Part shown: in pieces, positions 1-64,000 of the stretch | Numbering within the stretch: the first letter of the stretch is position 1 | How the letters are laid out: every line of letters starts with the position of its first letter | Assembly (NCBI GenBank): GCA_963675665.1 | Contig: OY776510.1 | Location: forward strand, 1,664,001-1,728,000 | From: Spirochaetia bacterium | GTDB taxonomy: Bacteria; Spirochaetota; Spirochaetia; UBA9216 | Length of the DNA: 64,000 bases | Direction of reading: 5' to 3' | Position numbers and translations under genes: made by a program | Notes under the pieces: model-generated | The model's input: the letters and a program-made list of their open reading frames with translations, nothing else | What the model was told of the DNA's origin: nothing | Database searches by the model: none

Positions 1-1
1 T

Positions 2-799
2 ATTCTTGCCGGTGTTGCCGGAGGTATTGCAACCGGGTTCTTTCTGCCTTCTGTTGCCGTATCCATGCTGCATCTTCATCAGGGGTACAATCTCTACAAT
101 ATGGGGTTGACCTGCGGATTCTTGAGTCTTTTCGCGGCTGCAATAATAAAGGCGGGAGGAAACAGTCTTGCCGGAGAATCATACTGGTATTCCGGGCATT
201 CCGTTTTTCTTGTGCTTATTGTTCCGGCGCTTTCATTTGTTCTGATTGCCGGCGGCCTGATTGCCGGTGGAGTGAAAAGTCTGCGGGCTTTTGTAAAGAT
301 ACAGAAGCAGGCCGGGCGGCTGCCTTCGGATTTTATCGATATCACTACTATCGGCGGTACCTTTCTGAATGCGGGGTTTATCGGTTTGATAGGATCAGTC
401 TATATCTATGTTATAGGCGGTGATTTTAACGGTCCGGTAATAGGCGGACTGATGACGATAATGGGGTTTGCAGCCTTTGGTACCCACTTGAGAAATTCCT
501 GGCCTGTTGTGGGCGGAGTTATAATTGCTGCGCTGATATTCGGAAGGTCATTGACAGATCCCGGTGTTCAGCTTGCTGCCGTGTTCTGCACAACGCTTGC
601 GCCGATTGCAGGACAGTTCGGTATTCTTCCGGGTCTTCTTGCCGGTTTTATTCATTTGCTCATGGTTTTACAGACCGGCAGCTGGCAGGGCGGCATGAAT
701 CTATACAATAACGGTTTTTCAGGCGGGTTGACTGCCGCCCTGATTGTGGCGGTTGTTCAATGGTACAGATTAAACAGAAAGGATAATAAATTCAAATGA
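2..799 (+). CDS. DUF1576 family membrane protein (5' end outside window)
   Basis: Frame is open from base 2. Hydrophobic protein with repeated motifs LHQGYNLYNMG, GGDFNGPVIGG, FAAFGTH and NLYNNGFSGG, typical of DUF1576. Confidence 0.8.
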   Translation: MLAGVAGGIATGFFLPSVAVSMLHLHQGYNLYNMGLTCGFLSLFAAAIIKAGGNSLAGESYWYSGHSVFLVLIVPALSFVLIAGGLIAGGVKSLRAFVKIQKQAGRLPSDFIDITTIGGTFLNAGFIGLIGSVYIYVIGGDFNGPVIGGLMTIMGFAAFGTHLRNSWPVVGGVIIAALIFGRSLTDPGVQLAAVFCTTLAPIAGQFGILPGLLAGFIHLLMVLQTGSWQGGMNLYNNGFSGGLTAALIVAVVQWYRLNRKDNKFK

Positions 800-1176
800 G
801 AAGAAAAGAGCTTATAACGCATCTGATCAGCGAGATTTCAAGCTATGTGCTTGAAGGAGACCCGATGCGGATGGTAATATCGCTTCATCAGGAAGAGGAC
901 GGGCTGCACCTGAGTATAATGGATGATGCGGCGCATACCGATGAAGAGATTGAGCAGATGGAAAAAGATCTTAACAGCCAGAAACGTCCTGAACTTGCAG
1001 GTTATTACGGGGCCATGACCGGCCGCGATCTTCTTGGCGCCTCGCGGCTTAACCTGCTTGGCTGGCAGGTAAAACATACCGACATTACCCGCATAGACAA
1101 GGGCATAAAGATTGATTTCTGGCTCGGTGGAGATCGCTTCGACAGCCGGCAGTTCAATATCCCTGAAATAAAATAA
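796..1176 (+). CDS. Conserved hypothetical protein coupled to DUF1576 (possibly a degenerate GHKL/HATPase-like fold)
   Basis: ATGA overlap with the upstream stop; motif RPELAGYYGAMTG...LNLLG. Confidence 0.65.
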   Translation: MRRKELITHLISEISSYVLEGDPMRMVISLHQEEDGLHLSIMDDAAHTDEEIEQMEKDLNSQKRPELAGYYGAMTGRDLLGASRLNLLGWQVKHTDITRIDKGIKIDFWLGGDRFDSRQFNIPEIK

Positions 1177-1191
1177 TAACGGAAAAATCAA

Positions 1192-2175
1192 TTGATGCGA
1201 TTTCTCGGAAGAAACTGGTTTATAATCGGAATATTTACAGCGCTGTTTCTTGGAATTATCATAAGCGATGCAGGCATAATGATGAACCGCGGATCTTATT
1301 TCAGCAATTCGCTTGTTGTTCTGCTGTTTATAATTACCGGTGTAAAACTACCTGTAGACGCAATAAAAAACGGGTTGAAAGATGTCAGGATACATGCCTA
1401 CATCCAGTTATTTATCTTTGTTTTTGTTCCGGTCTATTTTTATCTGACCTCTTTTCTGTTCAGAGATATATTCAGCCCTCAGGTGCGGATCGGGATTTAT
1501 GCTCTGGCCTGTCTGCCGTGTACCATTTCAAGCTGCATCGTTTTTACCCAGTCGGCGGGAGGCAACGTTGTCGCTACCATGTTCAATGCCGCATTTGCGA
1601 ATATTATCGGTGTAGTGGTTTCGCCGCTGTTGCTTTCTCTGATGATGCAAACTTCTTCAGGTATGCTGCCTGTAGAAGAGCTTTTCGGCATACTTCGAAA
1701 ACTTTCCCTGATTATGCTTCTTCCGATTGCTGCCGGACAATTTCTGCGACGCTGGTTTGCAGCAGCCGCAGAAAAATATAAAAGTCCGCTCGGCGTGATC
1801 AGCAATATATTCATTCTGATGATACTTTTTTTTGCGTTTTCCAAAAGTTCAGGCGATCCATCTTTTGTCGGGAACCTTCGCTCAATGATTAAGCCGTATA
1901 TATTCCTGGCTGTTTCTTTTCCGGTCCTTGATGCAATAGCCTCAGCGGGCGCAAAGATGCTGGGATTCAGTGTTGAGAATCGAATAACCATTGCCTTTAC
2001 AGCGCCGCAGAAGACACTTGCAATGGGGGTTCCGCTTTTAAGTACTTTCTTTGCTTCTCAGCCTGAGGTTTTAGGGGTAGCGCTTCTGCCGCTGATTTTT
2101 TATCATCCATGGCAGCTGCTTGTGTCCGGGATTCTGCAGGAAAGAATTAAAAAAAGTAGATCCTCCCGCGCATAA
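1192..2175 (+). CDS. Bile acid:sodium symporter (SBF-like/YfeH) family transporter
   Basis: About 9-10 TM helices; LPCTISS...AGGN...FNA and QKTLAMGVPL motifs. Confidence 0.85.
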   Translation: MMRFLGRNWFIIGIFTALFLGIIISDAGIMMNRGSYFSNSLVVLLFIITGVKLPVDAIKNGLKDVRIHAYIQLFIFVFVPVYFYLTSFLFRDIFSPQVRIGIYALACLPCTISSCIVFTQSAGGNVVATMFNAAFANIIGVVVSPLLLSLMMQTSSGMLPVEELFGILRKLSLIMLLPIAAGQFLRRWFAAAAEKYKSPLGVISNIFILMILFFAFSKSSGDPSFVGNLRSMIKPYIFLAVSFPVLDAIASAGAKMLGFSVENRITIAFTAPQKTLAMGVPLLSTFFASQPEVLGVALLPLIFYHPWQLLVSGILQERIKKSRSSRA

Positions 2176-2179
2176 AAAA

Positions 2180-2638
2180 TTATTTTGCGATAAGAAAATA
2201 ACTTCCTTCAGCCATGCTTCCGAGAGTTGATATCAGCCTTACAAGCTTTGCGGCCAGGTTTCGGGCCTTTGATTCATCGGTAATTTTGTTATCAACAAGA
2301 AAAGCAGCGGTGTCCTGTGCTATCTGTTCAGCTGCATTTTTTGAATTCTTTTCATTAATTCCGATTACATGTACTTTGCTGAAAAATTTTTCGCCTATCA
2401 TATATTTCTTTGTTGTAAATAGAAACATTTCGCCGGTATCATCCGAAACACGGTAGAGAGAATAATCCATAAATGGAAGCGGAACTTCCAGTTCGACTGT
2501 TGTGTTAATAACGACGTCGGCACCTGCGTATTTTTCAGGCGAGGACTTTATGCCTTCAATTGATGTGGCGCACCCGGCAAGGACAAAAGCCGACAATAAA
2601 ATTAAAAATGTTTTTTGTATGAATATTGATAATTTCAT
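2180..2638 (-). CDS. Hypothetical lipoprotein (possible OB fold)
   Basis: Lipobox LAG-C after a hydrophobic leader; YRVSDDTGEM strand pattern. Confidence 0.65.
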   Translation of the reverse strand: MKLSIFIQKTFLILLSAFVLAGCATSIEGIKSSPEKYAGADVVINTTVELEVPLPFMDYSLYRVSDDTGEMFLFTTKKYMIGEKFFSKVHVIGINEKNSKNAAEQIAQDTAAFLVDNKITDESKARNLAAKLVRLISTLGSMAEGSYFLIAK

Positions 2639-2702
2639 ATTTTAAACTTACCTTTTTAAAAAGAAAAAATCCATTATTAGCAATCTTTCTCCGATATAAT
2701 AT

Positions 2703-4154
2703 ATGATGTTTATACTTATCCCTGTTGCCTGTGTTCTGTTTATTATCATTTATGTGAATGTTTTGATTGCCGGAAAGGTTGATCCGAATCTCGGTTATAC
2801 TCCTTCTGCCGCTCCTGCCGATGCCGTTCAAAGACTTGCAAGGGCAATAAAAATTCCTACTGTGTCGCATTACGATCCGGCTGAAGATGATTCCGGTAAA
2901 TTTCGAGAGTTTCAGCAGTTTCTGGCTGATACTTTTCCCGATTTTCATAAAACTGCCGGGCGAACAATTCTCGGAGATTATTCAGTCATTTATAAATGGA
3001 AGGGCAGAAACGATGAATATTCAACAAACGCTCCTCCTGTTCTTGTTACTGCACACTACGATGTTGTTCCGGTAGACGAAAGTAAATGGACGCACAAGCC
3101 GTTTGGTGCGGAAATTGACGGGGAGTTTCTCTGGGGCCGTGGAACGCTTGATACCAAGAATACCCTGATGGCGTCTCTTGAGGCGGCCGAAGAGCTGTGC
3201 AGAAACGGGTTTGTTCCCGAACGAACTGTATATTTCGCTTTCGGCGGTGATGAAGAGACTACCGGCCGCAACGGCGCCTGCAGAAACGCCGAGTGGTTCA
3301 GCAGCAACGGAATAATGTTCGACTGGCTCTGGGATGAGGGCGCAATAACCGCAGATGGATTAATGCCGGGCATGCTGAAAAAGCTTTCGCTCATCGGAAC
3401 TGCCGAAAAAGGGCAGGTTAACATACTACTGCAGGCGGATTCCACCGCCGGTGGACATGCCGCCATGCCGCCGAAATATACCGCAACAGGCAGAATTGCC
3501 CGGGCTGTAGCCAGGATAGAGGCGCATCCATTTCCGTTGCGGTGGCTTAAAACTACAAGAATTTTTTTTAAGAAGATGGCGCGCGCCGGGATTCCCGCCT
3601 ATAAAATCGCACTTTCGAACCTGTGGATTACCGGCGGCCTTATTAAAATGATTATGGGTATGAATCCCGCTTCAGCCGCGCTGCTTAGAACCACTACGGC
3701 GCCGACGATGATTTCAGGCAGCCGCAAGGAAAATGTTCTGGCTGACCATGCCTCAGCGGTAATTAATGTACGAATTCTGCCGGGAGACAGCGTTGAAGGC
3801 GTGCTGGAAAGAATCAGGAAGGTTGTTGCGGATAAAAATGTAAAAGTCAGCATTAAAAACAATAACGATGCGGATAATCCGGTTGCAGAATCTTCGATTG
3901 AGTCGGAAGGTTACAAGCTTCTCGAACAGATGCTGAACGAGGTTATACCCGATTCGGTTGTTCTTCCGTATCTTGCAACAACAGCGTCGGATTCCAGAAA
4001 CTATGCATCATGCTGTCGGAATTTGTACCGCTATTCGCCGATGATTCTTACCCAGCCGGAACTTGACAGGATACATGGGGCTGATGAGCGTATCAGTATT
4101 GAGAATTACGGCCTTGCAATAAGATGTTATAAAACATTGTTTAAAAAATTATAG
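2703..4154 (+). CDS. M20 family metallopeptidase/amidohydrolase with N-terminal anchor
   Basis: AHYDVVP, GRGTLDTK, DEE, DEG, GGHAAMPP and IHGADERIS motifs. Confidence 0.9.
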   Translation: MMFILIPVACVLFIIIYVNVLIAGKVDPNLGYTPSAAPADAVQRLARAIKIPTVSHYDPAEDDSGKFREFQQFLADTFPDFHKTAGRTILGDYSVIYKWKGRNDEYSTNAPPVLVTAHYDVVPVDESKWTHKPFGAEIDGEFLWGRGTLDTKNTLMASLEAAEELCRNGFVPERTVYFAFGGDEETTGRNGACRNAEWFSSNGIMFDWLWDEGAITADGLMPGMLKKLSLIGTAEKGQVNILLQADSTAGGHAAMPPKYTATGRIARAVARIEAHPFPLRWLKTTRIFFKKMARAGIPAYKIALSNLWITGGLIKMIMGMNPASAALLRTTTAPTMISGSRKENVLADHASAVINVRILPGDSVEGVLERIRKVVADKNVKVSIKNNNDADNPVAESSIESEGYKLLEQMLNEVIPDSVVLPYLATTASDSRNYASCCRNLYRYSPMILTQPELDRIHGADERISIENYGLAIRCYKTLFKKL

Positions 4155-4163
4155 GGAATCAGG

Positions 4164-5645
4164 ATGACGGAAAACACAGAAAAAAGAAATAAAGAAAACG
4201 AATCAAGCATGAAAATCGGCAAAACCGCATTTCTCGGAGCAGCGGGAATTATCCTGGTCCTTATGGTTGTTTCGGGAGTTCTTACAATGGTTCTTCCGTC
4301 AGGGCAGTATGAACGGGTTGAAAAAGACGGCAGGACAATGATTGTTGCCGAATCGTTTCAGGAAGTTCCAAAGCCTGATTATCCGATCTGGCGCTGGTTT
4401 ACAGCCCCTGTAGAAGTACTCGGCGCACCCGGAAATATTGCCGTTATTACAATAATCCTGTTTATTGTTTTCGTCAGCGGCTCAATAGCCATTCTGGAAG
4501 GCGCCGGGGTTATGAAGGACCTGGTTTCCCGTCTTGTGACGCATTTCAGGCAACGGAAGTACCTGCTGATGGCGATCATGATCTTTTTGTTTATGTTTCT
4601 TTCATCCTTTCTCGGAATATACGAAGGGCTTGTGCCTATGATAATCTTTATTGTACCACTGGCCTATTCACTAGGGTGGGATTCCCTTACAGGACTCGGC
4701 ATAAGCCTTCTGCCTCTTGCCTTCGGGTTTGCTGCGGCTGTTACCAATCCGTTTACTGTTGCTGTGGCCCAGGGCATAGCCGAGCTTCCTCTTTTTTCAG
4801 GTTCCTGGCTCAGGATAATCTTCTTTTTGGTTGTATATATTATTCTCTATTTTTTTGTGTCCCGGTACGCAAGAAAGGTTGATTCGAAGCCGGAAGTATC
4901 ACTTGTCTATAAAGAGGATCTTGAAATCAGGGCGCTGCATAATATGAATGAATCGGCGGAGTCTTTTGAAGCTGCTCATCCGGGAATGAAAAAAGCGTTG
5001 ATCTGGTTCGGCGTCTGTATGGGAACAGCAATAACGTTTGTGATACTGACTTCTGTTATACCTGCTATCAGCGATCTTTCTTTTCCTTTAATGGGGTTGA
5101 TGTTTCTTGTAGGAGGAATAGGCGCCGGAATATTTGCCGGGATAAGCGGCCGCCGGATTGTAAAATCGTTTATAAACGGTATGATAGGCATGATTCCGGG
5201 GATTGTTCTTATCCTGATGGCGTACAGCGTAAAACACATAATTGACAGGGGAATGATTACGGACACTATTCTGAACGCCGCCGCAGGCTGGATAGAAAGC
5301 GCCCCCCGGATGGGAGCGGCTTTCCTCATTTATCTGATTACCCTTATTATGAACTTTTTTATCGGATCGGCATCGGCAAAGGCCTTTCTGATGATGCCCA
5401 TCCTTACTCCGCTTTCTGATCTGGTCGGGATAACACGTCAGACTGCGGTTCTCGCATTCGATTTCGGCGACGGGTTCAGCAATATGCTGTTTCCGTCCAA
5501 TGCATTGCTTCTTATAGCTCTCGGGTTTACAGTTGTCAGTTACCCGCGGTGGTTCAGGTGGACCTTCCCTCTGCAGTTGGTCATGCTCGGAATTACATCC
5601 GTTTTCCTTGTTTTTGCAGTTCTTATCGGCTTTGGTCCGTTCTGA
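4164..5645 (+). CDS. YfcC/AbgT-like (DcuC superfamily) transporter
   Basis: About 12 TM helices; LPSGQYER, NPFTVAVAQGIAELP, SASAKA and FGDGFSNMLFP motifs. Confidence 0.85.
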   Translation: MTENTEKRNKENESSMKIGKTAFLGAAGIILVLMVVSGVLTMVLPSGQYERVEKDGRTMIVAESFQEVPKPDYPIWRWFTAPVEVLGAPGNIAVITIILFIVFVSGSIAILEGAGVMKDLVSRLVTHFRQRKYLLMAIMIFLFMFLSSFLGIYEGLVPMIIFIVPLAYSLGWDSLTGLGISLLPLAFGFAAAVTNPFTVAVAQGIAELPLFSGSWLRIIFFLVVYIILYFFVSRYARKVDSKPEVSLVYKEDLEIRALHNMNESAESFEAAHPGMKKALIWFGVCMGTAITFVILTSVIPAISDLSFPLMGLMFLVGGIGAGIFAGISGRRIVKSFINGMIGMIPGIVLILMAYSVKHIIDRGMITDTILNAAAGWIESAPRMGAAFLIYLITLIMNFFIGSASAKAFLMMPILTPLSDLVGITRQTAVLAFDFGDGFSNMLFPSNALLLIALGFTVVSYPRWFRWTFPLQLVMLGITSVFLVFAVLIGFGPF

Positions 5646-5657
5646 CGACGGGCGGTT

Positions 5658-5999
5658 TTATATTGCCGTACCGCCGCTTTCGCCGGTCCTGATACGATAG
5701 CACCGCTCAAGATTGGTAACAAAGATTTTACCGTCCCCGAGTTCACCGCCGTTATGTCTTGCTGAACTGATAATTGCCTGAATTGCCTGTTCAACAAATT
5801 CCTCGTTGCAGGCAATTTTTATTTCAATCTTCGGGATCAGGTTCGGAACAATTTTTCGCCCCCTGTATATATCGATATCTTCCTGTTTGCCGTGACCTGT
5901 AACCCTACTTACTGTTATTCTTTCTATTTCCGCCTCAATAAGGGCTTCCCGAACTTCATCAAGCTTGTCCGGCTGAATTATCGCAGTAATCAGTTTCAT
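5658..5999 (-). CDS. glnK: P-II nitrogen regulatory protein
   Basis: MKLITAIIQP..., T-loop IYRG, GDGKIFV, RIRTGE; directly downstream of amtB. Confidence 0.95.
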   Translation of the reverse strand: MKLITAIIQPDKLDEVREALIEAEIERITVSRVTGHGKQEDIDIYRGRKIVPNLIPKIEIKIACNEEFVEQAIQAIISSARHNGGELGDGKIFVTNLERCYRIRTGESGGTAI

Positions 6000-6016
6000 T
6001 AATTCCCCCCTTGTCC

Positions 6017-7234
6017 TTAATCCAGGTTTACAAAGCCGTAACCGTGTTCTCCGTGCTGGGCATGGTCCATGCCTGCCTTTTCAGCTGCAGGTGATAATCT
6101 GAATCCGCAAATTTTATTTATAACAAAAATAATTAAAAGTGTTACTGCAGCTGAATAAAGGATGGCTATGCCGACGCCTTCAATCTGGTACTGCAGCTGT
6201 TTCAGAAACCCCACTTCTGTAGCATCGGGTTTCATTACGAATGTCAGACCTATAGCGCCGAAAATGCCGGCTACACCGTGAATGCCGAAAACGTCCAGTG
6301 AATCATCATAACCCAGTTTTTCTTTCATTTTAAGAGCAAAATAACATATCACTGATGCACCGGCCCCGAGTACCATTGCGCCCCAGGGAGCAACAGAGCC
6401 GGCCGCCGGAGTTATTGCGACAAGACCGGCAAGTATGCCTGAGACTATTCCAAGGCTGGATATTTTATTGTTGTCTATGGCTTCGATTATCATCCAGGAA
6501 AGGGCCCCCGTAGCTGCAGCAATCTGGGTTACTGCAAGGGCTTGTCCGGTACAGGCGTCGCTGGAGAGGCTTGAGCCGGCATTGAACCCGAACCAGCCTA
6601 CCCAGAGAAGGCCTGCGCCGACTATAGTAAAAACAAGGTTGTTCGGCCTCATCGAGTTTCTGGGATATCCGATTCTGTTACCAAGAAAAAGCGCGGCTAC
6701 AAGACCTGCAATACCGGCGGAAATATGAATTACGGTACCGCCTGCGAAATCAATGGCTTCCCCTGTAAGAAAGCCTCCGCCCCATATCCAGTGAGCAAGC
6801 GGAAAGTATACCAGAAGCGTCCACGCTGCAATAAACAGAAGGTAGCTTTTGAATTTAACCCTTTCGGCAAAGGCCCCGGAAATTAGCGCCGGCGTTATTA
6901 TCGCAAATTTGCCCTGAAACATTACAAATACAATTTCGGGAATGCATTTGTTGTCGCCGATACTGAGCATTCCGTCAAAAGGCGCGTTGAGAAAAAGGAA
7001 TGAACTGTCCCAGCCGATAATTCCTGCACGGCTTGTTCCGAATGCCATTGCATATCCGATCACCGCCCATAATACGCCGATTACGGCCATTGCCGAGAAG
7101 CTGTGCATCATAGTGCCCAACACGTTTTTGGTTCTCACAAGGCCACCGTAAAACATGGCAAGCCCGGGCGTCATCAGCAGCACCAGCGCTGTGGACGTGA
7201 GCATCCACGCTGTTGTACCTGTGTCGATTGTCAT
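6017..7234 (-). CDS. amtB: Ammonium transporter
   Basis: PGLAMFYGGLVR, DFAGGTVIH, GWFGFNAGS and DDSLDVFGIHG (twin His) motifs. Confidence 0.96.
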   Translation of the reverse strand: MTIDTGTTAWMLTSTALVLLMTPGLAMFYGGLVRTKNVLGTMMHSFSAMAVIGVLWAVIGYAMAFGTSRAGIIGWDSSFLFLNAPFDGMLSIGDNKCIPEIVFVMFQGKFAIITPALISGAFAERVKFKSYLLFIAAWTLLVYFPLAHWIWGGGFLTGEAIDFAGGTVIHISAGIAGLVAALFLGNRIGYPRNSMRPNNLVFTIVGAGLLWVGWFGFNAGSSLSSDACTGQALAVTQIAAATGALSWMIIEAIDNNKISSLGIVSGILAGLVAITPAAGSVAPWGAMVLGAGASVICYFALKMKEKLGYDDSLDVFGIHGVAGIFGAIGLTFVMKPDATEVGFLKQLQYQIEGVGIAILYSAAVTLLIIFVINKICGFRLSPAAEKAGMDHAQHGEHGYGFVNLD

Positions 7235-7295
7235 TAATTTCTTTCTCCCCTGAATTTTGTATAGATGTCTTACATAAATGTCTAAAGTATTTTTA

Positions 7296-7311
7296 AGCAG
7301 GATGTGTGCCA
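7296..7311 (-). promoter_or_regulatory. Sigma54 (-24/-12) promoter of amtB-glnK
   Basis: Minus strand reads TGGCACACATCCTGCT: GG-N10-GC spacing, about 60 bp upstream of the amtB ATG. Confidence 0.75.
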
Positions 7312-7486
7312 GTACTTTTTTATGAAAGTTTGTTCAGAGGCTGTAATGTTGGATAAACGCAATAAATGTAATAATATATGAGATTTAGATTAATTCTGAT
7401 ATCAATTAATGAATAAAAGAGTAAATTCATGTTTTTTTTCGGGCAACACAGGATGTCGGGAAATTTATTCAGGAATTAATATTCAA

Positions 7487-7528
7487 TACATAAATGTAAG
7501 AAATTTAAAAAATACTTACATTTATGTA
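7487..7528. promoter_or_regulatory. Pair of TACATWWATGTA palindromes (candidate upstream activator sites)
   Basis: TACATAAATGTAAG (7487-7500) and its perfect reverse complement CTTACATTTATGTA (7515-7528); a third copy CTTACATAAATGTC lies at 7269-7282. Confidence 0.5.
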
Positions 7529-7543
7529 GGATGGTTACAGGAA

Positions 7544-7825
7544 CTATGCGGGCTCGTGAAAGGATACCTCTTTATCTTCAAGAATGTCATCAAGTTTGGG
7601 CCCGGCTTCAATATAGTGTGTTGCAGCCTGATGCAATTTCACAGCATCCGCATCTTTCCATTTCTCTACAAAATGGAAGATATTACTGTTTTCACGATCC
7701 CTGTAAAGAATGTATTCAATACATCCGTCTTCGGCATTGCTTCCTGCAATGAGGGGTTTTGTTACCTCAAGCAGCTCTTTTTCTTTTCCCGGTTTTACAA
7801 CCAGCTTTGCAATAATTAAAATCAT
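7544..7825 (-). CDS. ABM-domain protein (putative quinol monooxygenase YgiN/LsrG-like)
   Basis: VKPGKE...EDGCIEY...FHFVEKW...H...HY; GGAG RBS places the start at ATG 7825. Confidence 0.85.
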   Translation of the reverse strand: MILIIAKLVVKPGKEKELLEVTKPLIAGSNAEDGCIEYILYRDRENSNIFHFVEKWKDADAVKLHQAATHYIEAGPKLDDILEDKEVSFHEPA

Positions 7826-7931
7826 CAGTATCTCCAAGTAATAATATTAAAATGATTCTACCTGAAAACCTGATTTTAGTGAACGGCCGGCTGCAATACA
7901 ACCGACCGTATTTATTTGTTTATTGATTATT

Positions 7932-8726
7932 TTATAGTGAATAGTCAGGATCCGCTATCGGGGCCATTTCCCGGTTATACTTCAGAATCTTGTCATAGTA
8001 AGAATCTTCAATATATTCCGGTTCGTAAGTAACCCCGTATCGTTCAAGCTGGGCTGTAAAAGAACGCATATGATTTCTTGAACCTTTCATCAGGTTTTGA
8101 TAAAGAATTTTAACTTCTTCATTGGCAGCTTCACTTACCAGTTTCTGAAGATCTGCTATATCAAGATCTTCTATGATAGCGCCGACTGTAAGAGCGTCTT
8201 CAAGTGATTTTGCTCCCTGTGCAGTCAGGTTATCATAATAATTCTGCAGATCTCCGTTGCTGAAAGAACCGGCTGTATCGGTTTCAACCGGGGCCTTGAC
8301 ATCATATGCATCAAGCAGAAGTTTTACTGCGTCTATATGCTGTTGTTCACTTTCAGAAATGTTTTTAAAGACCGGTATGTTCCATTCAGTATATAAGTAC
8401 ATATAAACATCACGCGCAAGTTTTTCTTCTTCAACCATCAGAAGCAATCCTTCTTTCTCGGAGGAAGAGAGAACTCCTGAGCCTGGTTCAACATTGTATA
8501 CTGCTGCAAGTTCACCGATAAAATCTTCACGGTAGGTATTGCCTGAGTTGTTCCGGCCCTGTCCACCTCCGTAGCCACCACCATTGCCCTGCCCTGCGCC
8601 GCTTCCGTCTCGCAGTCCCTGGCCCTGACCTTGTCCGTATGTTCCGCTGGCTTCCTGTGAACCGTTTGCTGATAGAGTTGCAGCAACTACAACCAGAATT
8701 ATTAAAGCAATAATTATTTTCTTCAT
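7932..8726 (-). CDS. Exported DUF2202 (ferritin-like) protein with Gly-rich linker
   Basis: Signal peptide then ANGSQE; GQGQG repeats; EEEKLARDVY, SEQQH, IEDLDIADL and GSRNH motifs. Confidence 0.85.
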   Translation of the reverse strand: MKKIIIALIILVVVAATLSANGSQEASGTYGQGQGQGLRDGSGAGQGNGGGYGGGQGRNNSGNTYREDFIGELAAVYNVEPGSGVLSSSEKEGLLLMVEEEKLARDVYMYLYTEWNIPVFKNISESEQQHIDAVKLLLDAYDVKAPVETDTAGSFSNGDLQNYYDNLTAQGAKSLEDALTVGAIIEDLDIADLQKLVSEAANEEVKILYQNLMKGSRNHMRSFTAQLERYGVTYEPEYIEDSYYDKILKYNREMAPIADPDYSL

Positions 8727-8769
8727 ATTTTGCCTCCTGAAATCTTATGAACTAAATGTAGAATGCTAT

Positions 8770-8908
8770 TGTGAAGTTTCTGTGAAGCTGTTTTGAAGAG
8801 ATGGAAAAGATGAAAAAAAGATTTTTATTGGTTTTCCTTCCATGATAAGCTCTCTTCATTAAGAAATATAACCGGGTGTTCTTCACGTAATCTTCACAAT
8901 AAACCCAC
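8770..8908. promoter_or_regulatory. Two mirror-image arrays of 11-bp-spaced direct repeats (candidate OmpR-family binding sites)
   Basis: TGTGAAG at 8770 and 8781, TTTGAAG at 8792; reverse-oriented CTTCAC at 8881 and 8892, ACCCAC at 8903; lies in the divergent intergenic region. Confidence 0.6.
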
Positions 8909-8984
8909 AATTATTTTGCATTACAGTGAAAGATTATATACAATGGAGTTATAGCTCAAAAACAGAATACGGAGGCTGGCCGGC

Positions 8985-10535
8985 ATGAAAAAGAAAACCG
9001 CAGGCAGAATAAGAATTATAGTACAGGTGTTCTTCCTTGTATTAATAGCTTTGATTGCATTTAATCATACTCTTGAAGAGTCGGGACGTGCATTGCCTGT
9101 AATAGGAAGCGCATCGCTTCATGCTGTTTGTCCTTTCGGAGGAGTTGTATCAATATATCAATATGCAACCGGCGGGACTTTCGTCAAGAAAACCCATGAA
9201 TCATCATTTATATTAATGATAATTGTTGCTGTTCTGGCAGTTGCTTTCGGCCCGGTCTTCTGCGGATGGATTTGTCCGATGGGTACAGTACAGGAGTTTT
9301 TCGGGAAGATAGGACGTAAAATCTTCGGAAAGAAGTATAACCGGTTTATCCCTGCCGGATTCGACAAGTGGCTTCGGTATTTGCGTTATATTGTACTTGC
9401 GTGGGTAATTTATATGACCGCAATTACCGGAAAGATTATATTTGCCGATTATGATCCGTATTATGCATTATTTAATTTCTGGACAGGAGAAATTGCAGTT
9501 TCAGGTTTTATTATTCTTGGATTAACGCTTCTGCTCTCAATTTTTATCGAACGTCCGTTTTGTAAATATGCCTGTCCGTACGGTGCAGTTCTGGGTATTT
9601 CAAACCTGTTCAGGATTTTTTCAATCAAACGGACGGCTGAAACCTGCATAAACTGCGGCGCCTGCGATAAGGCCTGCCCGATGAATATCGATGTGTCAAC
9701 ATCCGGAGTAGTTCGTAACCACCAGTGTATCAGCTGTATGAAGTGCACCGGCGAACAAGCCTGTCCGGTGGCTGATACTGTTGATATGCGGACCGGAAAG
9801 ACCCCCGGGAAAGCCAAACTTCGGACCAGGCTTCTTGCCCCGATTGTTCTTGTCGTTTTTTTTGCGGGGATTGGTCTTTCCATGGCATTTAATTTATGGA
9901 TTACAGAATCAACCAAAGTCCCTGCCGCATATACGGAGGGAGAGTTTGAAGGCCAGTATAATCCGGCCGATATCCGTGGTTCATATTCTCTAAGCGATAT
10001 AGAAGAAGCCTTCGGCATAGACGTTGATACACTGGCAACAGCTTTCGGGATAACAGATCCTGATCCGGACGGGTTTCAGATAAAACAATTTGAAGAAATA
10101 TATCTTCCTCTTGAGGATGGTTCTGAAGTGGGTACGGATTCGATGAGACTTTTTGTTTCGCGATATATCGGCCTGCCATATACCCCTGAAGATACAACCC
10201 GTCTTCCGTCTTCCGCGATCAATCTTTTAAAGGAAAAACTTGCACCGGCAGATATCGAAGCTTTGCAGGCTGTTTCAATAAAGTTAAGCGATATCAAAGC
10301 TGAAGATTCTGAAGTTGCGGAAGAGCATGATGTAGTTATTGGGGAGATAAAGGGCGGTACAACCTTTAACGACCTTCTTGAGTGGGGGTTAACAAAGGAA
10401 GAGATAGAAGCAGTTCTGGGAGTGGAAATGGGAGCAAGCGGAACAGCTGTACGCGATTTTCTTATGGAAAAGGGACTTGAATTTTCCGAGTATAAAACGG
10501 AGCTCCAGGGCCTTATCGATAATAAAAATCAGTAA
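8985..10535 (+). CDS. NapH/MauN-like membrane polyferredoxin with C-terminal extracytoplasmic repeat domain
   Basis: FCGWICPMG, FCKYACPYG, CxxCxxCxxxCP and CISCMKC...CP; TM helices; C-terminal repeats DIRGSYSLSD and EIKGGTTFND. Confidence 0.85.
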   Translation: MKKKTAGRIRIIVQVFFLVLIALIAFNHTLEESGRALPVIGSASLHAVCPFGGVVSIYQYATGGTFVKKTHESSFILMIIVAVLAVAFGPVFCGWICPMGTVQEFFGKIGRKIFGKKYNRFIPAGFDKWLRYLRYIVLAWVIYMTAITGKIIFADYDPYYALFNFWTGEIAVSGFIILGLTLLLSIFIERPFCKYACPYGAVLGISNLFRIFSIKRTAETCINCGACDKACPMNIDVSTSGVVRNHQCISCMKCTGEQACPVADTVDMRTGKTPGKAKLRTRLLAPIVLVVFFAGIGLSMAFNLWITESTKVPAAYTEGEFEGQYNPADIRGSYSLSDIEEAFGIDVDTLATAFGITDPDPDGFQIKQFEEIYLPLEDGSEVGTDSMRLFVSRYIGLPYTPEDTTRLPSSAINLLKEKLAPADIEALQAVSIKLSDIKAEDSEVAEEHDVVIGEIKGGTTFNDLLEWGLTKEEIEAVLGVEMGASGTAVRDFLMEKGLEFSEYKTELQGLIDNKNQ

Positions 10536-10546
10536 CGGATAGGCCT

Positions 10547-11248
10547 GTGAAGATTTTTATAATAGAAGACAATGAAAATGTTCGCGAGGCTGCCGCGGGA
10601 TATCTAAAGCTTGAAGGTTTTGAGGTAAACGAGTTCGGCGAGCTGAAGCCTGCAAGAAAATTGCTTGAAAATGCCGCCGATCCCGAATTACCGAATCTTA
10701 TCCTTCTTGATGTGATGCTGCCGGACGGAGACGGTTTTCTATTTGCAAAGCAGATTAAGGAAAAGTTTGATATTCCAATTATTTTCCTGACGGCGCGTGA
10801 TCAGGAATCGGATCGAATTACCGGGCTTGAACTTGGAGCAGACGACTATATCGTTAAACCTTTTTCAACTCGTGAGCTTGTTCTCAGGGTAAAAGCTGTA
10901 CTCAAACGGAGCAGTCGGGAAACGGAATCTTCGGCTGATGAGGAACTTGCATACCGGATAGAAGATGATGAACTGAAGATCTCCGAACTGCACCACAGGG
11001 CGCTCTATAATGGAAAACCTGTTCAGTTGACGCCTGCTGAATGGAATATCGTTGTTTTTCTGGCCGAAAAATCTCCTCAGGTTTTCAATCGTCTGCAGAT
11101 TCTTGAGTACTGTCTTGATTCAATTGCTGAAGGTTCCGAGCGTACTGTCGATACGCATATAAAAAATATCAGACACAAGTTCGGCGGAAACGAATGGATA
11201 GAAACAGTCCGGGGGTTCGGATACCGTTTTAACGGCGTGAAAATATGA
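10547..11248 (+). CDS. OmpR/PhoB family response regulator
   Basis: IED, LLDVMLP, GADDYIVKPF, RTVDTHIKNIR and ETVRGFGY motifs. Confidence 0.95.
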   Translation: MKIFIIEDNENVREAAAGYLKLEGFEVNEFGELKPARKLLENAADPELPNLILLDVMLPDGDGFLFAKQIKEKFDIPIIFLTARDQESDRITGLELGADDYIVKPFSTRELVLRVKAVLKRSSRETESSADEELAYRIEDDELKISELHHRALYNGKPVQLTPAEWNIVVFLAEKSPQVFNRLQILEYCLDSIAEGSERTVDTHIKNIRHKFGGNEWIETVRGFGYRFNGVKI

Positions 11249-12528
11249 CAAAACTGTTTTCATGGCTTTTAAAAAGGTTCATCACCGCATTTGCCGTGCT
11301 TGTTATTGTGCAGCTTTTTACATATATCCTGGGCCTTAGCCTGATCCTCTCCGGGTATGAGGAAAACCGATTCAGGCAGTATGAAGAAATTGCGATTGAG
11401 ATTCTGAATAATCCTCAGAATGCACAGAATATTGTCCTGCCGGGCGCAAACCCCTTTTTTGTATTTTCTGATGAAAAAGAACTGGTTTTCAGCAACAAGG
11501 GAAAAGGGCGCTCGCTTTCGGTTGAAGACATTAATCCCGTATATTCCGGCGATAAACTGCTTGGATATTTTCACGCCGGCGAACTGGGTTTTGCCGACAA
11601 CCAGGCAAATCGTGTTTTTTTGATATCGGTTATTGTACTGAGCGGAATATCAGTAGTTTTATCTGTTTTAATCGGTTTTTTTGCTGCCTGGTTAAGTTCC
11701 GGCAGGATTGCTGAACCGGTAGGAATATTGAGGCGTGATATTCATGATATCCGCAGACTGAAAAGAATCCCCGGCAGGAATTTTGAAATAACCGAGCTTA
11801 CTGATATTTCTTCCGAGGTGTCGGAAGTCAGTATCCGCCTCAGTAGCCAGGAAGAATATAAGCGCCAATGGCTCAGGGACTTGTCACATGATCTGCGAAC
11901 GCCTCTTTCAGGATTGAAGTCTCAGCTTGAAGCAATGGCCGACGGGGTGCTTGAGCCTTCACCTGAGCGTTTCAGAAGGCATCTCCTTGAGATTGACCGG
12001 CTTGAGAACCTTGCAGCTTCGATAGGGGAACTTACTGCAATTGAAATGCGTGATAATCCTGAAAGAACGGAGATTAATACCGAACGCTTTATTGAGATGC
12101 TTGTTTCGCCTTTTGAAATTGAAATTCAGCGAAAATCGATACTGCTTGAATCCCTCATTGAAAAAAAAACATTTTCAGGTGATGAACAGCTTCTGCTGCG
12201 GGGTCTGGGCAATATCATTTCAAATGCCGTCAAGTATATTGAAGACGGCAGCCATATATGGATTAGAGTTTCGGAAACATCAGATAATGAAAAGAGTATG
12301 ACGCTGATAGAGATTGCAAACGACGGACCCGGTATCCCTCCCGAACAAAGAGAACTGATTTTTACCAGATTGTACCGCGGAGAATCAGGACGTTCAACAC
12401 CCGGAAGCGGGTTGGGGCTTTCAATTACCAGGGAGATCGTTAATCTCCATGGCGGGGAGATACGTGTAGAGCCTTTGACGCCCGACGGCTCCGATACCAG
12501 GGGCGTCAGATTTGCAGTTAAGATATAG
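11245..12528 (+). CDS. Sensor histidine kinase (BaeS-like, 2 TM)
   Basis: SHDLRTPL H-box, NAVKY N-box, DGPGI and GSGLGL; overlaps the regulator stop. Confidence 0.93.
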   Translation: MTKLFSWLLKRFITAFAVLVIVQLFTYILGLSLILSGYEENRFRQYEEIAIEILNNPQNAQNIVLPGANPFFVFSDEKELVFSNKGKGRSLSVEDINPVYSGDKLLGYFHAGELGFADNQANRVFLISVIVLSGISVVLSVLIGFFAAWLSSGRIAEPVGILRRDIHDIRRLKRIPGRNFEITELTDISSEVSEVSIRLSSQEEYKRQWLRDLSHDLRTPLSGLKSQLEAMADGVLEPSPERFRRHLLEIDRLENLAASIGELTAIEMRDNPERTEINTERFIEMLVSPFEIEIQRKSILLESLIEKKTFSGDEQLLLRGLGNIISNAVKYIEDGSHIWIRVSETSDNEKSMTLIEIANDGPGIPPEQRELIFTRLYRGESGRSTPGSGLGLSITREIVNLHGGEIRVEPLTPDGSDTRGVRFAVKI

Positions 12529-12624
12529 GTTTCCGGAACAGCCAGGCTTTTCGAAAAAAAACCTTGCATTTTTAACTCCGGATGATAATAATTAAGAACA
12601 AGGCCCTTATCAAAGAGGAAAAAT

Positions 12625-14562
12625 ATGAAAATAAGATCGAAATTCACAATAATGGTTGCAATACCGATAATTTCAACCCTTGCAGTATTTTCAGTCGGAA
12701 TATTTAATTTTCTCAGCATTCGGAATTCAGTAGGCGCGATTGTTGTTCTTGATAATGATCGTGTCCAGATAAGCGAGGCGGACAGAGATGCTCATCAGGC
12801 TCTGATTGCTGAATTGAGTATTGTTGACAGCGCCAATTTATCCGAAGCGGAGTTATACAGGGATACTTTTCAGGAGAATGTCGGGCAGACCTGGGACAGA
12901 ATAACTGCCGGTGAAGAACGGTTTTCATCCGATATGCTGGAGTCGTTAAATAAATTCAGGGAGGACTATACCGAGTGGGAAAAATTTTCCAATGAAATTA
13001 TTCAACGTGAACTTAAGGTTGTAGAGGGGAACCGCATCAAGAACGAAGCAAAACTGGCTGCTATTGCCGCTTTTAATAATGCCAGAGTTATTATCGATCA
13101 AATCGGCGAATTAATAGATACAGAATTAAAACGTGATTTATCTATTTCCCGCAGACTCAATCTTGAGAACGCTCTTTCGCTTGTGCTTAACGGCGACAGG
13201 GATTTTTACCAGGCATATACGGCAACTCTGCTTGTCGAAAGTGTGTCCAATCGTGAAGGGTATGAGCAGCAGAAAGCGGATTATTATGAAAACCTGGAGC
13301 AGACAATAGACCGGGTCTCTGAAGCAGCAGCGCTTTTCGGGGCCGGGGCAGCCTCACTGTCGGAAGATTTTAACTCGGAAATTGCTGAATGGAAAAAGAA
13401 TTCGGATGAGGTTATCCTGCTTGAGGGAAAATATTTTGATGATAATGAATACATAAAAGCACAAACTTCCAGGATCCTGTCTATTTTTGAAACAATGCGT
13501 GAGAGCATAAATAAAATTGGCGAGCTTGGACAGGTTGAAATTGACAGGATAGTCAACAAGATGTTTTCCGATATAAGATCTTCAATACTGCTTTATATCC
13601 TGATTCTTGCGGCAGCGGTTATTATTTCAATTCTTATTGTAATAGTGGTTGCCGTCGGAATAAGCCGGAGTATCGTAAAAGGCCTGACACTTTCAAAAGA
13701 ACTTGCCGACGGAAATCTTACGACCTTCCGGATGGTCCAAAATCTATCCAGGGATGAGATTGGAGAGCTTGTTGTTTCTCAGACAGAAATGGCCGAAAGA
13801 ATCAGCAATGTTGTTTTAAATATTTCAAATGCGGCAGAGAACCTTACCGCGGGCAGCCGGCAGATAAGCGAGAGTTCTGAAACAGTATCCCAGGGGGCTA
13901 CTGAACAGGCGGCCGGCACGGAAGAAGTCTCTTCTTCACTTGAAGATATGGTATTAAACATTCAGAACACCGCTGATAATGCGGCAACAGCTGATGCTCT
14001 TTCTAGAAAAGTTGTTGATAGTGCAATTACAAGTAAAGAAGCCGTGGACAAAACTGTTGAGATTATGAACCAGATTGCTGAAAAAACTATTTTAATAGAT
14101 AATATTGCAAAGCAAACCAATCTTCTGGCTCTTAACGCCGCCATTGAAGCTGCGCGCGCCGGCGAATCCGGCAAGGGGTTTGCTGTTGTTGCAAGTGAGG
14201 TCAGAAAGCTCGCCGAGAACAGCGGTCTGGCTGCAGGAGAAATCAGCGGACTGTCATCGGAGTCAGTTGCAATTTCGTCTCAGGCCGGAACCAATCTCGA
14301 AGCCCTGGTTCCGGAAATACGCAAAACAGCCGATTTAATACAGGAAATCAGCTCGTCAATATCCGAGATGAGGACCGGAACGGATCAGATTTCCGGAAGC
14401 GTTAAAGAGCTGGATAATGTTGTTCAGGCAAATGCGGCATCATCGGAAGAACTTGCTTCAACAGCTGAGGAACTCAGTAGCCAGGCTGAAGGACTGATGC
14501 AGCAGATAAAGTATTTTCAATTGGAAGAAAAACAAACTCTGTTATTGGATGACACTCTATAA
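12625..14562 (+). CDS. Methyl-accepting chemotaxis protein
   Basis: Two TM helices, large helical periplasmic domain, HAMP (RDEIGEL), [34 protein letters not shown]. Confidence 0.95.
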
Positions 14563-14593
14563 CAGCCCGGGTTGTCGGTCTGGATTATACTAT

Positions 14594-14627
14594 AAAAAAG
14601 GGACTCCCGAAAGGAGCCCCTCAAAAA
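14594..14627 (-). terminator. Intrinsic terminator between the convergent MCP gene and sugar ABC operon
   Basis: AAAAAAGGGACTCC-CGAAA-GGAGCCCCT imperfect hairpin with a U-tract on the minus strand. Confidence 0.65.
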
Positions 14628-14651
14628 GATTCAACTGTATATGAATCTTAA

Positions 14652-15752
14652 TCAATCATACAACAGACCTTTGATATCTGCATCATCCATATTGTCTTTA
14701 TTGTAGAACTTGGCGCCTGTGTCTACGTCGGATACACTTTCACCCTTGTAAGCTTTGTAAGCAAGCTCAACAGCCTTGTAGCCGATAGAGTACGGGTCCT
14801 GGGTAATTGAACCGAGGAAATACTCATTTCTTACGGCATTTTTCTGGCCTTCACCGGCATCATATCCGATAACAGTTACGCCCGGATAAGCTGCAGGAAG
14901 ATCTGCTCCGTCGTTTGTTGCTGCAAGAAGTCCTTTTACGGTTGCTTCATTTGAACAGAAAATACCGAGTATGTTAGCTTCTTTTACCTTGTTCAGTACT
15001 GCTGTAGCTGCTGCCGCTGCATCTGTTGCTGCCGCAGAAGCGGGTACTACCATTTCGATGAAAACTTTTTTTCCGCTTGTTGGGTTCTTTGCATCTATAT
15101 AGGCGGGGTTTCCCTGAACCTTGATATCGGAAGCCGAGAGTGCTGTGTTTGATACAATAAGGTCGACCATTGTGTCTCTGAAACCACGTCCGCGTGAAAG
15201 AAGAGATTCACCCGCCGCATCCTGGTTTAATACAACGATTGCTACAGGAGCTGCAGCGCTGGCGGCTTCAATGTCGCTCTTGATTACTTCAAACATCTTC
15301 TTTGCTGCCATTCCGGCGGCATTATAGTTATCAGTTGATGCGTTTGCATAGATTGAGCCTTTGGGTGCATTAGGTACACCGGAGTCAAATCCGATTACGG
15401 GGATTTCTGCATCAAGGCATTCCTGAAGCTGGTCCATTACCGAAGTTGTATCGAGGGCGGCAAGTGCGATTGCTACAGGATTCTTTGCCATTGCATTGTT
15501 CAGCATTTCAACCTGAATCTGAACGTCACTTTCTGAAGGAGGGCCTTCAAATGTGATATCAACGCCGTATTCCTCTGCCGCCGCGTTAGCGCCAAGTTTT
15601 ACCTGCTGCCAGAAGTCGTGCTGTTCTCCCTTTGAAACTACAGCGATATAAGGGGTCCCCTTTTCCTGCTGTCCTCCTGCAAAAACCGGTGCGGCGAATG
15701 TAACTGCCACAGCTGCGATTAATGCAACAATCAGTACTTTTGACATTTTCAT
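14652..15752 (-). CDS. Sugar ABC transporter substrate-binding protein (RbsB-like)
   Basis: AGGAGG RBS before ATG 15752; signal peptide then AGGQQE; HDFWQQVKLGA, IGFDSG, TDNY and QDPY motifs. Confidence 0.92.
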   Translation of the reverse strand: MKMSKVLIVALIAAVAVTFAAPVFAGGQQEKGTPYIAVVSKGEQHDFWQQVKLGANAAAEEYGVDITFEGPPSESDVQIQVEMLNNAMAKNPVAIALAALDTTSVMDQLQECLDAEIPVIGFDSGVPNAPKGSIYANASTDNYNAAGMAAKKMFEVIKSDIEAASAAAPVAIVVLNQDAAGESLLSRGRGFRDTMVDLIVSNTALSASDIKVQGNPAYIDAKNPTSGKKVFIEMVVPASAAATDAAAAATAVLNKVKEANILGIFCSNEATVKGLLAATNDGADLPAAYPGVTVIGYDAGEGQKNAVRNEYFLGSITQDPYSIGYKAVELAYKAYKGESVSDVDTGAKFYNKDNMDDADIKGLLYD

Positions 15753-15906
15753 AAATATCCTCCTATGGATTCCCGCCATGGATGCGGGTTGTCGAGGTGA
15801 AGTTTGAATAGCAACGCTTTCAAACTTCGAAATAAAATTGAACATGGAGGTTCAATTTTATTCATCCTCCTAATTTTTAACCTGAATACTCAGGTTTATT
15901 CCTTTT

Positions 15907-17157
15907 TTATTGCGATTTCTTTGATGCGAGCAGAAATTCACGCTCAGCGGCTTTCTCTTCTGCAAGTATCCTGGCTTTTTCAGCTTTTTCTTCACTTCTC
16001 ATCTTTGTGTATGTAATTTTCATCCGGGTACGTGTCTCGGCAATTTCCCTTTTAAGCGCTCCGGCATCGCCGCTTCCGGAGGCCAGCTGGTTTTTGAGTT
16101 CGGCAATTGTCTCAAGCATCGACTGTCTGTATGAGTCGGCAGGGGTAAGAATCCTGACTTCAGAAGCCTTTTTATTGCGGTAAAGATCAAGCAGTACTGC
16201 TCCAATTACAACAATACCTGTAAAAAAGGTTTGAAAGTGCGCCTGAAGATCCATTGACGGAAGCCCGGCGCGCAGAACACTCATGATGTAAACACCGATC
16301 ATCGTGCCGAAAACAGATCCGATGCCGCCGGAAAGCGATGTTCCGCCGATTACTGCTCCTGCAATTGCATACAGTTCAAACCCCTGACCCTGTGCCGGCA
16401 TAACTGTTGTATATACCGCGGCGAAAGCTATTCCGCCTATGCCTGAACAGATTCCGCTGACGACATAAGCCATCATTTCCCATAATTTTACATTTACGCC
16501 TGAAAGCCGGGCTGCTTCCTTGTTGCTGCCGATTGCAAAGATGTATCGTCCCATTTTTGTTTTTGTAAGGACGATGAATGCTATAATTGCCACGCCGAAC
16601 AGAATTATTGCCCCGGTCGGGATTGAGAAACGGTCTTCGGTGATATATTTAAAGAAATCCTTGAACCATCCGTCTTCATTTGCACGGGTAGGGAAGGTTG
16701 CGCTTCTTACGTTTGATACAATAGAACCTACGCCCATGGAAATCATCATTGTTCCCAATGTGGCTATGAAAGGCGGCAGACTGAGTCTTGATACGAGTAT
16801 GCCGTTAAAAACTCCGAAAGCAATTGCAACCGCCATTATCAGAACAAGCGATGCCGCCATCGACCAGCCCCAGGTTTTGTATGCAGTTCCTCCGATGATT
16901 GCCGCGCACATCATAACCGTGCCGCATGATAAATCGATACCGCCTGTGATTATAACGAAGGTTACCCCGATTGAAATGAATCCGATGTAATATGATGAAT
17001 CAAGTATGTTAACAAGGGTGGTGTAGGAAAAAAAGTTACGTCCGAATAATCCAAAAAATACGTACAGGATTACAAGAGCAGCCGGTGCAAGAAATTTCTG
17101 CATTCCGATTTCCTTCATGTTTTCCCAGACTGTTTTATTATCGTTCAAGGTTTTCAT
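15907..17157 (-). CDS. Sugar ABC transporter permease (RbsC-like) with C-terminal helical extension
   Basis: GGIDLS, PPFIATLG, IGSNKEAARLSGV and VIGGTSLSGG motifs. Confidence 0.92.
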   Translation of the reverse strand: MKTLNDNKTVWENMKEIGMQKFLAPAALVILYVFFGLFGRNFFSYTTLVNILDSSYYIGFISIGVTFVIITGGIDLSCGTVMMCAAIIGGTAYKTWGWSMAASLVLIMAVAIAFGVFNGILVSRLSLPPFIATLGTMMISMGVGSIVSNVRSATFPTRANEDGWFKDFFKYITEDRFSIPTGAIILFGVAIIAFIVLTKTKMGRYIFAIGSNKEAARLSGVNVKLWEMMAYVVSGICSGIGGIAFAAVYTTVMPAQGQGFELYAIAGAVIGGTSLSGGIGSVFGTMIGVYIMSVLRAGLPSMDLQAHFQTFFTGIVVIGAVLLDLYRNKKASEVRILTPADSYRQSMLETIAELKNQLASGSGDAGALKREIAETRTRMKITYTKMRSEEKAEKARILAEEKAAEREFLLASKKSQ

Positions 17158-18662
17158 TATTTATTCTCCTGATTTCGCATAGTGGCGTAATGCATTATCT
17201 TTTCCTGTGATGCATCTTCGATATCAATTTCGCCTGTTATTCTGCCTTCACACATGACCATGATTCGGTCGCTCATTCTCAGGATTTCCGGCAGTTCCGA
17301 AGAAATCATGATTATCGATTTTCCTTCGCGGGCCAGTTCGTTCATAAGCGTGTAAATTTCACTTTTTGCACCGACATCAATCCCGCGGGTCGGTTCGTCA
17401 AAGATAAGAATGTCGCTGTTTCTGATAAGCCATTTTGCTATAACTACCTTCTGCTGATTTCCTCCGGAGAGATTTTTGAGCAGTTGATCCAGGTTCGGTG
17501 TTTTAATTTTCAGTTTGTCAACGTAGGTATTTACAACTGTTTCAACCTGTTTTTTATGAATGAAGAGGCCGCGCGCATACTTTTCGTATGAGGCAAGTAT
17601 CGCATTGTCGGCAACGCTCATTCCGACTGCAAGGCCGAACCGTTTTCGGTCTTCGGACAGGTATCCGATTCCGTAGCCTACAGCGTCCATCGGCGTGTTA
17701 ACCCTGACGGGTTTTCCGTCAACAAAAATGGTGCCGGTTTCAATCTCGTCGGCTCCGAAAACCGCACGGGCAGTCTCGGTTCTGCCGGCGCCCATAAGGC
17801 CTGCAAAACCGAGGATTTCGCCGCGTCTCAGTTTGAAACTGACATCTTTAACCATTTTCCCGGCATTCAGGTTGTTAACTTCAAGTACAACGGGAGCATC
17901 TTTGGGGACATTGCTTTTTGATTTTGGTTCTTCATATATAACGCGGCCGACCATCATGTTGATAATGTCTTCCTTGGAAATATTAGTGGTGTTTTTTGTT
18001 CCGACGTATTCACCGTCGCGAAGAACTGTTACACGATCGGTAATCTGGCCGATTTCGTCCATTCTGTGCGAAATGTAGATCATTGCAACGCCTTTTGCTG
18101 CAAGGTCGCGCATGATTGAAAACAAGTCGTTAATCTCAGTTTCGGTAAGCGCTGCAGTGGGTTCGTCGAGGATAAGTATTTTGAGATCATGAGATACCGC
18201 CTTGGCAATCTCCACCATTTGCTGTTTGCCGACTGTGAGTTTGCCCAGTGTGACTGTCGGATCAATATCCATATTCAAACGGTTTAACAACCCTGCAGTC
18301 CGCTGGTTCTGTTTCTTTTCGCTTAGAAACATTCCGTTCATTGATTCGCGTCCGATAAATATATTCTGAGCTACTGTCAGTTCATCCATCATGTTAAGTT
18401 CCTGATGAATGATTCCAATACCTTTTTCCAGCGCATCTTTTGGGCCGGACGGATTGAAAAGTTTTCCAAGATAAAAAATTTCACCGGAATCTTTCGGAAA
18501 TATTCCGGTCAGCGCTTTCATGAGCGTAGATTTACCGGCTCCGTTTTCACCGACAAGGGCGTGTATCTCGCCCTCACGCAGATCAAAATCCACACCCTTC
18601 AATGCGTGTACGCCGGTAAAACGTTTATCAATTTTTTTCATTGAGAGGACTGTTTCCCTCAC
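17157..18662 (-). CDS. Sugar ABC transporter ATP-binding protein (RbsA/MglA-like, two NBDs)
   Basis: GENGAGKST, LDEPT, LSGGNQQK and DEPTRGIDVGAK motifs. Confidence 0.95.
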   Translation of the reverse strand: MRETVLSMKKIDKRFTGVHALKGVDFDLREGEIHALVGENGAGKSTLMKALTGIFPKDSGEIFYLGKLFNPSGPKDALEKGIGIIHQELNMMDELTVAQNIFIGRESMNGMFLSEKKQNQRTAGLLNRLNMDIDPTVTLGKLTVGKQQMVEIAKAVSHDLKILILDEPTAALTETEINDLFSIMRDLAAKGVAMIYISHRMDEIGQITDRVTVLRDGEYVGTKNTTNISKEDIINMMVGRVIYEEPKSKSNVPKDAPVVLEVNNLNAGKMVKDVSFKLRRGEILGFAGLMGAGRTETARAVFGADEIETGTIFVDGKPVRVNTPMDAVGYGIGYLSEDRKRFGLAVGMSVADNAILASYEKYARGLFIHKKQVETVVNTYVDKLKIKTPNLDQLLKNLSGGNQQKVVIAKWLIRNSDILIFDEPTRGIDVGAKSEIYTLMNELAREGKSIIMISSELPEILRMSDRIMVMCEGRITGEIDIEDASQEKIMHYATMRNQENK

Positions 18663-18792
18663 CGTTGGTAACTCCTTCTTCCAAAAGATATTTCAATTAT
18701 CCACCCGAAAATGAGATCGCGAAATCGAGGAATTTACGGAGAATGTTTAAGATTTTCCAGTTACGGCTGAAATTTGAATGAATTTTACATTT

Positions 18793-19779
18793 TTATTGTG
18801 CGGTGAAAGGAAACAGAAGTTCCTGATATTCCCGCTGAAACATGTTTTCCTTTGTTATCAGAACGGAACCAGTGTCGATTATTCTTTCTATAGGTTTCCC
18901 GGACAGGTACTCTGCAGCAGTCTTTACTGCAAGGTATCCCATATTATACGGACGCTGAACTACAGTAGCCTTAATAACACCTTCTTCAAGAAAAAGTAAT
19001 TCCCTGATTGCATTGTCGAACCCGACGACGAAAACCCGGTCTTTTTCTCCAGTTTCGTCTATAGCGCGGGCAACACCCAAAGCTGATACTTCATTCAGCG
19101 CCACAATCCCGCCCAGCTCGGGATTTTTAAGCAGTTCAAGGGTTATCAGGTAGGCTTTTTCCTGCTCGACATCACAAAACCAGGTGCCTATGATATTTTC
19201 GCTTTCCAGCGCGCTTCGGACTCCGGCCTCACGGTCTATTGCCGTGGCGGTTTCCTGAATATGGCTGACGATCGCTATTTCATTGTTGGTTTTTCCTTCT
19301 ATCAGCCTCTTCATTTCGGTTCCGGCCTTAAATCCCGCTTCCAGGTTGTCTGTTGCAATAAAGGATACCGGTATATCCGAATCTACGCCCGAATCAAGTG
19401 TTATTACCGGAATTTTTTTTGCTGCTGCATTTTCGACGGATTGAACCAGGCGTTTAAAGTCGTTTGCCGCAAGAATAAGCATAGGCGGTTCTTTTTCCAG
19501 TATGCCGTTGAGTATGTTTATCTGGAGGGTTATTTCCTTTTCAAAACGGGGGCCGGATATTTCCACCTCAACGCCGAATTCTTTGGCCGCCTGATCAATT
19601 CCCTGCTGAACAACATCCCAGAAGTCCATAGGCTGACCTTTTATTGATTTCAATACTATCTGGATCGGCTTGTCCAGATTTAATTCTTCAGTTCGCGAGT
19701 TTCCATAAAAGACGGAAAGAAAAATAAAAAGCACCAGGGCTGCAAACAGGCTGAGCAGCAGCATGGACCAGTTTTTCAT
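18793..19779 (-). CDS. Membrane-anchored sugar-binding protein (accessory sensor for the two-component system)
   Basis: Periplasmic-binding-protein I motifs (DFW, LDSG, ATDN, GFD, QRPY); N-terminal TM; overlaps the kinase gene. Confidence 0.85.
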   Translation of the reverse strand: MKNWSMLLLSLFAALVLFIFLSVFYGNSRTEELNLDKPIQIVLKSIKGQPMDFWDVVQQGIDQAAKEFGVEVEISGPRFEKEITLQINILNGILEKEPPMLILAANDFKRLVQSVENAAAKKIPVITLDSGVDSDIPVSFIATDNLEAGFKAGTEMKRLIEGKTNNEIAIVSHIQETATAIDREAGVRSALESENIIGTWFCDVEQEKAYLITLELLKNPELGGIVALNEVSALGVARAIDETGEKDRVFVVGFDNAIRELLFLEEGVIKATVVQRPYNMGYLAVKTAAEYLSGKPIERIIDTGSVLITKENMFQREYQELLFPFTAQ

Positions 19780-21554
19780 ACTGATGTCTCCTGGACAACA
19801 GCCAGCGGTATTCTGACCGAGATAGTAGTGCCTTTGCCGTAGCTGCTTGTTATTTTCAATCCGTATTCATCTCCGAAGTAAAGTCTGATGCGCTCATGGA
19901 CATTTCTGACACCCATACCCTGTCTACTGAGTTTTTGCTTTTCGGCGGAGTCGGCAAAGATTCCGGTTTTAAGCTCTTCCAGCTGTCCGGAAGTCATCCC
20001 CAGACCGTTATCCGTAACTTCCATGATTATATCTTCGTTCTGCCTTCGACCGGTGATGCTGATGAAGCCCTGGTGGTCAACCTCTTTAATGCCGTGATAG
20101 ATTGCGTTCTCAACAAGCGGTTGAAGGGTAATCTTCAGAATCTGCATATCATGCAGTTCCGGTTCTATATCAAGCATATAACGGAATTTATCGCGGTAAC
20201 GCATTTCCTGTATAGTAAGATAGGACTGTACATGAGCTATCTCCTCGTTAATGGTAATAATTTCGCGGCCCTTGCTGATTGATATTCTGAAAAGCTTTGA
20301 CAGGGCGGAAGTCATCTGAACGACTTCACGGTTTTGACCCATTTCTCCCATCCATATGATGGAATCAAGGGTGTTGTAGAGAAAATGAGGATTGATCTGC
20401 GCCTGAAGCGCTTTCAAGTCGCTTTTTCTTTTCAGTTCCTGTTCACGGACATTCTCGTCGACAAGCTCTCTTATCCGGCTGACCATTATATCATATTCAC
20501 GGGCCAGCTCCCTGATCTCATCGGTTCCTTTTATATTGCCGGCCAGATGAAATTCACCATATTCTACGCTTTTCATAATATCCTGCAGTTTACGAACCGG
20601 TTTGGTAATACCTGATGAAATCATGTTTGTGAATATACCGACTACTATGAAAAGTATCAGGCCAATTACCGCGTAGGAAAGCTGGACATAACGCCAGTCT
20701 GTAGTAATATCCCTGCGGTATGTTACATTAACGATATGCCAGCCTGTCAATGCAGAGGTTTCAACCGTAAAATAATGCTCACCGTCGAAATATGGATCGG
20801 AACCGGGGGTTTGGGCAAGTTTTATTATTTCTTCAACAGGCTCAACTCTGATATTGCTGTAGACAAGCTGCTGCATCGGGTGAAACACATAGTTTCCGTC
20901 CTTGTCGAGAATAAAATCATAACTTCTCTCTCCGATAACCAGTGATCTGCAGAGTTCGTTTATTCTGTTGAACTTAAGATCAAGCAGCAGAATACCAAGA
21001 AACTGCCTTGTATCGTTTGATATTACAGCCCTGCTGATTGAGACTATCCAGGAATATTTACCCTTAACGATATTCTGTACATATGAGGTGGAGACCGTCG
21101 TCCGGCCCATTGCCTCCCGGGCAGATTTATACCAGTGTTTCTCTTTTATATCCATCCAGGGGTTAATCTCTGCTGCAGGGTCTCCGGAAATCAGCCGCCC
21201 GTCGTTACTGAATAAAAAAATTCCCGAGATATCTTCCCTGGCCTGAATATAATTGGCAAGTCTTTTTTCGGTTTCCATACAGACAGCGCTCCCGGAGCTC
21301 TGTATGAGGCACTGCTGAACCAGGTTGTCTTCAACAACAGTGTCTGCAAGCTGTTCCATGCTGCTTATATAACCGTCAATCTGGGTGGCAAGCTGTCCCA
21401 GAAGGGCCCGGTTGCTGGCCAGTACTGAATTTCGGACTGTATTGATTGTATACTGGAATGATACAAGCTGCATGATAAAGACGGCCGCAAAAATCATCAG
21501 TGTGAATATGGTATAGATCCTTGATTGTAGTGTTCCGAATCCCCAGCTGCGCAT
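19776..21554 (-). CDS. YesM/LytS-like sensor histidine kinase (dCache-HAMP)
   Basis: LQAQINPHFLYNTL, LQPLVENAIYHG, DNGLG and NVHERIRLYFG motifs. Confidence 0.93.
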   Translation of the reverse strand: MRSWGFGTLQSRIYTIFTLMIFAAVFIMQLVSFQYTINTVRNSVLASNRALLGQLATQIDGYISSMEQLADTVVEDNLVQQCLIQSSGSAVCMETEKRLANYIQAREDISGIFLFSNDGRLISGDPAAEINPWMDIKEKHWYKSAREAMGRTTVSTSYVQNIVKGKYSWIVSISRAVISNDTRQFLGILLLDLKFNRINELCRSLVIGERSYDFILDKDGNYVFHPMQQLVYSNIRVEPVEEIIKLAQTPGSDPYFDGEHYFTVETSALTGWHIVNVTYRRDITTDWRYVQLSYAVIGLILFIVVGIFTNMISSGITKPVRKLQDIMKSVEYGEFHLAGNIKGTDEIRELAREYDIMVSRIRELVDENVREQELKRKSDLKALQAQINPHFLYNTLDSIIWMGEMGQNREVVQMTSALSKLFRISISKGREIITINEEIAHVQSYLTIQEMRYRDKFRYMLDIEPELHDMQILKITLQPLVENAIYHGIKEVDHQGFISITGRRQNEDIIMEVTDNGLGMTSGQLEELKTGIFADSAEKQKLSRQGMGVRNVHERIRLYFGDEYGLKITSSYGKGTTISVRIPLAVVQETSV

Positions 21555-23122
21555 TATTCTGCTACACCTTTGCGGTATTCCATTGCCGTCAGGCCGGTCA
21601 GTTTTTTGAATACTATTGAGAAATAACGCGGATCGGAAAAACCTGTTTGTTCGGCCACTTCATATCCTTTCATGTCGGTTGTTTTAAGGAGTTTCTTTGC
21701 TTCTTCAACCCTGAACCCGGTCAGGTATTCAACAAAGGTTTGACCTGTTCCTTCCTTGAACAGCAGACTGAACTGGCTGGTTGAAAGGTACAATTCGTCG
21801 CAGATGTCCTGAAGCGAAAAAGTATTGTCGATATATCGTTCCGATATAATCCTGCGGGCTTTATCTATTCTTGAAAGCACAACATCGTACCTTCTGGATT
21901 GAATAATTTTTTGTATTTCCGCCAGCATTCGAAGGAAGGACATTTTAGCCTGGATCAGCGAACCGAAATTACCGGGCTGGTTGAACAACGGTTCGTTGGC
22001 CCCCGAATCCATCAGGTCCATCTCGTAAAGGAATTGCAGTATCAGAAAATGGAGACGGATAAGGTATCCCGAGGCTTCGGACATTGTCAGATAATGTTCT
22101 TCGAAAAAGGTAAAAATCTCCTCGATCTTTGCATCGGCTGCCTGCGGGCTGCCGGTTTTCAGTGCTGCGGCCAGTTCTCCCGCTTTCCTGTTGAACGCCT
22201 CGAAAGATATTCGTTTTCGGTCGCGGACTTCATTTATTGATATGATCTGCGAGAGCCCGAGAACTTTTGAATAGTCGATTGCACTGCAGGCCCCGCGGTA
22301 TGAGCCCTGCAGATCTTCCGTGGTTTTTACAACTTCACCGCAGCCTACCGATATTTGCTCTTTTTCATGTCGGGAGGTATGTTTGAAAGCTGTTTCCCCT
22401 ATTTTCCGCGCGCGTCTTACCAGTTCATCAGCATTGTTTCCCTGAAGAAGAATTACAATATCTTCTTCCCTGTTGGAGAATATTTCGTCTTCCTGCCGAA
22501 TGCTGGTTTTCAGATATTCTGTCAGAGTCAATGCGTCAAGATCATCCCAGCTTTCAGGCAAATTAAGTACCGTAACCTGGTAGAATGATTTCATATCCCT
22601 GAATTGCAGATCTTCCATTCGTCGGCTGAGGTTCTCATGGGGGATTTTCCCGGAAACAAGCCTGTACAGAAATCTCTGACGCAAAAGCGGAAAACTTTCC
22701 GAGAGGCGTTCTTTCAATATTTCCTGTTCCCGATCCTGCTCTCTGGAGATGTTCATTTCTTTCTCGACACGGAGTAAAACATCTTTAAGTTCGCCTGCTG
22801 TAATGGGTTTCAGAAGAAAGTCTCTTACCTGGTTTTTCAATGCTTCCTGGGCATATTCAAAATCATCATAACCCGACAGCAGCAGAACTGTTATTTTTGG
22901 AAATCGCTCAGCCAGAATTCTGCTCAATGTCAAACCGTCCATTCTAGGCATATTTATATCGGTAATTACTATATCAACAGGATTGTGTTCAAGGTAGTCA
23001 AGGGCCTGTTCGCCGTGTTCGAACATCCCCGCAAGTTCAAAGCCGTTTTCACCCCACGGTAAACAGCTTGATATCCCCTCTCTGATTATTGCCTCATCGT
23101 CTACAAGTATCAGTCGGTACAT
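21554..23122 (-). CDS. YesN-like response regulator (REC + AraC HTH)
   Basis: VDDE, TDINMP, LLKP; C-terminal LFKEGTG...AKKLL...GFSDPRYFS.FKK. Confidence 0.93.
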   Translation of the reverse strand: MYRLILVDDEAIIREGISSCLPWGENGFELAGMFEHGEQALDYLEHNPVDIVITDINMPRMDGLTLSRILAERFPKITVLLLSGYDDFEYAQEALKNQVRDFLLKPITAGELKDVLLRVEKEMNISREQDREQEILKERLSESFPLLRQRFLYRLVSGKIPHENLSRRMEDLQFRDMKSFYQVTVLNLPESWDDLDALTLTEYLKTSIRQEDEIFSNREEDIVILLQGNNADELVRRARKIGETAFKHTSRHEKEQISVGCGEVVKTTEDLQGSYRGACSAIDYSKVLGLSQIISINEVRDRKRISFEAFNRKAGELAAALKTGSPQAADAKIEEIFTFFEEHYLTMSEASGYLIRLHFLILQFLYEMDLMDSGANEPLFNQPGNFGSLIQAKMSFLRMLAEIQKIIQSRRYDVVLSRIDKARRIISERYIDNTFSLQDICDELYLSTSQFSLLFKEGTGQTFVEYLTGFRVEEAKKLLKTTDMKGYEVAEQTGFSDPRYFSIVFKKLTGLTAMEYRKGVAE

Positions 23123-23203
23123 CTGATTTCCTTAATGGCGGTATTATAACATGGTTATTCCATAAACAGATCGGTAAAATCCGATCTCCATGGTATAATA
23201 TAT

Positions 23204-24544
23204 ATGATGGATGTGTACTACAGCGGTGATATGGACAATTTACCGGGCATACTTGTACGAAAGAGTAAAGACCCCGACGGAATTTGCTGCATATTAAGTT
23301 TTGAGAATTTTATAAAAAATATTGATCCTCAGGACAAGCCCGTGATACTGCCTTTTTTTGATCTGCTTATAAACCGCAGAATTGATAAATTCAGCGAAAC
23401 CTACCGAAGAAATACCGATAAAAAATCGTTTATATGGGTCAAATGCAATGCCAAAATAGGCAAATCTGCTGAAGAGGGTTCCAATTTTATAATTATCCAT
23501 GAAATGGATGTTACTGAATATAAGGAAATCGAAATACGGTTAAGAGCCAATCATGCCGAAGCCGAATCAATGAGGCAGATTGCGGCTGCGATAAGCGCAT
23601 CTCTGAATATGAATGAAACCGTCAGCAGGATTCTGGAGGAAACCCAGCGAGTAATTGCATATGATACCGGAACAGTTCAGCTTTTACATAAAAATGAACT
23701 GGAAGTTATCGGGGGAGTGGGATTCAGCAATAAAAACGCAGTAATGAATCTGAAGTTTCCTTATCCGGAAGAAGGCAGTCTCAGCACAAAAGCAATCAAT
23801 TCAAAGCAGCCTGTATTCTCAAATGATGTTACGGTGGATTTTCCGAGATTTGTTCAGCCGGATCCTGAACACCCTGTTTGCTCGTGGATTGGTATACCCC
23901 TTATCCGTTACGGCGAAGTAATCGGATTGATGGCGCTCGACAGCGCAAGCAGGGGCGCGTACAGCCCTCATGATGTGAAGCTTGCGGAAGTAATTGCCGT
24001 GCATGTAGCCACAGCCCTTGAAAACGCGCGGCTTCATGAAAGAGCATATCAGATGGCAATGGGGGATGCTCTTACGAAAATTGGCAGCCGGTACAGGTTT
24101 CAGATTGAAGGGCGAATTATGGTGGAAACCGCCAGACGCTCTAAACAGAGCTTATCAATGATAATGTTTGATATTGATCATTTCAAAAAAGTGAATGATA
24201 CATATGGGCATATAGCAGGCGATGAGGTTTTAAAGAAGATGGCTGAAGTGGCTGCAGGAGAGCTCAGAACGGTTGATTTATTTGCAAGATACGGAGGCGA
24301 AGAATTTGTTATAATACTGCCCGAAACTGAAAGTAAAGCTGCGCTTACGGTTTTTAACAGAATAAATAAACGGATAGCAGAACTCAGTTATAAGACGGTT
24401 CCGGAAGCTGTTACTGTAAGCGCCGGTATTTATTCGGCAGTTCCGGAAGGCAGCGATACTCTTGAAAGTTTTGTAATAAAAGCTGATGAAGCTATGTATC
24501 TTTCCAAAAACAACGGACGAAACAGGGTAACTCTCTACAAATAG
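23204..24544 (+). CDS. Diguanylate cyclase (PAS-like, GAF, GGDEF)
   Basis: GAF WIGIPL...VIG; DALT, DIDHFKKVNDTYGH, RxxD I-site (RTVD), GGEEF. Confidence 0.92.
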   Translation: MMDVYYSGDMDNLPGILVRKSKDPDGICCILSFENFIKNIDPQDKPVILPFFDLLINRRIDKFSETYRRNTDKKSFIWVKCNAKIGKSAEEGSNFIIIHEMDVTEYKEIEIRLRANHAEAESMRQIAAAISASLNMNETVSRILEETQRVIAYDTGTVQLLHKNELEVIGGVGFSNKNAVMNLKFPYPEEGSLSTKAINSKQPVFSNDVTVDFPRFVQPDPEHPVCSWIGIPLIRYGEVIGLMALDSASRGAYSPHDVKLAEVIAVHVATALENARLHERAYQMAMGDALTKIGSRYRFQIEGRIMVETARRSKQSLSMIMFDIDHFKKVNDTYGHIAGDEVLKKMAEVAAGELRTVDLFARYGGEEFVIILPETESKAALTVFNRINKRIAELSYKTVPEAVTVSAGIYSAVPEGSDTLESFVIKADEAMYLSKNNGRNRVTLYK

Positions 24545-25995
24545 TCTTTCAGACGTGTCTTTGCCGGCAGTTCCATCCGAAATACTACAGTGTTAAATGC
24601 AGTATTTCTGGCTGTTATTTTTCCGCTGTTTTTCTCAACTATGGTTTTTGAGATTGCGAGACCCAGCCCGCTGCCGTGGTAGCCGGTATTCTTGCTGCGA
24701 TAAAGCCTGTCGAAGATTAATGGAAGATCCTTTTCTTCAATCATCCCTGTGTTTTCAATTTCGACAGCAATTACTTCAGATTCATTGATAATACTTTTTA
24801 CCAACTCTGCTGAAATTTTAATATGAGTGTTTTCCGGGGCGTTATTGAGCGCGTTAACCGCCAGGTTATTCATTACCCGCATTATTCCAATTCTGTCTGT
24901 TTCAATGAATAGTGAATTATCTTGCCTGACAAATTCGAATAATATATTTTTTTGTTTTGCCTGAAGCTGAAATCTTGCCAGGACTTCCTCAATTAGCGAG
25001 TTCATATCAAATGCCTCCGGTTCCGGAATATAATCTTCGGATGCAAGTTTTGTGTATTTTGAAAGTTCGGAAATTATTTCCTCAATTCGTTCAAATTCAG
25101 AAGATAACAGATTTATCCGTTTATTATTAATCTGAAGAACTCCGTCGCATAAGGCTTCAAACTGGATGCTGAGAGCAGACACAGGGGTTTTTAAATCGTG
25201 AATAATGTCTTTTAATTTTCTTAGTTGGGCTTCCTCGCTGTATTTTAATTCTTTTTGAAGGCTTTCTGCCGCTTTTGTTGAAGATTCCATTTCTTTTGTT
25301 GTGCCCCGGATAAAATTTACGTTTCGCTTGCCCCCGGCAAGCTCGGCAAGCTGCCCTGCAAAAATCTTTGAATGTTTGCTTATATTTCCGGATATCAGTA
25401 ATGATATTGTAAATGAAATAATTAACGAAAAGATAATACCGATAAAGAATGCTTTTGTAATTATCTGATCAAAATAAACCGAATATTTATATCCCATAAG
25501 GGGGTACGATAAAATTTCCACTCTTCCCAGTTCATTATGCATTTTTCCTGTCAGCACACCGGATTTGCTGTTTTTATTTTGAAGGATAGAGTACCTTACC
25601 CTTGCTGTCCATTTAATTAATTCGGGTTTGAGAGAAGAAAATCTTAACGGCGACTTTACCGGTATATCGGAAGATATCGATAAATTATACGACGAAAGCA
25701 GGTCTCCATTCCCTGAATAGTATCTGATAGAATGTAATTTGCCTTTAAACTCATCAAGTGAATTTTCCGTGAGCTCTGTTAACTCAAACCTGCTGAGTTC
25801 TGATATATCGTCTATATCCGCGTGTTTTTCCGAGAGAGCAATATTCAGCGCTGCCGTAATGTCTGTTTTTACAACTTCTTCCCATTCGGCAGTGACCTGC
25901 AGAAAGCCGATTATGATGCTGAAACTCAGCAGGGTGATAATAAGAATATTAACCGAGATTAGAGCAATTGTGAAATTTGTTCCCATACTTTTCAT
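24535..25995 (-). CDS. Sensor histidine kinase (2 TM, BaeS-like)
   Basis: HDLKTP H-box, NLAVNA, ENTG, FDRLYR and GSGLGLAISK motifs. Confidence 0.88.
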   Translation of the reverse strand: MKSMGTNFTIALISVNILIITLLSFSIIIGFLQVTAEWEEVVKTDITAALNIALSEKHADIDDISELSRFELTELTENSLDEFKGKLHSIRYYSGNGDLLSSYNLSISSDIPVKSPLRFSSLKPELIKWTARVRYSILQNKNSKSGVLTGKMHNELGRVEILSYPLMGYKYSVYFDQIITKAFFIGIIFSLIISFTISLLISGNISKHSKIFAGQLAELAGGKRNVNFIRGTTKEMESSTKAAESLQKELKYSEEAQLRKLKDIIHDLKTPVSALSIQFEALCDGVLQINNKRINLLSSEFERIEEIISELSKYTKLASEDYIPEPEAFDMNSLIEEVLARFQLQAKQKNILFEFVRQDNSLFIETDRIGIMRVMNNLAVNALNNAPENTHIKISAELVKSIINESEVIAVEIENTGMIEEKDLPLIFDRLYRSKNTGYHGSGLGLAISKTIVEKNSGKITARNTAFNTVVFRMELPAKTRLKDYL

Positions 25996-26145
25996 AGTGT
26001 TTCAATATTACATCCAATCAACATCCAATCAACATATTGTCAATATATCTTCAGGGCATTTTTACATAGTTTACAAAGCAATTACATTAATTTAACAAAC
26101 AAGATTTATTTCGGACTTATAATCAGAAAATGTTTTCATACGGGA

Positions 26146-26850
26146 GTGGTTATGCAGACTATTGCAATTATTGAAGATAATACGGCAATAAGAGAGGCCG
26201 TTGCAGCTTATCTTAAAATTGAAGACTTTGAAGTTGTTGAATTTGAATCCTGTTCGGGAGTTAAAGATTATTTGAGAAAGAAAGATGTTGATCTTGCATT
26301 GATGGATATTACTCTTCCGGACGGTGATGGATTTTATCTTGTCAAGGAAATAAGAAATTTTTCCGACATACCTATTATTTTTCTTACATCAAGGTCTGCA
26401 GAATCAGACAGAATCCTCGGTTTTGAATTGGGGGGTGATGATTATATCCAGAAGCCCTTTTCTCATAAGGAATTGATCCTGCGCATAAAGGCCGTACTTA
26501 AACGCAGAAAACCGGATAAAGATGAAGATCAGGCTGTAAATATTCAGTTCTGGCAGGCCGGCGACAGCATTATAAAAATGGATATTCCCGGTCATAAAAT
26601 ATATCTGAATGATGAAGAGGTGAAATTCACATTAACGGAATGGAAGATTCTGACCTATCTTATTTCAAATGCACATGTAGTTCTTTCGCGTGAGCAGATT
26701 CTTGATCATTCGCTTGAATACTGTTTTGACGGGTACGACAGAATAGTTGACAGTCATATAAAGAATATTCGCGCAAAGCTTGGCTCCGAACTCTGGATAG
26801 AAACAGTTCGCGGTTATGGCTACAGCTTTTGCGGTACAAATCATAAATAA
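26146..26850 (+). CDS. OmpR/PhoB family response regulator (paralogue of 10547..11248)
   Basis: IED, DITLPDGDG, GGDDYIQKPF, RIVDSHIKNIR and ETVRGYGY motifs. Confidence 0.93.
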   Translation: MVMQTIAIIEDNTAIREAVAAYLKIEDFEVVEFESCSGVKDYLRKKDVDLALMDITLPDGDGFYLVKEIRNFSDIPIIFLTSRSAESDRILGFELGGDDYIQKPFSHKELILRIKAVLKRRKPDKDEDQAVNIQFWQAGDSIIKMDIPGHKIYLNDEEVKFTLTEWKILTYLISNAHVVLSREQILDHSLEYCFDGYDRIVDSHIKNIRAKLGSELWIETVRGYGYSFCGTNHK

Positions 26851-26952
26851 AAAGCAGCGTTTGAAAAAACAAATACACCACACATAACATACATATATTT
26901 CACACAATACACGCTCATTCTGTCTCTAAATATTTTATTCCCAAGGAGAAAA

Positions 26953-28044
26953 ATGAATATGAAAAAGCTGTTAATTGTGCTTGCATTACTTATTGCGGCG
27001 GGGGCGGTTGTTTTTGCTGAACCGGAGATAAGCGGTGAATTGATGCTGGGGGCAACGGATCTCTTTACTCCGGATATTTCGACATCAGCCCTTAAGGCCG
27101 AACTGAATATCGATGCTGCCATAGATGAGAATACCACGGTAAATCTTGAGCTTGATTCTGAAGGCGCCGACTGGGCCGGCCAGGAAACAATGGAAGATGA
27201 TCCTGCTACTGAAGAAGATGAAACAGCGTCCTACCATTCCGTGAGCAATATTTCTGTAGATGATTTCCGTGTAACTTCAAATCTTGCAGGAGCCCTTGGT
27301 GTTGATACGTTTGATGTAAATGTTACAGTAGGCCTTTTTGATACCTACTTCTGCAACTGGAATTATGTATCCAGAAGCGGTGAGGAGTACTACTATTCAA
27401 CACCTGCCGGCGATTATCTCTGGACTCAGGGGCAGATGCAGCCTTCGACTGATCTCGCTTTTGCCGTCGACCTGGGCTATGCCGGTTACAACCTTATGTA
27501 CTGGCTGGATTTTGCAGCTTCTCATATGAATATTGCAGTTGCCGGCGAGCCGGTTGAAGGCGCAAATTTTCTGATAGGATATTACGGCGAAATGAACGCT
27601 TTCACTGACGGTAACCTGTGGATAGAAGCCGGTTATAATATTGATGCCGGTGCGGTTTCGCTTTTTGTCCCTGCTTCATTTACATATGATATTGACGGTG
27701 CTGCCGCCGGCTGGAGTTCCGGTATAGCCGCCGATATTGAGACCTTCCATGTTTCGGCCGGAATCGGAGGAGCAAGCGACACCTCGCTGTTTAAGGATTG
27801 TCTGGTAGAGATAAGCACGTCAGCTGTAGAAAATGCCGATATCTATGCCATTGCTGATATGGATTTCAACGAATCCACTCCATTCCAGTCAATAGATATA
27901 GGCGGCAAATATAATTTCGGCGCCTTCGGTGTCGGAGTCGGTTATGTAGCGGCTTCTTCTGAAGATGTAGCGACTGTTCTCTGGAGCGATTCCACATCAA
28001 TGACCGGAAGCGGATTATACCTGCTTGCGGATGTTGATTTTTAA
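26953..28044 (+). CDS. Putative outer-membrane beta-barrel/porin-like protein
   Basis: Cleavable signal peptide, AAGGAG RBS, alternating aromatic/small residue strands, C-terminal GLYLLADVDF ending in Phe. Confidence 0.7.
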   Translation: MNMKKLLIVLALLIAAGAVVFAEPEISGELMLGATDLFTPDISTSALKAELNIDAAIDENTTVNLELDSEGADWAGQETMEDDPATEEDETASYHSVSNISVDDFRVTSNLAGALGVDTFDVNVTVGLFDTYFCNWNYVSRSGEEYYYSTPAGDYLWTQGQMQPSTDLAFAVDLGYAGYNLMYWLDFAASHMNIAVAGEPVEGANFLIGYYGEMNAFTDGNLWIEAGYNIDAGAVSLFVPASFTYDIDGAAAGWSSGIAADIETFHVSAGIGGASDTSLFKDCLVEISTSAVENADIYAIADMDFNESTPFQSIDIGGKYNFGAFGVGVGYVAASSEDVATVLWSDSTSMTGSGLYLLADVDF

Positions 28045-28072
28045 AAATATTCTTCGTTTTTGTTTTGCTTTT

Positions 28073-28104
28073 AAAAAGACGGGCATTTACTGCCTGTCTT
28101 TTTT
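28073..28104 (+). terminator. Intrinsic terminator
   Basis: AAAAAGACGGGCA-TTTAC-TGCCTGTCTTTTTT. Confidence 0.8.
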
Positions 28105-28224
28105 AATGTCTTTGCATTCAACATTAAATACATACAATTCTTCATCAAGGTTACATTTTCAATCCATCCAGTCTCAATATTACTGAATTAGATTATCAGT
28201 ACATTCAATTCAAGGAGTTTCAAA

Positions 28225-29046
28225 ATGAAGAGAAACATAATTATTCTTGCCGTATGTGCAACAGCGCTAATCAGCGGCTTCCCGGTATTCGCAGCTGGCA
28301 GCAGCGAGTATGCAACAGAAGGTAATGCCCTATGGTATAAAGCGGCGGACATTGTCGATGCAAGCGCATCGGTGCTTCCTGTGAAAAAGACTGTAGTATG
28401 GGAAGATTTGAGTCCGTCCGGAGATACCATAAGCAAAGACGAACTTGTTATCTTTTATAGCGAGGACAAAGATTATATTTTTTCCGGAACAACGGGTGAA
28501 CTGTTATCAGGTCAGAAGCTGGGAATAGATTTTGCAGGAGATTCTGCGGTCCTTTCAAAGAGGAGCGCCGTAAATGACGGCCTGCTGTGGACTCCCTTTG
28601 ATGACGACATAGATGATGCTGATGTAAAGGTTGTAAATACCGGTTCAGTTGAAAACCTGAGCGGGACAGAATGTTCAATATTTGAATACACTCTATACCG
28701 CGACGCCGCTCAGTATGGATATAATTTTGAAGAAGCTATAGCTGACAGTGATTTTCTCAATAAAAACTATAAGGATCCTGAAAGTAATATATGTATAAAG
28801 ACAACAGGCCGTGCCTGGATTGACGGTAAAGGAATACTCAGACAGCTTGAAACTGTAACAAGTTCCGGAAATGCCGAATATTGTGAAGTTGTCTTGTATG
28901 ATTATGATGGAAAAGCATTGTATCCTGTTGCATCGGTAATTGAAGGGACTCTGAATTTAACAGAAAACGATTTGATTGTACAGAATAACTTCAGGGTTAC
29001 TGAAAAAATGTCCGGTTACTGGAAGGCTTCGAATTTCTACAGGTAG
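28225..29046 (+). CDS. Secreted hypothetical protein (beta-rich)
   Basis: AAGGAG RBS; signal peptide ending VFA-AGSSE; G.E.LSG.EC.IFEY and GRAWID strands. Confidence 0.7.
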   Translation: MKRNIIILAVCATALISGFPVFAAGSSEYATEGNALWYKAADIVDASASVLPVKKTVVWEDLSPSGDTISKDELVIFYSEDKDYIFSGTTGELLSGQKLGIDFAGDSAVLSKRSAVNDGLLWTPFDDDIDDADVKVVNTGSVENLSGTECSIFEYTLYRDAAQYGYNFEEAIADSDFLNKNYKDPESNICIKTTGRAWIDGKGILRQLETVTSSGNAEYCEVVLYDYDGKALYPVASVIEGTLNLTENDLIVQNNFRVTEKMSGYWKASNFYR

Positions 29047-29149
29047 GAATCCAGATAACTAACAATAGAAGCACACACAATCAACACATTTGCCGTGTAG
29101 ATTGAATTATCATATTATTTCAGACTTGCTTCTGCAAGTCAAATTTCCT

Positions 29150-29194
29150 CCCGGAAAAACGTACAGGACAAGTGCTGCTTTTCCGGGTTTTTTA
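29150..29194 (+). terminator. Possible terminator upstream of the cyclase gene
   Basis: CCCGGAAAA...TTTTCCGGG followed by TTTTTT; large loop. Confidence 0.4.
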
Positions 29195-29247
29195 TATCTG
29201 CATGAGGCCTGTATTGATTGTCAATTTCGACCGATAATAAAAACACT

Positions 29248-30726
29248 ATGGACGGTTTTGACGATTATGCCGATACCGCAGAAAAACTTCTTCTTCTGCA
29301 GCTGTACGAAAAGGTTATAAATGGTGAACTTACTACCTTCTCCTCATTAAAGAAAGCAGTTTCCAAATACAGGATCAGCCCCGGCCTTCGTAAGTGTCTG
29401 TTCAGGGTTTTTGCGCTTCAGCGCAAGTTGTACTGGGGGTTTTTTAAGGATGTAACGCCGAAAAAATACCCGGATTTGTGGCGAACGCTTGTGATAGCGG
29501 ATCAGAGTTTTCGTTTCGGCGGAGATCTTAAACGCTTTATGTCAATTCCCGATATCTATCTTGGTCTTCTTGATATCCATGGTTATACAAAATACTGCCA
29601 TGATAAAAAGAGAAATATGTCGATGATTGATCTGCTTGACAGGATGATCTATGAGGATGTAAACGCAATCTGTTTTGATTCGGGGGTTATCAGCAAACGG
29701 GCCCAGGGCGACGAGATTCTTCTGATAGGAGCATCAGCTTCTGATGTGCTTAATTCGGTACTTCAGATTATGGAGTATTTTAATACACAGGGCCGGTCGT
29801 TCAGCAATACAGTACTGAGCAGGAAACTGCCGGGAACAGTTCTTCCCAAATTTCAGATATCCGCCGGAATTGCCGGCGGGCAGAAATTTACACCGTTGAT
29901 AATTACACGTGACGGTGATATTTCCGGTGACATAGTCAATACTGCTGCAAGGCTTCAGGCCCGGGCAAACAAGATTAGCCCCGACAAGAATAAAATCATG
30001 TTAACAAACCATGTATATCAGAAATTGAAATTACCGGAAACGGGAAACAGGGAAGATATTTTTAAAAATATTGATTTCTTTAATACCGGAACCGTTGAAT
30101 TCAAGGGCGTCAGCCTGAATGTTTATGACGTTGTTTTTCTTCCTGAAGAGGAATGCCGGTTGAAGCTGGTGGAACCTATGGAAAATTTACACCGGAGTCT
30201 TGAGAAGAAACTTTGGAAATCCCGGGTCTTTATTGATTCGCTGGATATTGCGTCGGTAGCGGTCAAGCTGCTGCTTGAAAAAGGCTGCAAAGATACGGTT
30301 GCCGGAAGAAAATTTGAAGATAAATGTCGAAACCTTCTTGAATTGTATAAATCTTCCGGGACCATGTTTAACGCAATGTATTATGACGCTGCGCTCAGGA
30401 CTTATTCAATGATTGTTGATGAGCTGTCTGAAATTGATTCCATAGATAAAAACATACTCGAATACTTGCAGCTTGTACAAAATAACTACCGGATACTGAA
30501 TGGTGAATATACGAAACTTCTGGACGAAGAAGTTGCGATTAAATTAAATGAAATCTACAGCCCTGCAGAAAAAGAAAACTATCTTCAAATAAAAAAGCAT
30601 TCCAGGATGTATGAAAAAGTACAGGCGTCTACCCGTCTTAAGCTGAAGAACAGAAAAAAAATATGGATGAGCATTACGGATAAATTGGGTGATAATCTGG
30701 ATGTTGCTTTGCAATCTTTAAAGTAG
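29248..30726 (+). CDS. Soluble class III nucleotide cyclase-domain protein
   Basis: LLDIHGYT, RAQGDE, ISAGIAGG, DISGDIVNTAARLQ and FKGV motifs; no TM helix; start may be TTG 29218 instead. Confidence 0.8.
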   Translation: MDGFDDYADTAEKLLLLQLYEKVINGELTTFSSLKKAVSKYRISPGLRKCLFRVFALQRKLYWGFFKDVTPKKYPDLWRTLVIADQSFRFGGDLKRFMSIPDIYLGLLDIHGYTKYCHDKKRNMSMIDLLDRMIYEDVNAICFDSGVISKRAQGDEILLIGASASDVLNSVLQIMEYFNTQGRSFSNTVLSRKLPGTVLPKFQISAGIAGGQKFTPLIITRDGDISGDIVNTAARLQARANKISPDKNKIMLTNHVYQKLKLPETGNREDIFKNIDFFNTGTVEFKGVSLNVYDVVFLPEEECRLKLVEPMENLHRSLEKKLWKSRVFIDSLDIASVAVKLLLEKGCKDTVAGRKFEDKCRNLLELYKSSGTMFNAMYYDAALRTYSMIVDELSEIDSIDKNILEYLQLVQNNYRILNGEYTKLLDEEVAIKLNEIYSPAEKENYLQIKKHSRMYEKVQASTRLKLKNRKKIWMSITDKLGDNLDVALQSLK

Positions 30727-30809
30727 ATCTCATAATTTTGCCTGTCTGATTGCGTTTGGAATTTGATTTCTCACATGCCGTATATTAAGATTTAACCGTA
30801 GAGGATTAT

Positions 30810-32075
30810 ATGGCGCTGAGCAGTCTGGAAGTTTCTGTTTTTTTATCTCTTGTAAATTTGATGCTTTCTGCAATAATGGCATATTCATGGTTGATAAACA
30901 AAAGACTGCCCGGGACAGGGGCCTGGACTACCGGGGTTCTGTGCTTGTCTCTGGGAATAGTATTTTTTATTATATCCGCCTCCTGTAACTATGCCCTGAT
31001 AAAAATAGCAGGTTTATTTTTCAGGATGGGCGGCGCATGTATTATTGTTTACGGGTGCGGGGTATTCATTGGCCGGGTTCTCAGCAAAAAGATAAGTATA
31101 GCGCTTTTTACGTTATTCAGTTTGTTTTCGGTTATTCTATTGGTGAATCAGGAACTGCAAGCGTACTTATTTATTATTGATATTTTCTTTATTATAATCT
31201 ACATCAGAGGTGTGGTTATTCTTGTTTCCGCCCGAAGGTCCGGTATAAAGGGCGGATTTGCAGTAGTCTACCCGTTATCTTTTTTTGCATTGTTTCATTT
31301 TTATAATTTTCTGAGATTCTTTCCATTATTCGGCAGAAATCTCCGGGAATTTTCCATCGGCGAGACGGCCAGTACATATACAGTTTTTCTCGGAGCCCTT
31401 GTTATGACGCAGGTCCTTCAGGGGTATTTTAAATTCCGGAATGAAATCATCGCCAGTGCGGAAGAGAAGGAAATGCTGCTTCGGGAAATGCATCACAGAA
31501 CCAAAAACAACCTCTCTCTTATAAATAATATGGTTGCTCTTGATTCGATGTATGTAGAAGATCCGGGCGCCCGCGACATACTTGAAATTCTGCGTAACAA
31601 GATAAAAACAGTAATGCTTCTGCATCAGCAACTTCAGGATGTTGAGGTTGCCGAGAGCATTAATGCTCAGGAATATCTCGGCCTCGTTGTTGATTCATTT
31701 TCCGACAGCAGGATCGGCGGAGAAAACATTGTTCAGTTGGAAAAAAATATTGAACCGATAGAACTTGAGGTGTCGTCAGCCATTCCTATAGGACTGATTC
31801 TTAATGAGTTGACGACAAATTGCTGCAAACATGCTTTTGAAGATCGTGAAAACGGAAGAATTAATATATCATTGAAACGTTTGGACGAGGTAATTGAAGT
31901 TGCCGTGTCTGATAACGGAAAAGGATTGACCAAACCACCCAAAGAAGGGTCTCTGGGATTATCGCTGGTTCGAAACCTTACAAAACAGCTCAATGGTGAG
32001 TTTAGTATAGGAAATAACAGAAAAGGTACGCCAGGAACCCTTGCTGTTCTGACATTTCCATTTAGAAATGATTAG
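30810..32075 (+). CDS. Multi-TM sensor histidine kinase, HisKA_2 family
   Basis: About 7 TM N-terminus; REMHHRTKNNL, GLILNELTTN, DNGKG and SLGLSLV motifs. Confidence 0.88.
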   Translation: MALSSLEVSVFLSLVNLMLSAIMAYSWLINKRLPGTGAWTTGVLCLSLGIVFFIISASCNYALIKIAGLFFRMGGACIIVYGCGVFIGRVLSKKISIALFTLFSLFSVILLVNQELQAYLFIIDIFFIIIYIRGVVILVSARRSGIKGGFAVVYPLSFFALFHFYNFLRFFPLFGRNLREFSIGETASTYTVFLGALVMTQVLQGYFKFRNEIIASAEEKEMLLREMHHRTKNNLSLINNMVALDSMYVEDPGARDILEILRNKIKTVMLLHQQLQDVEVAESINAQEYLGLVVDSFSDSRIGGENIVQLEKNIEPIELEVSSAIPIGLILNELTTNCCKHAFEDRENGRINISLKRLDEVIEVAVSDNGKGLTKPPKEGSLGLSLVRNLTKQLNGEFSIGNNRKGTPGTLAVLTFPFRND

Positions 32076-32087
32076 GCGGATTATATT

Positions 32088-32765
32088 ATGGCAGAAGAAA
32101 TCCTGTCTCCATTGTTTAAAAAGGCTACTGCAGATCTGGTCTATCTTCTGGACAGGGGCTACCCTGTAAAACAGGTTGTGGAACTTGCAGGCAACCGGTA
32201 CAGACTGAGTTCTGTCCAGAGATCGGTTTTGCGCAGAGGCATAGCGGCTGCGGATATTGCCGGCAAAAGGAAAGCAAAATTCATATCTGCAAACGACGTT
32301 GCCGGGCAGTCCCTTTCAATCGACAGTTGTAATGTCATTGCCGTTGTGGGCAATTACCTGAACGGCTTTTTTGTCTATCTTGCAGCGGACGGGGCGGTCA
32401 GGGACGCGGCTGAGTCAGGCGGAGTTTTCAGGGACGGCGAAAGACGCCGGAAGGTTGTGAGGCTGGTTGTTAACGCGCTTGCGGATTTAAAGCCGGACGG
32501 AATTAATTTCTATATAGATGAACCCCACGCGCACAGCCGGGACCTTGCCGGTGAACTCAGGGAAGAATTACGCCTTCGCGGGCGGTCTGCGGAGATTAAA
32601 CTTGTCAGATCTGCCGACCGGGTATTGAAAAACGTTTCAGGCATACTTGCAAGCGGAGATTCGGAGATCATCGATGCTGTCGAACGTGTATTTGACCTGG
32701 CAAGATATATTTTAGAGAAAAACTTTGATATTAACCTTCCTGAAGCAGGCAGTGATATTTTCTGA
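32088..32765 (+). CDS. DUF434 domain protein (PIN-like)
   Basis: DLVYLLDRGY...GNRYRL...R; IDSCN; DGAVRD; S.AD..L...ASGDS.IID. Confidence 0.8.
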   Translation: MAEEILSPLFKKATADLVYLLDRGYPVKQVVELAGNRYRLSSVQRSVLRRGIAAADIAGKRKAKFISANDVAGQSLSIDSCNVIAVVGNYLNGFFVYLAADGAVRDAAESGGVFRDGERRRKVVRLVVNALADLKPDGINFYIDEPHAHSRDLAGELREELRLRGRSAEIKLVRSADRVLKNVSGILASGDSEIIDAVERVFDLARYILEKNFDINLPEAGSDIF

Positions 32766-32807
32766 AAAAAATATGGGGACCTCTTGTAGTTAACTCCGAT
32801 AATTTTC

Positions 32808-32876
32808 AGTTAAGTTACTTGACAAAAAATGTTACTATTGTTAATATAGTTAACTAAAAAGTTAAGAAGGTTAACT
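32808..32876. promoter_or_regulatory. Sigma70 promoter overlapped by three GTTAA-N5-TTAAC palindromes (candidate MarR operators)
   Basis: TTGACA 32819, 17 bp, TAATAT 32842; boxes at 32808, 32839 and 32860; a fourth box at 33514 before marR. Confidence 0.65.
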
Positions 32877-32913
32877 ATATTAACAGCAAATAATCTGAAG
32901 AGGAGTGAATTAA

Positions 32914-33515
32914 ATGTCAGGTAAAGCGTTAGATGAAAGAGTTTTTCATGTCGGAATAAACGGGATCAGAAGGGCTGTCCAGTTAACATCGGTTGTACTG
33001 ATGTCTGCTGGTATTTTAAAATTAAACGGTTACACTTTTGCGGCTGGATATGCCCTTTCGGTTTTATTCAGGAACTGATTGGAGAAATCGGCAGGAAGTT
33101 AGTTCCCGGGCTGAATTTGAGGTTTTCTCCGTTACAGGCAAAACTGAAAATGTTGAGATATTTTATTCTGGGTGCTGAAATACTGCTGATGATAATTTTG
33201 ATTAGAAACGGAGCCGCGGTTCCTGTTTATCTGAAAGCCGCTGTTGCCGCAGCAGCGCTTGTTTTAAATCTTTTTTCTCAAAGATTTTTCTATAAATATC
33301 TGTGCCCGATCGGCAGCCTTCTGGGCCTGACTAATTTGTTTAAAATCTTTGCAGTTAAAAAAGAGGCGGAATGTCTGAATTGTCTGAAATGCGAAAGCAA
33401 ATGCATTATGAATGTGCCGCTCGCAGAAAAGGGCAATAACCGCGACACGGCCTGTATAAGCTGTTTAAGATGTATTGACGCCTGTCCGGGCAATAAAGAA
33501 TATTTGCATTTTTAG
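32914..33515 (+). pseudogene. Frameshifted NapH-like 4Fe-4S binding protein
   Basis: AGGAG + ATG 32914 reads MSGK...IRRAVQL and stops early; FCGWICPFG begins at 33036 in another frame that continues to two CxxCxxCxxxC motifs. Confidence 0.7.
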
Positions 33516-33538
33516 TTAAGTATGTTAATATTATTTTT

Positions 33539-34006
33539 ATGATTGGAAATGAAAATGCATACAGAATGGCTGAAAGAGTTTTATGGCTGATTGAGGAATA
33601 TATTGCCATTGCGTCTATTCCTAAACATTACGGGACCGATATGAGTTTTCATCGTCTGGATATACATCTTATTCATACTATAGGCAATAATCCGGGAATA
33701 AACGTGACTGAACTGGCTAAAAAACATTCAATAACCAAAAGCGCCGTCTCGCAGGCGGTAAAAAAACTTGAGAAGAGGAATTTGATTGAGCGGTACCAGA
33801 GTCCGGAAAACCGTAAAGAGATATTGTTCAGATTGACTGACGATGGGAAAACCGGGTTTGAGGCGCATAGAGATTACCATTCAAAGACCGAGCAGGTATA
33901 TATTGATGAACTTGCCCGGCTTACTGAAGAAGAGGCGGCAGGTGTTCACAAACTTATAGAAATTCTGTCTCAGAGAGCCGGTAATATAAGAAAAGAAAAT
34001 TCCTGA
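33539..34006 (+). CDS. MarR family transcriptional regulator
   Basis: IHLIHTIG...INVTELA...TKSAVSQAVKKLEKRNLI...RKE...LT..GK. Confidence 0.9.
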   Translation: MIGNENAYRMAERVLWLIEEYIAIASIPKHYGTDMSFHRLDIHLIHTIGNNPGINVTELAKKHSITKSAVSQAVKKLEKRNLIERYQSPENRKEILFRLTDDGKTGFEAHRDYHSKTEQVYIDELARLTEEEAAGVHKLIEILSQRAGNIRKENS

Positions 34007-34036
34007 TAATAAAGTGAACGGAACAGGAAGATTAGT

Positions 34037-34657
34037 ATGAGTAAAAATGAAAAAAATCTTAATAAAAAATCATGGATGGGCGGGATCTTTCCTGCAATAT
34101 ACGACTACTCGATGAAAGAAAAAGTTATCCCGAAGAAACTTAATGCGTCATTCGGGTTACATAATAAAGTTATTCTTGATGAGCTGGCGGTTGCAGACGG
34201 CCGGCTGCTGGAACTGGCGGCAGGAAGCGGAAACCTGGCAGATCTTCTCAGCAGCAATATTGAATACTGCGGTGTGGATATCAGCAGAAATCTGCTCAAA
34301 AGGGCGGAGAAGAGATTTGGAAAAGCAGGTTTTAAAGAATTCAGATTGTATCAATGCGGAGCGGAATCTCTTCCGTTTGAAAATTCCTCATTTGATTTCT
34401 GTGTCTGCAATCTTGCATTGAATTTCTTTGATGATATGGACAAGGCAGTAAAAGAGGCTTCAAGGGTGATGAAAAACAACGCTGTGTTTTTCGGAAGCGT
34501 TCCGGTCCCCGAACGCAATAAAAAGAATACTGTTATCAGGGGGAACCTTCTGACAGAAGAACAGTTGAGAGAACTATTTCAAGACAATGGTTTTGATTTT
34601 CAACCGATAGATACTGAGAACGGAGCAATCCTGTATTTTCGGGCAATACGCGTTTGA
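34037..34657 (+). CDS. Class I SAM-dependent methyltransferase
   Basis: LLELAAGSG, GVDIS, AESLPFENSSFD and E..RVMK motifs. Confidence 0.88.
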   Translation: MSKNEKNLNKKSWMGGIFPAIYDYSMKEKVIPKKLNASFGLHNKVILDELAVADGRLLELAAGSGNLADLLSSNIEYCGVDISRNLLKRAEKRFGKAGFKEFRLYQCGAESLPFENSSFDFCVCNLALNFFDDMDKAVKEASRVMKNNAVFFGSVPVPERNKKNTVIRGNLLTEEQLRELFQDNGFDFQPIDTENGAILYFRAIRV

Positions 34658-34746
34658 TAATATCAGTTAAAAGTTTTTTCTTATAAAATTTGCTTTCATT
34701 GTTCCGAATTCCTATAATTAAAACGAGTTAATAAAGGTTTCCAATA

Positions 34747-35700
34747 ATGAAAGTGAATTTGTCATTTATCGGTAGATTATTTCTCTTATTGCTGATGGGG
34801 ATCTCACCTCTTTTTTTTAATTGTTGTTCAAAAGAAAAAACGGTATTAACTCTTGACACCGGAGAGCAGGAATCCCGGATAAAAGAACAGCAGGAAAGTG
34901 CGGGTGGTTCTGTCCTGAATATTGCAATCGGCGCTATGCTCTCTCCTGAAGTAACAAGAATTTATTATACCGAGATGCTTGAGATAGTTGCTGAAAAAAT
35001 GGGCAGCAGTTTATATGTTCATCAGCGAAGAACATATACAGAAATTAATAATATGGTTGAGTCCCGGACGGTTGATTTGGCCCTGGTATGTACCGGCGCA
35101 TATGTGAAAGGTCACGAAGATTTTAATATGGAAATTCTTGTTGTACCGGTATCAAAAGGTGAAACCGTATACTATTCATATTTTATTGTAAATAAATCAA
35201 GCGAAATTGATTCATTAGCCGATTTAAGGAATAAAACCTTTGCATTTACCGATCCTCAATCAAATACCGGGTGTCTTATTCCAACTTACACACTATATTT
35301 AATAAACGAGGTTCCTGAGACTTTTTTTGATAGTACCTTTTTTACATACAGTCATGATAACTCAATAAAAGCTGTAGCCGAAGGACTGGCCGACGGAGCC
35401 GCAGTAGATTCTCTTATATGGGATTATCTGAATGAAGAAGATGACCCCTATACTGCCGCAACAAGGATAATAGCTAAATCCGAACCTTACGGTATTCCTC
35501 CTGTTGTTGTTCATCCTGATCTTGATCCTGAGAAAAAGCGGCAGTTGAAACAGATCTTTATTTCTTTACATGAGGATGCTGCTGCATTTACCAGTATGAA
35601 AGAAATACGCATTGAAAAATTTGTCGAAGGCAGTGATTCAATGTATCAAAATGTAAGAACAATGATCGAAAGGCTGAATCCCGGAGAACCTGATGGTTAA
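34747..35700 (+). CDS. PhnD-like phosphate/phosphite/phosphonate-binding protein
   Basis: Leader with Cys; YYSYFIV, FAFTDPQSNTG, SHDNSI, DGAAVDS and PPVVV motifs. Confidence 0.85.
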   Translation: MKVNLSFIGRLFLLLLMGISPLFFNCCSKEKTVLTLDTGEQESRIKEQQESAGGSVLNIAIGAMLSPEVTRIYYTEMLEIVAEKMGSSLYVHQRRTYTEINNMVESRTVDLALVCTGAYVKGHEDFNMEILVVPVSKGETVYYSYFIVNKSSEIDSLADLRNKTFAFTDPQSNTGCLIPTYTLYLINEVPETFFDSTFFTYSHDNSIKAVAEGLADGAAVDSLIWDYLNEEDDPYTAATRIIAKSEPYGIPPVVVHPDLDPEKKRQLKQIFISLHEDAAAFTSMKEIRIEKFVEGSDSMYQNVRTMIERLNPGEPDG

Positions 35701-37048
35701 GCGGGAAATTTTTATTAGAACGGCAATTTTAATCTCGATTATGATTATCAGTATAATTCTTGTATTCAGCTTCTTTATGGTACGGAACCACAGAATCGGA
35801 GTAAAAAACCGTATGCTCTCTTTTGGTGTGCTTGTAGCCGGTGAGGTTGAACGCTTTATTCAATGGGACGACAGATTGGCCGCTGATACTACCCTTGCCA
35901 AGGTAATGGAAACCAATCAAAATTATGAATATCTTTTTATATTAATTAACGGGCTGGTTTTTGCTGATACCTTTAACGGTGATGTTCCTTCAGATCTTCT
36001 TGCACATGGAGTTGAATATCCGGCGCAGGCTTACTATTGGGAATTTAAGGATAATACAGGAAATGTATATTTCGATTATGTTATACCTGTAATGTCGACA
36101 AATGCAATACTCAGAATGGGAGTGATGCAAAGAAGTATTGATCAGCATCTGGCACCCGCTTTGGTATCGATAGTCTCTATCGGGGCTTTTGCCCTGCTGA
36201 TAGGAATTCTTTTGTCCTATCGGATAGCAGTTTCCTCAACAAGGGAAATAACGCTTTTAGCAGATGTAATCCGTAAATATAACAGTAATAACACTCCCGG
36301 CAGTAGTTCAGATACTGGATTTTACAATTCCATATTATTAATTCCAAACCTCATAGAGTCATTTCAGAATCTGGCATTTGAAAGAAAATCGGCAGAGGAA
36401 AATTTAAAGCAGTCTCTTGAAGAGAAAGAAAGCCTGCTGGCCGAGATTTTTCATCGAACAAGAAACAACATGCAGGTCATCAGTTCTCTTTTGTATATTC
36501 AGGCTGAAAAATACTCTGATATCAATGTGGACAAGATTGTTGAACAAACAGATAACAGGATACAGGCAATGTCCCTTGTTCATCAACTGCTGCATGATAC
36601 AAATCAGATTACATCAATAAGTTTGAAAGAGCTGGTAATTTCTGAAGTGTCTTTCCTTTTCCAGAGATACAGTGATTTATCAAGAGAAATATCTTTTGAG
36701 AATAATATCGGGGATATAACCCTGTCTTTCGATATGGCCATACCGTTGGGATTAATTTTAAATGAACTTGTATCAAACTCATTATTACATGCGTTTCGTG
36801 ATAAAGAAACAGGATCGATAAAGATTAAAATAAGCAGGCCAAAGATAAATAGAATATCCATTATTTATTCGGATAACGGGACAGGTCTTCCGGAAAGTAC
36901 TGGTGAGGATGAAACATCCTTTTTCGGATTAAAACTGGTTAAACATATAGTGCATGATCAACTCAATGGAATACTCAGGATGAAGAATTGCAATGGTTTT
37001 TACTGTCATATTTATTTTGACTATACCTGCTATTCTGCAAGAGGCTAA
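35693..37048 (+). CDS. Sensor histidine kinase, HisKA_2 family
   Basis: Two TM helices; EIFHRTRNNMQVISSLL, GLILNELVSNS..HAF and DNGTG motifs; overlaps the upstream SBP gene. Confidence 0.88.
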   Translation: MVKREIFIRTAILISIMIISIILVFSFFMVRNHRIGVKNRMLSFGVLVAGEVERFIQWDDRLAADTTLAKVMETNQNYEYLFILINGLVFADTFNGDVPSDLLAHGVEYPAQAYYWEFKDNTGNVYFDYVIPVMSTNAILRMGVMQRSIDQHLAPALVSIVSIGAFALLIGILLSYRIAVSSTREITLLADVIRKYNSNNTPGSSSDTGFYNSILLIPNLIESFQNLAFERKSAEENLKQSLEEKESLLAEIFHRTRNNMQVISSLLYIQAEKYSDINVDKIVEQTDNRIQAMSLVHQLLHDTNQITSISLKELVISEVSFLFQRYSDLSREISFENNIGDITLSFDMAIPLGLILNELVSNSLLHAFRDKETGSIKIKISRPKINRISIIYSDNGTGLPESTGEDETSFFGLKLVKHIVHDQLNGILRMKNCNGFYCHIYFDYTCYSARG

Positions 37049-37339
37049 ACCGATATGGTTACTGTTTTCAGAAAGCATCCGACCCTGTAAAGTTTCTGAT
37101 GCTTATATTTTAGAAACATTCAGGATTTAAAGACAGATAGCATCCCTCTGCTGAAAAGTAGAAATTAAGCTGTAAGGTTATGAATGTATCTCTGAACTTT
37201 CGAATACCATCAAACAGTATAGGTTTCAAAACCATTATCTCCGAAATAGAATCAAACAGCGCCTGCTGCATTATTTTCAATGATGTGTTATACAGCACAT
37301 GGTTTTGACTGTTTTTTTTTAAGTACGCTCTGCATCCAT

Positions 37340-37630
37340 TCAATCATTTTCTATAAAAAAAGCTCTTGATTTTGTGCTCTTTTCTCTTAAGTCTTTTATT
37401 AGTTCATACTCTTTTGAATAAAAACAATCCTTGGCATCTTTCATTGAATTAAAAGAAATAATTATTACACGATCAGGTTTTTCTCCGGAATATTTTGTAA
37501 TTTTTTCACTTCTCACAAGATATTCACCATTATATGATTGAATTATCTTCACAACTTCTTTTAAATATAAGTTGTACAGATGTTTGTTATTAATTTTTTC
37601 AATCAAAGCTACAAATACTACCTTATTCAT
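37340..37630 (-). CDS. DUF1330 domain protein
   Basis: Y..Y...V..II..Y.G.YLVR, RVIIISF, and FYSKEY...K..R motifs. Confidence 0.8.
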   Translation of the reverse strand: MNKVVFVALIEKINNKHLYNLYLKEVVKIIQSYNGEYLVRSEKITKYSGEKPDRVIIISFNSMKDAKDCFYSKEYELIKDLREKSTKSRAFFIEND

Positions 37631-37744
37631 CCTTCAAATCCTTTTATTAACAATTTGATTGATTTATAATTTTGACTTTTCTACGAAGTCTCGGTTTCTG
37701 TGTTTGAATTATCCAATATTTTTAATTATTAAATAAATCTCAAA

Positions 37745-38040
37745 AAGGATTACCATCAGTGCAAGCAAAAAACCGATATAATATAATACTTCGATATACT
37801 CACATATATCTACTCGCTTTTTTTTGAAGTTACCATAAAACGACTCAATCCTTGCCATGTTGTGTCAATTACCTCGGCGAGTCATGTTTCGTTCGGGATC
37901 GTGGTTCCTGCAAAATCTAACCCTGTCGTCACTAACAAATTATGAACTCTGGTCTTATATCCTTCGGTCTTTTGGTCCAGAAGGCTTTCTGTTGTTACCG
38001 ACGGGTTGCCATGGCTAAATGTACGGCTCATATTGCCAAG
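37745..38040 (-). mobile_element. Degenerate IS3-family transposase relic
   Basis: Minus strand reads ...KAFWTKRP...SDDR...MTRRGN*HNMARIESFYGNFK...ICEYIEV, matching the IS3 pattern MSRRGNCxDNAxxESFF...YIE, with stops and deletions. Ends are approximate. Confidence 0.65.
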
Positions 38041-38156
38041 AAAGTTTTTAAGTCTTTTCCGTTCCGGGAAAGTTTTTATTTTCCCGGAAACGCAGGCCCG
38101 GAATCTATCCGCATCCGATAATTTCGATTTTATTTTCTTCTCATGTTACTATCCCC

Positions 38157-40040
38157 TTATAGTCCGATACGGTGCTTTTCTGTCTGTACATCCGCACACC
38201 AGTTCCCGACATTCCACTTCCCGAATGCACCAAGGCCCCCAAGCTCGTTGTTTCCGTAATATACAGGTACATGCACGATAGAAAGGCCGTCGATGGCGCT
38301 GGCTTTCCTTAGGGCTTCTTCCAAGGATTCAGGTGTTCCGCCGGCAGTGAATCCTGTCACTCCTTCGACGGCTGAAGCAAGTCCGGCGTAATTAACAGCT
38401 ACTTTGTCGTCCGTCCTGTATTCGTTATCGTATTGCGCTTCCTGCAAAGATGAAATAGCTGACATCCGCCGGTTGTCGAAGAGGATGATCATGGCTTTTA
38501 GTCCGTGCTCAACAGCGTCGATGAGGATTTGGGGATTCATCATGAAGCTGCCGTCCCCGGTGAAGGCTATAGGATAATCCGGTTCCGGAACGAGCGCTGA
38601 GGCGAGCAGGGCCGATACTGCGAAGCCCATGAAGGAGGCTCCCGTATCTGTGAAAGTCCGACCGGAAATCTCATCGCAGCAGATCTGAAAGCCGTTAGCC
38701 TGGACGTCTCCCGCGTCGAAATACTTGACAGCTCCAATCGAATCAGCGAAGTCGACCGCAATTTTAATTGCTGCAGGCTGTGTCAAAAGAATTTTGCCGA
38801 ATTTCTCATCGGGGAGAGCCGGAGTTTCAAAGCGGAGTTTTTTAAATTCCTCCCATTCCCGACGTTTCTCTGCGCAGGTTTCCTGCCATGTGTTGAGCGT
38901 TCCTGAATCCTTCCCCGTCCAGGCACCAAGCACGCTGTTTAATCTGGTAAGAATTCTCTCCGCGTCTCCAGGCAATGCCAGAGTTCTGTTGTACTGGGCA
39001 AGATCATCGAGATTCGTATTAATGGAGATGATATTATTCGCTTTGGGAAAACCGGTACCCGAGCTGTCCCACTGGCATACACCCCGTGCTCCGATCGTAA
39101 CGAGGAGATCGCATTCCGTCATGGCAAAGTTTCCGCAGATTGATCCTTTAGAGCCTCCGACGGCCATATTCCTTCGGTCCGAGGAGGGAAGAAGTCCCGG
39201 AATTACCGGACCGTGAACATAAACCGCCCCTGTGAGATCGAGGAATCTCTTAAGCGTATCGGAACGTACGTTTCTGGCGCCTCCTCCGGTCTTTACAGTT
39301 ATTCGTTCGGCGTTACGAAGGAGCCTGACTGCGGGTTCAAAGGCTTTATCGTCAGCGCAGACTTGTGGAGGAATAGTCGAACGCACGGGAAACTCCAGAA
39401 GATTAACCGCACGTGATATCAGGGGCTGGATATTCATCGGCATTAGCATGTAGAAGGGTTTCTCCCCCGCCGGATTATGGACGGTCGAGGTCCCCCGTTT
39501 CAAGGCCGTGAAGATCGCTTCCGGCGTATGGAGGGTGTAGGCAGGGCCCATGGTTCCGGAAAGGCGAAGGAAAAGTTCCTGTTCCCGCCGGGGTATCTGT
39601 TGCATGTTAGGCCCTTCTCCATGGGTTGTCTCGTCACCGAAGAGGTAATAAATCCCCAGTCCGTTGGAAAGGGGAGTTAGGGAGCCTGCAAGAGCGTGAA
39701 GGGCTCCCGGGCCGATGGAAGTGAAAACTGCCGGGGTGATCCCGTAGTGCCACCGTAGGGCCGCTGCGGCATGGGAAGCCTCAACCTCGTGACGCACTTG
39801 AACGGTCTTCAAGACTCCGGCTTCTTCGTAAACACGCATCACTTCACCCAGATCGGTAGAGCCGTGCCCGAAGATGCCGATGAATGTGGTAACCCCCTGA
39901 TTTGCGAGGCCCAGGATGATTGCCTCGCTGGTGTTGAGATCCTGAAACTGATCGAGTTCACCTGCTGCGACAGCTTTTCTCAAAGTACCGTAGGTTTTCA
40001 GGGCTTCCGCCCGTTTTCTTCTGTCTGTATTCATGGTCAT
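38157..40040 (-). CDS. ThDP-dependent enzyme, IolD-like (cyclic 1,2-diketone acylhydrolase family)
   Basis: GIFGHG, RHE, TSIGPG and the ThDP motif GDGSFMM...FDN...I..LQ. Confidence 0.8.
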   Translation of the reverse strand: MTMNTDRRKRAEALKTYGTLRKAVAAGELDQFQDLNTSEAIILGLANQGVTTFIGIFGHGSTDLGEVMRVYEEAGVLKTVQVRHEVEASHAAAALRWHYGITPAVFTSIGPGALHALAGSLTPLSNGLGIYYLFGDETTHGEGPNMQQIPRREQELFLRLSGTMGPAYTLHTPEAIFTALKRGTSTVHNPAGEKPFYMLMPMNIQPLISRAVNLLEFPVRSTIPPQVCADDKAFEPAVRLLRNAERITVKTGGGARNVRSDTLKRFLDLTGAVYVHGPVIPGLLPSSDRRNMAVGGSKGSICGNFAMTECDLLVTIGARGVCQWDSSGTGFPKANNIISINTNLDDLAQYNRTLALPGDAERILTRLNSVLGAWTGKDSGTLNTWQETCAEKRREWEEFKKLRFETPALPDEKFGKILLTQPAAIKIAVDFADSIGAVKYFDAGDVQANGFQICCDEISGRTFTDTGASFMGFAVSALLASALVPEPDYPIAFTGDGSFMMNPQILIDAVEHGLKAMIILFDNRRMSAISSLQEAQYDNEYRTDDKVAVNYAGLASAVEGVTGFTAGGTPESLEEALRKASAIDGLSIVHVPVYYGNNELGGLGAFGKWNVGNWCADVQTEKHRIGL

Positions 40041-40675
40041 TCTCCCCGGCCCAATCTGAATTCAAGGGCCTGCCGCAGTTCGTTGTCCTCGATAGTGTCC
40101 GGTTGAAGCAGTTCTGCGATACCGGGATAGGTAAGGCATCTGTTCAGTATATCTTCCGGCATCTTCATGACTATTTCGGGAAACGGCCTGTGACCAAGGA
40201 TTGAAAGGTCCGACAGGTTTTTCCGTGATTGCGCCTGGGATTCCTTCCTGTGCGACGGATAACCACAGCCCCGTTCGACACTGAAGAAACGGTCGAATAT
40301 GAAGTTCAGATTGACATCTGCTGCCCAGCCGTAGCCCTGGTTGAGTGCCAGTGCCACAGCATTGCCCCCGTTGATCTGGGCGAACAGCCATGCGTCCAGG
40401 CTGTCGAGGATGTGTCCGCAGAAAACACCGGGATACTGCATCGCCGAATTTAGGTATCCCTGACCGGTTCCACAGCCTCCCACAACGAAATCAACCCGTC
40501 CGGCATTAAGAAGCAGAGCGGTAAGAAAACCGGTATGGATATAGGTCAGTTCCGGCAGAGCTCCATTTTTCGTCATTCCCGCGTTGACAATCTTATGCCC
40601 GCGACCTTCCAGCGCTGTAACTACTGCAGCGTTTTTGTCTGCGGAACTCGTTTCGTTAATGACAGCTATTGTCAT
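40037..40675 (-). CDS. RpiB/LacAB family isomerase, DhuI-like long form
   Basis: IAVINE.S..KN, LTYI..G, GCGTGQG, DAWLFAQINGGN, GYGWAA..NL and GCGYP motifs. Confidence 0.85.
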   Translation of the reverse strand: MTIAVINETSSADKNAAVVTALEGRGHKIVNAGMTKNGALPELTYIHTGFLTALLLNAGRVDFVVGGCGTGQGYLNSAMQYPGVFCGHILDSLDAWLFAQINGGNAVALALNQGYGWAADVNLNFIFDRFFSVERGCGYPSHRKESQAQSRKNLSDLSILGHRPFPEIVMKMPEDILNRCLTYPGIAELLQPDTIEDNELRQALEFRLGRGE

Positions 40676-40687
40676 GGCAATTCCTCC

Positions 40688-41632
40688 TTATTTTCGACCC
40701 AGGATGCGTTTTACAGCTTCCTCAATATTTTCTGTATTGATACCCAGGCTGCTGAAGATTTCCTCGTTTTCTCCCGATTCCATGAAGATATCCGGGAATC
40801 CGAGGCGTGTGAGGAAGCAGGGCTGGTGTTCCGAGAGGACCTCCGCAACCGCTCCCCCAAGACCTCCGATTATGCTGTGGTTCTCCACAGTAATAATGTG
40901 TCCGCAGTCTCTTGCCGCCCGGATGATAATATCCTTGTCCAGGGGCTTGATAGTCCCCATGTGAATGACACGGACCCTGATACCCCTCCGCTCCAGGTTT
41001 TCTGCTGCCGTCAGCGCTTTCGGAGTCATCATGCCTGTAGATACGACGGCAATATCGTTTCCGGTATGGATTTCAAGTCCCTTTCCCAGTTCCATCTTGT
41101 AGGACTCCGGAAAGATTACAGGGACGGGGCACCGGACGGTTCTGATATACACGGGACCCGGTGTTTTAAGGGCGAGCATGACGGCACTGCGGGTTTCCAC
41201 CGGGTCTGCAGGAATCAGAACCTTCATATTGGGCATGGCCCTCATAACGGCAATATCCTCCACGGAAGAATGTGTCGCTCCGGCTTTTCCCGTTGGCAAT
41301 CCGCCATAAGCACCGTTGAGTTTAACGTTTAGCGCCGGATAGGCAACGGAAACCCGTATCTGGTCGGCGGCCCGTTTTGCAAGGAATACGGCAAAGGTTG
41401 ACACGAATGGCGTCCAGCCATTGGTAGAAATACCCGCCGCCATTCCCACCATATTGGCTTCAGCTATACCGCACTGGTAAAACCTGTCCGGATAAGCTTC
41501 CTTGAAAAAGTGTGTCTGGGTAGAAGCATTGACATCCGCATCGAATACCAGGAGGTTTTTGAATTCCTCTGCCGCTTCCACCAGGGCTTTCCCAAAGGCC
41601 ACCCGAGAAGCGATCATATCACCTATTTTCAT
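40688..41632 (-). CDS. Transketolase, C-terminal subunit (split)
   Basis: DAD...ST, GIAEANM..AAG, RAADQIR, GATHSSVED and ENHSIIGGLG motifs; GAGGAGG RBS before ATG 41632. Confidence 0.92.
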   Translation of the reverse strand: MKIGDMIASRVAFGKALVEAAEEFKNLLVFDADVNASTQTHFFKEAYPDRFYQCGIAEANMVGMAAGISTNGWTPFVSTFAVFLAKRAADQIRVSVAYPALNVKLNGAYGGLPTGKAGATHSSVEDIAVMRAMPNMKVLIPADPVETRSAVMLALKTPGPVYIRTVRCPVPVIFPESYKMELGKGLEIHTGNDIAVVSTGMMTPKALTAAENLERRGIRVRVIHMGTIKPLDKDIIIRAARDCGHIITVENHSIIGGLGGAVAEVLSEHQPCFLTRLGFPDIFMESGENEEIFSSLGINTENIEEAVKRILGRK

Positions 41633-42467
41633 TACATGCCTCCTCAATGATGTTCAGTTCGGTCATGGCAGCTTTGTATTCGGTGTCGTTCGGGGATTTG
41701 CCGTGCCAGATATATTTCCCTTCCATGAAAGACACTCCTTTGCCTTTAACTGTATGAGCCAGAACCATGACTGGCCCCGATTTGGCGATTTCACAGGCTT
41801 TTTCCAGAGTCGGCACCAGTTCAGCCATATTATGACCATCACATTCCAGCACGCTCCAGCCGAAAGCCCTCCACTTGTCCCCTATCGGCTCGAGATCGGA
41901 GGTGCCCTTTACCGTATCAGCCAGCTGGACTTTATTGTAATCCGTTATGGCTATAAGTTGTTGTATACGGTGTGAACCTGCATATAGAGCCGCTTCCCAT
42001 ACCTGGCCTTCCTGCATCTCGCCATCGCCGAGAAGAACAAAAACCCTGTATTCCTCTTTATTACGTGCTGCACTCAGTGCCATTCCTATCCCCAGGGAGA
42101 TTCCCTGTCCAAGGGAGCCTGTGGAAATATCAACCCCGGGAGTCTTATGCATATCCGGGTGGCCCTGTAATCTGCTTCCGTACCGGTCGAAGGTGTTTAG
42201 TTCCTCCTCTGGGAAAAACCCCCGCAGAGCCAGGACCGAATAATAACCGGGAGTGGCATGACCTTTGGAAAGAATGAACCGGTCACGTCCTTGTTTATGG
42301 GGAATTCGAGGATCAATCCGCATTATGTGAAAATACAAGGCTGTCAGAATATCCGCTTCTGACAGGGAGCCGCCAGTGTGCCCGCAGCCTGCTGTATGTG
42401 TGGTTTGCAGGATGGATCGACGAACCTGGATGGCTGTTTTTTCAAGTTTGTGAATAGTATTAATCAA
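41619..42467 (-). CDS. Transketolase, N-terminal subunit (split)
   Basis: GHTGGSLS, RDRFILSKGH, LQGHP, STGSLGQG, GDGE.QEG..WEA and HTVKGKG motifs. Confidence 0.93.
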   Translation of the reverse strand: MINTIHKLEKTAIQVRRSILQTTHTAGCGHTGGSLSEADILTALYFHIMRIDPRIPHKQGRDRFILSKGHATPGYYSVLALRGFFPEEELNTFDRYGSRLQGHPDMHKTPGVDISTGSLGQGISLGIGMALSAARNKEEYRVFVLLGDGEMQEGQVWEAALYAGSHRIQQLIAITDYNKVQLADTVKGTSDLEPIGDKWRAFGWSVLECDGHNMAELVPTLEKACEIAKSGPVMVLAHTVKGKGVSFMEGKYIWHGKSPNDTEYKAAMTELNIIEEACNENR

Positions 42468-42489
42468 AATAGTAACTCCTTATATGATC

Positions 42490-42502
42490 AATATGCGTAT
42501 TA
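42490..42502. promoter_or_regulatory. Candidate IclR operator half-site
   Basis: AATATGCGTATTA; its exact reverse complement lies at 43932-43944. Confidence 0.5.
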
Positions 42503-42586
42503 TGAAGTATTAATGCGGATAATGCAATACAAAATTAAAAAAAATAGGATATTGTGCCCAATAAAATAATTCTTTATAATGTTGAC

Positions 42587-43363
42587 ATGAGTGCTGAAGA
42601 GACATCTATCATACAATCAGTCGACAGAGCAATGATTCTTCTTAAAGCCGTTGCTTCGAATCCTCAGAAAGGGAAAACACTAAACGAGTTAACCGCTTTT
42701 CTTGGAATTGACAGGAGTTCAATTTTCAGATCCTTGACAACCCTTATTAAGCACAATCTTGTAAGACAAGATAAAGCTACTAAATGTTATAAACTGGGAT
42801 ACGGCGTATTTCAGCTTGCTGGTGCTCTGCGTGTACAGGACAAACTCACTGAAGTGGCCAGACCTTTCCTCGTCAAACTGGTGGAAAAAATCGGTGAAAA
42901 TGCTCACCTTGCAGTTCGGTCGGGTAATTTATCAGTTTTCATAGATCGCGAACAGGGAAATAAAACATTGACCGCGAATACCGACCTGGGAGGTACTGAA
43001 GAATTATATTGTACTGCAGTTGGCAGGTGTCTTATATGTAACATGAATATGGAACAATTACACGAACTTTACTCACCTGGTGAATTTAGGGCTTATACTG
43101 AAAATACAATTATCAGTTATGAACAACTGTATGAAGAACTCTGTAATGTAAGAGAAACGGGATTTGCAGTGGATAATGAAGAATATGAATATAATATTAT
43201 TTGCTTGGCTGGTCCCATATATAATTTTGAAAATAAAATAGAAGCAGCTATTGGTGTTTCCGGACCGAAGTTGAGAATTAAAAATAGAATTGATGAAATT
43301 GGTTCTTATATAAAGGAATTAAGCGAGGAGTTGAGTGCTCTTCGAGGATATCAAGGAATATAA
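42587..43363 (+). CDS. IclR family transcriptional regulator (probably leaderless)
   Basis: IQSVDRA, HTH with SSIFR.L.TL, YCTAVGR and GFAVDNEE motifs; TATAAT at 42575 just before the ATG. Confidence 0.92.
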   Translation: MSAEETSIIQSVDRAMILLKAVASNPQKGKTLNELTAFLGIDRSSIFRSLTTLIKHNLVRQDKATKCYKLGYGVFQLAGALRVQDKLTEVARPFLVKLVEKIGENAHLAVRSGNLSVFIDREQGNKTLTANTDLGGTEELYCTAVGRCLICNMNMEQLHELYSPGEFRAYTENTIISYEQLYEELCNVRETGFAVDNEEYEYNIICLAGPIYNFENKIEAAIGVSGPKLRIKNRIDEIGSYIKELSEELSALRGYQGI

Positions 43364-43924
43364 TATATTGAATCCAATTACAGCTGAAGAAAGTTGTTGA
43401 CGGAGTAATTAATGAAAACTTTATACTGTGCCTGATTAAACAGCTATCATCAAATGATGTTAGTGCAGAGCACCCCTCCCTCATAATTGTCCTTTCTGTG
43501 TATTTCGATGGTATTACACTGGAGCGGATCAGTCAGGAATATCATTGTTCTGACTGTAATAGTCGTTTCTGATGCCAATTGATGCCGGGCTGAGACATAT
43601 AAAAGTACCGCTGATACTTCCACCACATTTATGCTGTAGAAATCCTGCTTCACTTAACCCTTTGTGGATTGTTTTGGTTGAATGGGGCATGGTCTTTTCT
43701 CGTTTGATCCATAACTGCCGTAAGGCGGTTCCTTCGATAGCTTTTAATTTGGTTTGCTCATTCTCCCTGATCTTGTAGATTTAGGGCTGCAGAGCGTCTC
43801 TGTCCTTTTTCTGTTAAAAAATATAAATATAACTTGCATAATACGAAAAGCCATGTCATAATAAGCAACAGATGGGTTTCTTATAATCATTGAATAAGGT
43901 TAAAATGAGAAATTGTATATTTGC

Positions 43925-43944
43925 TGTGTATTAATACGCATATT
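43925..43944. promoter_or_regulatory. Candidate IclR operator upstream of the ABC operon
   Basis: Near-perfect palindrome TGTGTATTAATACGCA at 43925-43940. Confidence 0.55.
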
Positions 43945-44026
43945 TTTTAAAGGAGGTGAGATCTTTTAGGGTAAGTATTAGTATTCTATTTTGATTAATT
44001 CTAAACTAATTTATTGGAGGATGTTA

Positions 44027-45448
44027 ATGAAATCTACAATTCGGAAAAATTTTTTTATGATTATTGTATTATTATTTATTTCTGTATCAATATGGGCTGG
44101 AGGAAAGCAAGAGGGAAAAGCTGTAATAGAAGACGACATTGACCAGAATGTTGAGTACATAACAGGTACATACCCGCCTCTTATAGCAGACAAGCCTTTT
44201 GCCGGAACCGTAATCACTTTTCCCGCCTTAAAGGGATGGGCGAGTTTTCAGCCGGCAATGGATCTGACTCCTGAATTTGAGGAAATGACAGGGATAACGA
44301 TACACTATGTTGAATTGCCTGGTTCAGAAATAATATCAAAACAGCTCTTGGAATTGTCACAAGGTATGAAAACTTTCGACTTTGTGCATTCCTGGGCCAG
44401 TGCATATGGCAAGTTTTTTGATTATGTTGTCCCAATTGATAACCGAATAATCCGGGATTGGGGTAGTGTGGATACATATTTGGATTCCTTCTTTGAACTT
44501 CATCAAAATACCAAGGGAGAGGATGGGAAGTTTTATTGGACTCCTTTCCATGCAAACACACAAATCTGTACGTATCAAGTAAGATTATTCGAAGATCCCA
44601 AAGAGCAAAAAGCTTTCAAGGACTTATATGGTTATGAGCTTGCTCCTCCGGAAACTTTTGAACAATTCATTGATATTGCATCATTTTTTAATCGTCCGGA
44701 GGAAGGGCTTTACGGATTCGCTGCGAATTGGGTAGGCGGAGATGGAAATTGCTCATTTCTTCATTATTATTTAGCCTCAGGATTCGATTTGCTTGATAAC
44801 AACTATATGCCGACAATGCGAAGTCCGGAGGGTAGGGCTGCTGCTTTAAAAATTGCCCGATGGATGCAGGACTCTATATATAAAGATGGTTATACCGCAC
44901 CAGACTCTATCTCTTTTTCTACCGGACAAATTTTTGATTATTTTTATAGTGGTTCCTGTGCTATAGCGTTTGGATGGCTATCAGATTATTGGTCGTTTAT
45001 TCAGGATAATAAATCCACCAGTAGTATAGGGGATATTGGAGCTTTTGCTTTACCTTCACCGACGGGTGCGAAATCAGGGGGATATGCATCATGGCATGTT
45101 CTTGGACTGAATAAATATTCCGAAAAAAAGGATGCCTGCTGGGAATTCATAAAGTGGTTATTAAATGAAAAGCAGCAACTGGCAATGGCGGGAGGACAGC
45201 TGCCTCCAATAAAAGAAATTGCTTATAAGACGTCTGTAGAGCCCGGTGGTATTGACCCAAAAGCACTATATGATGCATTTTATTACGCTCATCTTCCTTA
45301 TCAAATTCCTGAGTTGTCATTGATCACCACACGAGCAGAAGAATTATTGACTTCTCTTTTAGCAAACATGATGACACCCGAAGCATTTGTCGATGAGTTT
45401 GTAATAGAGATTGAAGAAAAACTGATAGAGTATGGATATATAAAATGA
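44027..45448 (+). CDS. Carbohydrate ABC transporter substrate-binding protein (CUT1)
   Basis: GGAGG RBS; AGGKQE after the leader; FEEMTGI, F...YGYELAPPET, and AC(W)EFIKWL motifs. Confidence 0.88.
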   Translation: MKSTIRKNFFMIIVLLFISVSIWAGGKQEGKAVIEDDIDQNVEYITGTYPPLIADKPFAGTVITFPALKGWASFQPAMDLTPEFEEMTGITIHYVELPGSEIISKQLLELSQGMKTFDFVHSWASAYGKFFDYVVPIDNRIIRDWGSVDTYLDSFFELHQNTKGEDGKFYWTPFHANTQICTYQVRLFEDPKEQKAFKDLYGYELAPPETFEQFIDIASFFNRPEEGLYGFAANWVGGDGNCSFLHYYLASGFDLLDNNYMPTMRSPEGRAAALKIARWMQDSIYKDGYTAPDSISFSTGQIFDYFYSGSCAIAFGWLSDYWSFIQDNKSTSSIGDIGAFALPSPTGAKSGGYASWHVLGLNKYSEKKDACWEFIKWLLNEKQQLAMAGGQLPPIKEIAYKTSVEPGGIDPKALYDAFYYAHLPYQIPELSLITTRAEELLTSLLANMMTPEAFVDEFVIEIEEKLIEYGYIK

Positions 45449-46341
45449 GTTCCTTTATCAATAAGAAATTCAGTTTTTGGGTAGGGCTATTATTAGCCCT
45501 ACCATTTATTTACTTAGGATTTTTCTATTTTATGCCAATAATACGACTTGTGATTTTAAGCTTATTAAGATATGAACCGGCTTATGGTGTAAAGAAGTTT
45601 ATTGGAATAAAAAATTATTTGGATATATTTACGGATCTGAATAACATCAAAGTTATTTTTAGAACATTCCTGTATACCGGAATTTGTGTGTTTTTCTCCT
45701 TTTCCTTCGGATTGCTGTTTGCTCAGTATACAATTACATTAAACGATACATTCTCTGATAAATTGAGTACAACGTTTAGGCAAATTATTATTTTGCCTAT
45801 GATTCTTATACCCGCAGCAGCAGGCGTATTATGGGCTTTTGCATATACAGAACATTACGGATGGGTAAATCACATTCTATCGGGATTAGGTATGAAGACT
45901 TTTCCCTGGCTGGTCTCGAATAAGGCTTTTTATTTGGTAATGCTGGCTGATATTTGGGGATGGACGCCTTTCATGTATTTAATTTTATTAGCAGGTTTAC
46001 AATCAATGAACAGAGAGCCAATTGAAGCGGCTAAAGTTGACGGGGCTTCTCCAATGCAAACTTTCTTTCTGGTTATTTTGCCGATACTTCGTCCAATTAT
46101 TAGTATCGCCTTGGTAATTAAAATATTAGATACTTACAGAGCCTTTGACTACCTATGGATTATGACCAAGGGAGGGCCCGGTGATCTATCAACAACTTTA
46201 AATATTATAACTTATAAAACTGCATTCCTGAATCTGAAGTTCGGTAAGGCCAGTACATATGGCGTTATCACTCTGCTTTTTCCTCTTGTTTTTATAAACA
46301 TTTTTTTATTATTACAGCGAAATAAAAAAGGAACAGATTAG
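45445..46341 (+). CDS. Carbohydrate ABC permease (MalF-like)
   Basis: F.G..NY, W..TPF.Y..LLAGLQ, EAAKVDGA and T.GGPG motifs. Confidence 0.92.
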   Translation: MSSFINKKFSFWVGLLLALPFIYLGFFYFMPIIRLVILSLLRYEPAYGVKKFIGIKNYLDIFTDLNNIKVIFRTFLYTGICVFFSFSFGLLFAQYTITLNDTFSDKLSTTFRQIIILPMILIPAAAGVLWAFAYTEHYGWVNHILSGLGMKTFPWLVSNKAFYLVMLADIWGWTPFMYLILLAGLQSMNREPIEAAKVDGASPMQTFFLVILPILRPIISIALVIKILDTYRAFDYLWIMTKGGPGDLSTTLNIITYKTAFLNLKFGKASTYGVITLLFPLVFINIFLLLQRNKKGTD

Positions 46342-47187
46342 ATGAATAAGAAAGGATTCAAGAAAATATTATTATTGATACCATTTTTAATTATTGTAAT
46401 ATATACAATTTTCCCTTTTCTATGGTTTTTTATCGCTTCATTATCAAAGCCCGGGACTATTCCTAAAACATTATCACTACCGGACAGGCTAAGTTTCGAT
46501 GCATATTTTGCAGTGTTATCAAAAAGGTTTCAAATTGAAAACGGTTCAAACATTTGTATAACTTCGAATATTCTGAATTCGATTATTGTAGCGGCGCTAA
46601 CAGTTATTCTGTGCCTTTTGATTTCTATTGGAGCTGCTTATGTATTTTCCAGATATAATAGAAGATATATTAAATTCGGATTCAACTCTCTTCTTGTAAT
46701 AAGAATGACACCAAGTATTTCATTAACTATACCAATATTTTTATTCTTTGCAAAATTAAATATTGTTGATAAATATATTGGCCTTGTTCTAATACATACT
46801 CTTCTCAATATGCCGCTTGCAATTTGGATGATAAAAGGTTTTATTGATGCAATTCCCATCGAACTTGAAGAACAAGCGTATATAGACGGGTCTTCATTTA
46901 TGAATATATTAATTAAAATAATTATCCCGTTAGCCGCTCCGGGAATTGCGGTTTCCGCATGTTTCATCTTTCTTGGAAGTTTTAATGAATATTTATTCTC
47001 GATTGTATTATCAAGAGGTTCTATTGATACACTTCCTTTAGCGATTGCATCTTTTCAGGCGGATCATAAGGTCTTCTATAATGAGATGGCCGCGGCTACT
47101 TTTATTTCCATGATTCCTTTGACATTGTTCTTTTATTTAATGGGCAAGAATATAGTTAAAGGTATCAGCATGGGAGCAGTAAAATAA
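46342..47187 (+). CDS. Carbohydrate ABC permease (MalG-like)
   Basis: NSIIVA, IPIELEEQAYIDG, PLAAPG, TLP and GAVK motifs. Confidence 0.92.
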   Translation: MNKKGFKKILLLIPFLIIVIYTIFPFLWFFIASLSKPGTIPKTLSLPDRLSFDAYFAVLSKRFQIENGSNICITSNILNSIIVAALTVILCLLISIGAAYVFSRYNRRYIKFGFNSLLVIRMTPSISLTIPIFLFFAKLNIVDKYIGLVLIHTLLNMPLAIWMIKGFIDAIPIELEEQAYIDGSSFMNILIKIIIPLAAPGIAVSACFIFLGSFNEYLFSIVLSRGSIDTLPLAIASFQADHKVFYNEMAAATFISMIPLTLFFYLMGKNIVKGISMGAVK

Positions 47188-47224
47188 CTTTATATTCGAA
47201 AATAATTATTTTGGAGGAATAAAT

Positions 47225-48289
47225 ATGAATACGAAGGTGAAGGTCGGAATAGTAGGCCTTGGAAGGATATTTGATTTAAATTGTAAAGGATATTTAGATG
47301 CTGAAAACGCAGAGGTTGTTGCTCTATGCGAAAATAATAAAGAGTCATTAGAAAAACGAGGACTAATTTTCCCTTCGGCAAGAAAATATGAGTCTTTTGA
47401 AGATTTTCTGCAGGAAGATTTAGATATTGTTGAGATATTAACCCCTCATATAGTCCATAAAGATATGGTTATAAAAAGCCTGAAGTCCGGGAAAAATGTT
47501 AGTGTACAGAAACCCATGGCAATGAATGTGAAAGAAGCAGAACTGATGGTAGCGACAGCAAAAGAGGAAAATAAAATATTAAAAGTATTTGAAAATTTCA
47601 TCTTTTATCCCCCACTGGTCAAGGCAAAAGCACTTCTGGATGATGGGTATATTGGGAAACCGATTCATTTCAGAATTCAATTCATTTCCGGATATAGCCA
47701 ATATGCCTGGAATGTACCGGTTCAAACATCTAAATGGAGGACTGAATTATTTAAACAAAAGAAGGCCGGGCCGTTAGTCTTTGATGACGGTCATCATTTA
47801 TTAGCTGTGGCATTATGGCTTTTCGGCGATCCAAATGAAGTATTTTGCACTATAGATTCAACTGAAGAAAAAAGTGGGAAAGTGTATGATGCTCCAGCTA
47901 CTATTGTATGGAAGCATAAAAATCCAAAGGTACATGGTGTTTGTACATTTAGCCGTTCCGAGAAATTTCTGATGAACAGTAAATATTATGCCTGTAATGA
48001 AAAATTTGAAATTATTGGCGAGAAAGGAATTATTATTGTTAACAGGGCAAGTGGGAAGTTTATTAATGAACCGGTTATAAGAATATATAAAGATGGGAAA
48101 ATTGAAGACTTCCATGATATTGAAGATGACTGGGGAAAGAGTTTTTATTATTCAACGAGGAATTTTTTAGATTTTTTCTCCGGTAAGACTAATAAATATG
48201 AATTAACAGGAGAACAAGGTCTGGAGGTTATGAAATTTCTTGATATGGTTCAAGAATCTTCAATTACAAAGAAAGCAGTAGTACAATAG
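47225..48289 (+). CDS. Gfo/Idh/MocA family oxidoreductase
   Basis: GIVGLGRI, ILTPH..H, VQKP, G.IG and GPLVFDDGHH motifs. Confidence 0.9.
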   Translation: MNTKVKVGIVGLGRIFDLNCKGYLDAENAEVVALCENNKESLEKRGLIFPSARKYESFEDFLQEDLDIVEILTPHIVHKDMVIKSLKSGKNVSVQKPMAMNVKEAELMVATAKEENKILKVFENFIFYPPLVKAKALLDDGYIGKPIHFRIQFISGYSQYAWNVPVQTSKWRTELFKQKKAGPLVFDDGHHLLAVALWLFGDPNEVFCTIDSTEEKSGKVYDAPATIVWKHKNPKVHGVCTFSRSEKFLMNSKYYACNEKFEIIGEKGIIIVNRASGKFINEPVIRIYKDGKIEDFHDIEDDWGKSFYYSTRNFLDFFSGKTNKYELTGEQGLEVMKFLDMVQESSITKKAVVQ

Positions 48290-48525
48290 TTATTGTGAAA
48301 TAGAGATTCTCAGACAGTTATTTCTATAACATTTTAAGATATGATTTTTATCAAAAAAGGAGAGATGGTTAATTTTTAATATTGCTACCTGGTTGCTGGA
48401 AGGATATTGAAACAAATATACTCTCATATCTATAAAAAGAAGAAATCTCCTCCGTAAATTAAGTAATTACGGCAAGTAGAAGAAGCTTTGTCAGGTTTTC
48501 AGGTATGGTTATCAGCAGGCAGGAT

Positions 48526-48794
48526 GGCAGCCTCAAATTCTTTTGCACTTTTATTTCTGATCCTCGGGAGGCCGTTACTCTGGCCTCCTTTTATCAATAT
48601 GCATATTCTTAATACAGGTCGATACTCAAGTAGCATTTTAAACCCTATTTGGGTCCTCCAATATGTTTAAGCCTGTTTGCCGTCAACAAGATGGCTGATT
48701 CTTCATCAGGAGAATCCCCGATGTCTTTAGCCAGTCGTCTGATTTTTCTTACTATTTTTTCTAACTCATTTTTTAATATTGGTTCTCCGGATTC
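48526..48794 (-). mobile_element. IS256-family relic (transposase C-terminus and terminal repeat)
   Basis: Minus strand NELEKIVRKIRRLAKDIGDSPDEESAILLTANRLKHIGG resembles the IS256 tail N.LER...EIRRR...G.FPD..S...L...RLRH; GGCAGCCTCAAATTCTTTTGCAC at 48526 resembles an IS256 end. Confidence 0.6.
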
Positions 48795-48818
48795 TTATTC
48801 CTGTGCATTAACGAGTAT

Positions 48819-48860
48819 AAAAAAAGACTGTACAACACTTCGTGTTATCCAGTCTTTTTT
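48819..48860 (-). terminator. Terminator hairpin immediately 3' of the tRNA fragment
   Basis: AAAAAAGACTG...AACAC-TTC-GTGTT...CAGTCTTTTTT; could act in both directions. Confidence 0.7.
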
Positions 48861-48885
48861 GGGGTCCACTAGGACTTGAACCTGG
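48860..48885 (-). other. tRNA 3'-end fragment, candidate att site of an integrative element
   Basis: Minus strand CCAGG-TTCAAGT-CCTAG-TGGACCC-CA: T-arm plus acceptor 3' strand, with no 5' half upstream. Confidence 0.65.
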
Positions 48886-49011
48886 TAGGCATGTTTACAT
48901 TTACTTCGACTTTTATCAGTCCGATTCTTATAACTTAATATAACACAATTAATTACATTTAGCAATGGCTGTATTTTTTTGGAGTATTTTCGGCAATTTT
49001 AACTTGTTTAC

Positions 49012-49071
49012 AATGTCAGAACTGAAGTCAGAGTTGAAGATTTTTCATAAAATGTCAAAGATAATGTCAGG
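49012..49071 (+). repeat. Two pairs of 12-bp-spaced direct repeats (candidate integrase arm sites)
   Basis: AATGTCAGA 49012 and GAAGTCAGA 49024; AATGTCAAA 49051 and AATGTCAGG 49063. Confidence 0.5.
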
Positions 49072-49581
49072 ATTTATGCTGTGTACGTCGTCAAATAATT
49101 CATACCAATCATATCAATTTTTTCAGCTATAGATTTTGCATCATTGAGAATTATGGGTGACGAGATAGTTGGACCTTTCAATTAAATAAAGAGTATCAAG
49201 TGAAGGATTTCAAAAACTGGGTATTTTTGGAAGAATTCTTTAACCGCTTTCCCGATGTGGATTGAAGTAAAACTGAAAAAAGTACAGTGTGTATTATGGA
49301 ATATACGAGAAATTGCTAAAGAGAATTAAAACTATCATAATATTAGTAGATAAGAAAGAAATTATGTTATTATTTCTATGTAAGGCAGAGTTACGGAAGT
49401 TATAATTATCCTTATTTAGTTTTTCTTTAGACTATTGAGATATTGTATTCACAAAAGCATATAAAATCAATACAAATCAAATTTTTTAGTTAAAAATTGC
49501 TTGACATAATGGAATGTGTGTATTTAGATTGTATTAATATAAATAATACTTAACAGGTATGGAATGTGTTGGGAGATTAAT

Positions 49582-51018
49582 GTGAGTAGTGTATTTTTAT
49601 CTATTGATTCAGGCACCAGTTCAATCAGAGTTTCCTTTTTCAGTGAAGAAATAGTTTTAATTGCATCTGAGTCTATCGAAAGATCTGTAAATAGAAAATT
49701 TTCAGCAGAACAAGAATGGGATTATACGAGGAAGTTGATAAGAAGGATTATAGAAAAGAATCCCGGCTATAAGATTAAGGCAATAGCTGTCTCTCAGTTC
49801 TTGTCGTGGGTAATGATTGATAAAGATGGTAACCCTTTATCAGATGTAATTATGTATACAGATCAGAATTTAAAAGAATACACAGAATATTTGTCAAAGA
49901 ATCCACTATTAGACTTTTATAAAAAGACTGGAAGAGATATATCTGCCGATATGCCTATATTTGAGTTGATAAGGATTAAAAATGAAAATAGGAGAATGTA
50001 TGATAAAATTTATAAAATGATTCCTGTTAAAGATTACATAAATTTTAAATTAACAGGAGAAATTTTTTCAGATTATACTTTTTCCTGTTATGGATCGGTT
50101 TTTAATATAATAACAAAGGATTATGATGATGAAATCCTGTTATCATTTAATATTGAAAAAGATAAATTCCCCGAATTAAGAAAGTGCAACAGTATTATAG
50201 GAATGGTAAATGGTAAAGTCGCAAGCGATATTGGCCTTGCTGAAGAAATACCGGTTGCAGCAGGTGGGCCTGACGGGAGCATCGGAATAATCGGAATCGG
50301 TAATACAAAAAAAACAAGTGCCGTAAGCATTATGGGCACAACAGATGTATTTTTTGCAAATAGTGATAGCTGTTTAATAAAAAAAATAGGAAAGGAACTT
50401 GTAAAGAATATTCACCCTCTTGAAGATAATTATCTTTTAGGTGGTCCTATGGGGTTTTCTGGAGGTACTATTAATTGGTTAATTAAATTTCTTAACGGCC
50501 AGTATTCTTTAGAAAATTTAAATGAAATAGCTGAGGATATTCCACTAGGTTCTGGAGGAGTAATGTTTATTCCAGGATTGACTGGTGAGAGGGCACCATT
50601 TTGGAATCCAAAAATTAAAGGAAGTATTATAGGGTTGCAGCCTTATCATAATGCCGGTCATATGTTTAGAGCTATTCTTGAAGCTAATTCGTTTACTACA
50701 TTAAAAATAATCGAAATAATTAGATGTCAGGGAGCAGATGTTAATAATATAATTACAGGTGGTGGTGGGAGCAGGAGCAATTTGTGGATGCAGATAAAAG
50801 CAGATATTACAGGAATTCCTGTTATGGTTTCGTCAGAAAAAGAGACCACTTCTAAAGGAAATGCTATTATAGCGAGTTTAGCTGTAAATAATAGATCAGT
50901 TATTCCGGAACCACAAATTCGACATGTTTTTTATCCGGATAAGGAAGTTCATGAAAAGTATCATGAGTCTTATAATTTATATTTGAAATTTATTAAATTA
51001 ATTAATGAAATTTATTGA
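49582..51018 (+). CDS. FGGY family carbohydrate kinase (xylulokinase-like)
   Basis: IDSGTSSIR, KDYINFKLTG, GGPD, MGTT, PGLTGERAP.W, RAILE and GGGSRS.LW.QIKADI motifs; GGGAG + GTG start. Confidence 0.9.
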   Translation: MSSVFLSIDSGTSSIRVSFFSEEIVLIASESIERSVNRKFSAEQEWDYTRKLIRRIIEKNPGYKIKAIAVSQFLSWVMIDKDGNPLSDVIMYTDQNLKEYTEYLSKNPLLDFYKKTGRDISADMPIFELIRIKNENRRMYDKIYKMIPVKDYINFKLTGEIFSDYTFSCYGSVFNIITKDYDDEILLSFNIEKDKFPELRKCNSIIGMVNGKVASDIGLAEEIPVAAGGPDGSIGIIGIGNTKKTSAVSIMGTTDVFFANSDSCLIKKIGKELVKNIHPLEDNYLLGGPMGFSGGTINWLIKFLNGQYSLENLNEIAEDIPLGSGGVMFIPGLTGERAPFWNPKIKGSIIGLQPYHNAGHMFRAILEANSFTTLKIIEIIRCQGADVNNIITGGGGSRSNLWMQIKADITGIPVMVSSEKETTSKGNAIIASLAVNNRSVIPEPQIRHVFYPDKEVHEKYHESYNLYLKFIKLINEIY

Positions 51019-51064
51019 ATTTTAAATGTAATGGTTAATTTAAATAATATTGGGAGATGAATAA

Positions 51065-51799
51065 TTGGTAGATAGAAAGAGAACAAATACAAATCCATTA
51101 TATCATACTATAAAGGAAGATATAAAAAAGCAGATTCATGAAGAGATTTATAGGCCTGGAGATTTCATCTCTACCGAAGGAGAACTTTGCCGACAATATG
51201 ATGTAAGTAGAGTTACTGTGAGACGTGCTATTGAAGAACTTATAGACGAAGGTGTATTGAATCGGGAATCTGGAAAAACGGCACACGTAGCAGAGAAATC
51301 TATTCCTAGAAGCTTGAATCAACTTGGTGGATTGCATGAAGAATTATCACGAGATGGTATCAAATGTTCATCGTTTATTCTAAATTCTGAAAAGATAAGG
51401 GCAGATTCAATTATGGCTGATAATCTAAAAATAAACGAAGGAGATTGTTTGCATCGGGTAGAACGTCTAAGATATGCTAATGGAACTCCTCTCTCTTATC
51501 AGATCTTATATTTAGTCGATAAATCCTGTCCAGATCTTGACGTTCAGAAATTAGCTACAAAATCTTTATTTGAGACATTGGAAAAAGAGTATAATCTTAA
51601 AATTGAATATGCGACACAGACTATCTCTGCTGCATTAGCAACTTATAAGCAAGCTGCTCTTCTAGAGCTTCCTGAACGAACATGTATGCTTTGCATAAAA
51701 CGTATTACATATCTAAAAGATGGAAATGCGATTGAATATTCTGAAAGTTTTTATGTAGCAAGTAAATATAATTTATCAATGACTTTGCAGCGGAATTAG
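51065..51799 (+). CDS. GntR/HutC family regulator (UTRA domain)
   Basis: PLY..IKE, EL...Y.VSRVTVRRAI, ERLRYANG.P and SLF..LE motifs. Confidence 0.92.
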   Translation: MVDRKRTNTNPLYHTIKEDIKKQIHEEIYRPGDFISTEGELCRQYDVSRVTVRRAIEELIDEGVLNRESGKTAHVAEKSIPRSLNQLGGLHEELSRDGIKCSSFILNSEKIRADSIMADNLKINEGDCLHRVERLRYANGTPLSYQILYLVDKSCPDLDVQKLATKSLFETLEKEYNLKIEYATQTISAALATYKQAALLELPERTCMLCIKRITYLKDGNAIEYSESFYVASKYNLSMTLQRN

Positions 51800-51828
51800 C
51801 AATACATGTAGCCATAATTATAACAATT

Positions 51829-51899
51829 ACAATACAAATGTAATAAAAAGAGTTGACAGGTAAGCAATCCTTATTGTATTGTTATTGTAACATAACAAT
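51829..51899 (+). promoter_or_regulatory. Promoter with ACAATACA/TGTATTGT boxes upstream of the ThDP gene
   Basis: TTGACA at 51853; ACAATACAAATGTAAT at 51829 and TTGTATTGT at about 51874. Confidence 0.5.
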
Positions 51900-51911
51900 G
51901 AGGGTATAATA

Positions 51912-53570
51912 ATGAGTGAACAGTATAAAGGGGGACAGTTAGTAGTTAAAGTCCTCGAAGAAAATAAAACAAAAGTAGTATTCGGTATTCCCGGAGGACA
52001 AACTTTAAGTGTAACGGATGCGATATATGATACAGATATCAGGTTTATAAATACACGACATGAAAATGGTTCAGCCTGTGCGGCAGATGGTTGGGGGCGC
52101 CTGACTGGAGAACCCGGAATATGCCTGGCAACAACCGGATGCGGAGCATCAAACCTGATAACCGGTTTAGGCGGAGCATACAGGGATTCTAGTCCGGTAA
52201 TTGCGTTGGTATTTCAAAATAAACTACCTGACGCAGGAAAAGGTGATGCGCAGGAGAGTAATCATGAAGCTTTATTCTCAAGTATATGTAAGCAGTACAT
52301 CCCGGTAAGATCTGCCGGCAGTGTGGTATGGGCAATGCGTGAAGCCTACAGGGTTGCAAAAACCGGCAGGCCCGGACCCGTTGTCGTTGATTTGTATAGA
52401 GATGTTGTTGAAGATCAGACAGCAGGATACGAGTATGTGGACCCAAAAAGTTACTGTATACAAAGCAGGGTTAAGCCAGATGACGAAGAAGTAAAATCAG
52501 CAGTTAAAGCAATAAAAGACAGTAGCAAAATCTGTGTTTGGTGCGGTAATGGCGTTAAACTTTCAGATGCATCGGAAGAAGTAATGAAACTGTCTAAAAT
52601 AACCAATGCGCCGGTAGTTACAACCTATAACGGGATTGCATGCATCCCCGGAGAATTTGAAAATCTGATAGGTCCGAGGAGCCGGCATGGTAGTGTCGTC
52701 ACCAAGGCCGCAATAGAGGATGCAGATTGTATAGTATTGGTAGGCTCGACACTGACGGCGATAAGCACAAACCGTTGGAGTATAAAAGCTAAGAATATAA
52801 TCCAGATAGATATAATCCCTGAGAACATAGGCAGACATTATCCTGTATCGGTAGGTGTGGTCGGAGATGCGAAGAAAGCATTAACCGCGATAACTGACGG
52901 TTTGGTAAGTGCCGGATTCATTGGTGAAGAAGCTTTCCTTCAGGAACTGAAAAGTAAAAAGTCAGAATGGGAAAAGAAAACAGTATCCGGGGCGATAGCG
53001 GATAAGACAGCGGAGCCGGTGGCGCCGATAGCTTTTGCGAAAGAATTTGAGAAGGTACTATCTGAGAACAGTGTTTTAGCGGTAGACGCGGGAAATCCCG
53101 GGGCATGGACGCATATAATAAAATTTCCGAAAGGAACTTCCTATATGAAGCCGGTAAATTTTGGGAACATGGGTTTTGCTCTTCCGGCTGCCTTGGGGGC
53201 AAAGGCTGCTGCACCGGAAAAAGAAGTAATAGCGTTGTTGGGTGACGGGTCGCTTGGAATGACTCTGACGGAACTGGAAACAGTGGCCCGGGAGAAACTA
53301 AATATCATAATACTTGTATTGAATGATGATGCGTATGGAAATATCAGGCAGGAAGAGCTTTTTAAGACCGGAAAGGAACGGTACATAGGAGTTGATTTCA
53401 CTCGGGTTGATTATGTGGATGTAGCAAAGGCGCTTGGATGTGATGGAGCTGTAGTACGAAAAGCAAGCGACTTATCTTCCGCATTTGCGCAAGCCCGTGC
53501 GTCGGAGAAGCCCTTTATGATTGAAGTAAAGTTCGATGGTAGCTATACTATTTGGCCTGAAGCTTTCTAG
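51912..53570 (+). CDS. ThDP-dependent enzyme (acetolactate synthase/2-hydroxyacyl-CoA lyase superfamily)
   Basis: VFGIPGG, RHE (catalytic Glu), GRPGPV, G.MGF.LPAALG and GDGS...N..YG motifs; TTGCG replaces the usual TSGPG. Confidence 0.88.
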   Translation: MSEQYKGGQLVVKVLEENKTKVVFGIPGGQTLSVTDAIYDTDIRFINTRHENGSACAADGWGRLTGEPGICLATTGCGASNLITGLGGAYRDSSPVIALVFQNKLPDAGKGDAQESNHEALFSSICKQYIPVRSAGSVVWAMREAYRVAKTGRPGPVVVDLYRDVVEDQTAGYEYVDPKSYCIQSRVKPDDEEVKSAVKAIKDSSKICVWCGNGVKLSDASEEVMKLSKITNAPVVTTYNGIACIPGEFENLIGPRSRHGSVVTKAAIEDADCIVLVGSTLTAISTNRWSIKAKNIIQIDIIPENIGRHYPVSVGVVGDAKKALTAITDGLVSAGFIGEEAFLQELKSKKSEWEKKTVSGAIADKTAEPVAPIAFAKEFEKVLSENSVLAVDAGNPGAWTHIIKFPKGTSYMKPVNFGNMGFALPAALGAKAAAPEKEVIALLGDGSLGMTLTELETVAREKLNIIILVLNDDAYGNIRQEELFKTGKERYIGVDFTRVDYVDVAKALGCDGAVVRKASDLSSAFAQARASEKPFMIEVKFDGSYTIWPEAF

Positions 53571-53748
53571 AGAAGAGTGTTTTGAAAGAACAAAATAGAA
53601 GAATAAAACTTGTAATCACATATGATGCTATCAGAACTATGGTGATGGTTAAGTGCTCTGCTAATATGTGGTTCCCTGAAATGAAGTGGCTTGATGCAAA
53701 ACTTATATTACAGTCGGCAATACTATAAAAAAATATTGGAGGATTTTT

Positions 53749-54654
53749 TTGGAAAGGAAATCAAAACAGACTACAGTTGAGGAAGCTGTTTCAATAATTG
53801 AGTCTGGTTCAAAATTGGCAATTGGCGGATCTCTTATACGTAAAGCTCCTATGGCACTTGTAAGAGAAGTTGTTAAACAAAAAAAACGAGATTTAACTTT
53901 GTATAGTTGGTCGGCTGGGATGGACTTTGATCTATTAATTGGTGCAGGTTGTGTAAAGGAAGCTTGGTCTTCATACTGCGGCTTGTTTCAATTCGGTATG
54001 GCTATGAATTTCCGGCGCGAAGTTGAGAGCGAGAAGGTGCGGTTTGTTGATCTGAGCGAAACATGCGCTAAAGATAAATTCAGGGCTGCCGCGTTTGGTA
54101 ACACATACTGTATTTCAAAAGTCCCGTTACATACAAGCCTTATGGAAAATGAAGAATTTCAGAATATTGTAACTTGTCCATTCACCGGCGAAGAATACGT
54201 AGCGATGGAAGCATACCATCCTGACGTAGCCATTCTGCATGCCCATAGAGCGGATAAATACGGAAATGTTCAACTTGACCCGATACGGATGATGGATAAT
54301 GAATGTGATATTATGATAGCAAAATCTGCGAAAAAGGTGATTGTTTCTGTTGAAGAAATAGTGGATGAGTCAATAATAATAGAGAATCCTACATGGACCG
54401 TACTTCCCAAGTTTTTTGTTGATCATGTAGTAGAGATACCTTTTGGTGCACATCCGAATTCATGCGATACATTATATGATTTTGATATGGAACACGGAAG
54501 ACTTTATCGTGATTACAGTGTTTCTGTAGATCAATTCCAAAAATATTTAGAGGAATATATTTTTTCATGTCTTAATCATTCTGATTATATAGAGAAATGC
54601 GGCGGTATAGATTCTTTTAGAAAATTGAGTAGATCAACGGTGGAGGATAATTGA
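53749..54654 (+). CDS. Family I CoA-transferase subunit A (GctA-like)
   Basis: IGG....R.PMA..RE, DLLIGAG, CPFTGE, PDVAILHA..AD..GN and P.GAHP motifs. Confidence 0.88.
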   Translation: MERKSKQTTVEEAVSIIESGSKLAIGGSLIRKAPMALVREVVKQKKRDLTLYSWSAGMDFDLLIGAGCVKEAWSSYCGLFQFGMAMNFRREVESEKVRFVDLSETCAKDKFRAAAFGNTYCISKVPLHTSLMENEEFQNIVTCPFTGEEYVAMEAYHPDVAILHAHRADKYGNVQLDPIRMMDNECDIMIAKSAKKVIVSVEEIVDESIIIENPTWTVLPKFFVDHVVEIPFGAHPNSCDTLYDFDMEHGRLYRDYSVSVDQFQKYLEEYIFSCLNHSDYIEKCGGIDSFRKLSRSTVEDN

Positions 54655-55475
54655 TGGAGAGAGAATATACTTTAGCGGAGCTTTTGGCTGTGGAGGCCTC
54701 CAGATATGTTCAGGATGATGAGATGAATTTCGTTGGGATCGGAACAGGAGGAGAAGCTTGGGTTAGAGCTGTAGGTATGCCGACGGTTGGAGTATGCCTT
54801 GCTCAGCATAAACATGCACCGAATGCTACATTCATGATTGGCCCCGTATTGGATCCTCTTTTAGACGATATATACGTCCCTGATTCTAATTGGGAATATG
54901 ATTTAATTCATTGGCCTTGTAGAAGCCAGATACCTCTCGAAGATGCGTTGGGTATTTTCAGGCTTGGGAAAATTGGTTTGGCGTTCGCGTCAGCTGCTCA
55001 GGTAGATAAATTTGGGAATCTGAATATTGCTCGTATCGGAAGTAAAGAGAATATGAAAGTCAGATTGCCGGGATGTTTGGCTCAGACTGATCACGGAGCT
55101 TATGCTAAAAGAATTTGTGTCACAGTTAGGCACAATAAAAGAACACTAGTTGAGCACGTTGATTTCATTTCATGCGCAGGAAATGAAAATAGAAAAGGTT
55201 TGCCTGGAGGTGGTCCTGCTCTAGTGTTTACAGACAAGGCTATCATGGATTTTTCACCTGAAAATGGAAGAATGAGGTTAAAAAGTATTCATCCCGGAAT
55301 TGAAATAGAAGATGTGATTGAGAATACAGGTTTTGATTTAATTGTTCCGGAGAAGGTTGAAGAAACTCTGGCTCCCACAAAAGAAGATCTTGACCTAATC
55401 AGAAATGTTATTGATCCGAAGAAAAAGTTCTTGGAAGCACGTATAACACATGAAGCAGCAACACTTAATTGGTAG
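54654..55475 (+). CDS. Family I CoA-transferase subunit B (GctB-like)
   Basis: FVGIG, AQVDKFGNLN, VRLPG, GGP..V.TD and HPG.....V.ENTGF motifs. Confidence 0.88.
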   Translation: MEREYTLAELLAVEASRYVQDDEMNFVGIGTGGEAWVRAVGMPTVGVCLAQHKHAPNATFMIGPVLDPLLDDIYVPDSNWEYDLIHWPCRSQIPLEDALGIFRLGKIGLAFASAAQVDKFGNLNIARIGSKENMKVRLPGCLAQTDHGAYAKRICVTVRHNKRTLVEHVDFISCAGNENRKGLPGGGPALVFTDKAIMDFSPENGRMRLKSIHPGIEIEDVIENTGFDLIVPEKVEETLAPTKEDLDLIRNVIDPKKKFLEARITHEAATLNW

Positions 55476-55485
55476 GGGGGAAAAA

Positions 55486-56688
55486 ATGGGGGGAGCACTT
55501 TCCGGGATTAGAGTGTTAGATATTTCTAGATACATAGCTGGGCCATACTGCAGTATGCTGTTAGGCGATATGGGTGCTGATGTGATCAAAGTGGAAAAGA
55601 AGGGCTGTGGTGAGGATTCCAGGAGCATGATTCCATTTGCTGGAAAAGAAGGTGAAGAAAAGGTTAGTTTATACTTTACTCAATACAATAAAAATAAGAG
55701 AAGTGTAACATTAGATTTTAGAAATCCAGAAGGCATTGAATTACTTAAGGAAATGATTTCCAAAAGTGATGTTTTAGTTGAAAATTTTCGTCCAGGAACG
55801 TTAGGTAAAATGGGGCTGACAAAAGAAGTTCTTGAAAAAATCAATCCAAGTCTAATTACCGTATCTATTTCAGGATTCGGACAAGATGGTCCATATCGTG
55901 ATCGTGCTGCTTTTGACTGCATTGGACAGGTAATGGGCGGACTGATGAGTGTTACCGGCGAGCAAGACGGTGAGCCGTTATTAGTCGGCAGTTGGATAGC
56001 TGATTTTGCGACTGGTATTTATGCCGCCTTGGGTGCAGTTTCAGCGCTTTATAAAAGAAAAGAAACAGGTATAGGACAACAGATTGATGTATCGTTGCTC
56101 GAAAGTGTTATTTCTTTACTGGCAACGGCAATTCCTAATTATGTTGAAACAGGATTAAAACAGGAGCGTAGAGGGAACAGGGACAATGTTACCGGTCCGG
56201 CGAATCTATTTAAAACCAAGGACAGTATGATATATATGCATGCCGGCACAGATCCTCTATTTACGAAATTAGCCGAGTTAATGGGAAGAAAAGAATTAAA
56301 TGTTGATCCGAAATTCCACACTGCAAACGACAGGATGAATAATATAGAAGAAATTGAGGAAATTGTTCAAGACTGGATGTCAAAATATTCCACTGATGAA
56401 TTGGAAAGGATGCTTGTAGGTGTTGGGATTCCATGTTCTCCGATGGCTGATGTCGAATCTGTTATCAATAATCCACAGGTTAAACATAGAAAAGCTGTTC
56501 TATATAAAGAATATCCGGGGGTAGGAAAAATATCTCTGCCTGGATCTGTAATTAAAATGTCAAAAAATGAAAATGAAGAAATAAAATTACCGCCAAAATT
56601 AGGGCAGCATAATTTTGAAGTTTACGAAGAAGTTCTGGGGCTTTCAAATCAGGAAGTTAATAAATTAAAAGAGCAAGGAATAATATAG
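55486..56688 (+). CDS. Family III CoA-transferase (CaiB/BaiF/Frc-like)
   Basis: LSGIRVLD..RYIAGP, GADVIKVE, N.NKRS..LD, ENFRPG, ISGFG..GP, IAD (catalytic Asp) and P.LGQH motifs. Confidence 0.92.
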   Translation: MGGALSGIRVLDISRYIAGPYCSMLLGDMGADVIKVEKKGCGEDSRSMIPFAGKEGEEKVSLYFTQYNKNKRSVTLDFRNPEGIELLKEMISKSDVLVENFRPGTLGKMGLTKEVLEKINPSLITVSISGFGQDGPYRDRAAFDCIGQVMGGLMSVTGEQDGEPLLVGSWIADFATGIYAALGAVSALYKRKETGIGQQIDVSLLESVISLLATAIPNYVETGLKQERRGNRDNVTGPANLFKTKDSMIYMHAGTDPLFTKLAELMGRKELNVDPKFHTANDRMNNIEEIEEIVQDWMSKYSTDELERMLVGVGIPCSPMADVESVINNPQVKHRKAVLYKEYPGVGKISLPGSVIKMSKNENEEIKLPPKLGQHNFEVYEEVLGLSNQEVNKLKEQGII

Positions 56689-56704
56689 TTTTAAGGAGAA
56701 ATTT

Positions 56705-57190
56705 ATGCTCGTTAAAGTAAGACAAGTAATAGATCGAATAATTGGAGCAATATCCGGAATATTATTTATAATTGCTGTCTGTGCCACACTAATTGGCATA
56801 TTAGACAGAACTTTCGGTCTGAATTTGAAAACCGTCTGGGCGGAAGAAGTTACAAGATATTCAATTATTTGGGCTATGTTTTTAATAGTAGGTATTTGTC
56901 TTAGAAGAGGATATCAAACTGCATTTACATTATTTCTTGATAAAATGAATGTTAAATTAAGGGCTTTATTTCAAATAATAATATATATACTTATTACTTT
57001 ATTTTGTCTGCTTTTATTCTATTATGGTATCAAATCCTCGTTTCAAAATATAAATCAACATTCGCCTGTTTTGCAAATCAGTATGACTTATCCATTCTTA
57101 TCAATTCCTGTTGGTGCGGCTTTATGCTTGTTTGAAACGGTATCGGGTATTTATGTAACAATTAGCGGACAACTAAGAGAAGGAATATAG
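56705..57190 (+). CDS. dctQ: TRAP transporter small permease
   Basis: 4 TM helices; WAEEVTRY and SPVLQI motifs. Confidence 0.88.
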   Translation: MLVKVRQVIDRIIGAISGILFIIAVCATLIGILDRTFGLNLKTVWAEEVTRYSIIWAMFLIVGICLRRGYQTAFTLFLDKMNVKLRALFQIIIYILITLFCLLLFYYGIKSSFQNINQHSPVLQISMTYPFLSIPVGAALCLFETVSGIYVTISGQLREGI

Positions 57191-57192
57191 AG

Positions 57193-58485
57193 ATGATAGT
57201 ATCGCTCGGTATTTTTTTAATCCTACTTATATTAATTTTTATTGGGGTACCTATAGCATTCAGTATTGGGCTGGCGAGTCTTGCTACAATATATCTTTTC
57301 GATTTAGGTATACCGCTTACTCTTCTTCCTGCTAAAACATTTTCAGGAATGGATTCGTTTTCTCTCATGGCAATACCATTTTTTATTTTGGCCGGAGAAA
57401 TTATGAATAAAGCCGGTATTACAAGGCGGATTATTGATCTTGCTGATGCATGTGTTGGCTTCTTAAAAGGCGGCCTGAGTTATGTCAATGTCGTCTCCGC
57501 CATGCTTATGGCAGGAGTCTCCGGATCAGGAACAGCAGATGCCGCAGCTCTGGGTGTTGTTATGATTCCAAATATGGAAGAAAAAGGGTATAGTAAGCAA
57601 TATGCAGTTGCTTTAACGTCTTGTGCAAACACTATAGGTCCTATTATTCCGCCAAGTACATTATTAATTCTCTATGGTTATTATACAAATACTTCTGTAG
57701 CTAAATTGTTTATAGGTGGTATCTTCCCTGGGATTATAATGGGTCTTTCATTGATGATTGTTGCTCAGATTATTTGTAGAAAAAAGGGCTACAGGCAGGT
57801 TACTTCCAAGTTTTCAAAATCACATTTTAAATCGGCATTAATACGAGGATGGGTGGCATTATTAGCACCTACATTCATTTTGGTTGCTATTATACTAGGA
57901 TGGGCAACACCTTCTGAAGCAGGTGTTTTAGTGTGTGTTTTTGCACTTATTCTTGGTCTTTTCTATAAAACCATAAGATCTTTAAACGATATCAAAGAAA
58001 TTGTCATATCTGCGGCGAGATCAACATGTACAATTTTTACATTGTTAGCATTTTCCGGAATATTTGCAAATATTCTGGTCAGGGCGCATTTTCAGGGTAT
58101 GATTGTTAGTTTTCTACAAGGAGTAGGCGGTTCTCCTACAAGTATGTTGATTATGATTTCAATATTCATTTTTATTCTTGGTATGTTTGTTGATGTTACC
58201 CCAATGATTATCATGTTTTCTGCAGCATTTGCAGGAGTTGCTGTTTTAAATGGAATAAACATCGTACATTTCGGCCTTGTTTTTGTATTAATCTGTATGA
58301 TAGGTGCGGTCACCCCGCCAGTAGGAGGTTTGTTGTTTGTTACAACATCAATTGGAAAAGTTTCAATGCAGAAAGTCACGCCAGTATTAATTCCTTTTGT
58401 GGCTGTTCTTTTTGGTGTTGTAGTTCTATTAATATTTTTCCCGTCTTTAGTGACTTATTTACCTAATTTAATAATGGGTAATTAA
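57193..58485 (+). CDS. dctM: TRAP transporter large permease
   Basis: AIPFFILAG, SGSGTAD, IIPPS, TPSEA and TPPVG motifs. Confidence 0.92.
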   Translation: MIVSLGIFLILLILIFIGVPIAFSIGLASLATIYLFDLGIPLTLLPAKTFSGMDSFSLMAIPFFILAGEIMNKAGITRRIIDLADACVGFLKGGLSYVNVVSAMLMAGVSGSGTADAAALGVVMIPNMEEKGYSKQYAVALTSCANTIGPIIPPSTLLILYGYYTNTSVAKLFIGGIFPGIIMGLSLMIVAQIICRKKGYRQVTSKFSKSHFKSALIRGWVALLAPTFILVAIILGWATPSEAGVLVCVFALILGLFYKTIRSLNDIKEIVISAARSTCTIFTLLAFSGIFANILVRAHFQGMIVSFLQGVGGSPTSMLIMISIFIFILGMFVDVTPMIIMFSAAFAGVAVLNGINIVHFGLVFVLICMIGAVTPPVGGLLFVTTSIGKVSMQKVTPVLIPFVAVLFGVVVLLIFFPSLVTYLPNLIMGN

Positions 58486-58511
58486 GATAAATATTATTTA
58501 TGGAGGATTTT

Positions 58512-59543
58512 ATGAAAAGAAATGGATTATTAGCGGTATTATTGATTTTATCACTTGTGATGTTTTTCAGTTGTGCAAAAGAAAAAACAGAAGCTGTTGC
58601 CGCAAGTAATGAAGAGTCTAAAGGGTTTGAGAAAATGACAATACGTTATGGTAGTATCTACAATGAAGATACTATTTATGGAAAATCTTTAAATAAGATG
58701 AAAGAAATTATAGAGAACGGTTCTGACGGAAATATAAAAGTTGATATTTTCCATGGGGGAACTTTGGGTTCCGAACAGGAACATGCACAAGCGCAAAATG
58801 CTGGCTCGATTGAGATGCTTTTTTCCGGAACAGCAGGTGTTGGATTGTATGTTCCTGCAACGGCAATATTCGAGACCTGGTACTCATTTGAGGATATAGA
58901 GCAGTTAGGAGAAGCTGTTAATATTCTATGGGATGTATTAGATAAAGAAATGCGGGATAATAATTTTAAATTGCTTGGGGCATACTATGATGGTCCAAGG
59001 AATATATTATCTAACGTAAAGATAACGAATCTTGACGAGTTGCAGAATGTTAAACTCAGATCTCCAGGTGCAAATGTATATGTAAATAGCATCTCTGCTT
59101 TGGGTGCACAGGCAATAGCCCTACCGTTTGGAGATGTCTATACAGCATTGCAGACTAATGCAATAGATGCAATGGAAGGTACTATTGATTCAATATATCA
59201 GCAAAAATTTTATGAACAGGGTAAGTATTTAATCAAAGATTCTCATGTATTTCAGGCATTATTTATAACTTATAATCTTAAAGCATGGAATGAACTGTCT
59301 GAATCTGCAAAGCAATTGATACAAAATGCAGTAAAAGAGAGCATGGACTATCAGATGTCCTTATATAATGACGTTATGGATGAAGAAATTGCAGCAATGA
59401 AGGAGAATGGTATTGAATTCGTTGAAATTACGGATAGAACTAAATGGGTACAAGCGGTAAAGCCGGCAACAGAAGCATATGTAAGTAATTACGGCGATGT
59501 CGGTAAAGCCATATACAAGGTAGTTGAATCATTTAGTAAATAA
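58512..59543 (+). CDS. dctP: TRAP transporter substrate-binding lipoprotein
   Basis: Lipobox FFS-C; GPR, KLRSP and DVYTALQT.AIDA.E motifs (conserved carboxylate-binding Arg). Confidence 0.9.
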   Translation: MKRNGLLAVLLILSLVMFFSCAKEKTEAVAASNEESKGFEKMTIRYGSIYNEDTIYGKSLNKMKEIIENGSDGNIKVDIFHGGTLGSEQEHAQAQNAGSIEMLFSGTAGVGLYVPATAIFETWYSFEDIEQLGEAVNILWDVLDKEMRDNNFKLLGAYYDGPRNILSNVKITNLDELQNVKLRSPGANVYVNSISALGAQAIALPFGDVYTALQTNAIDAMEGTIDSIYQQKFYEQGKYLIKDSHVFQALFITYNLKAWNELSESAKQLIQNAVKESMDYQMSLYNDVMDEEIAAMKENGIEFVEITDRTKWVQAVKPATEAYVSNYGDVGKAIYKVVESFSK

Positions 59544-59595
59544 GTTTTTAAACAATTCTCTTTGCTTTTATTTTGCGGAAGTAAAAAATTAAATA

Positions 59596-59641
59596 ATCGA
59601 TAGGCCGTTTTCTGTATTATAGCTGAAAACGGTTTATCGAT
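59596..59641 (+). terminator. Long hairpin after dctP
   Basis: ATCGATAGGCCGTTTTC...GAAAACGGTTTATCGAT. Confidence 0.55.
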
Positions 59642-59711
59642 ATTTTCGTTTATGAAGCATTATGATCCCTTTCTTTTTAATATCTGTTGTATAGCAGAAC
59701 ATATCACTTAA

Positions 59712-59748
59712 TGGCGGATTTCTAATCATGGGAATCCGCCACTTTTTT
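59712..59748 (+). terminator. Intrinsic terminator
   Basis: TGGCGGATTTC-N7-GGGAATCCGCCA followed by CTTTTTT. Confidence 0.7.
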
Positions 59749-59804
59749 ATTGCTCATCTATTTACAATGTTAAGTACTTTTCTCCGTAAGCGGTAATTCT
59801 TACC

Positions 59805-61358
59805 CTATGCCTTAATCAGCCCAGGAGTCAGGTTGAACGGAAGCAGTGCTTCATAATCAGCCGGTGTTTTGCAATTTGGAAGCTGTCTGAAAACGTAGTA
59901 GAAATAATCATAGACCGAGAGGTTCTGCATTTTAGCTGATTCAACAAGGCTGTACAAAATTGCTGAAGATTCGGCGCCGTGTTCTGTATCAGAAAACAAC
60001 CAATTCTTCCTGCCAATCACAAAAGGCCGGATTGCGTTTTCGGCAATATTGTTGGACGGCGTAAGTAGCGGGTCTTCCAAATACAAGTTTAACTGCTTCC
60101 AATTATCCAGCGTATAAGCAATAGCTTTTCCGAAGGCAAGTGTCGGAGGTGTTTCAGCCGCATATTTTGTCAGTAGTTCAAATAACGATTTCAAAATCGG
60201 AGAAGACCTGTTCGCTCGCTTTTTATGAAACCCCTTTTTAGAAAAATCAGCTCTCAAATCTTCAAGCTCAAAAAGTTTCTTAATCAATTCGAGTATCTGT
60301 TTTACATCCGGAGATTTAGACAGTTCCCAATACTTGTAGAAATATCTGCGGGCATGCGCCCAACACAAAACATGCCGAATGGACTTATTCCCTTCATCGC
60401 TTAGTTTTTTCAATGCAGTATGATAAGCCTCATAATCATCAGTCTGCAGCCAGCCGGAATATTCTTGAAGAAAGTCATACGGAACTTTATGAGAGCGGCT
60501 TGTTTCATACTGGAATACGACCGATTTCTTATCAGGCTTACCCCCGAGAAATACCCACATCCAGGATTTATCCTGTGCTTTACGGCCTTTTTCTTTCAAA
60601 ACCTGTACCCGAGTCTCATCTGCGTTTATTACAGGCCCGTTTTTAATATTATCTTTAAGCAGTTCATATAGCGGCTTGCATCTTTCAGCGCATTTAATTG
60701 CCAATGTGCTCAGTGTTGCACGTGGAATATCCGCACCTATCGCATTCAACCTCTTACTCTGTCGATAAAACGGCAGCGCATATTCAAACTTCTCATTTAT
60801 AATCCATGCAAGCAGGCTTTCATCGGCAATACTTCCGGAAATGAGGTGTTTAATCCCTTCTGCTGTCTGTACTCCGGATGAATCATCAGTTGTTCCTTCA
60901 CAATTTCGGCAGACATATTTTTTCTTTATCTCACGTCTGACGACTACTTTCGCAGGAACGATGCAGAGTCGTTCAGATACATCTTCACCTATACAAACCT
61001 TCTCGGTACCACAGGCACAGGTTTTATCTTCTTCATCGATATCGTATTCAACAATCTCGCGAGGCAGGTCTTCAGAAAGCGCTTTTCTTCCCGAGTTCTT
61101 TCGAACTGTTTTTGTGTGGGCTTTTACTTCAAGGGTTTCTGATTCTATTTCATCCTGCTGCTCAAATGCGGAATCTTCTGCTTCGTTGAAAAGGGACGCC
61201 TGCTTCTTATCTTCACTGGTAAGTTTCTCAGATTTTGTTCCGAAGTGAAGAGTCTGCAGGAGGTGTACCAGTTCTTTCAATTCGGTAATCTGATTATCCT
61301 GATTTTGGACTGTTTGTTTGAGTTGAGCAATTTCGTTAAGCAAGGCTTCAGTACTCAC
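59805..61358 (-). CDS. tnpC: IS66 transposase TnpC
   Basis: FG.KSEK, zinc finger, LPFYRQ, ADET, LQTD.Y..Y, CWAHARR and NN.AENAIR...IGRKNWLF motifs. Confidence 0.95.
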   Translation of the reverse strand: MSTEALLNEIAQLKQTVQNQDNQITELKELVHLLQTLHFGTKSEKLTSEDKKQASLFNEAEDSAFEQQDEIESETLEVKAHTKTVRKNSGRKALSEDLPREIVEYDIDEEDKTCACGTEKVCIGEDVSERLCIVPAKVVVRREIKKKYVCRNCEGTTDDSSGVQTAEGIKHLISGSIADESLLAWIINEKFEYALPFYRQSKRLNAIGADIPRATLSTLAIKCAERCKPLYELLKDNIKNGPVINADETRVQVLKEKGRKAQDKSWMWVFLGGKPDKKSVVFQYETSRSHKVPYDFLQEYSGWLQTDDYEAYHTALKKLSDEGNKSIRHVLCWAHARRYFYKYWELSKSPDVKQILELIKKLFELEDLRADFSKKGFHKKRANRSSPILKSLFELLTKYAAETPPTLAFGKAIAYTLDNWKQLNLYLEDPLLTPSNNIAENAIRPFVIGRKNWLFSDTEHGAESSAILYSLVESAKMQNLSVYDYFYYVFRQLPNCKTPADYEALLPFNLTPGLIKA

Positions 61359-61396
61359 ATAAGAATTTTACCACGGTTAAATTCGAGTGTGAAGCC

Positions 61397-61741
61397 CTAA
61401 ACGCGGGAATAATTTAATTGCTTATGCGCTTTAAAGAAATCTATTCCATCAAGCAGCATCTTCAACTCTTCGAACTTTATCTCCCTCGCGTCTTCTTCCG
61501 TTTCCGGCCAGGGGAACTTATTCTTTTCAAGTCTTTTCTGCCAAAGACAGAATCCGTTCCGATCCCAGTAAACGATTTTAAGCAGCTTTCTTTTGCCGTT
61601 GCAGAATAGAAACAGACTTTTTGAGAACGGGTCGTTCTGCATTATATTCTGAATCTGCAGGCTCAGACCGTTCACACCTTTTCGTAAATCAGTTTTCCCG
61701 GGTCTGACGAAGTAACGGTATTCTGAGTAATCGATAATCAT
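61397..61741 (-). CDS. tnpB: IS66 accessory protein TnpB
   Basis: DLRKG.NGL, LFLFCN, KIVYWD..GFCLWQKRLE and F.WP motifs. Confidence 0.95.
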   Translation of the reverse strand: MIIDYSEYRYFVRPGKTDLRKGVNGLSLQIQNIMQNDPFSKSLFLFCNGKRKLLKIVYWDRNGFCLWQKRLEKNKFPWPETEEDAREIKFEELKMLLDGIDFFKAHKQLNYSRV

Positions 61742-62037
61742 TCGAGCTCCCCGATTACTTTAAGAACTGATTTCAGCCCGGCTTCATCAAATCCGGCAGT
61801 TATTGATATTAAGAACTTTTTGGTTTTTATAACTATTGGGGCGGCTGAGAAGATTCCATTTGGTTTTATTTCAACAACTGAAGAACTTCCGGGTGCTTCC
61901 TGATTACCAATAATTTTCCTGTTTTTATAAAACGTGTTTGGATGAATCCCGATCTCTTTACAGAACTCTGGAATCGTCTTACCGCTTTGCTGTTGTTGCT
62001 CAATGACTTCTTCCCAATTATTTATTACCTTTCGCAT
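61738..62037 (-). CDS. tnpA: IS66 accessory protein TnpA
   Basis: W...I..Q..SG.TI..FC...GI...TFY HTH pattern. Confidence 0.9.
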   Translation of the reverse strand: MRKVINNWEEVIEQQQQSGKTIPEFCKEIGIHPNTFYKNRKIIGNQEAPGSSSVVEIKPNGIFSAAPIVIKTKKFLISITAGFDEAGLKSVLKVIGELE

Positions 62038-62213
62038 TTATTTCCTCCTGGTTAATAATTCCGGAGGATAATACATTTTTATATTTTAGCAAGAAGGTAA
62101 GAATTACCGCTTACTCCTTATTTAATATTTAACAACTTTTCTTAAAACCCAGTTGTACATACTTAGCAATAAGTGAAAATCTCTGGTCTTTGGAAAAAAT
62201 AATAAATATTAAT

Positions 62214-62271
62214 TTGACATATAAGGTATTATCATTATGATATTATAATCACAATACAAAAATGTATTGTG
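62214..62271 (+). promoter_or_regulatory. Sigma70 promoter and palindromic operator
   Basis: TTGACA 62214, TATGAT 62236; perfect inverted repeat CACAATACA-N4-TGTATTGTG at 62250-62271. Confidence 0.65.
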
Positions 62272-62293
62272 GAAAAAAATCTAAGGAGAAAAG

Positions 62294-63043
62294 ATGAAAA
62301 AGAGAATTATTGTATTGGGAGTGTTATTAACATGGTTGTTTATTTCACTGGGAGTATGTTTTTCAAACGGTGAACAGGAAGTATTAAAAGAGGCTCCTCA
62401 GACAATTGAACCTGAGTATGATCTATCTTCAGTACCGGTTCAGAAACATGATCCAAAATTTCCTAACGGGGCAGTACTATACTCTGACCTGAAGAATGTT
62501 ATAGGTGATATTAAGATCCAGAACAGAGAGTTGAAAATAGGTTTTATAATGAAATCTCTTGAAAATGAATACTGGTCAATCATGGCAGAAGGTGTAGAAG
62601 AAGAAATTGAAAGAATGAAAAGTTCCGGGGTAAATAATGTTGAAGTCACAATTAGATCAGCACAAGACGACTGTGATCAGGAAGGGCAATTAACTATTAT
62701 CAGAGATATGATAAACAAGAAATATGACTGTATCGTAGCTTTTCCGATATCAGATGCTAATTTGGTTCCCGGATTAGAAGATGCAATGGATGTAGGGATT
62801 CCTATTGTTACAGGATCAGTTGCTTATGATTCAGATCCGCATATTCCTTACTATATCGGATTAAGTTCATACGAGTCCGGCCGGCTGGTTGCCGAAGCCT
62901 TTTCAAAGAGACTAGGAAAAGAAGGTGGAGAAGTATCAATTATAATGGGAATACCTAATAATCCATCAGCAAGAGATCGGACTGCAGGATTTAACGATTG
63001 GGTGAAAGAACATCCTGAGAGTAATCTGGAAGTAGTTGAGTGA
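62294..63043 (+). pseudogene. Sugar ABC substrate-binding protein (AlsB/RbsB-like), C-terminally truncated by the duplication junction
   Basis: AAGGAG RBS, SNGEQE leader, KSLENEYW, R..GF; ends abruptly at VVE*, and the TGA comes from the duplicated ThDP gene. Confidence 0.85.
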
Positions 63044-64000
63044 ACAGTATAAAGGGGGACAGTTAGTAGTTAAAGTCCTCGAAGAAAATAAAACAAAAGT
63101 AGTATTCGGTATTCCCGGAGGACAAACTTTAAGTGTAACGGATGCGATATATGATACAGATATCAGGTTTATAAATACACGACATGAAAATGGTTCAGCC
63201 TGTGCGGCAGATGGTTGGGGGCGCCTGACTGGAGAACCCGGAATATGCCTGGCAACAACCGGATGCGGAGCATCAAACCTGATAACCGGTTTAGGCGGAG
63301 CATACAGGGATTCTAGTCCGGTAATTGCGTTGGTATTTCAAAATAAACTACCTAACGCAGGAAAAGGTGATGCGCAGGAGAGTAATCATGAAGCTTTATT
63401 CTCAAGTATATGTAAGCAGTACATCCCGGTAAGATCTGCCGGCAGTGTGGTATGGGCAATGCGTGAAGCCTACAGGGTTGCAAAAACCGGCAGGCCCGGA
63501 CCCGTTGTCGTTGATTTGTATAGAGATGTTGTTGAAGATCAGACAGCAGGATACGAGTATGTGGACCCAAAAAGTTACTGTATACAAAGCAGGGTTAAGC
63601 CAGATGACGAAGAAGTAAAATCAGCAGTTAAAGCAATAAAAGACAGTAGCAAAATCTGTGTTTGGTGCGGTAATGGCGTTAAACTTTCAGATGCATCGGA
63701 AGAAGTAATGAAACTGTCTAAAATAACCAATGCGCCGGTAGTTACAACCTATAACGGGATTGCATGCATCCCCGGAGAATTTGAAAATCTGATAGGTCCG
63801 AGGAGCCGGCATGGTAGTGTCGTCACCAAGGCCGCAATAGAGGATGCAGATTGTATAGTATTGGTAGGCTCGACACTGACGGCGATAAGCACAAACCGTT
63901 GGAGTATAAAAGCTAAGAATATAATCCAGATAGATATAATCCCTGAGAACATAGGCAGACATTATCCTGTATCGGTAGGTGTGGTCGGAGATGCGAAGAA
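63036..64000 (+). CDS. Second copy of the ThDP-dependent enzyme gene (runs off the window; TTG in place of ATG; D107N)
   Basis: 63037-64000 matches 51913-52876; the only difference I found is G>A at 63354; frame stays open to the window end. Confidence 0.85.
   Translation, partial: MSEQYKGGQLVVKVLEENKTKVVFGIPGGQTLSVTDAIYDTDIRFINTRHENGSACAADGWGRLTGEPGICLATTGCGASNLITGLGGAYRDSSPVIALVFQNKLPNAGKGDAQESNHEALFSSICKQYIPVRSAGSVVWAMREAYRVAKTGRPGPVVVDLYRDVVEDQTAGYEYVDPKSYCIQSRVKPDDEEVKSAVKAIKDSSKICVWCGNGVKLSDASEEVMKLSKITNAPVVTTYNGIACIPGEFENLIGPRSRHGSVVTKAAIEDADCIVLVGSTLTAISTNRWSIKAKNIIQIDIIPENIGRHYPVSVGVVGDAK
63037..64000 (+). repeat. Direct repeat of 51913..52876 (offset 11,124 bp)
   Basis: Line-by-line identity; antisense ORFs repeat at a constant offset (52278 to 63402; 52563 to 63687). 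Confidence 0.97.

Follow-up and report, generated by a model that had tools for sequence, protein, structure and literature searches.

What is broken down, and by what chemistry, where a bacterial operon couples a split transketolase to an RpiB-fold isomerase and a distant relative of the inositol-ring hydrolase IolD? The question arises in a Spirochaetia bacterium (assembly GCA_963675665.1), in a window of 64,000 nucleotides that spans positions 1,664,001-1,728,000 of the forward strand of contig OY776510.1; all coordinates below count within this window, and the region under study is 38157-48289. A sequence-only reading had described there a tight operon, a divergent regulator, an ABC importer and a dehydrogenase, and this gene set is confirmed as real. 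The operon is transcribed from the minus strand in the order tktN-tktC-RpiB-like-ThDP enzyme. TktN (41619..42467; Pfam Transketolase_N, E 3.7e-48) is the ThDP-binding, N-terminal half of a transketolase, and its reading frame overlaps that of TktC (40688..41647), the half with the pyrimidine-binding and C-terminal domains (Pfam Transket_pyr, Transketolase_C); translation of TktC probably begins at the ATG at 41632. A gap of 12 nt leads to an RpiB-fold aldose-ketose isomerase of the DhuI family (PRK09273; 40037..40675, 212 aa), and this gene overlaps by 4 nt the last one, which encodes a ThDP-dependent enzyme of 627 aa (38157..40040; Pfam TPP_enzyme_N, M and C).

On the plus strand, 86 nt of intergenic DNA separate the operon from a divergent IclR-family regulator (42554..43363; Pfam HTH_IclR, IclR_C). 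Beyond it lies an ABC importer block (43991-47187) composed of a 485 aa solute-binding protein of the SBP_bac_1 (CUT1) type (43991..45448) and two permeases (45445..46341 and 46342..47187, both with Pfam BPD_transp_1), with no ATPase gene in the block. The closest solved relatives of the binding protein are maltose/trehalose-binding proteins, a weak match (E 3.5e-17). A 354 aa NAD-dependent dehydrogenase of the Gfo/Idh/MocA family (47225..48289, Pfam assignment) completes the set.

The canonical myo-inositol pathway, IolG-IolE-IolD-IolB-IolC-IolJ-IolA (Bacillus subtilis; an Anaerostipes version in PMC8355322), shares with the window cluster a dehydrogenase of the Gfo family, a ThDP enzyme of the IolD kinship and, after the latter, an aldose-ketose isomerase, and its IolA-type dehydrogenase recurs among relatives of the window cluster. 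It differs in that the ThDP enzyme here is of another family, the isomerase has the RpiB fold and not the KduI/IolB cupin fold, and a transketolase takes the place of IolE, IolC and IolJ. As had been reported from the sequence, none of IolE, IolB, IolC and IolJ is encoded in the window, and a search of the whole genome extends this: no protein matches the models of IolD, IolE, IolB, IolC or MMSDH/IolA at the curated cut-off, the best match to the MMSDH/IolA model (TIGR01722) scoring 209.6 bits against a cut-off of 448.5. Canonical IolD is also absent from four of five other genomes that carry the ThDP family.

The IolD model TIGR04377 (3D-(3,5/4)-trihydroxycyclohexane-1,2-dione acylhydrolase) has a curated equivalog cut-off of 715 bits. 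It is the best NCBIfam match of the ThDP protein, at 133.5 bits, which rules out canonical IolD; relatives of the protein score 147-160 bits, true IolD proteins 849-920 bits, and even the ordinary AHAS paralogues of the same genome, at 235 bits, stand above it. Kinship with IolD is seen by other means: profile comparison of the family with hhalign gives 308 for IolD versus 252 for AHAS, a quick tree places IolD and the ThDP family together against AHAS- and OXC-like paralogues with 99% support, and the motifs IFGHG, SIGPGA, QQ(L/I) and LFDN are common to both families and absent in AHAS. The stem of the family in that tree is very long (5.4 changes per column). No variation is seen among 14 family members at E85, G495-D496-G497 and D522-N523, which align with the IolD and AHAS motifs for the Glu that activates the cofactor and for the GDG...N metal/diphosphate site, so the catalytic apparatus is present, albeit one that is common to the whole superfamily. 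By these comparisons the protein founds a separate, deep and uncharacterised family with IolD as its nearest characterised relative. The label "IolD-like" given to it earlier stands for a distant kinship only; because the branch is so deep, the hydrolase chemistry of IolD is not transferable to this enzyme.

Assignment of the RpiB-like protein to the DhuI family is well borne out. It passes NF006753 (194.7 bits, cut-off 137) and matches the solved structures of DhuI gbs1892 (4u8e, E 8.5e-43) and 3c5y (E 2.7e-44), and the family acts on uronates. The window protein thus belongs to the same NCBIfam family as the Streptococcus enzyme of the DhuI/KduI step in unsaturated-uronate catabolism, but its partners are a transketolase and a ThDP enzyme instead of DhuD/KduD, KdgK and KdgA; neither the window nor the conserved neighbourhood of ThDP loci encodes any of these. 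It also consists of PF02502 only, and lacks the C-terminal PF12408 (DUF3666). That domain is present in four of five Lachnospiraceae isomerase paralogues that were scanned (L132, L133, L134 and L135, not L131); these paralogues adjoin genes for KduI, UxuA, a mannitol-dehydrogenase-family protein and TRAP transporters, a context that, like the match to gbs1892, speaks for uronates as the family's substrates.

The closest known parallel to the operon, in gene order and logic, is one that the sequence-only reading had not named: the module SqwGHI, which belongs to the sulfo-TK pathway of sulfoquinovose degradation. There a split transketolase (SqwGH) works with a PF02502 isomerase (SqwI), two rounds of transketolase action being carried out with an isomerisation in between; in an oxidative variant, a sulfoacetaldehyde dehydrogenase joins in, together with a sulfoacetyl-CoA ligase whose reaction is linked to the phosphorylation of ADP (PMC9594981, PMC11659671). 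The order, transketolase N-half, C-half and PF02502 isomerase (PMC11659671), is that of the window. In the reading proposed here the logic would be shared as well, a kinase-free shaving of C2 units from an omega-anionic sugar onto glyceraldehyde-3-phosphate, and both systems have variants with an aldehyde dehydrogenase of their own and a step that yields ATP. The published SqwH pocket is R9, A36, D108 and R166. Numbered from Met6, the corresponding residues of the window TktC are R10, S37, Y109 and R167, an equivalence drawn through the published numbering and motifs and not through direct alignment to SqwH. The Tyr is found in all 16 TktC proteins of the window's subfamily, which bears out the earlier suggestion of a specialised split transketolase; the retained residues may favour an anionic substrate.

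Might the pathway itself then be one for a sulfosugar, either a sulfo-TK variant whose ThDP enzyme, in the manner of Xsc, converts sulfoacetaldehyde to acetyl phosphate and sulfite, or one in which a CoA-acylating dehydrogenase forms sulfoacetyl-CoA? Beyond the sqwGHI order, a TauE/SafE-family exporter adjoins three Treponema-type loci of ThDP relatives, some loci carry GPH-family transporters, a sulfatase, FGE-sulfatase-like and radical-SAM/SPASM proteins, and a phosphotransacetylase follows the isomerase in one (L026). Yet the ThDP protein reaches only 64-69 bits on Xsc models where ordinary AHAS paralogues reach about 350, the pocket has S and Y where SqwH has A and D, and the extra ThDP enzyme (of the AHAS/IolD superfamily) and Gfo dehydrogenase are foreign to sulfo-TK. 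The aldehyde dehydrogenases that accompany ThDP clusters are of the malonate-semialdehyde type, passing the MMSDH model, and reach only 207 bits on SafD. General Pfam scans showed no sulfoquinovose isomerase (SqvD), sulfoquinovosidase or SqwF/exporter in the window, and no sulfoquinovosidase or sulfoquinovose isomerase among the neighbours of its relatives. A sulfosugar is the least credible of the substrates considered, and we regard it as very improbable.

The ThDP protein has relatives in 265 species, and the neighbourhoods of 80 of their loci were read. At 10 kb or less from the ThDP gene, a DhuI-type isomerase is encoded in 50 of the 80 (at 1.5 kb or less in 37), a Gfo dehydrogenase in 41 and an IclR regulator in 33; the transketolase N-half is found at this distance in 38 loci, never without the isomerase. 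Isomerase, transketolase and Gfo occur jointly in 22 of the 80 loci, and since these associations cross phyla, the combination is more than a product of chance. It is absent in part elsewhere, isomerase and transketolase both being missing from 17 of the 40 loci with at least 5 kb on each side. The sequence-only reading had named two outcomes that would speak against it, a grouping with canonical IolD while the other iol genes lay elsewhere, and a gene combination that is not conserved; neither was observed.

Two types of cluster can be told apart by what stands downstream of the ThDP enzyme. Next to transketolase-type clusters, the aldehyde dehydrogenase passes TIGR01722 (MMSDH/IolA) in all six full-length cases scored (L013, L018, L029, L036, L063 and L085; 490-586 bits, with L023 left out and the L020 gene partial). 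In the second type, an aldehyde dehydrogenase and an IlvD-type dehydratase replace the isomerase and transketolase; here the aldehyde dehydrogenase is SSADH-like (four of four) and the IlvD proteins pass NF004784. Partners in Clostridial and Planctomycete loci are an IclR regulator, a Zn-ADH, an XDH-family molybdoenzyme, an aldehyde dehydrogenase and an IlvD dehydratase.

The regulator and dehydrogenase of the window are tied to the operon through other Spirochaetes. Spirochaete loci in which this operon adjoins an IclR gene encode regulators 47-51% identical to the window IclR, one locus (L073) has the same divergent arrangement of IclR, Gfo and ABC genes, and the Spirochaete Gfo that follows the ThDP gene finds the window Gfo as its best match in this genome (230-233 bits, 36-38% identity), the second-best match scoring about 100 bits. 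Judged by these scores, the two Gfo enzymes are orthologues. On the IolG model (TIGR04380, cut-off 355) the window Gfo scores 73.2 bits, and the cluster Gfo of L026 112.9 bits, so neither passes.

The four-gene operon was horizontally acquired. A high-GC island (37800..42300; 50-53% GC, GC3 50-57%) contains the four enzyme genes only, which average about 52% GC against 43.3% for the genome and 32-39% for the flanking genes, including IclR, ABC and Gfo, and the ThDP gene was not found in five genomes of the same genus that were searched. The difference in composition, some 15 points, indicates that the enzyme genes and the IclR/ABC/Gfo genes have different histories. It also speaks for a rival reading, that the operon is not wired to the ABC and Gfo block here and the pathway is a mosaic. 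In its other form, this rival takes the ThDP enzyme for a carboligase or for one resembling 2-hydroxyacyl-CoA lyases. Such lyases are among its best solved sequence matches (E 2e-18) and its top fold matches, and four Lachnospiraceae loci carry CoA-transferase, CoA-ligase and thiolase genes. But CoA-handling genes are confined to few loci, the associations of isomerase, transketolase and Gfo cross phyla, and the window IclR and Gfo are orthologous to cluster-linked genes elsewhere; this reading is improbable.

The operon probably encodes an undescribed, kinase-free breakdown of a sugar-like compound, and a literature search found no paper describing the cluster. The wider proposal, that the operon, IclR, ABC importer and Gfo together form one catabolic unit for such a transketolase-dependent route, is put forward with the balance even between its being right and wrong. 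With gene content, operon, families, conservation and acquisition as established above, we infer every chemical step, and the substrate, as follows. A sugar-like compound would be imported and oxidised by the Gfo enzyme with NAD; the ThDP enzyme would then cleave a C-C bond to leave an aldehyde whose head is a 2,3-diol and whose tail is acidic; the DhuI-type enzyme would turn this aldose into a ketose; and the split transketolase would pass a C2 ketol to an acceptor, for instance glyceraldehyde-3-phosphate, from which xylulose-5-phosphate would arise, and leave behind a short acid-aldehyde. Kinase and aldolase would be dispensable, and the scheme would be the carboxylate counterpart of SqwG-SqwH-SqwI.

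A tentative candidate for the ThDP product is 3,4-dihydroxy-5-oxopentanoate. If this is correct, the transketolase route would give xylulose-5-phosphate and malonate semialdehyde, which the IolA-type enzyme of relatives would convert to acetyl-CoA, and the route of aldehyde dehydrogenase plus IlvD would lead through 2,3-dihydroxyglutarate to 2-oxoglutarate. Assuming complete clusters, both downstream modules would reach central metabolism from such a C5 deoxy acid-aldehyde, and from a C6 uronate only with a further enzyme. The most direct source would be decarboxylation and oxidation of a 2-keto-3-deoxy acid of the 5-keto-4-deoxyuronate type, the substrate class of DhuI, and genes of the GH88/GH105 families in the organism's own genome mean that it could make 5-keto-4-deoxyuronate. 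Against decarboxylation stands the hydrolase IolD as nearest characterised relative of the ThDP enzyme. Other observations run counter to the proposed pathway: binding proteins of Spirochaete loci resemble neutral-sugar types (ribose-, AcbH- and maltose-type), hydrolases or lyases for unsaturated uronates do not recur in the 80 loci, and the loci without isomerase and transketolase, like the unequal GC of the two halves, must be accounted for. Nor does the genome encode an enzyme of the MMSDH type that could take up the final aldehyde.

The earlier scheme, as developed here, takes the substrate to be a cyclitol, for instance an inositol or deoxy-inositol, that is oxidised by Gfo and ring-opened in the manner of IolD to a C6 uronate such as 5-deoxyglucuronate, with the DhuI-type enzyme standing in for IolB and transketolase for IolC and IolJ; in a variant, the ThDP enzyme would also perform the IolE dehydration, in phosphoketolase-like chemistry. 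For it speak the kinship of the ThDP family with IolD and that of the cluster Gfo, whose best NCBIfam match is IolG and whose best-named solved relatives are inositol dehydrogenases, a point that also weighs against the pathway proposed here. An IolA-type enzyme stands alongside the cluster in relatives, as in iol operons, a Clostridial Zn-ADH scores 200 bits on the IolM model, L034 has two AP_endonuc_2 proteins and a PBP4-type importer, and an inositol monophosphatase gene lies near L027. Nothing identifies a cyclitol as substrate, however: scores on iol models all fall far under the cut-offs, the ThDP stem is long, an IolE-type dehydratase is missing from 78 of the 80 loci, and Clostridial loci carry DASS anion importers. 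Ribose-binding proteins match the PBP4 proteins more closely (E 1e-56) than does 4irx (E 2e-36), a sugar-binding protein that binds inositol. The relatives' accessory genes also suit a C6 uronate poorly, in that a C6 5-deoxyuronate would leave transketolase as a C4 aldehyde, not malonate semialdehyde, and the module of aldehyde dehydrogenase and IlvD would require another aldolase. The decarboxylative route from 5-keto-4-deoxyuronate thus fits the downstream modules better, and the cyclitol scheme appears rather unlikely, yet still a serious alternative. A phosphotransacetylase-cupin protein in L026 and an ADP-forming acyl-CoA synthetase in L078 point to acyl-CoA end products.

The 627-residue ThDP enzyme (38157-40040, minus strand) is the last gene of an operon that, according to the ORF listing and family scan, begins with the split transketolase genes TktN (41619-42467, minus strand) and TktC (listed ORF 40688-41647, minus strand) and continues with a 212-residue RpiB-fold isomerase (40037-40675, minus strand); adjoining genes overlap or are spaced by 12 nt. 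An intergenic region of 86 nt separates the operon from a divergent IclR regulator gene (42554-43363), downstream of which lie genes for a solute-binding protein (43991-45448), two permeases (45445-47187) and a Gfo/Idh/MocA dehydrogenase, or Gfo (47225-48289). No ABC ATPase gene is present in this importer block. The listed TktC frame uses a TTG start and has a 29-nt overlap with TktN; the true start is more likely the ATG predicted at 41632, six codons downstream, which puts the numbering of the TktC pocket within one of that published for SqwH, a transketolase half of the sulfo-TK pathway. Both the ORF and family scans and the recurrence among 80 loci described below indicate that the gene cluster at 38157-48289, which a sequence-only reading had picked out, is real and non-random.

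An FGGY kinase gene at 49564-51018 was considered as a further member and rejected: it lies 1.27 kb away, and otherwise a 22%-identical FGGY gene was found in two Actinomadura loci only, about 10 kb from the ThDP gene. A DUF1330 small protein of 96 residues (37340-37630, minus strand; 25% GC) occupies the AT-rich gap directly downstream of the operon. An Rfam scan of the whole window gave no match, promoter-like sites were at chance level (35, with 35.8 expected), and the 17 terminator-like sites (10.3 expected) included none that was prominent at the operon ends. Among sequencing runs, none of RNA was listed as containing the locus.

IolD is the NCBIfam model that the ThDP enzyme matches best, but the score is 133.5 bits where the cut-off is 715. 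On this model the genome's ordinary AHAS paralogues score 235 bits, and no protein of the genome reaches the cut-off; a genome-wide model search found canonical IolE, IolB, IolC and IolA-type malonate-semialdehyde dehydrogenase (MMSDH) to be missing as well. Canonical IolD is also absent from four of five further genomes with a member of the family, Actinomadura harenae having both. Profile comparison with hhalign scored the new family at 308 with IolD and 252 with AHAS, and IolD with AHAS at 471. A maximum-likelihood tree, made with a quick search only and open to long-branch effects, placed 16 family members in one clade on a stem of 5.4 changes per column and grouped the new family with IolD against AHAS- and OXC-like paralogues (SH-aLRT 99). 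The motifs IFGHG, SIGPGA, QQ(L/I) and LFDN are common to the new family and IolD and are not those of AHAS, while the cofactor glutamate E85 and the GDG...DN motif are invariant in the family. We conclude that the protein belongs to a new family of ThDP enzymes and, as predicted from these features, is active; its nearest known relative, IolD, is too distant for the IolD reaction to be transferred to it. The suspicion that the IolD-like protein is not canonical was thus borne out, and the IolD label applied by some automatic pipelines is probably wrong for this family. A PDB sequence search and a fold search with the AlphaFold model (pLDDT 78.7) gave nothing beyond generic matches to AHAS, HACL and OXC, none of which helps to choose between readings; a 619-residue match, PDB 8RPH, is given in the search listing as the carboligase JanthE. 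A protein atlas search likewise returned only generic ThDP clusters. The family has no characterised member.

Relatives of the ThDP enzyme occur in at least 265 species, and 4967 of the 8000 candidate proteins scored passed E <= 0.001; cultured carriers include Anaerotruncus colihominis DSM 17241 and Faecalicatena faecalis. For the conservation scan, which took one genome per species, 80 loci were fetched from Spirochaetota, Clostridia (including human-gut Lachnospiraceae and Anaerotruncus), Planctomycetota, Actinomycetota, Chloroflexota and others. Because ORF calling missed or split some genes in high-GC loci (the ThDP gene itself was called in 72 of the 80), counts were taken from tblastn over the full set. 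The isomerase lies within 10 kb of the ThDP gene in 50/80 loci and within 1.5 kb in 37/80; TktN is found within 10 kb in 38/80, always together with the isomerase; Gfo is within 10 kb in 41/80 and within 1.5 kb in 19/80; and IclR is within 10 kb in 33/80. Isomerase, transketolase and Gfo occur together in 22/80, and the four-gene combination is, by these counts, conserved. Where at least 5 kb is available on both sides (40 loci), the isomerase is present in 23, TktN in 18, Gfo in 24 and IclR in 22, with neither isomerase nor transketolase in 17. The window Gfo is the best match in its genome for the Gfo proteins that follow ThDP in other Spirochaetes (230-233 bits, with the next at about 100). 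Its IclR is 47-51% identical to those flanking the same operon elsewhere, and the same divergent layout of IclR, Gfo and ABC genes recurs in one fetched locus, L073.

Several types of cluster can be distinguished. In Spirochaetes, ThDP is accompanied by Gfo, isomerase, a split or fused transketolase, a CUT1 or RBP-like ABC importer and an IclR or LacI regulator. The Clostridial type comprises IclR, isomerase, ThDP, a Zn-ADH, an XDH-family molybdoenzyme with its FAD subunit and a DASS anion symporter, followed by TktN and TktC in 5 of the 12 loci that carry the molybdoenzyme. In a few Lachnospiraceae loci, CoA-transferase, SDR, thiolase and CoA-ligase genes take the place of transketolase. The Planctomycete/Actinomycete type pairs ThDP with an SSADH-like aldehyde dehydrogenase, an IlvD-family dehydratase or both, and isomerase and transketolase are absent. 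Aldehyde dehydrogenases of the transketolase-type clusters pass the MMSDH/IolA model in all six full-length cases (that of L023 was unscanned and that of L020 is truncated), whereas those of the IlvD-type clusters are SSADH-like in 4/4 and fall below the cut-off.

The isomerase passes the DhuI family model (NF006753/PRK09273) and matches the solved Streptococcus DhuI gbs1892 (4u8e; E 8.5e-43). The C-terminal PF12408 module is absent from the window protein and present in four of five Lachnospiraceae paralogues scanned. Two loci with isomerase paralogues, L132 and L135, hold KduI, AP_endonuc_2 and TRAP genes, and L135 also UxuA and a mannitol-dehydrogenase-family gene; these uronate-type neighbours indicate that the broader isomerase family acts on uronate-type acids. 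Apparent SqwI-like copies in Lachnospiraceae genomes were set aside as paralogues found in uronate clusters, not transketolase clusters.

In the sulfo-TK pathway, as described in PMC9594981 and PMC11659671, SqwG and SqwH form a split transketolase that takes a C2 unit off sulfofructose, the PF02502 isomerase SqwI isomerises the resulting C4 aldose, and transketolase acts again; in the oxidative variant these are joined by a sulfoacetaldehyde dehydrogenase and by a sulfoacetyl-CoA ligase whose reaction is coupled to ADP phosphorylation. The window operon has the identical gene order of split transketolase and PF02502 isomerase plus the extra ThDP gene. Pocket residues R9, A36, D108 and R166 of SqwH are contrasted with R356, S383, H466 and R525 of canonical transketolase (PMC11659671); the corresponding positions of the window TktC, equated by numbering and motifs rather than by alignment to SqwH, are R10, S37, Y109 and R167 when numbered from Met6. 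The tyrosine is present in 16/16 members of the window subfamily, the same position being Asp in four Clostridial cluster copies, His in second copies of Hungatella/Lacrimispora, and D, H, S or N in the other split transketolases of the same genome. By these residues the window transketolase halves are a distinct subfamily, and, since the arginine pair is kept in TktC, the substrate is predicted to have an anionic tail.

The same genome carries two further modules of this kind. One, at C1:1051962-1059662 without a ThDP enzyme, reads PBP4 binding protein, ABC ATPase, permease, SDR, metallo-beta-lactamase-fold hydrolase, RpiB-like isomerase (57% identical to that of fetched locus L007), TktN and TktC, its SDR and hydrolase occupying the place of Gfo and ThDP in the window. 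The other, at C1:4900290-4912806, combines TktN/TktC with a KduI/IolB-family isomerase, a PfkB kinase and a class II aldolase; its genes run LacI, PfkB, class II aldolase, TktC, TktN, two permeases, the isomerase (below the IolB cut-off, with 89 bits), a solute-binding protein, a URO-D-like methyltransferase-type protein and Zn-ADH. URO-D-like genes adjoin ThDP in loci L053, L064 and L084 too. These two modules indicate that the isomerase-transketolase unit is a reusable back end, fed in the window by the Gfo and ThDP steps.

The explanation preferred here is a kinase-free carboxylate counterpart of the sulfo-TK pathway. Its general architecture, in which a transketolase route without a kinase would be fed by Gfo and ThDP steps, we judge to have an even chance of being correct. 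Both downstream modules would need an aldehyde with a 2,3-diol head: isomerase and transketolase would require OHC-CHOH-CHOH-R, and the aldehyde dehydrogenase and IlvD pair would convert the identical head first to a 2,3-dihydroxy acid and from there to a 2-keto-3-deoxy acid. With CH2-COO- as R, the shared intermediate would be 3,4-dihydroxy-5-oxopentanoate, from which the transketolase route would give xylulose-5-P and malonate semialdehyde, the latter explaining the IolA-type enzyme of the relatives, and the other route 2,3-dihydroxyglutarate and then 2-oxoglutarate; neither would require a further enzyme. The two interchangeable modules thereby make a shared intermediate a concrete, testable prediction.

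The simplest source of such a C5 compound would be a 5-keto-4-deoxyuronate-type acid, the substrate class of DhuI itself, that is decarboxylated and oxidised, and GH88/GH105-family genes are present in the genome. This uronate route is offered tentatively: the nearest relative of the ThDP enzyme is a hydrolase, the binding proteins of Spirochaetes resemble those for neutral sugars, uronate hydrolases or lyases are not recurrent among the loci, and the cluster Gfo resembles inositol dehydrogenases, matching 5ya8 and 3ezy (E 6.7e-31), the latter presumably Thermotoga TM0414. The sequence-only reading had instead proposed that a cyclitol is oxidised, ring-opened in IolD fashion, isomerised by the RpiB protein in place of IolB, and shortened by transketolase instead of kinase and aldolase. 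Its architecture and the non-canonical nature of its enzymes stand, but the cyclitol substrate and hydrolase chemistry are unproven and are not favoured by the accessory modules: a C6 uronate such as 5-deoxyglucuronate would need additional steps in both downstream routes, and the IolA-type enzyme would be faced with a C4 aldehyde. We regard the cyclitol route as proposed there as a live rival, though less probable than not. The inositol pathway of Anaerostipes uses the canonical IolGEDBCJ genes (PMC8355322), and a term search of a gut-inositol review (PMC12482443) found none of IolD, transketolase or thiamine. No paper on this gene combination was found in the literature searchable as full text.

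A bolder proposal, to which we give a minority chance, is that the reaction of the 627-residue protein belongs to a new class of ThDP chemistry and that the operon encodes a new central route. The enzyme might combine phosphoketolase-like cleavage, dehydration and hydrolysis so as to open an inosose made by Gfo straight to a deoxy-uronate, merging the IolE and IolD steps, or might decarboxylate 5-keto-4-deoxyuronate-type acids. Either product would enter the kinase-free carboxy-transketolase pathway, with end points in relatives of malonate semialdehyde and acetyl-CoA or, alternatively, 2-oxoglutarate. Should the general pathway model above hold, it would supply a second natural example of sulfo-TK logic, for carboxylated sugars, together with a new ThDP reaction, and would account for the use by anaerobes of an abundant compound of plant or host origin, be it a cyclitol or an unsaturated uronate product, without the ATP cost of a kinase.

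The region 37800-48289 is a compositional mosaic. The four enzyme genes have 50-53% GC (GC3 50-57%), about 10 points above the genome value of 43.3%, whereas the IclR, ABC and Gfo genes have 32-39% (GC3 27-33%), 4-11 points lower than the genome; the putative regulon therefore consists of two halves of different origin. Among ThDP homologues with a locus the closest, at 71% identity, comes from a Spirochaetales MAG of the host's own class, on a contig of 58% GC. The ThDP gene was found in none of five same-genus genomes, one of ten same-family genomes and 5 of the 60 relatives searched. By composition and patchy occurrence the operon is therefore a recent horizontal acquisition, set beside, or in place of, an older copy next to the regulator-importer-dehydrogenase block.

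Other features of the window deserve mention. Three consecutive ORFs at 26953-30726 (363, 273 and 502 residues) have no Pfam match at E <= 1e-5 and are flanked by two-component system genes. A separate cluster at 51065-59543 encodes a GntR regulator, a 552-residue AHAS-like ThDP enzyme, two CoA_trans subunits, a family III CoA-transferase and a TRAP transporter (DctQ, DctM, DctP), a layout suggestive of an organic-acid pathway in which a CoA thioester and a ThDP-dependent lyase or decarboxylase take part. It is followed by an IS66-family transposase (59805-61358) and a short PBP4-type ORF (62294-63043). From 63036 a third ThDP enzyme extends past the window end, its open frame reaching 809 residues in the fetched locus L004.

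Follow-up and report, generated by a model that had tools for sequence, protein, structure and literature searches.

The window analysed here, a 64,000-nucleotide stretch of DNA, contains a cluster of nine co-oriented ORFs on the plus strand, all of them full length and with full profile coverage (ORF listing, Pfam, NCBIfam). Every gene named in an initial annotation of this DNA (kinase, GntR, ThDP enzyme, GctA/B-like subunits, family III transferase, DctQMP) is present and intact. The first gene encodes an FGGY-family carbohydrate kinase (49582–51018; FGGY_N 134 bits, FGGY_C 122 bits). Its ORF is open from 49564, and translation more likely begins at the GTG at 49582, which follows a GGGAG and was the start chosen initially. 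It is followed by a GntR/HutC-type regulator with a UTRA effector domain (51065–51799; UTRA 126 bits, GntR 55 bits), a 552-residue ThDP-dependent enzyme with all three TPP domains (51912–53570), a GctA-like alpha subunit of the class I CoA-transferase fold (53749–54654; CoA_trans 90 bits), a GctB-like beta subunit (54651–55475; HMMER and MAFFT alignments), a family III (CaiB/Frc/YfdE/SUGCT-like) CoA-transferase (55450–56688; CoA_transf_3 401 bits, full profile), and the TRAP transporter components DctQ (56705–57190), DctM (57193–58485; both by Pfam and NCBIfam) and DctP (58500–59543; lipoprotein-like N-terminus). An intrinsic-terminator-like hairpin of 13 pairs followed by a T-run (59712–59741, plus strand) lies at the operon end. 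Neither an ALS small subunit nor a dehydratase nor an aldolase is encoded between 49.5 and 59.5 kb (Pfam, NCBIfam), as had been stated; genes of the 4-hydroxybutyrate/crotonyl-CoA type are also absent from the cluster, and a dehydrogenase gene is absent both here and from the near-identical architectures L022 and L042.

The control region of the ThDP operon (51829–51898, plus strand) contains an operator-like motif, ACAATACAAATGTA (51829–51842), a TTGACA promoter-like site (51853–51882) and a perfect 7+7 palindrome, TTGTTAT-N6-ATAACAA (51879–51898). The operator-like motif recurs, together with a promoter-like TTGACA-16-TATGAT, at 62214–62266 (plus strand), 5' of a solute-binding protein (SBP) fragment. 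The pattern ACAATACAAA(N0-2)TGTA, built from the same two sites that it counts, occurs twice in the window (0 expected), at 51829 (ThDP gene) and 62251 (SBP), and these are its sole occurrences in the 5.15-Mb genome. The related operator noted initially before the SBP is thus real, common to the two upstream regions and found nowhere else in the genome. The intact co-oriented genes, together with the promoter-like site, the palindrome and the terminator-like hairpin, support a joint unit.

To judge from its sequence, the ThDP protein represents a new deep clade, neither HACL/OXC nor AHAS. In the phylogenetic tree it occupies its own long branch (SH-aLRT 99), apart from both families, and no NCBIfam equivalog reaches its cut-off. 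The protein scores 158.6 bits against the OXC model TIGR03254 (cut-off 739.4) and 137–149 bits against HACL/OXC structures, versus 205–224 bits against AHAS and BbmA, and is nearer to AHAS, POX, GCL and Xsc than to HACL/OXC. The original assignment as a HACL/OXC-type enzyme does not survive these scores and the separate clade. Its best sequence matches are BbmA (PDB 8x3x; 224 bits), for which a literature search found no published paper, and the AHAS-type enzymes (AHAS, catabolic ALS, pyruvate oxidase, glyoxylate carboligase; AHAS about 205 bits, TIGR00118 371 bits). It shares with these the domain order, the HEN catalytic-Glu motif and the GDGS...N(D/N) ThDP motif, but falls under all family cut-offs (371 vs 538), has DAQE instead of DAFQE, and has no small subunit gene beside it in the cluster. 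Oxc has GDYEE where this protein has DAQE, and the short C-terminus lacks the tail present in Oxc, IlvI, Gcl and PoxB. Because the protein scores nearer to AHAS/POX/GCL/Xsc, carries the DAQE motif and lacks the C-terminal tail, a CoA-ester substrate would require convergence. The homologues among the best 120 matches listed are 64–97% identical, and the named sources are Clostridia MAGs.

The GctB-like subunit has Gly (in TFMIGPVLDP) at the position of the class I catalytic Glu in the HMMER alignment to 1poi_B. Across the related loci, the Glu is missing in 20 of 25 B subunits and ESG is kept in the other five (MAFFT alignment). The same two-subunit GctAB fold and the same Glu-to-Gly substitution in the beta subunit are found in IpdAB, the steroid ring-cleaving COCHEA-CoA hydrolase, which is described as a CoA-thioester hydrolase that lacks transferase activity (PMC5380842). 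Both IpdAB and AibAB-type proteins are among the solved relatives of the window pair (for the GctA-like subunit: GctA 1poi, 120 bits; AibA-type 5mzw, 99 bits; IpdA-type 6co6, 75 bits). Of the three, true GctAB is nevertheless the one that the pair as a whole resembles most in sequence (120 and 93 bits); the AibAB-type entry reaches 99 and 43 bits, and IpdAB 75 and 39–50 bits. The pair sits among sugar-acid and CoA metabolism in Clostridia rather than in steroid or isovalerate pathways. Because the GctB-like subunit lacks the catalytic Glu, the two CoA-transferase classes proposed initially reduce to one, and the family III protein is, on sequence grounds, the sole bona fide CoA-transferase of the cluster. 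Its best solved relative is SUGCT (9br7, 278 bits). It shares 35% identity with E. coli YfdE and 31% with Frc, and it retains the Asp that aligns with Frc D169.

The FGGY kinase, with the N-terminal sequence LSIDSGTS, scores 252.8 bits against the XylB model, under the cut-off of 380 (NCBIfam). Among solved structures it matches XylB (2itm, 146 bits) and gluconate kinase (3gbt, 145 bits) best. The GntR protein shares 55–59% identity with its counterparts in L009, L010 and L014. The nearest solved relatives of DctP include sugar-acid and sialic-acid binders, the best being 7BBR (111 bits), whose bound ligand is 2-keto-3-deoxygluconate (PMC11668362). DctP keeps the KLR(V/S)P arginine region common to sugar-acid and sialic-acid binders. 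The arginine of this region has a role in carboxylate binding.

Conservation was assessed across 37 full-length related loci, dereplicated at 90% identity to 22 informative groups. The ThDP gene occurs with a family III CoA-transferase in 18 groups, a UTRA-GntR in 16, an FGGY kinase in 15, a Glu-less-type GctAB-like pair in 15 and a MaoC-like double hotdog in 10; the transporter type varies (TRAP in six groups, TTT in four, sugar-type ABC in four). The same architecture recurs at 53–84% protein identity in L022, L025 and L042, and in a distant ThDP clade (about 40% identity; three loci, L062–L064, counted among the 15 with a kinase) FGGY still adjoins the ThDP gene. This conserved grouping upholds the view of the genes as a functional unit and of the kinase as a co-conserved member, even though the FGGY proteins of these clusters are only 33–50% identical to one another. 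The proposed link of the ThDP enzyme to CoA chemistry stands in part: the family III transferase is the tightest partner, but it is absent within 10 kb in 4 of the 22 groups (L012, L044, L062, L064). L012 has no gene of the CoA-transferase fold, and its sole CoA-type enzyme is a protein of the 3-hydroxyacyl-CoA-dehydrogenase family. The relatives often carry either MaoC-like hydratases with 4-hydroxybutyrate-to-crotonyl-CoA genes or sugar-lactone/aldonate enzymes. The lactonase, aldonate-dehydrogenase-like and isomerase genes of L012, L044 and L064 fit sugar-derived acids. In the 7 groups that lack FGGY, 4-hydroxybutyrate-to-crotonyl-CoA genes and extra true transferases are found instead, which indicates that the substrates of at least some relatives are non-sugar (di- or tri-)carboxylates.

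The cluster, of gut-type Clostridia, probably breaks down an imported sugar-like acid via CoA-bound intermediates; we found no prior description of it in the literature. From the gene content and its conservation, the clade position of the ThDP protein, the missing Glu and the retained Asp we infer the substrate class, the order of steps and the chemistry. The account that we prefer, to which we give about an even chance of being right, is that a TRAP-imported sugar-acid-type hydroxy- or keto-carboxylate is degraded via CoA thioesters without a redox enzyme of the cluster's own. DctPQM would import the acid, and the family III transferase would make the thioester and recycle CoA from a short acyl-CoA product. 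The GctAB-like pair, given this role because its catalytic Glu is lost, may act on the thioester as an IpdAB/AibAB-type lyase, hydrolase, decarboxylase or isomerase. The key C–C cleavage would fall to the ThDP enzyme, yielding an acyl unit (C1–C2) together with a sugar-like carbonyl compound of shorter chain, which the FGGY kinase would phosphorylate and so trap; the HutC-type GntR would control the operon, probably sensing a phosphorylated intermediate. The linkage of the ThDP gene to the family III transferase fits thioester-based C–C cleavage. For the ThDP step itself we tentatively favour a convergently evolved 2-hydroxyacyl-CoA-lyase-like reaction, possibly with HACL-like formyl-CoA chemistry; a reverse-AHAS reaction that splits a sugar acid in its free form, either 2-hydroxy-3-oxo or 2,3-dioxo, comes second and is slightly more doubtful.

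Known gene sets resemble the cluster in part. In the E. coli/Oxalobacter oxalate set (oxc-frc-yfdE), as in bacterial 2-hydroxyacyl-CoA lyase systems, a ThDP enzyme is likewise coupled to a family III CoA-transferase, and CoA could be recycled without ATP. The window's ThDP protein, however, lies outside the clade of Oxc, the ThDP oxalyl-CoA decarboxylase, and the cluster adds the FGGY kinase, TRAP importer, UTRA-GntR and Glu-less GctAB-like pair. The E. coli yiaK-S/ula systems for keto-sugar-acid catabolism likewise combine a TRAP importer (YiaMNO) with an FGGY kinase (LyxK), and relatives of the window cluster carry MBL-/PTE-type lactonase-like, 3HCDH-family and xylose-isomerase-like TIM-barrel genes. 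The window cluster differs in lacking a UlaD/SgbH-type decarboxylase and epimerases, with ThDP and CoA-thioester enzymes in their place.

An alternative that we consider unlikely extends the reverse-AHAS reaction to the whole cluster: the ThDP enzyme would cleave a free or FGGY-phosphorylated keto sugar acid to glyoxylate or oxalate and a shorter sugar for the kinase, and the YfdE/Frc-like transferase would take the C2 acid. Candidate substrates would be 2-hydroxy-3-oxo or 2,3-dioxo acids such as 3-keto-aldonates or the ascorbate-derived 2,3-diketogulonate, which breaks down non-enzymatically to erythrulose and oxalate. The ThDP protein belongs to the AHAS-type superfamily, AHAS makes 2-hydroxy-3-oxo acids, and E. 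coli YfdE, to which the transferase is related, is an acetyl-CoA:oxalate transferase. Moreover, L012 and L044 pair ThDP and FGGY genes with 3HCDH-family, PTE/MBL lactonase-like and xylose-isomerase-like TIM-barrel genes without a transferase. The window cluster, however, lacks a dehydrogenase that could introduce the keto group, the longer-thioester enzymes (MaoC-like hydratases, IpdAB-like pairs) are left unexplained, and DctQ and DctM match YiaM and YiaN far under cut-off (30 vs 260 and 236 vs 800 bits).

The accessory genes of some relatives point instead to a dicarboxylate or hydroaromatic route to butyrate, in which the ThDP step would give succinate semialdehyde or acetoacetate (from 2-hydroxyglutaryl-CoA, citramalyl-CoA, 2-oxoglutarate or a ring-opened quinate/shikimate derivative), the IpdAB-like pair would cleave or decarboxylate a thioester, and 4-hydroxybutyrate would then be converted to crotonyl-CoA. 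Seven of the 22 groups have a 4-hydroxybutyrate-dehydrogenase-like Fe-ADH, AbfD or AbfT, which in L015, L018 and L020 is part of the operon itself; L009 and L010 have thiolase, crotonase, Hbd and Bcd on their flanks; L008, L012 and L024 contain shikimate-DH-like and IolE-like genes; and the TTT transporters of four groups and SUGCT, a dicarboxylate enzyme, agree with such a route. For the window we regard it as quite unlikely: the cluster has an FGGY kinase and none of these accessory genes, and the solved relatives nearest to its TRAP SBP bind sugar acids and sialic acid.

The model of the initial annotation itself, in which a 2-C-branched sugar acid is processed by two CoA-transferase classes and HACL-type cleavage to formyl-CoA and a ketose captured by the kinase, now appears improbable. 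The frequent co-occurrence of the ThDP gene with the family III transferase and FGGY, the absence of a redox enzyme and the kinship of the transferase with YfdE and Frc agree with it; the single transferase class and the position of the ThDP protein outside HACL/OXC do not. Nothing points specifically to branched substrates, and the lactonases and aldonate-type dehydrogenases of the relatives are typical of ordinary aldonates.

The cluster is intact, IS-flanked and horizontally mobile, one of a conserved family whose named sources are all Clostridia. On the left, a 1.27-kb stretch (48290–49563) that contains no ORF of at least 80 residues includes an IS remnant (49000–49055). A 56-nt blastn alignment (89% identity) pairs this remnant with L007 DNA that adjoins a fragment of a Mutator-family transposase. 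On the right lies an IS66-family element with TnpA-, TnpB- and TnpC-like ORFs (59786–62114, minus strand; Pfam, NCBIfam), bounded by 30-nt imperfect inverted repeats (59786–59815 and 62085–62114), with no matching 8-bp target duplication at its flanks. These elements, the G+C content of 0.40–0.45 across 52–56 kb (0.29–0.36 in the surroundings) and the visibly rearranged paralogous cluster that adjoins it could indicate that the genes are decaying, or came together by chance, on an IS-rich island and serve no common function in this genome, but the nine full-length ORFs and the recurrence of the architecture elsewhere make this highly improbable. The rearranged paralogous cluster occupies 62294–64000 (plus strand). 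The sugar SBP described after IS66 is there (62294–63043), but as a truncated Peripla_BP_4 protein of 249 residues. Directly joined to it, from 63036, is another copy of the ThDP gene, absent from the initial annotation. This copy matches over 1,527 bp with one mismatch (320 of 321 residues identical), and it passes the window end and forms an in-frame fusion with a truncated family III transferase.

All genes named in the initial annotation of the cluster were recovered on the + strand at matching positions (ORF list, Pfam and NCBIfam scans). The FGGY kinase is open from 49564, with a likelier start at a GTG at 49582 behind GGGAG. The kinase is followed by a UTRA-type GntR regulator (51065–51799), the 552-residue ThDP enzyme (51912–53570), the GctA-like (53749–54654) and GctB-like (54651–55475) subunits, a family III CoA-transferase (55450–56688), and DctQ, DctM and the lipoprotein DctP (56705–59543). 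Directly 5' of the ThDP gene there is a promoter-like TTGACA site together with a perfect 7+7 palindrome, and a terminator-like hairpin of 13 pairs lies 3' of dctP.

The ThDP protein falls below all NCBIfam equivalog cut-offs. Its best match is the AHAS large subunit (TIGR00118; 371.1 bits vs a cut-off of 538.35), and the Xsc, pyruvate oxidase and AlsS models give about 264–283 bits. The oxalyl-CoA decarboxylase model TIGR03254 gives 158.6 bits vs a cut-off of 739.4, and three further ThDP genes in this genome match it better; the HACL model NF058623 is absent from the 25 best NCBIfam families listed, the lowest of which scores 260 bits. Among solved structures the closest is BbmA (224 bits), ahead of AHAS (about 205), POX (about 185), GCL (about 169) and HACL/OXC (137–149). 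Only generic 'acetolactate synthase / TPP-binding' clusters were returned by the ESM Atlas, and no longer fusion of the protein turned up in a search that is itself weak evidence.

We compared the family with E. coli Oxc, Gcl, IlvI and PoxB and with the genome's own paralogues in a quick maximum-likelihood tree. In this tree the family appears as a clade of its own, on a long branch (SH-aLRT 99), and E. coli Oxc groups with another paralogue of this genome; the deep nodes are weak (SH-aLRT 71). In the alignment the HEN and GDGS...N(D/N) ThDP motifs are present. The protein reads DAQE opposite DAFQE of AHAS and GDYEE of Oxc, and it stops 8 residues past the last strand, the tails of Oxc, Gcl, IlvI and PoxB being missing. 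An active-site Tyr-Glu pair and a C-terminal lid have functional roles in OXC and HACL; neither is seen in the aligned ThDP protein. No ACT or small-subunit gene, of the kind that accompanies a biosynthetic AHAS, was found by Pfam scan of 49.5–59.5 kb. The scores below cut-off, the separate clade and the differences in motif and tail show that the ThDP protein belongs neither to HACL/OXC nor to AHAS. Such non-membership makes it less likely that the enzyme is an HACL and is compatible with its working like one.

The genome's top scorer on the OXC model (258.5 bits, below cut-off) is a paralogue at L070:9465-11117 (G000:C1:498465-500117, on the source genome's contig) that groups weakly with E. 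coli Oxc. Its neighbours are transaldolase-like, MFS sugar transporter, esterase and Zn-ADH genes with no CoA-transferase nearby, so it offers no comparison for the ThDP cluster.

The GctAB-like pair has the two-subunit CoA_trans fold (PF01144; 89.6 bits for the GctA-like and 43.1 bits for the GctB-like subunit). Against solved structures the GctA-like subunit scores 120 bits with GctA, 99 with an AibA-type entry and 75 with IpdA, and the GctB-like subunit scores 93 bits with GctB, the pair being more similar to GctAB than to IpdAB or AibAB-type chains. The sole Glu of the GctB VESG motif aligns to the Gly of TFMIGPVLDP in the GctB-like subunit (HMMER alignment), which thus lacks the catalytic β-subunit Glu of class I CoA-transferases (Glu54 of GCT). 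Of 25 B subunits from related loci aligned with MAFFT, 20 are without this Glu and 5 keep ESG. One study describes Glu54β of GCT as essential and as corresponding to Gly57β in IpdAB, in which CoA-transferase activity is absent and which is assigned as a COCHEA-CoA hydrolase (PMC5380842). IpdAB and the GctB-like subunit thus share the same replacement of Glu by Gly. Because the Glu is missing here as it is in the transferase-inactive IpdAB, the window probably encodes one bona fide CoA-transferase class and not the two proposed initially.

That class is family III. The protein matches CoA_transf_3 over its full length (401 bits, profile positions 1–366), and the position of E. coli Frc D169, the catalytic Asp of family III CoA-transferases, is Asp in all six cluster family III proteins aligned. 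The window's protein shares 35% identity with YfdE and 31% with Frc. Among solved structures SUGCT matches it best, and it falls below the equivalog cut-offs for Frc (TIGR03253; 276.8 bits vs 504.2), YfdE (NF008511; 261.9 vs 522) and the succinate-glutarate model (291.4 vs 750).

The Q, M and P components of a TRAP transporter are encoded together (PF04290, PF06808, PF03480), and TIGR00786 is matched at 362.6 bits vs a cut-off of 268. The best solved relatives of DctP all score only about 105–111 bits, the top three being 7BBR, 4PC9 and a sialic-acid binder, with 4X8R and 4N8Y slightly below. Of these, 7BBR is bound to 2-keto-3-deoxygluconate, 4X8R is paired with glucuronate and 4N8Y with galacturonate (PMC11668362). 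The kinase contains both FGGY domains and is nearest to xylulokinase and gluconate kinase, yet it reaches no equivalog cut-off, those for XylB (252.8 vs 380.25) and GntK (186.5 vs 648.55) included.

Among the 120 best-scoring homologues listed, the ThDP protein shares 64–97% identity, and the named sources are Clostridia MAGs. We compared 21 loci from species-representative genomes and 28 from metagenomes, labelling genes by tblastn with Pfam-identified reference proteins (E of 1e-12 or better, query coverage of at least 55%). A full-length ThDP gene is present in 37 loci, counting that of the window, and these fell into 23 groups at 90% identity, of which 22 were informative once group L053, with almost no flanks, was left out. 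As the initial annotation had anticipated, the genes recur together: the family III transferase in 18 of the 22 groups, UTRA-GntR in 16, and the FGGY kinase and Glu-less types of the GctAB-like pair (lacking the catalytic Glu) in 15 each. Gene association, in the form of the family III transferase in 18/22, is what hints that the ThDP enzyme may act on a CoA thioester. The importers vary (TRAP in 6/22 groups, TTT in 4/22, sugar-type ABC in 4/22). The window's architecture is also found in L022, L025 and L042 (protein identity 53–84%), and FGGY still adjoins the ThDP gene in L062–L064, where ThDP protein identity is only about 40%. The FGGY proteins of the clusters are mutually only 33–50% identical, whereas the ThDP proteins are 63–76% identical to that of the window (53% in L022), and this difference suggests a constant ThDP step with variable sugar parts.

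A sample of 400 further genomes from the same class contained no ortholog at E 1e-150 or better, and the plasmid collection no homologue at E 1e-60 or better. The family is rare and patchy among species, so the sample of 400 genomes added no loci.

A conserved protein of ~340 residues occurs at L021:6890-7900, L007:11844-12881 and 14 further places in the related loci. No Pfam match exceeds the threshold, its sequence finds no solved relative, and it gives weak MaoC/FAS-dehydratase (double hotdog) signals; this MaoC-like double hotdog is present in 10/22 groups, often immediately 5' of the ThDP gene, as two paralogous types that share about 36% identity. A search by sequence likewise gave no solved relative for the MaoC-like protein P0121. 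A stand-alone LUD-domain (LutC-like) protein, absent from the window's cluster, lies 3' of a window-type Glu-less GctAB-like pair, directly or one transferase gene later, in three loci (L009:19722-20357, L011:9167-9919, L043:13507-14139).

No redox enzyme is present in the window's cluster or its closest relatives, so the steps left for the pathway would be transport, CoA transfer, phosphorylation and C–C chemistry on either a thioester or a keto acid. The ThDP gene is most tightly associated with the CoA-transferase, and next with Glu-less GctAB-like pairs and MaoC-like hydratases, which are enzymes of thioester enolate chemistry. The FGGY kinase implies a sugar-like product or intermediate, and the occurrence of lactonase-, aldonate-dehydrogenase- and isomerase-like genes in L012, L044 and L064 speaks for acids derived from sugars. 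On the grounds of the missing redox enzyme, the CoA-transferase partner, the thioester enzymes, the kinase and the sugar-acid-type genes of the relatives, we give an even chance to the prediction that the cluster is a CoA-dependent, redox-neutral module cleaving an imported sugar-acid-type carboxylate. Counting against this prediction, the family III transferase is missing in 4/22 groups (DNA examined), FGGY is missing in 7/22, and the ThDP protein is more AHAS-like than OXC-like.

For the ThDP step itself, a convergent HACL-like cleavage of a thioester can be put forward only tentatively. Slightly lower odds go to an AHAS-type reaction run in reverse, with a free 2-hydroxy-3-oxo or 2,3-dioxo sugar acid as the compound cleaved. 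What probability remains falls to a plain 2-oxo-acid decarboxylation or, in the relatives rich in 4-hydroxybutyrate genes (at least one of a 4-hydroxybutyrate-DH-like Fe-ADH, AbfD and AbfT in 7/22 groups), a succinate-semialdehyde route.

Returning to the CoA-dependent module, a broader and doubtful proposal joins the unrecognised deep ThDP clade, the Glu-less GctAB pseudo-transferases and the one family III transferase in a new ATP-sparing, redox-neutral fermentation of gut Clostridia. The ThDP clade would have gained C–C cleavage of sugar-acid derivatives independently of HACL/OXC, acting on acyl-CoA thioesters or on 2-hydroxy-3-oxo or 2,3-dioxo acids, and the Glu-less GctAB homologues would have lyase or decarboxylase activity. 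The route would lead from sugar acids of the diet or the host, possibly products of ascorbate breakdown, to sugar phosphates and, in the relatives, to butyrate.

In a literature search with most subscription journals outside its range, we found no paper on BbmA, the best PDB match, and no description of this gene combination, which does not imply its absence from print. The cluster is a variant of the theme of a ThDP enzyme with a family III transferase, with a new ThDP clade, IpdAB-like pseudo-transferases and a sugar-acid context. For certain cluster members the records count 500 to 1000 or more contigs, yet no core enzyme is assignable at equivalog level to a family that has been characterised, and the automatic names 'acetolactate synthase' and 'CoA-transferase subunit A/B' mislead for this cluster. 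Should thioesters or keto sugar acids prove to be what the ThDP enzyme cleaves, HACL/OXC-like chemistry would have a second, independent origin, of interest to enzymology and to synthetic one-carbon pathways. The small set of non-transferases with the CoA-transferase fold would be enlarged by the Glu-less GctAB-like pairs, and the 4-hydroxybutyrate and crotonyl-CoA genes of the relatives suggest an unrecognised feed into butyrate formation.

To the right of the cluster, an IS66 element (59786–62114) with intact TnpA-, TnpB- and TnpC-like ORFs lies between 30-nt inverted repeats (59786–59815 and 62085–62114) that are 83% complementary. The 8 bases on its two sides differ, with no 8-bp target duplication, so IS66 may have acted as an agent of rearrangement instead of a simple insertion. 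Beyond it lies a truncated Peripla_BP_4 substrate-binding protein gene (62294–63043; 249 residues), and the related operator proposed initially is indeed found, as ACAATACAAA(N0-2)TGTA, both before this fragment and before the ThDP gene. The pattern, built from the same two sites that it finds, occurs only twice in the whole 5.15-Mb genome.

The fragment continues directly into a second copy of the ThDP gene, a 1,527-bp segment with one mismatch to the cluster's gene. Past the window's end it continues in frame into a truncated family III transferase, the two making up an 809-residue chimeric ORF, 3' of which lie a GctAB-like pair, a sugar-type ABC transporter, another family III transferase, a MaoC-like double-hotdog protein and transposase genes. 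The stretch from 62294 on (window 62294–64000, continuing into L007:1294-12881, G000:C1:1726294-1737881) is thus a second, rearranged cluster of the same family, and the ThDP insertion between truncated binding protein and transferase looks like recent illegitimate recombination or gene conversion.

To the left, a 1.27-kb stretch without an ORF of 80 residues or more bears an IS remnant, and G+C is 0.40–0.45 at 52–56 kb vs 0.29–0.36 in the surroundings. Together with IS66 and the rearranged right side, these features indicate that the cluster sits on an IS-rich island, probably acquired from elsewhere. A tRNA-like string near 48860 gave no call by ARAGORN. The 1.27-kb stretch separates the cluster from a sugar ABC transporter (SBP_bac_1 and two permeases) and a GFO/IDH/MocA oxidoreductase at 43991–48289, genes with no conserved place beside the ThDP gene in the other loci.

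Further upstream, 38157–43363 is a block of higher G+C (~0.52). An rRNA origin for the high-G+C stretch at 38–42 kb was rejected, Rfam giving no match there or across 36–64 kb. The block encodes on the − strand a divergent 627-residue ThDP protein (best NCBIfam match IolD, 133 bits vs a cut-off of 715), an RpiB/LacAB-like protein and a split transketolase, after which comes an IclR regulator on the + strand. Three ThDP genes of the AHAS superfamily (the IolD-like one and two cluster-type copies) and a transketolase thus lie within 26 kb.
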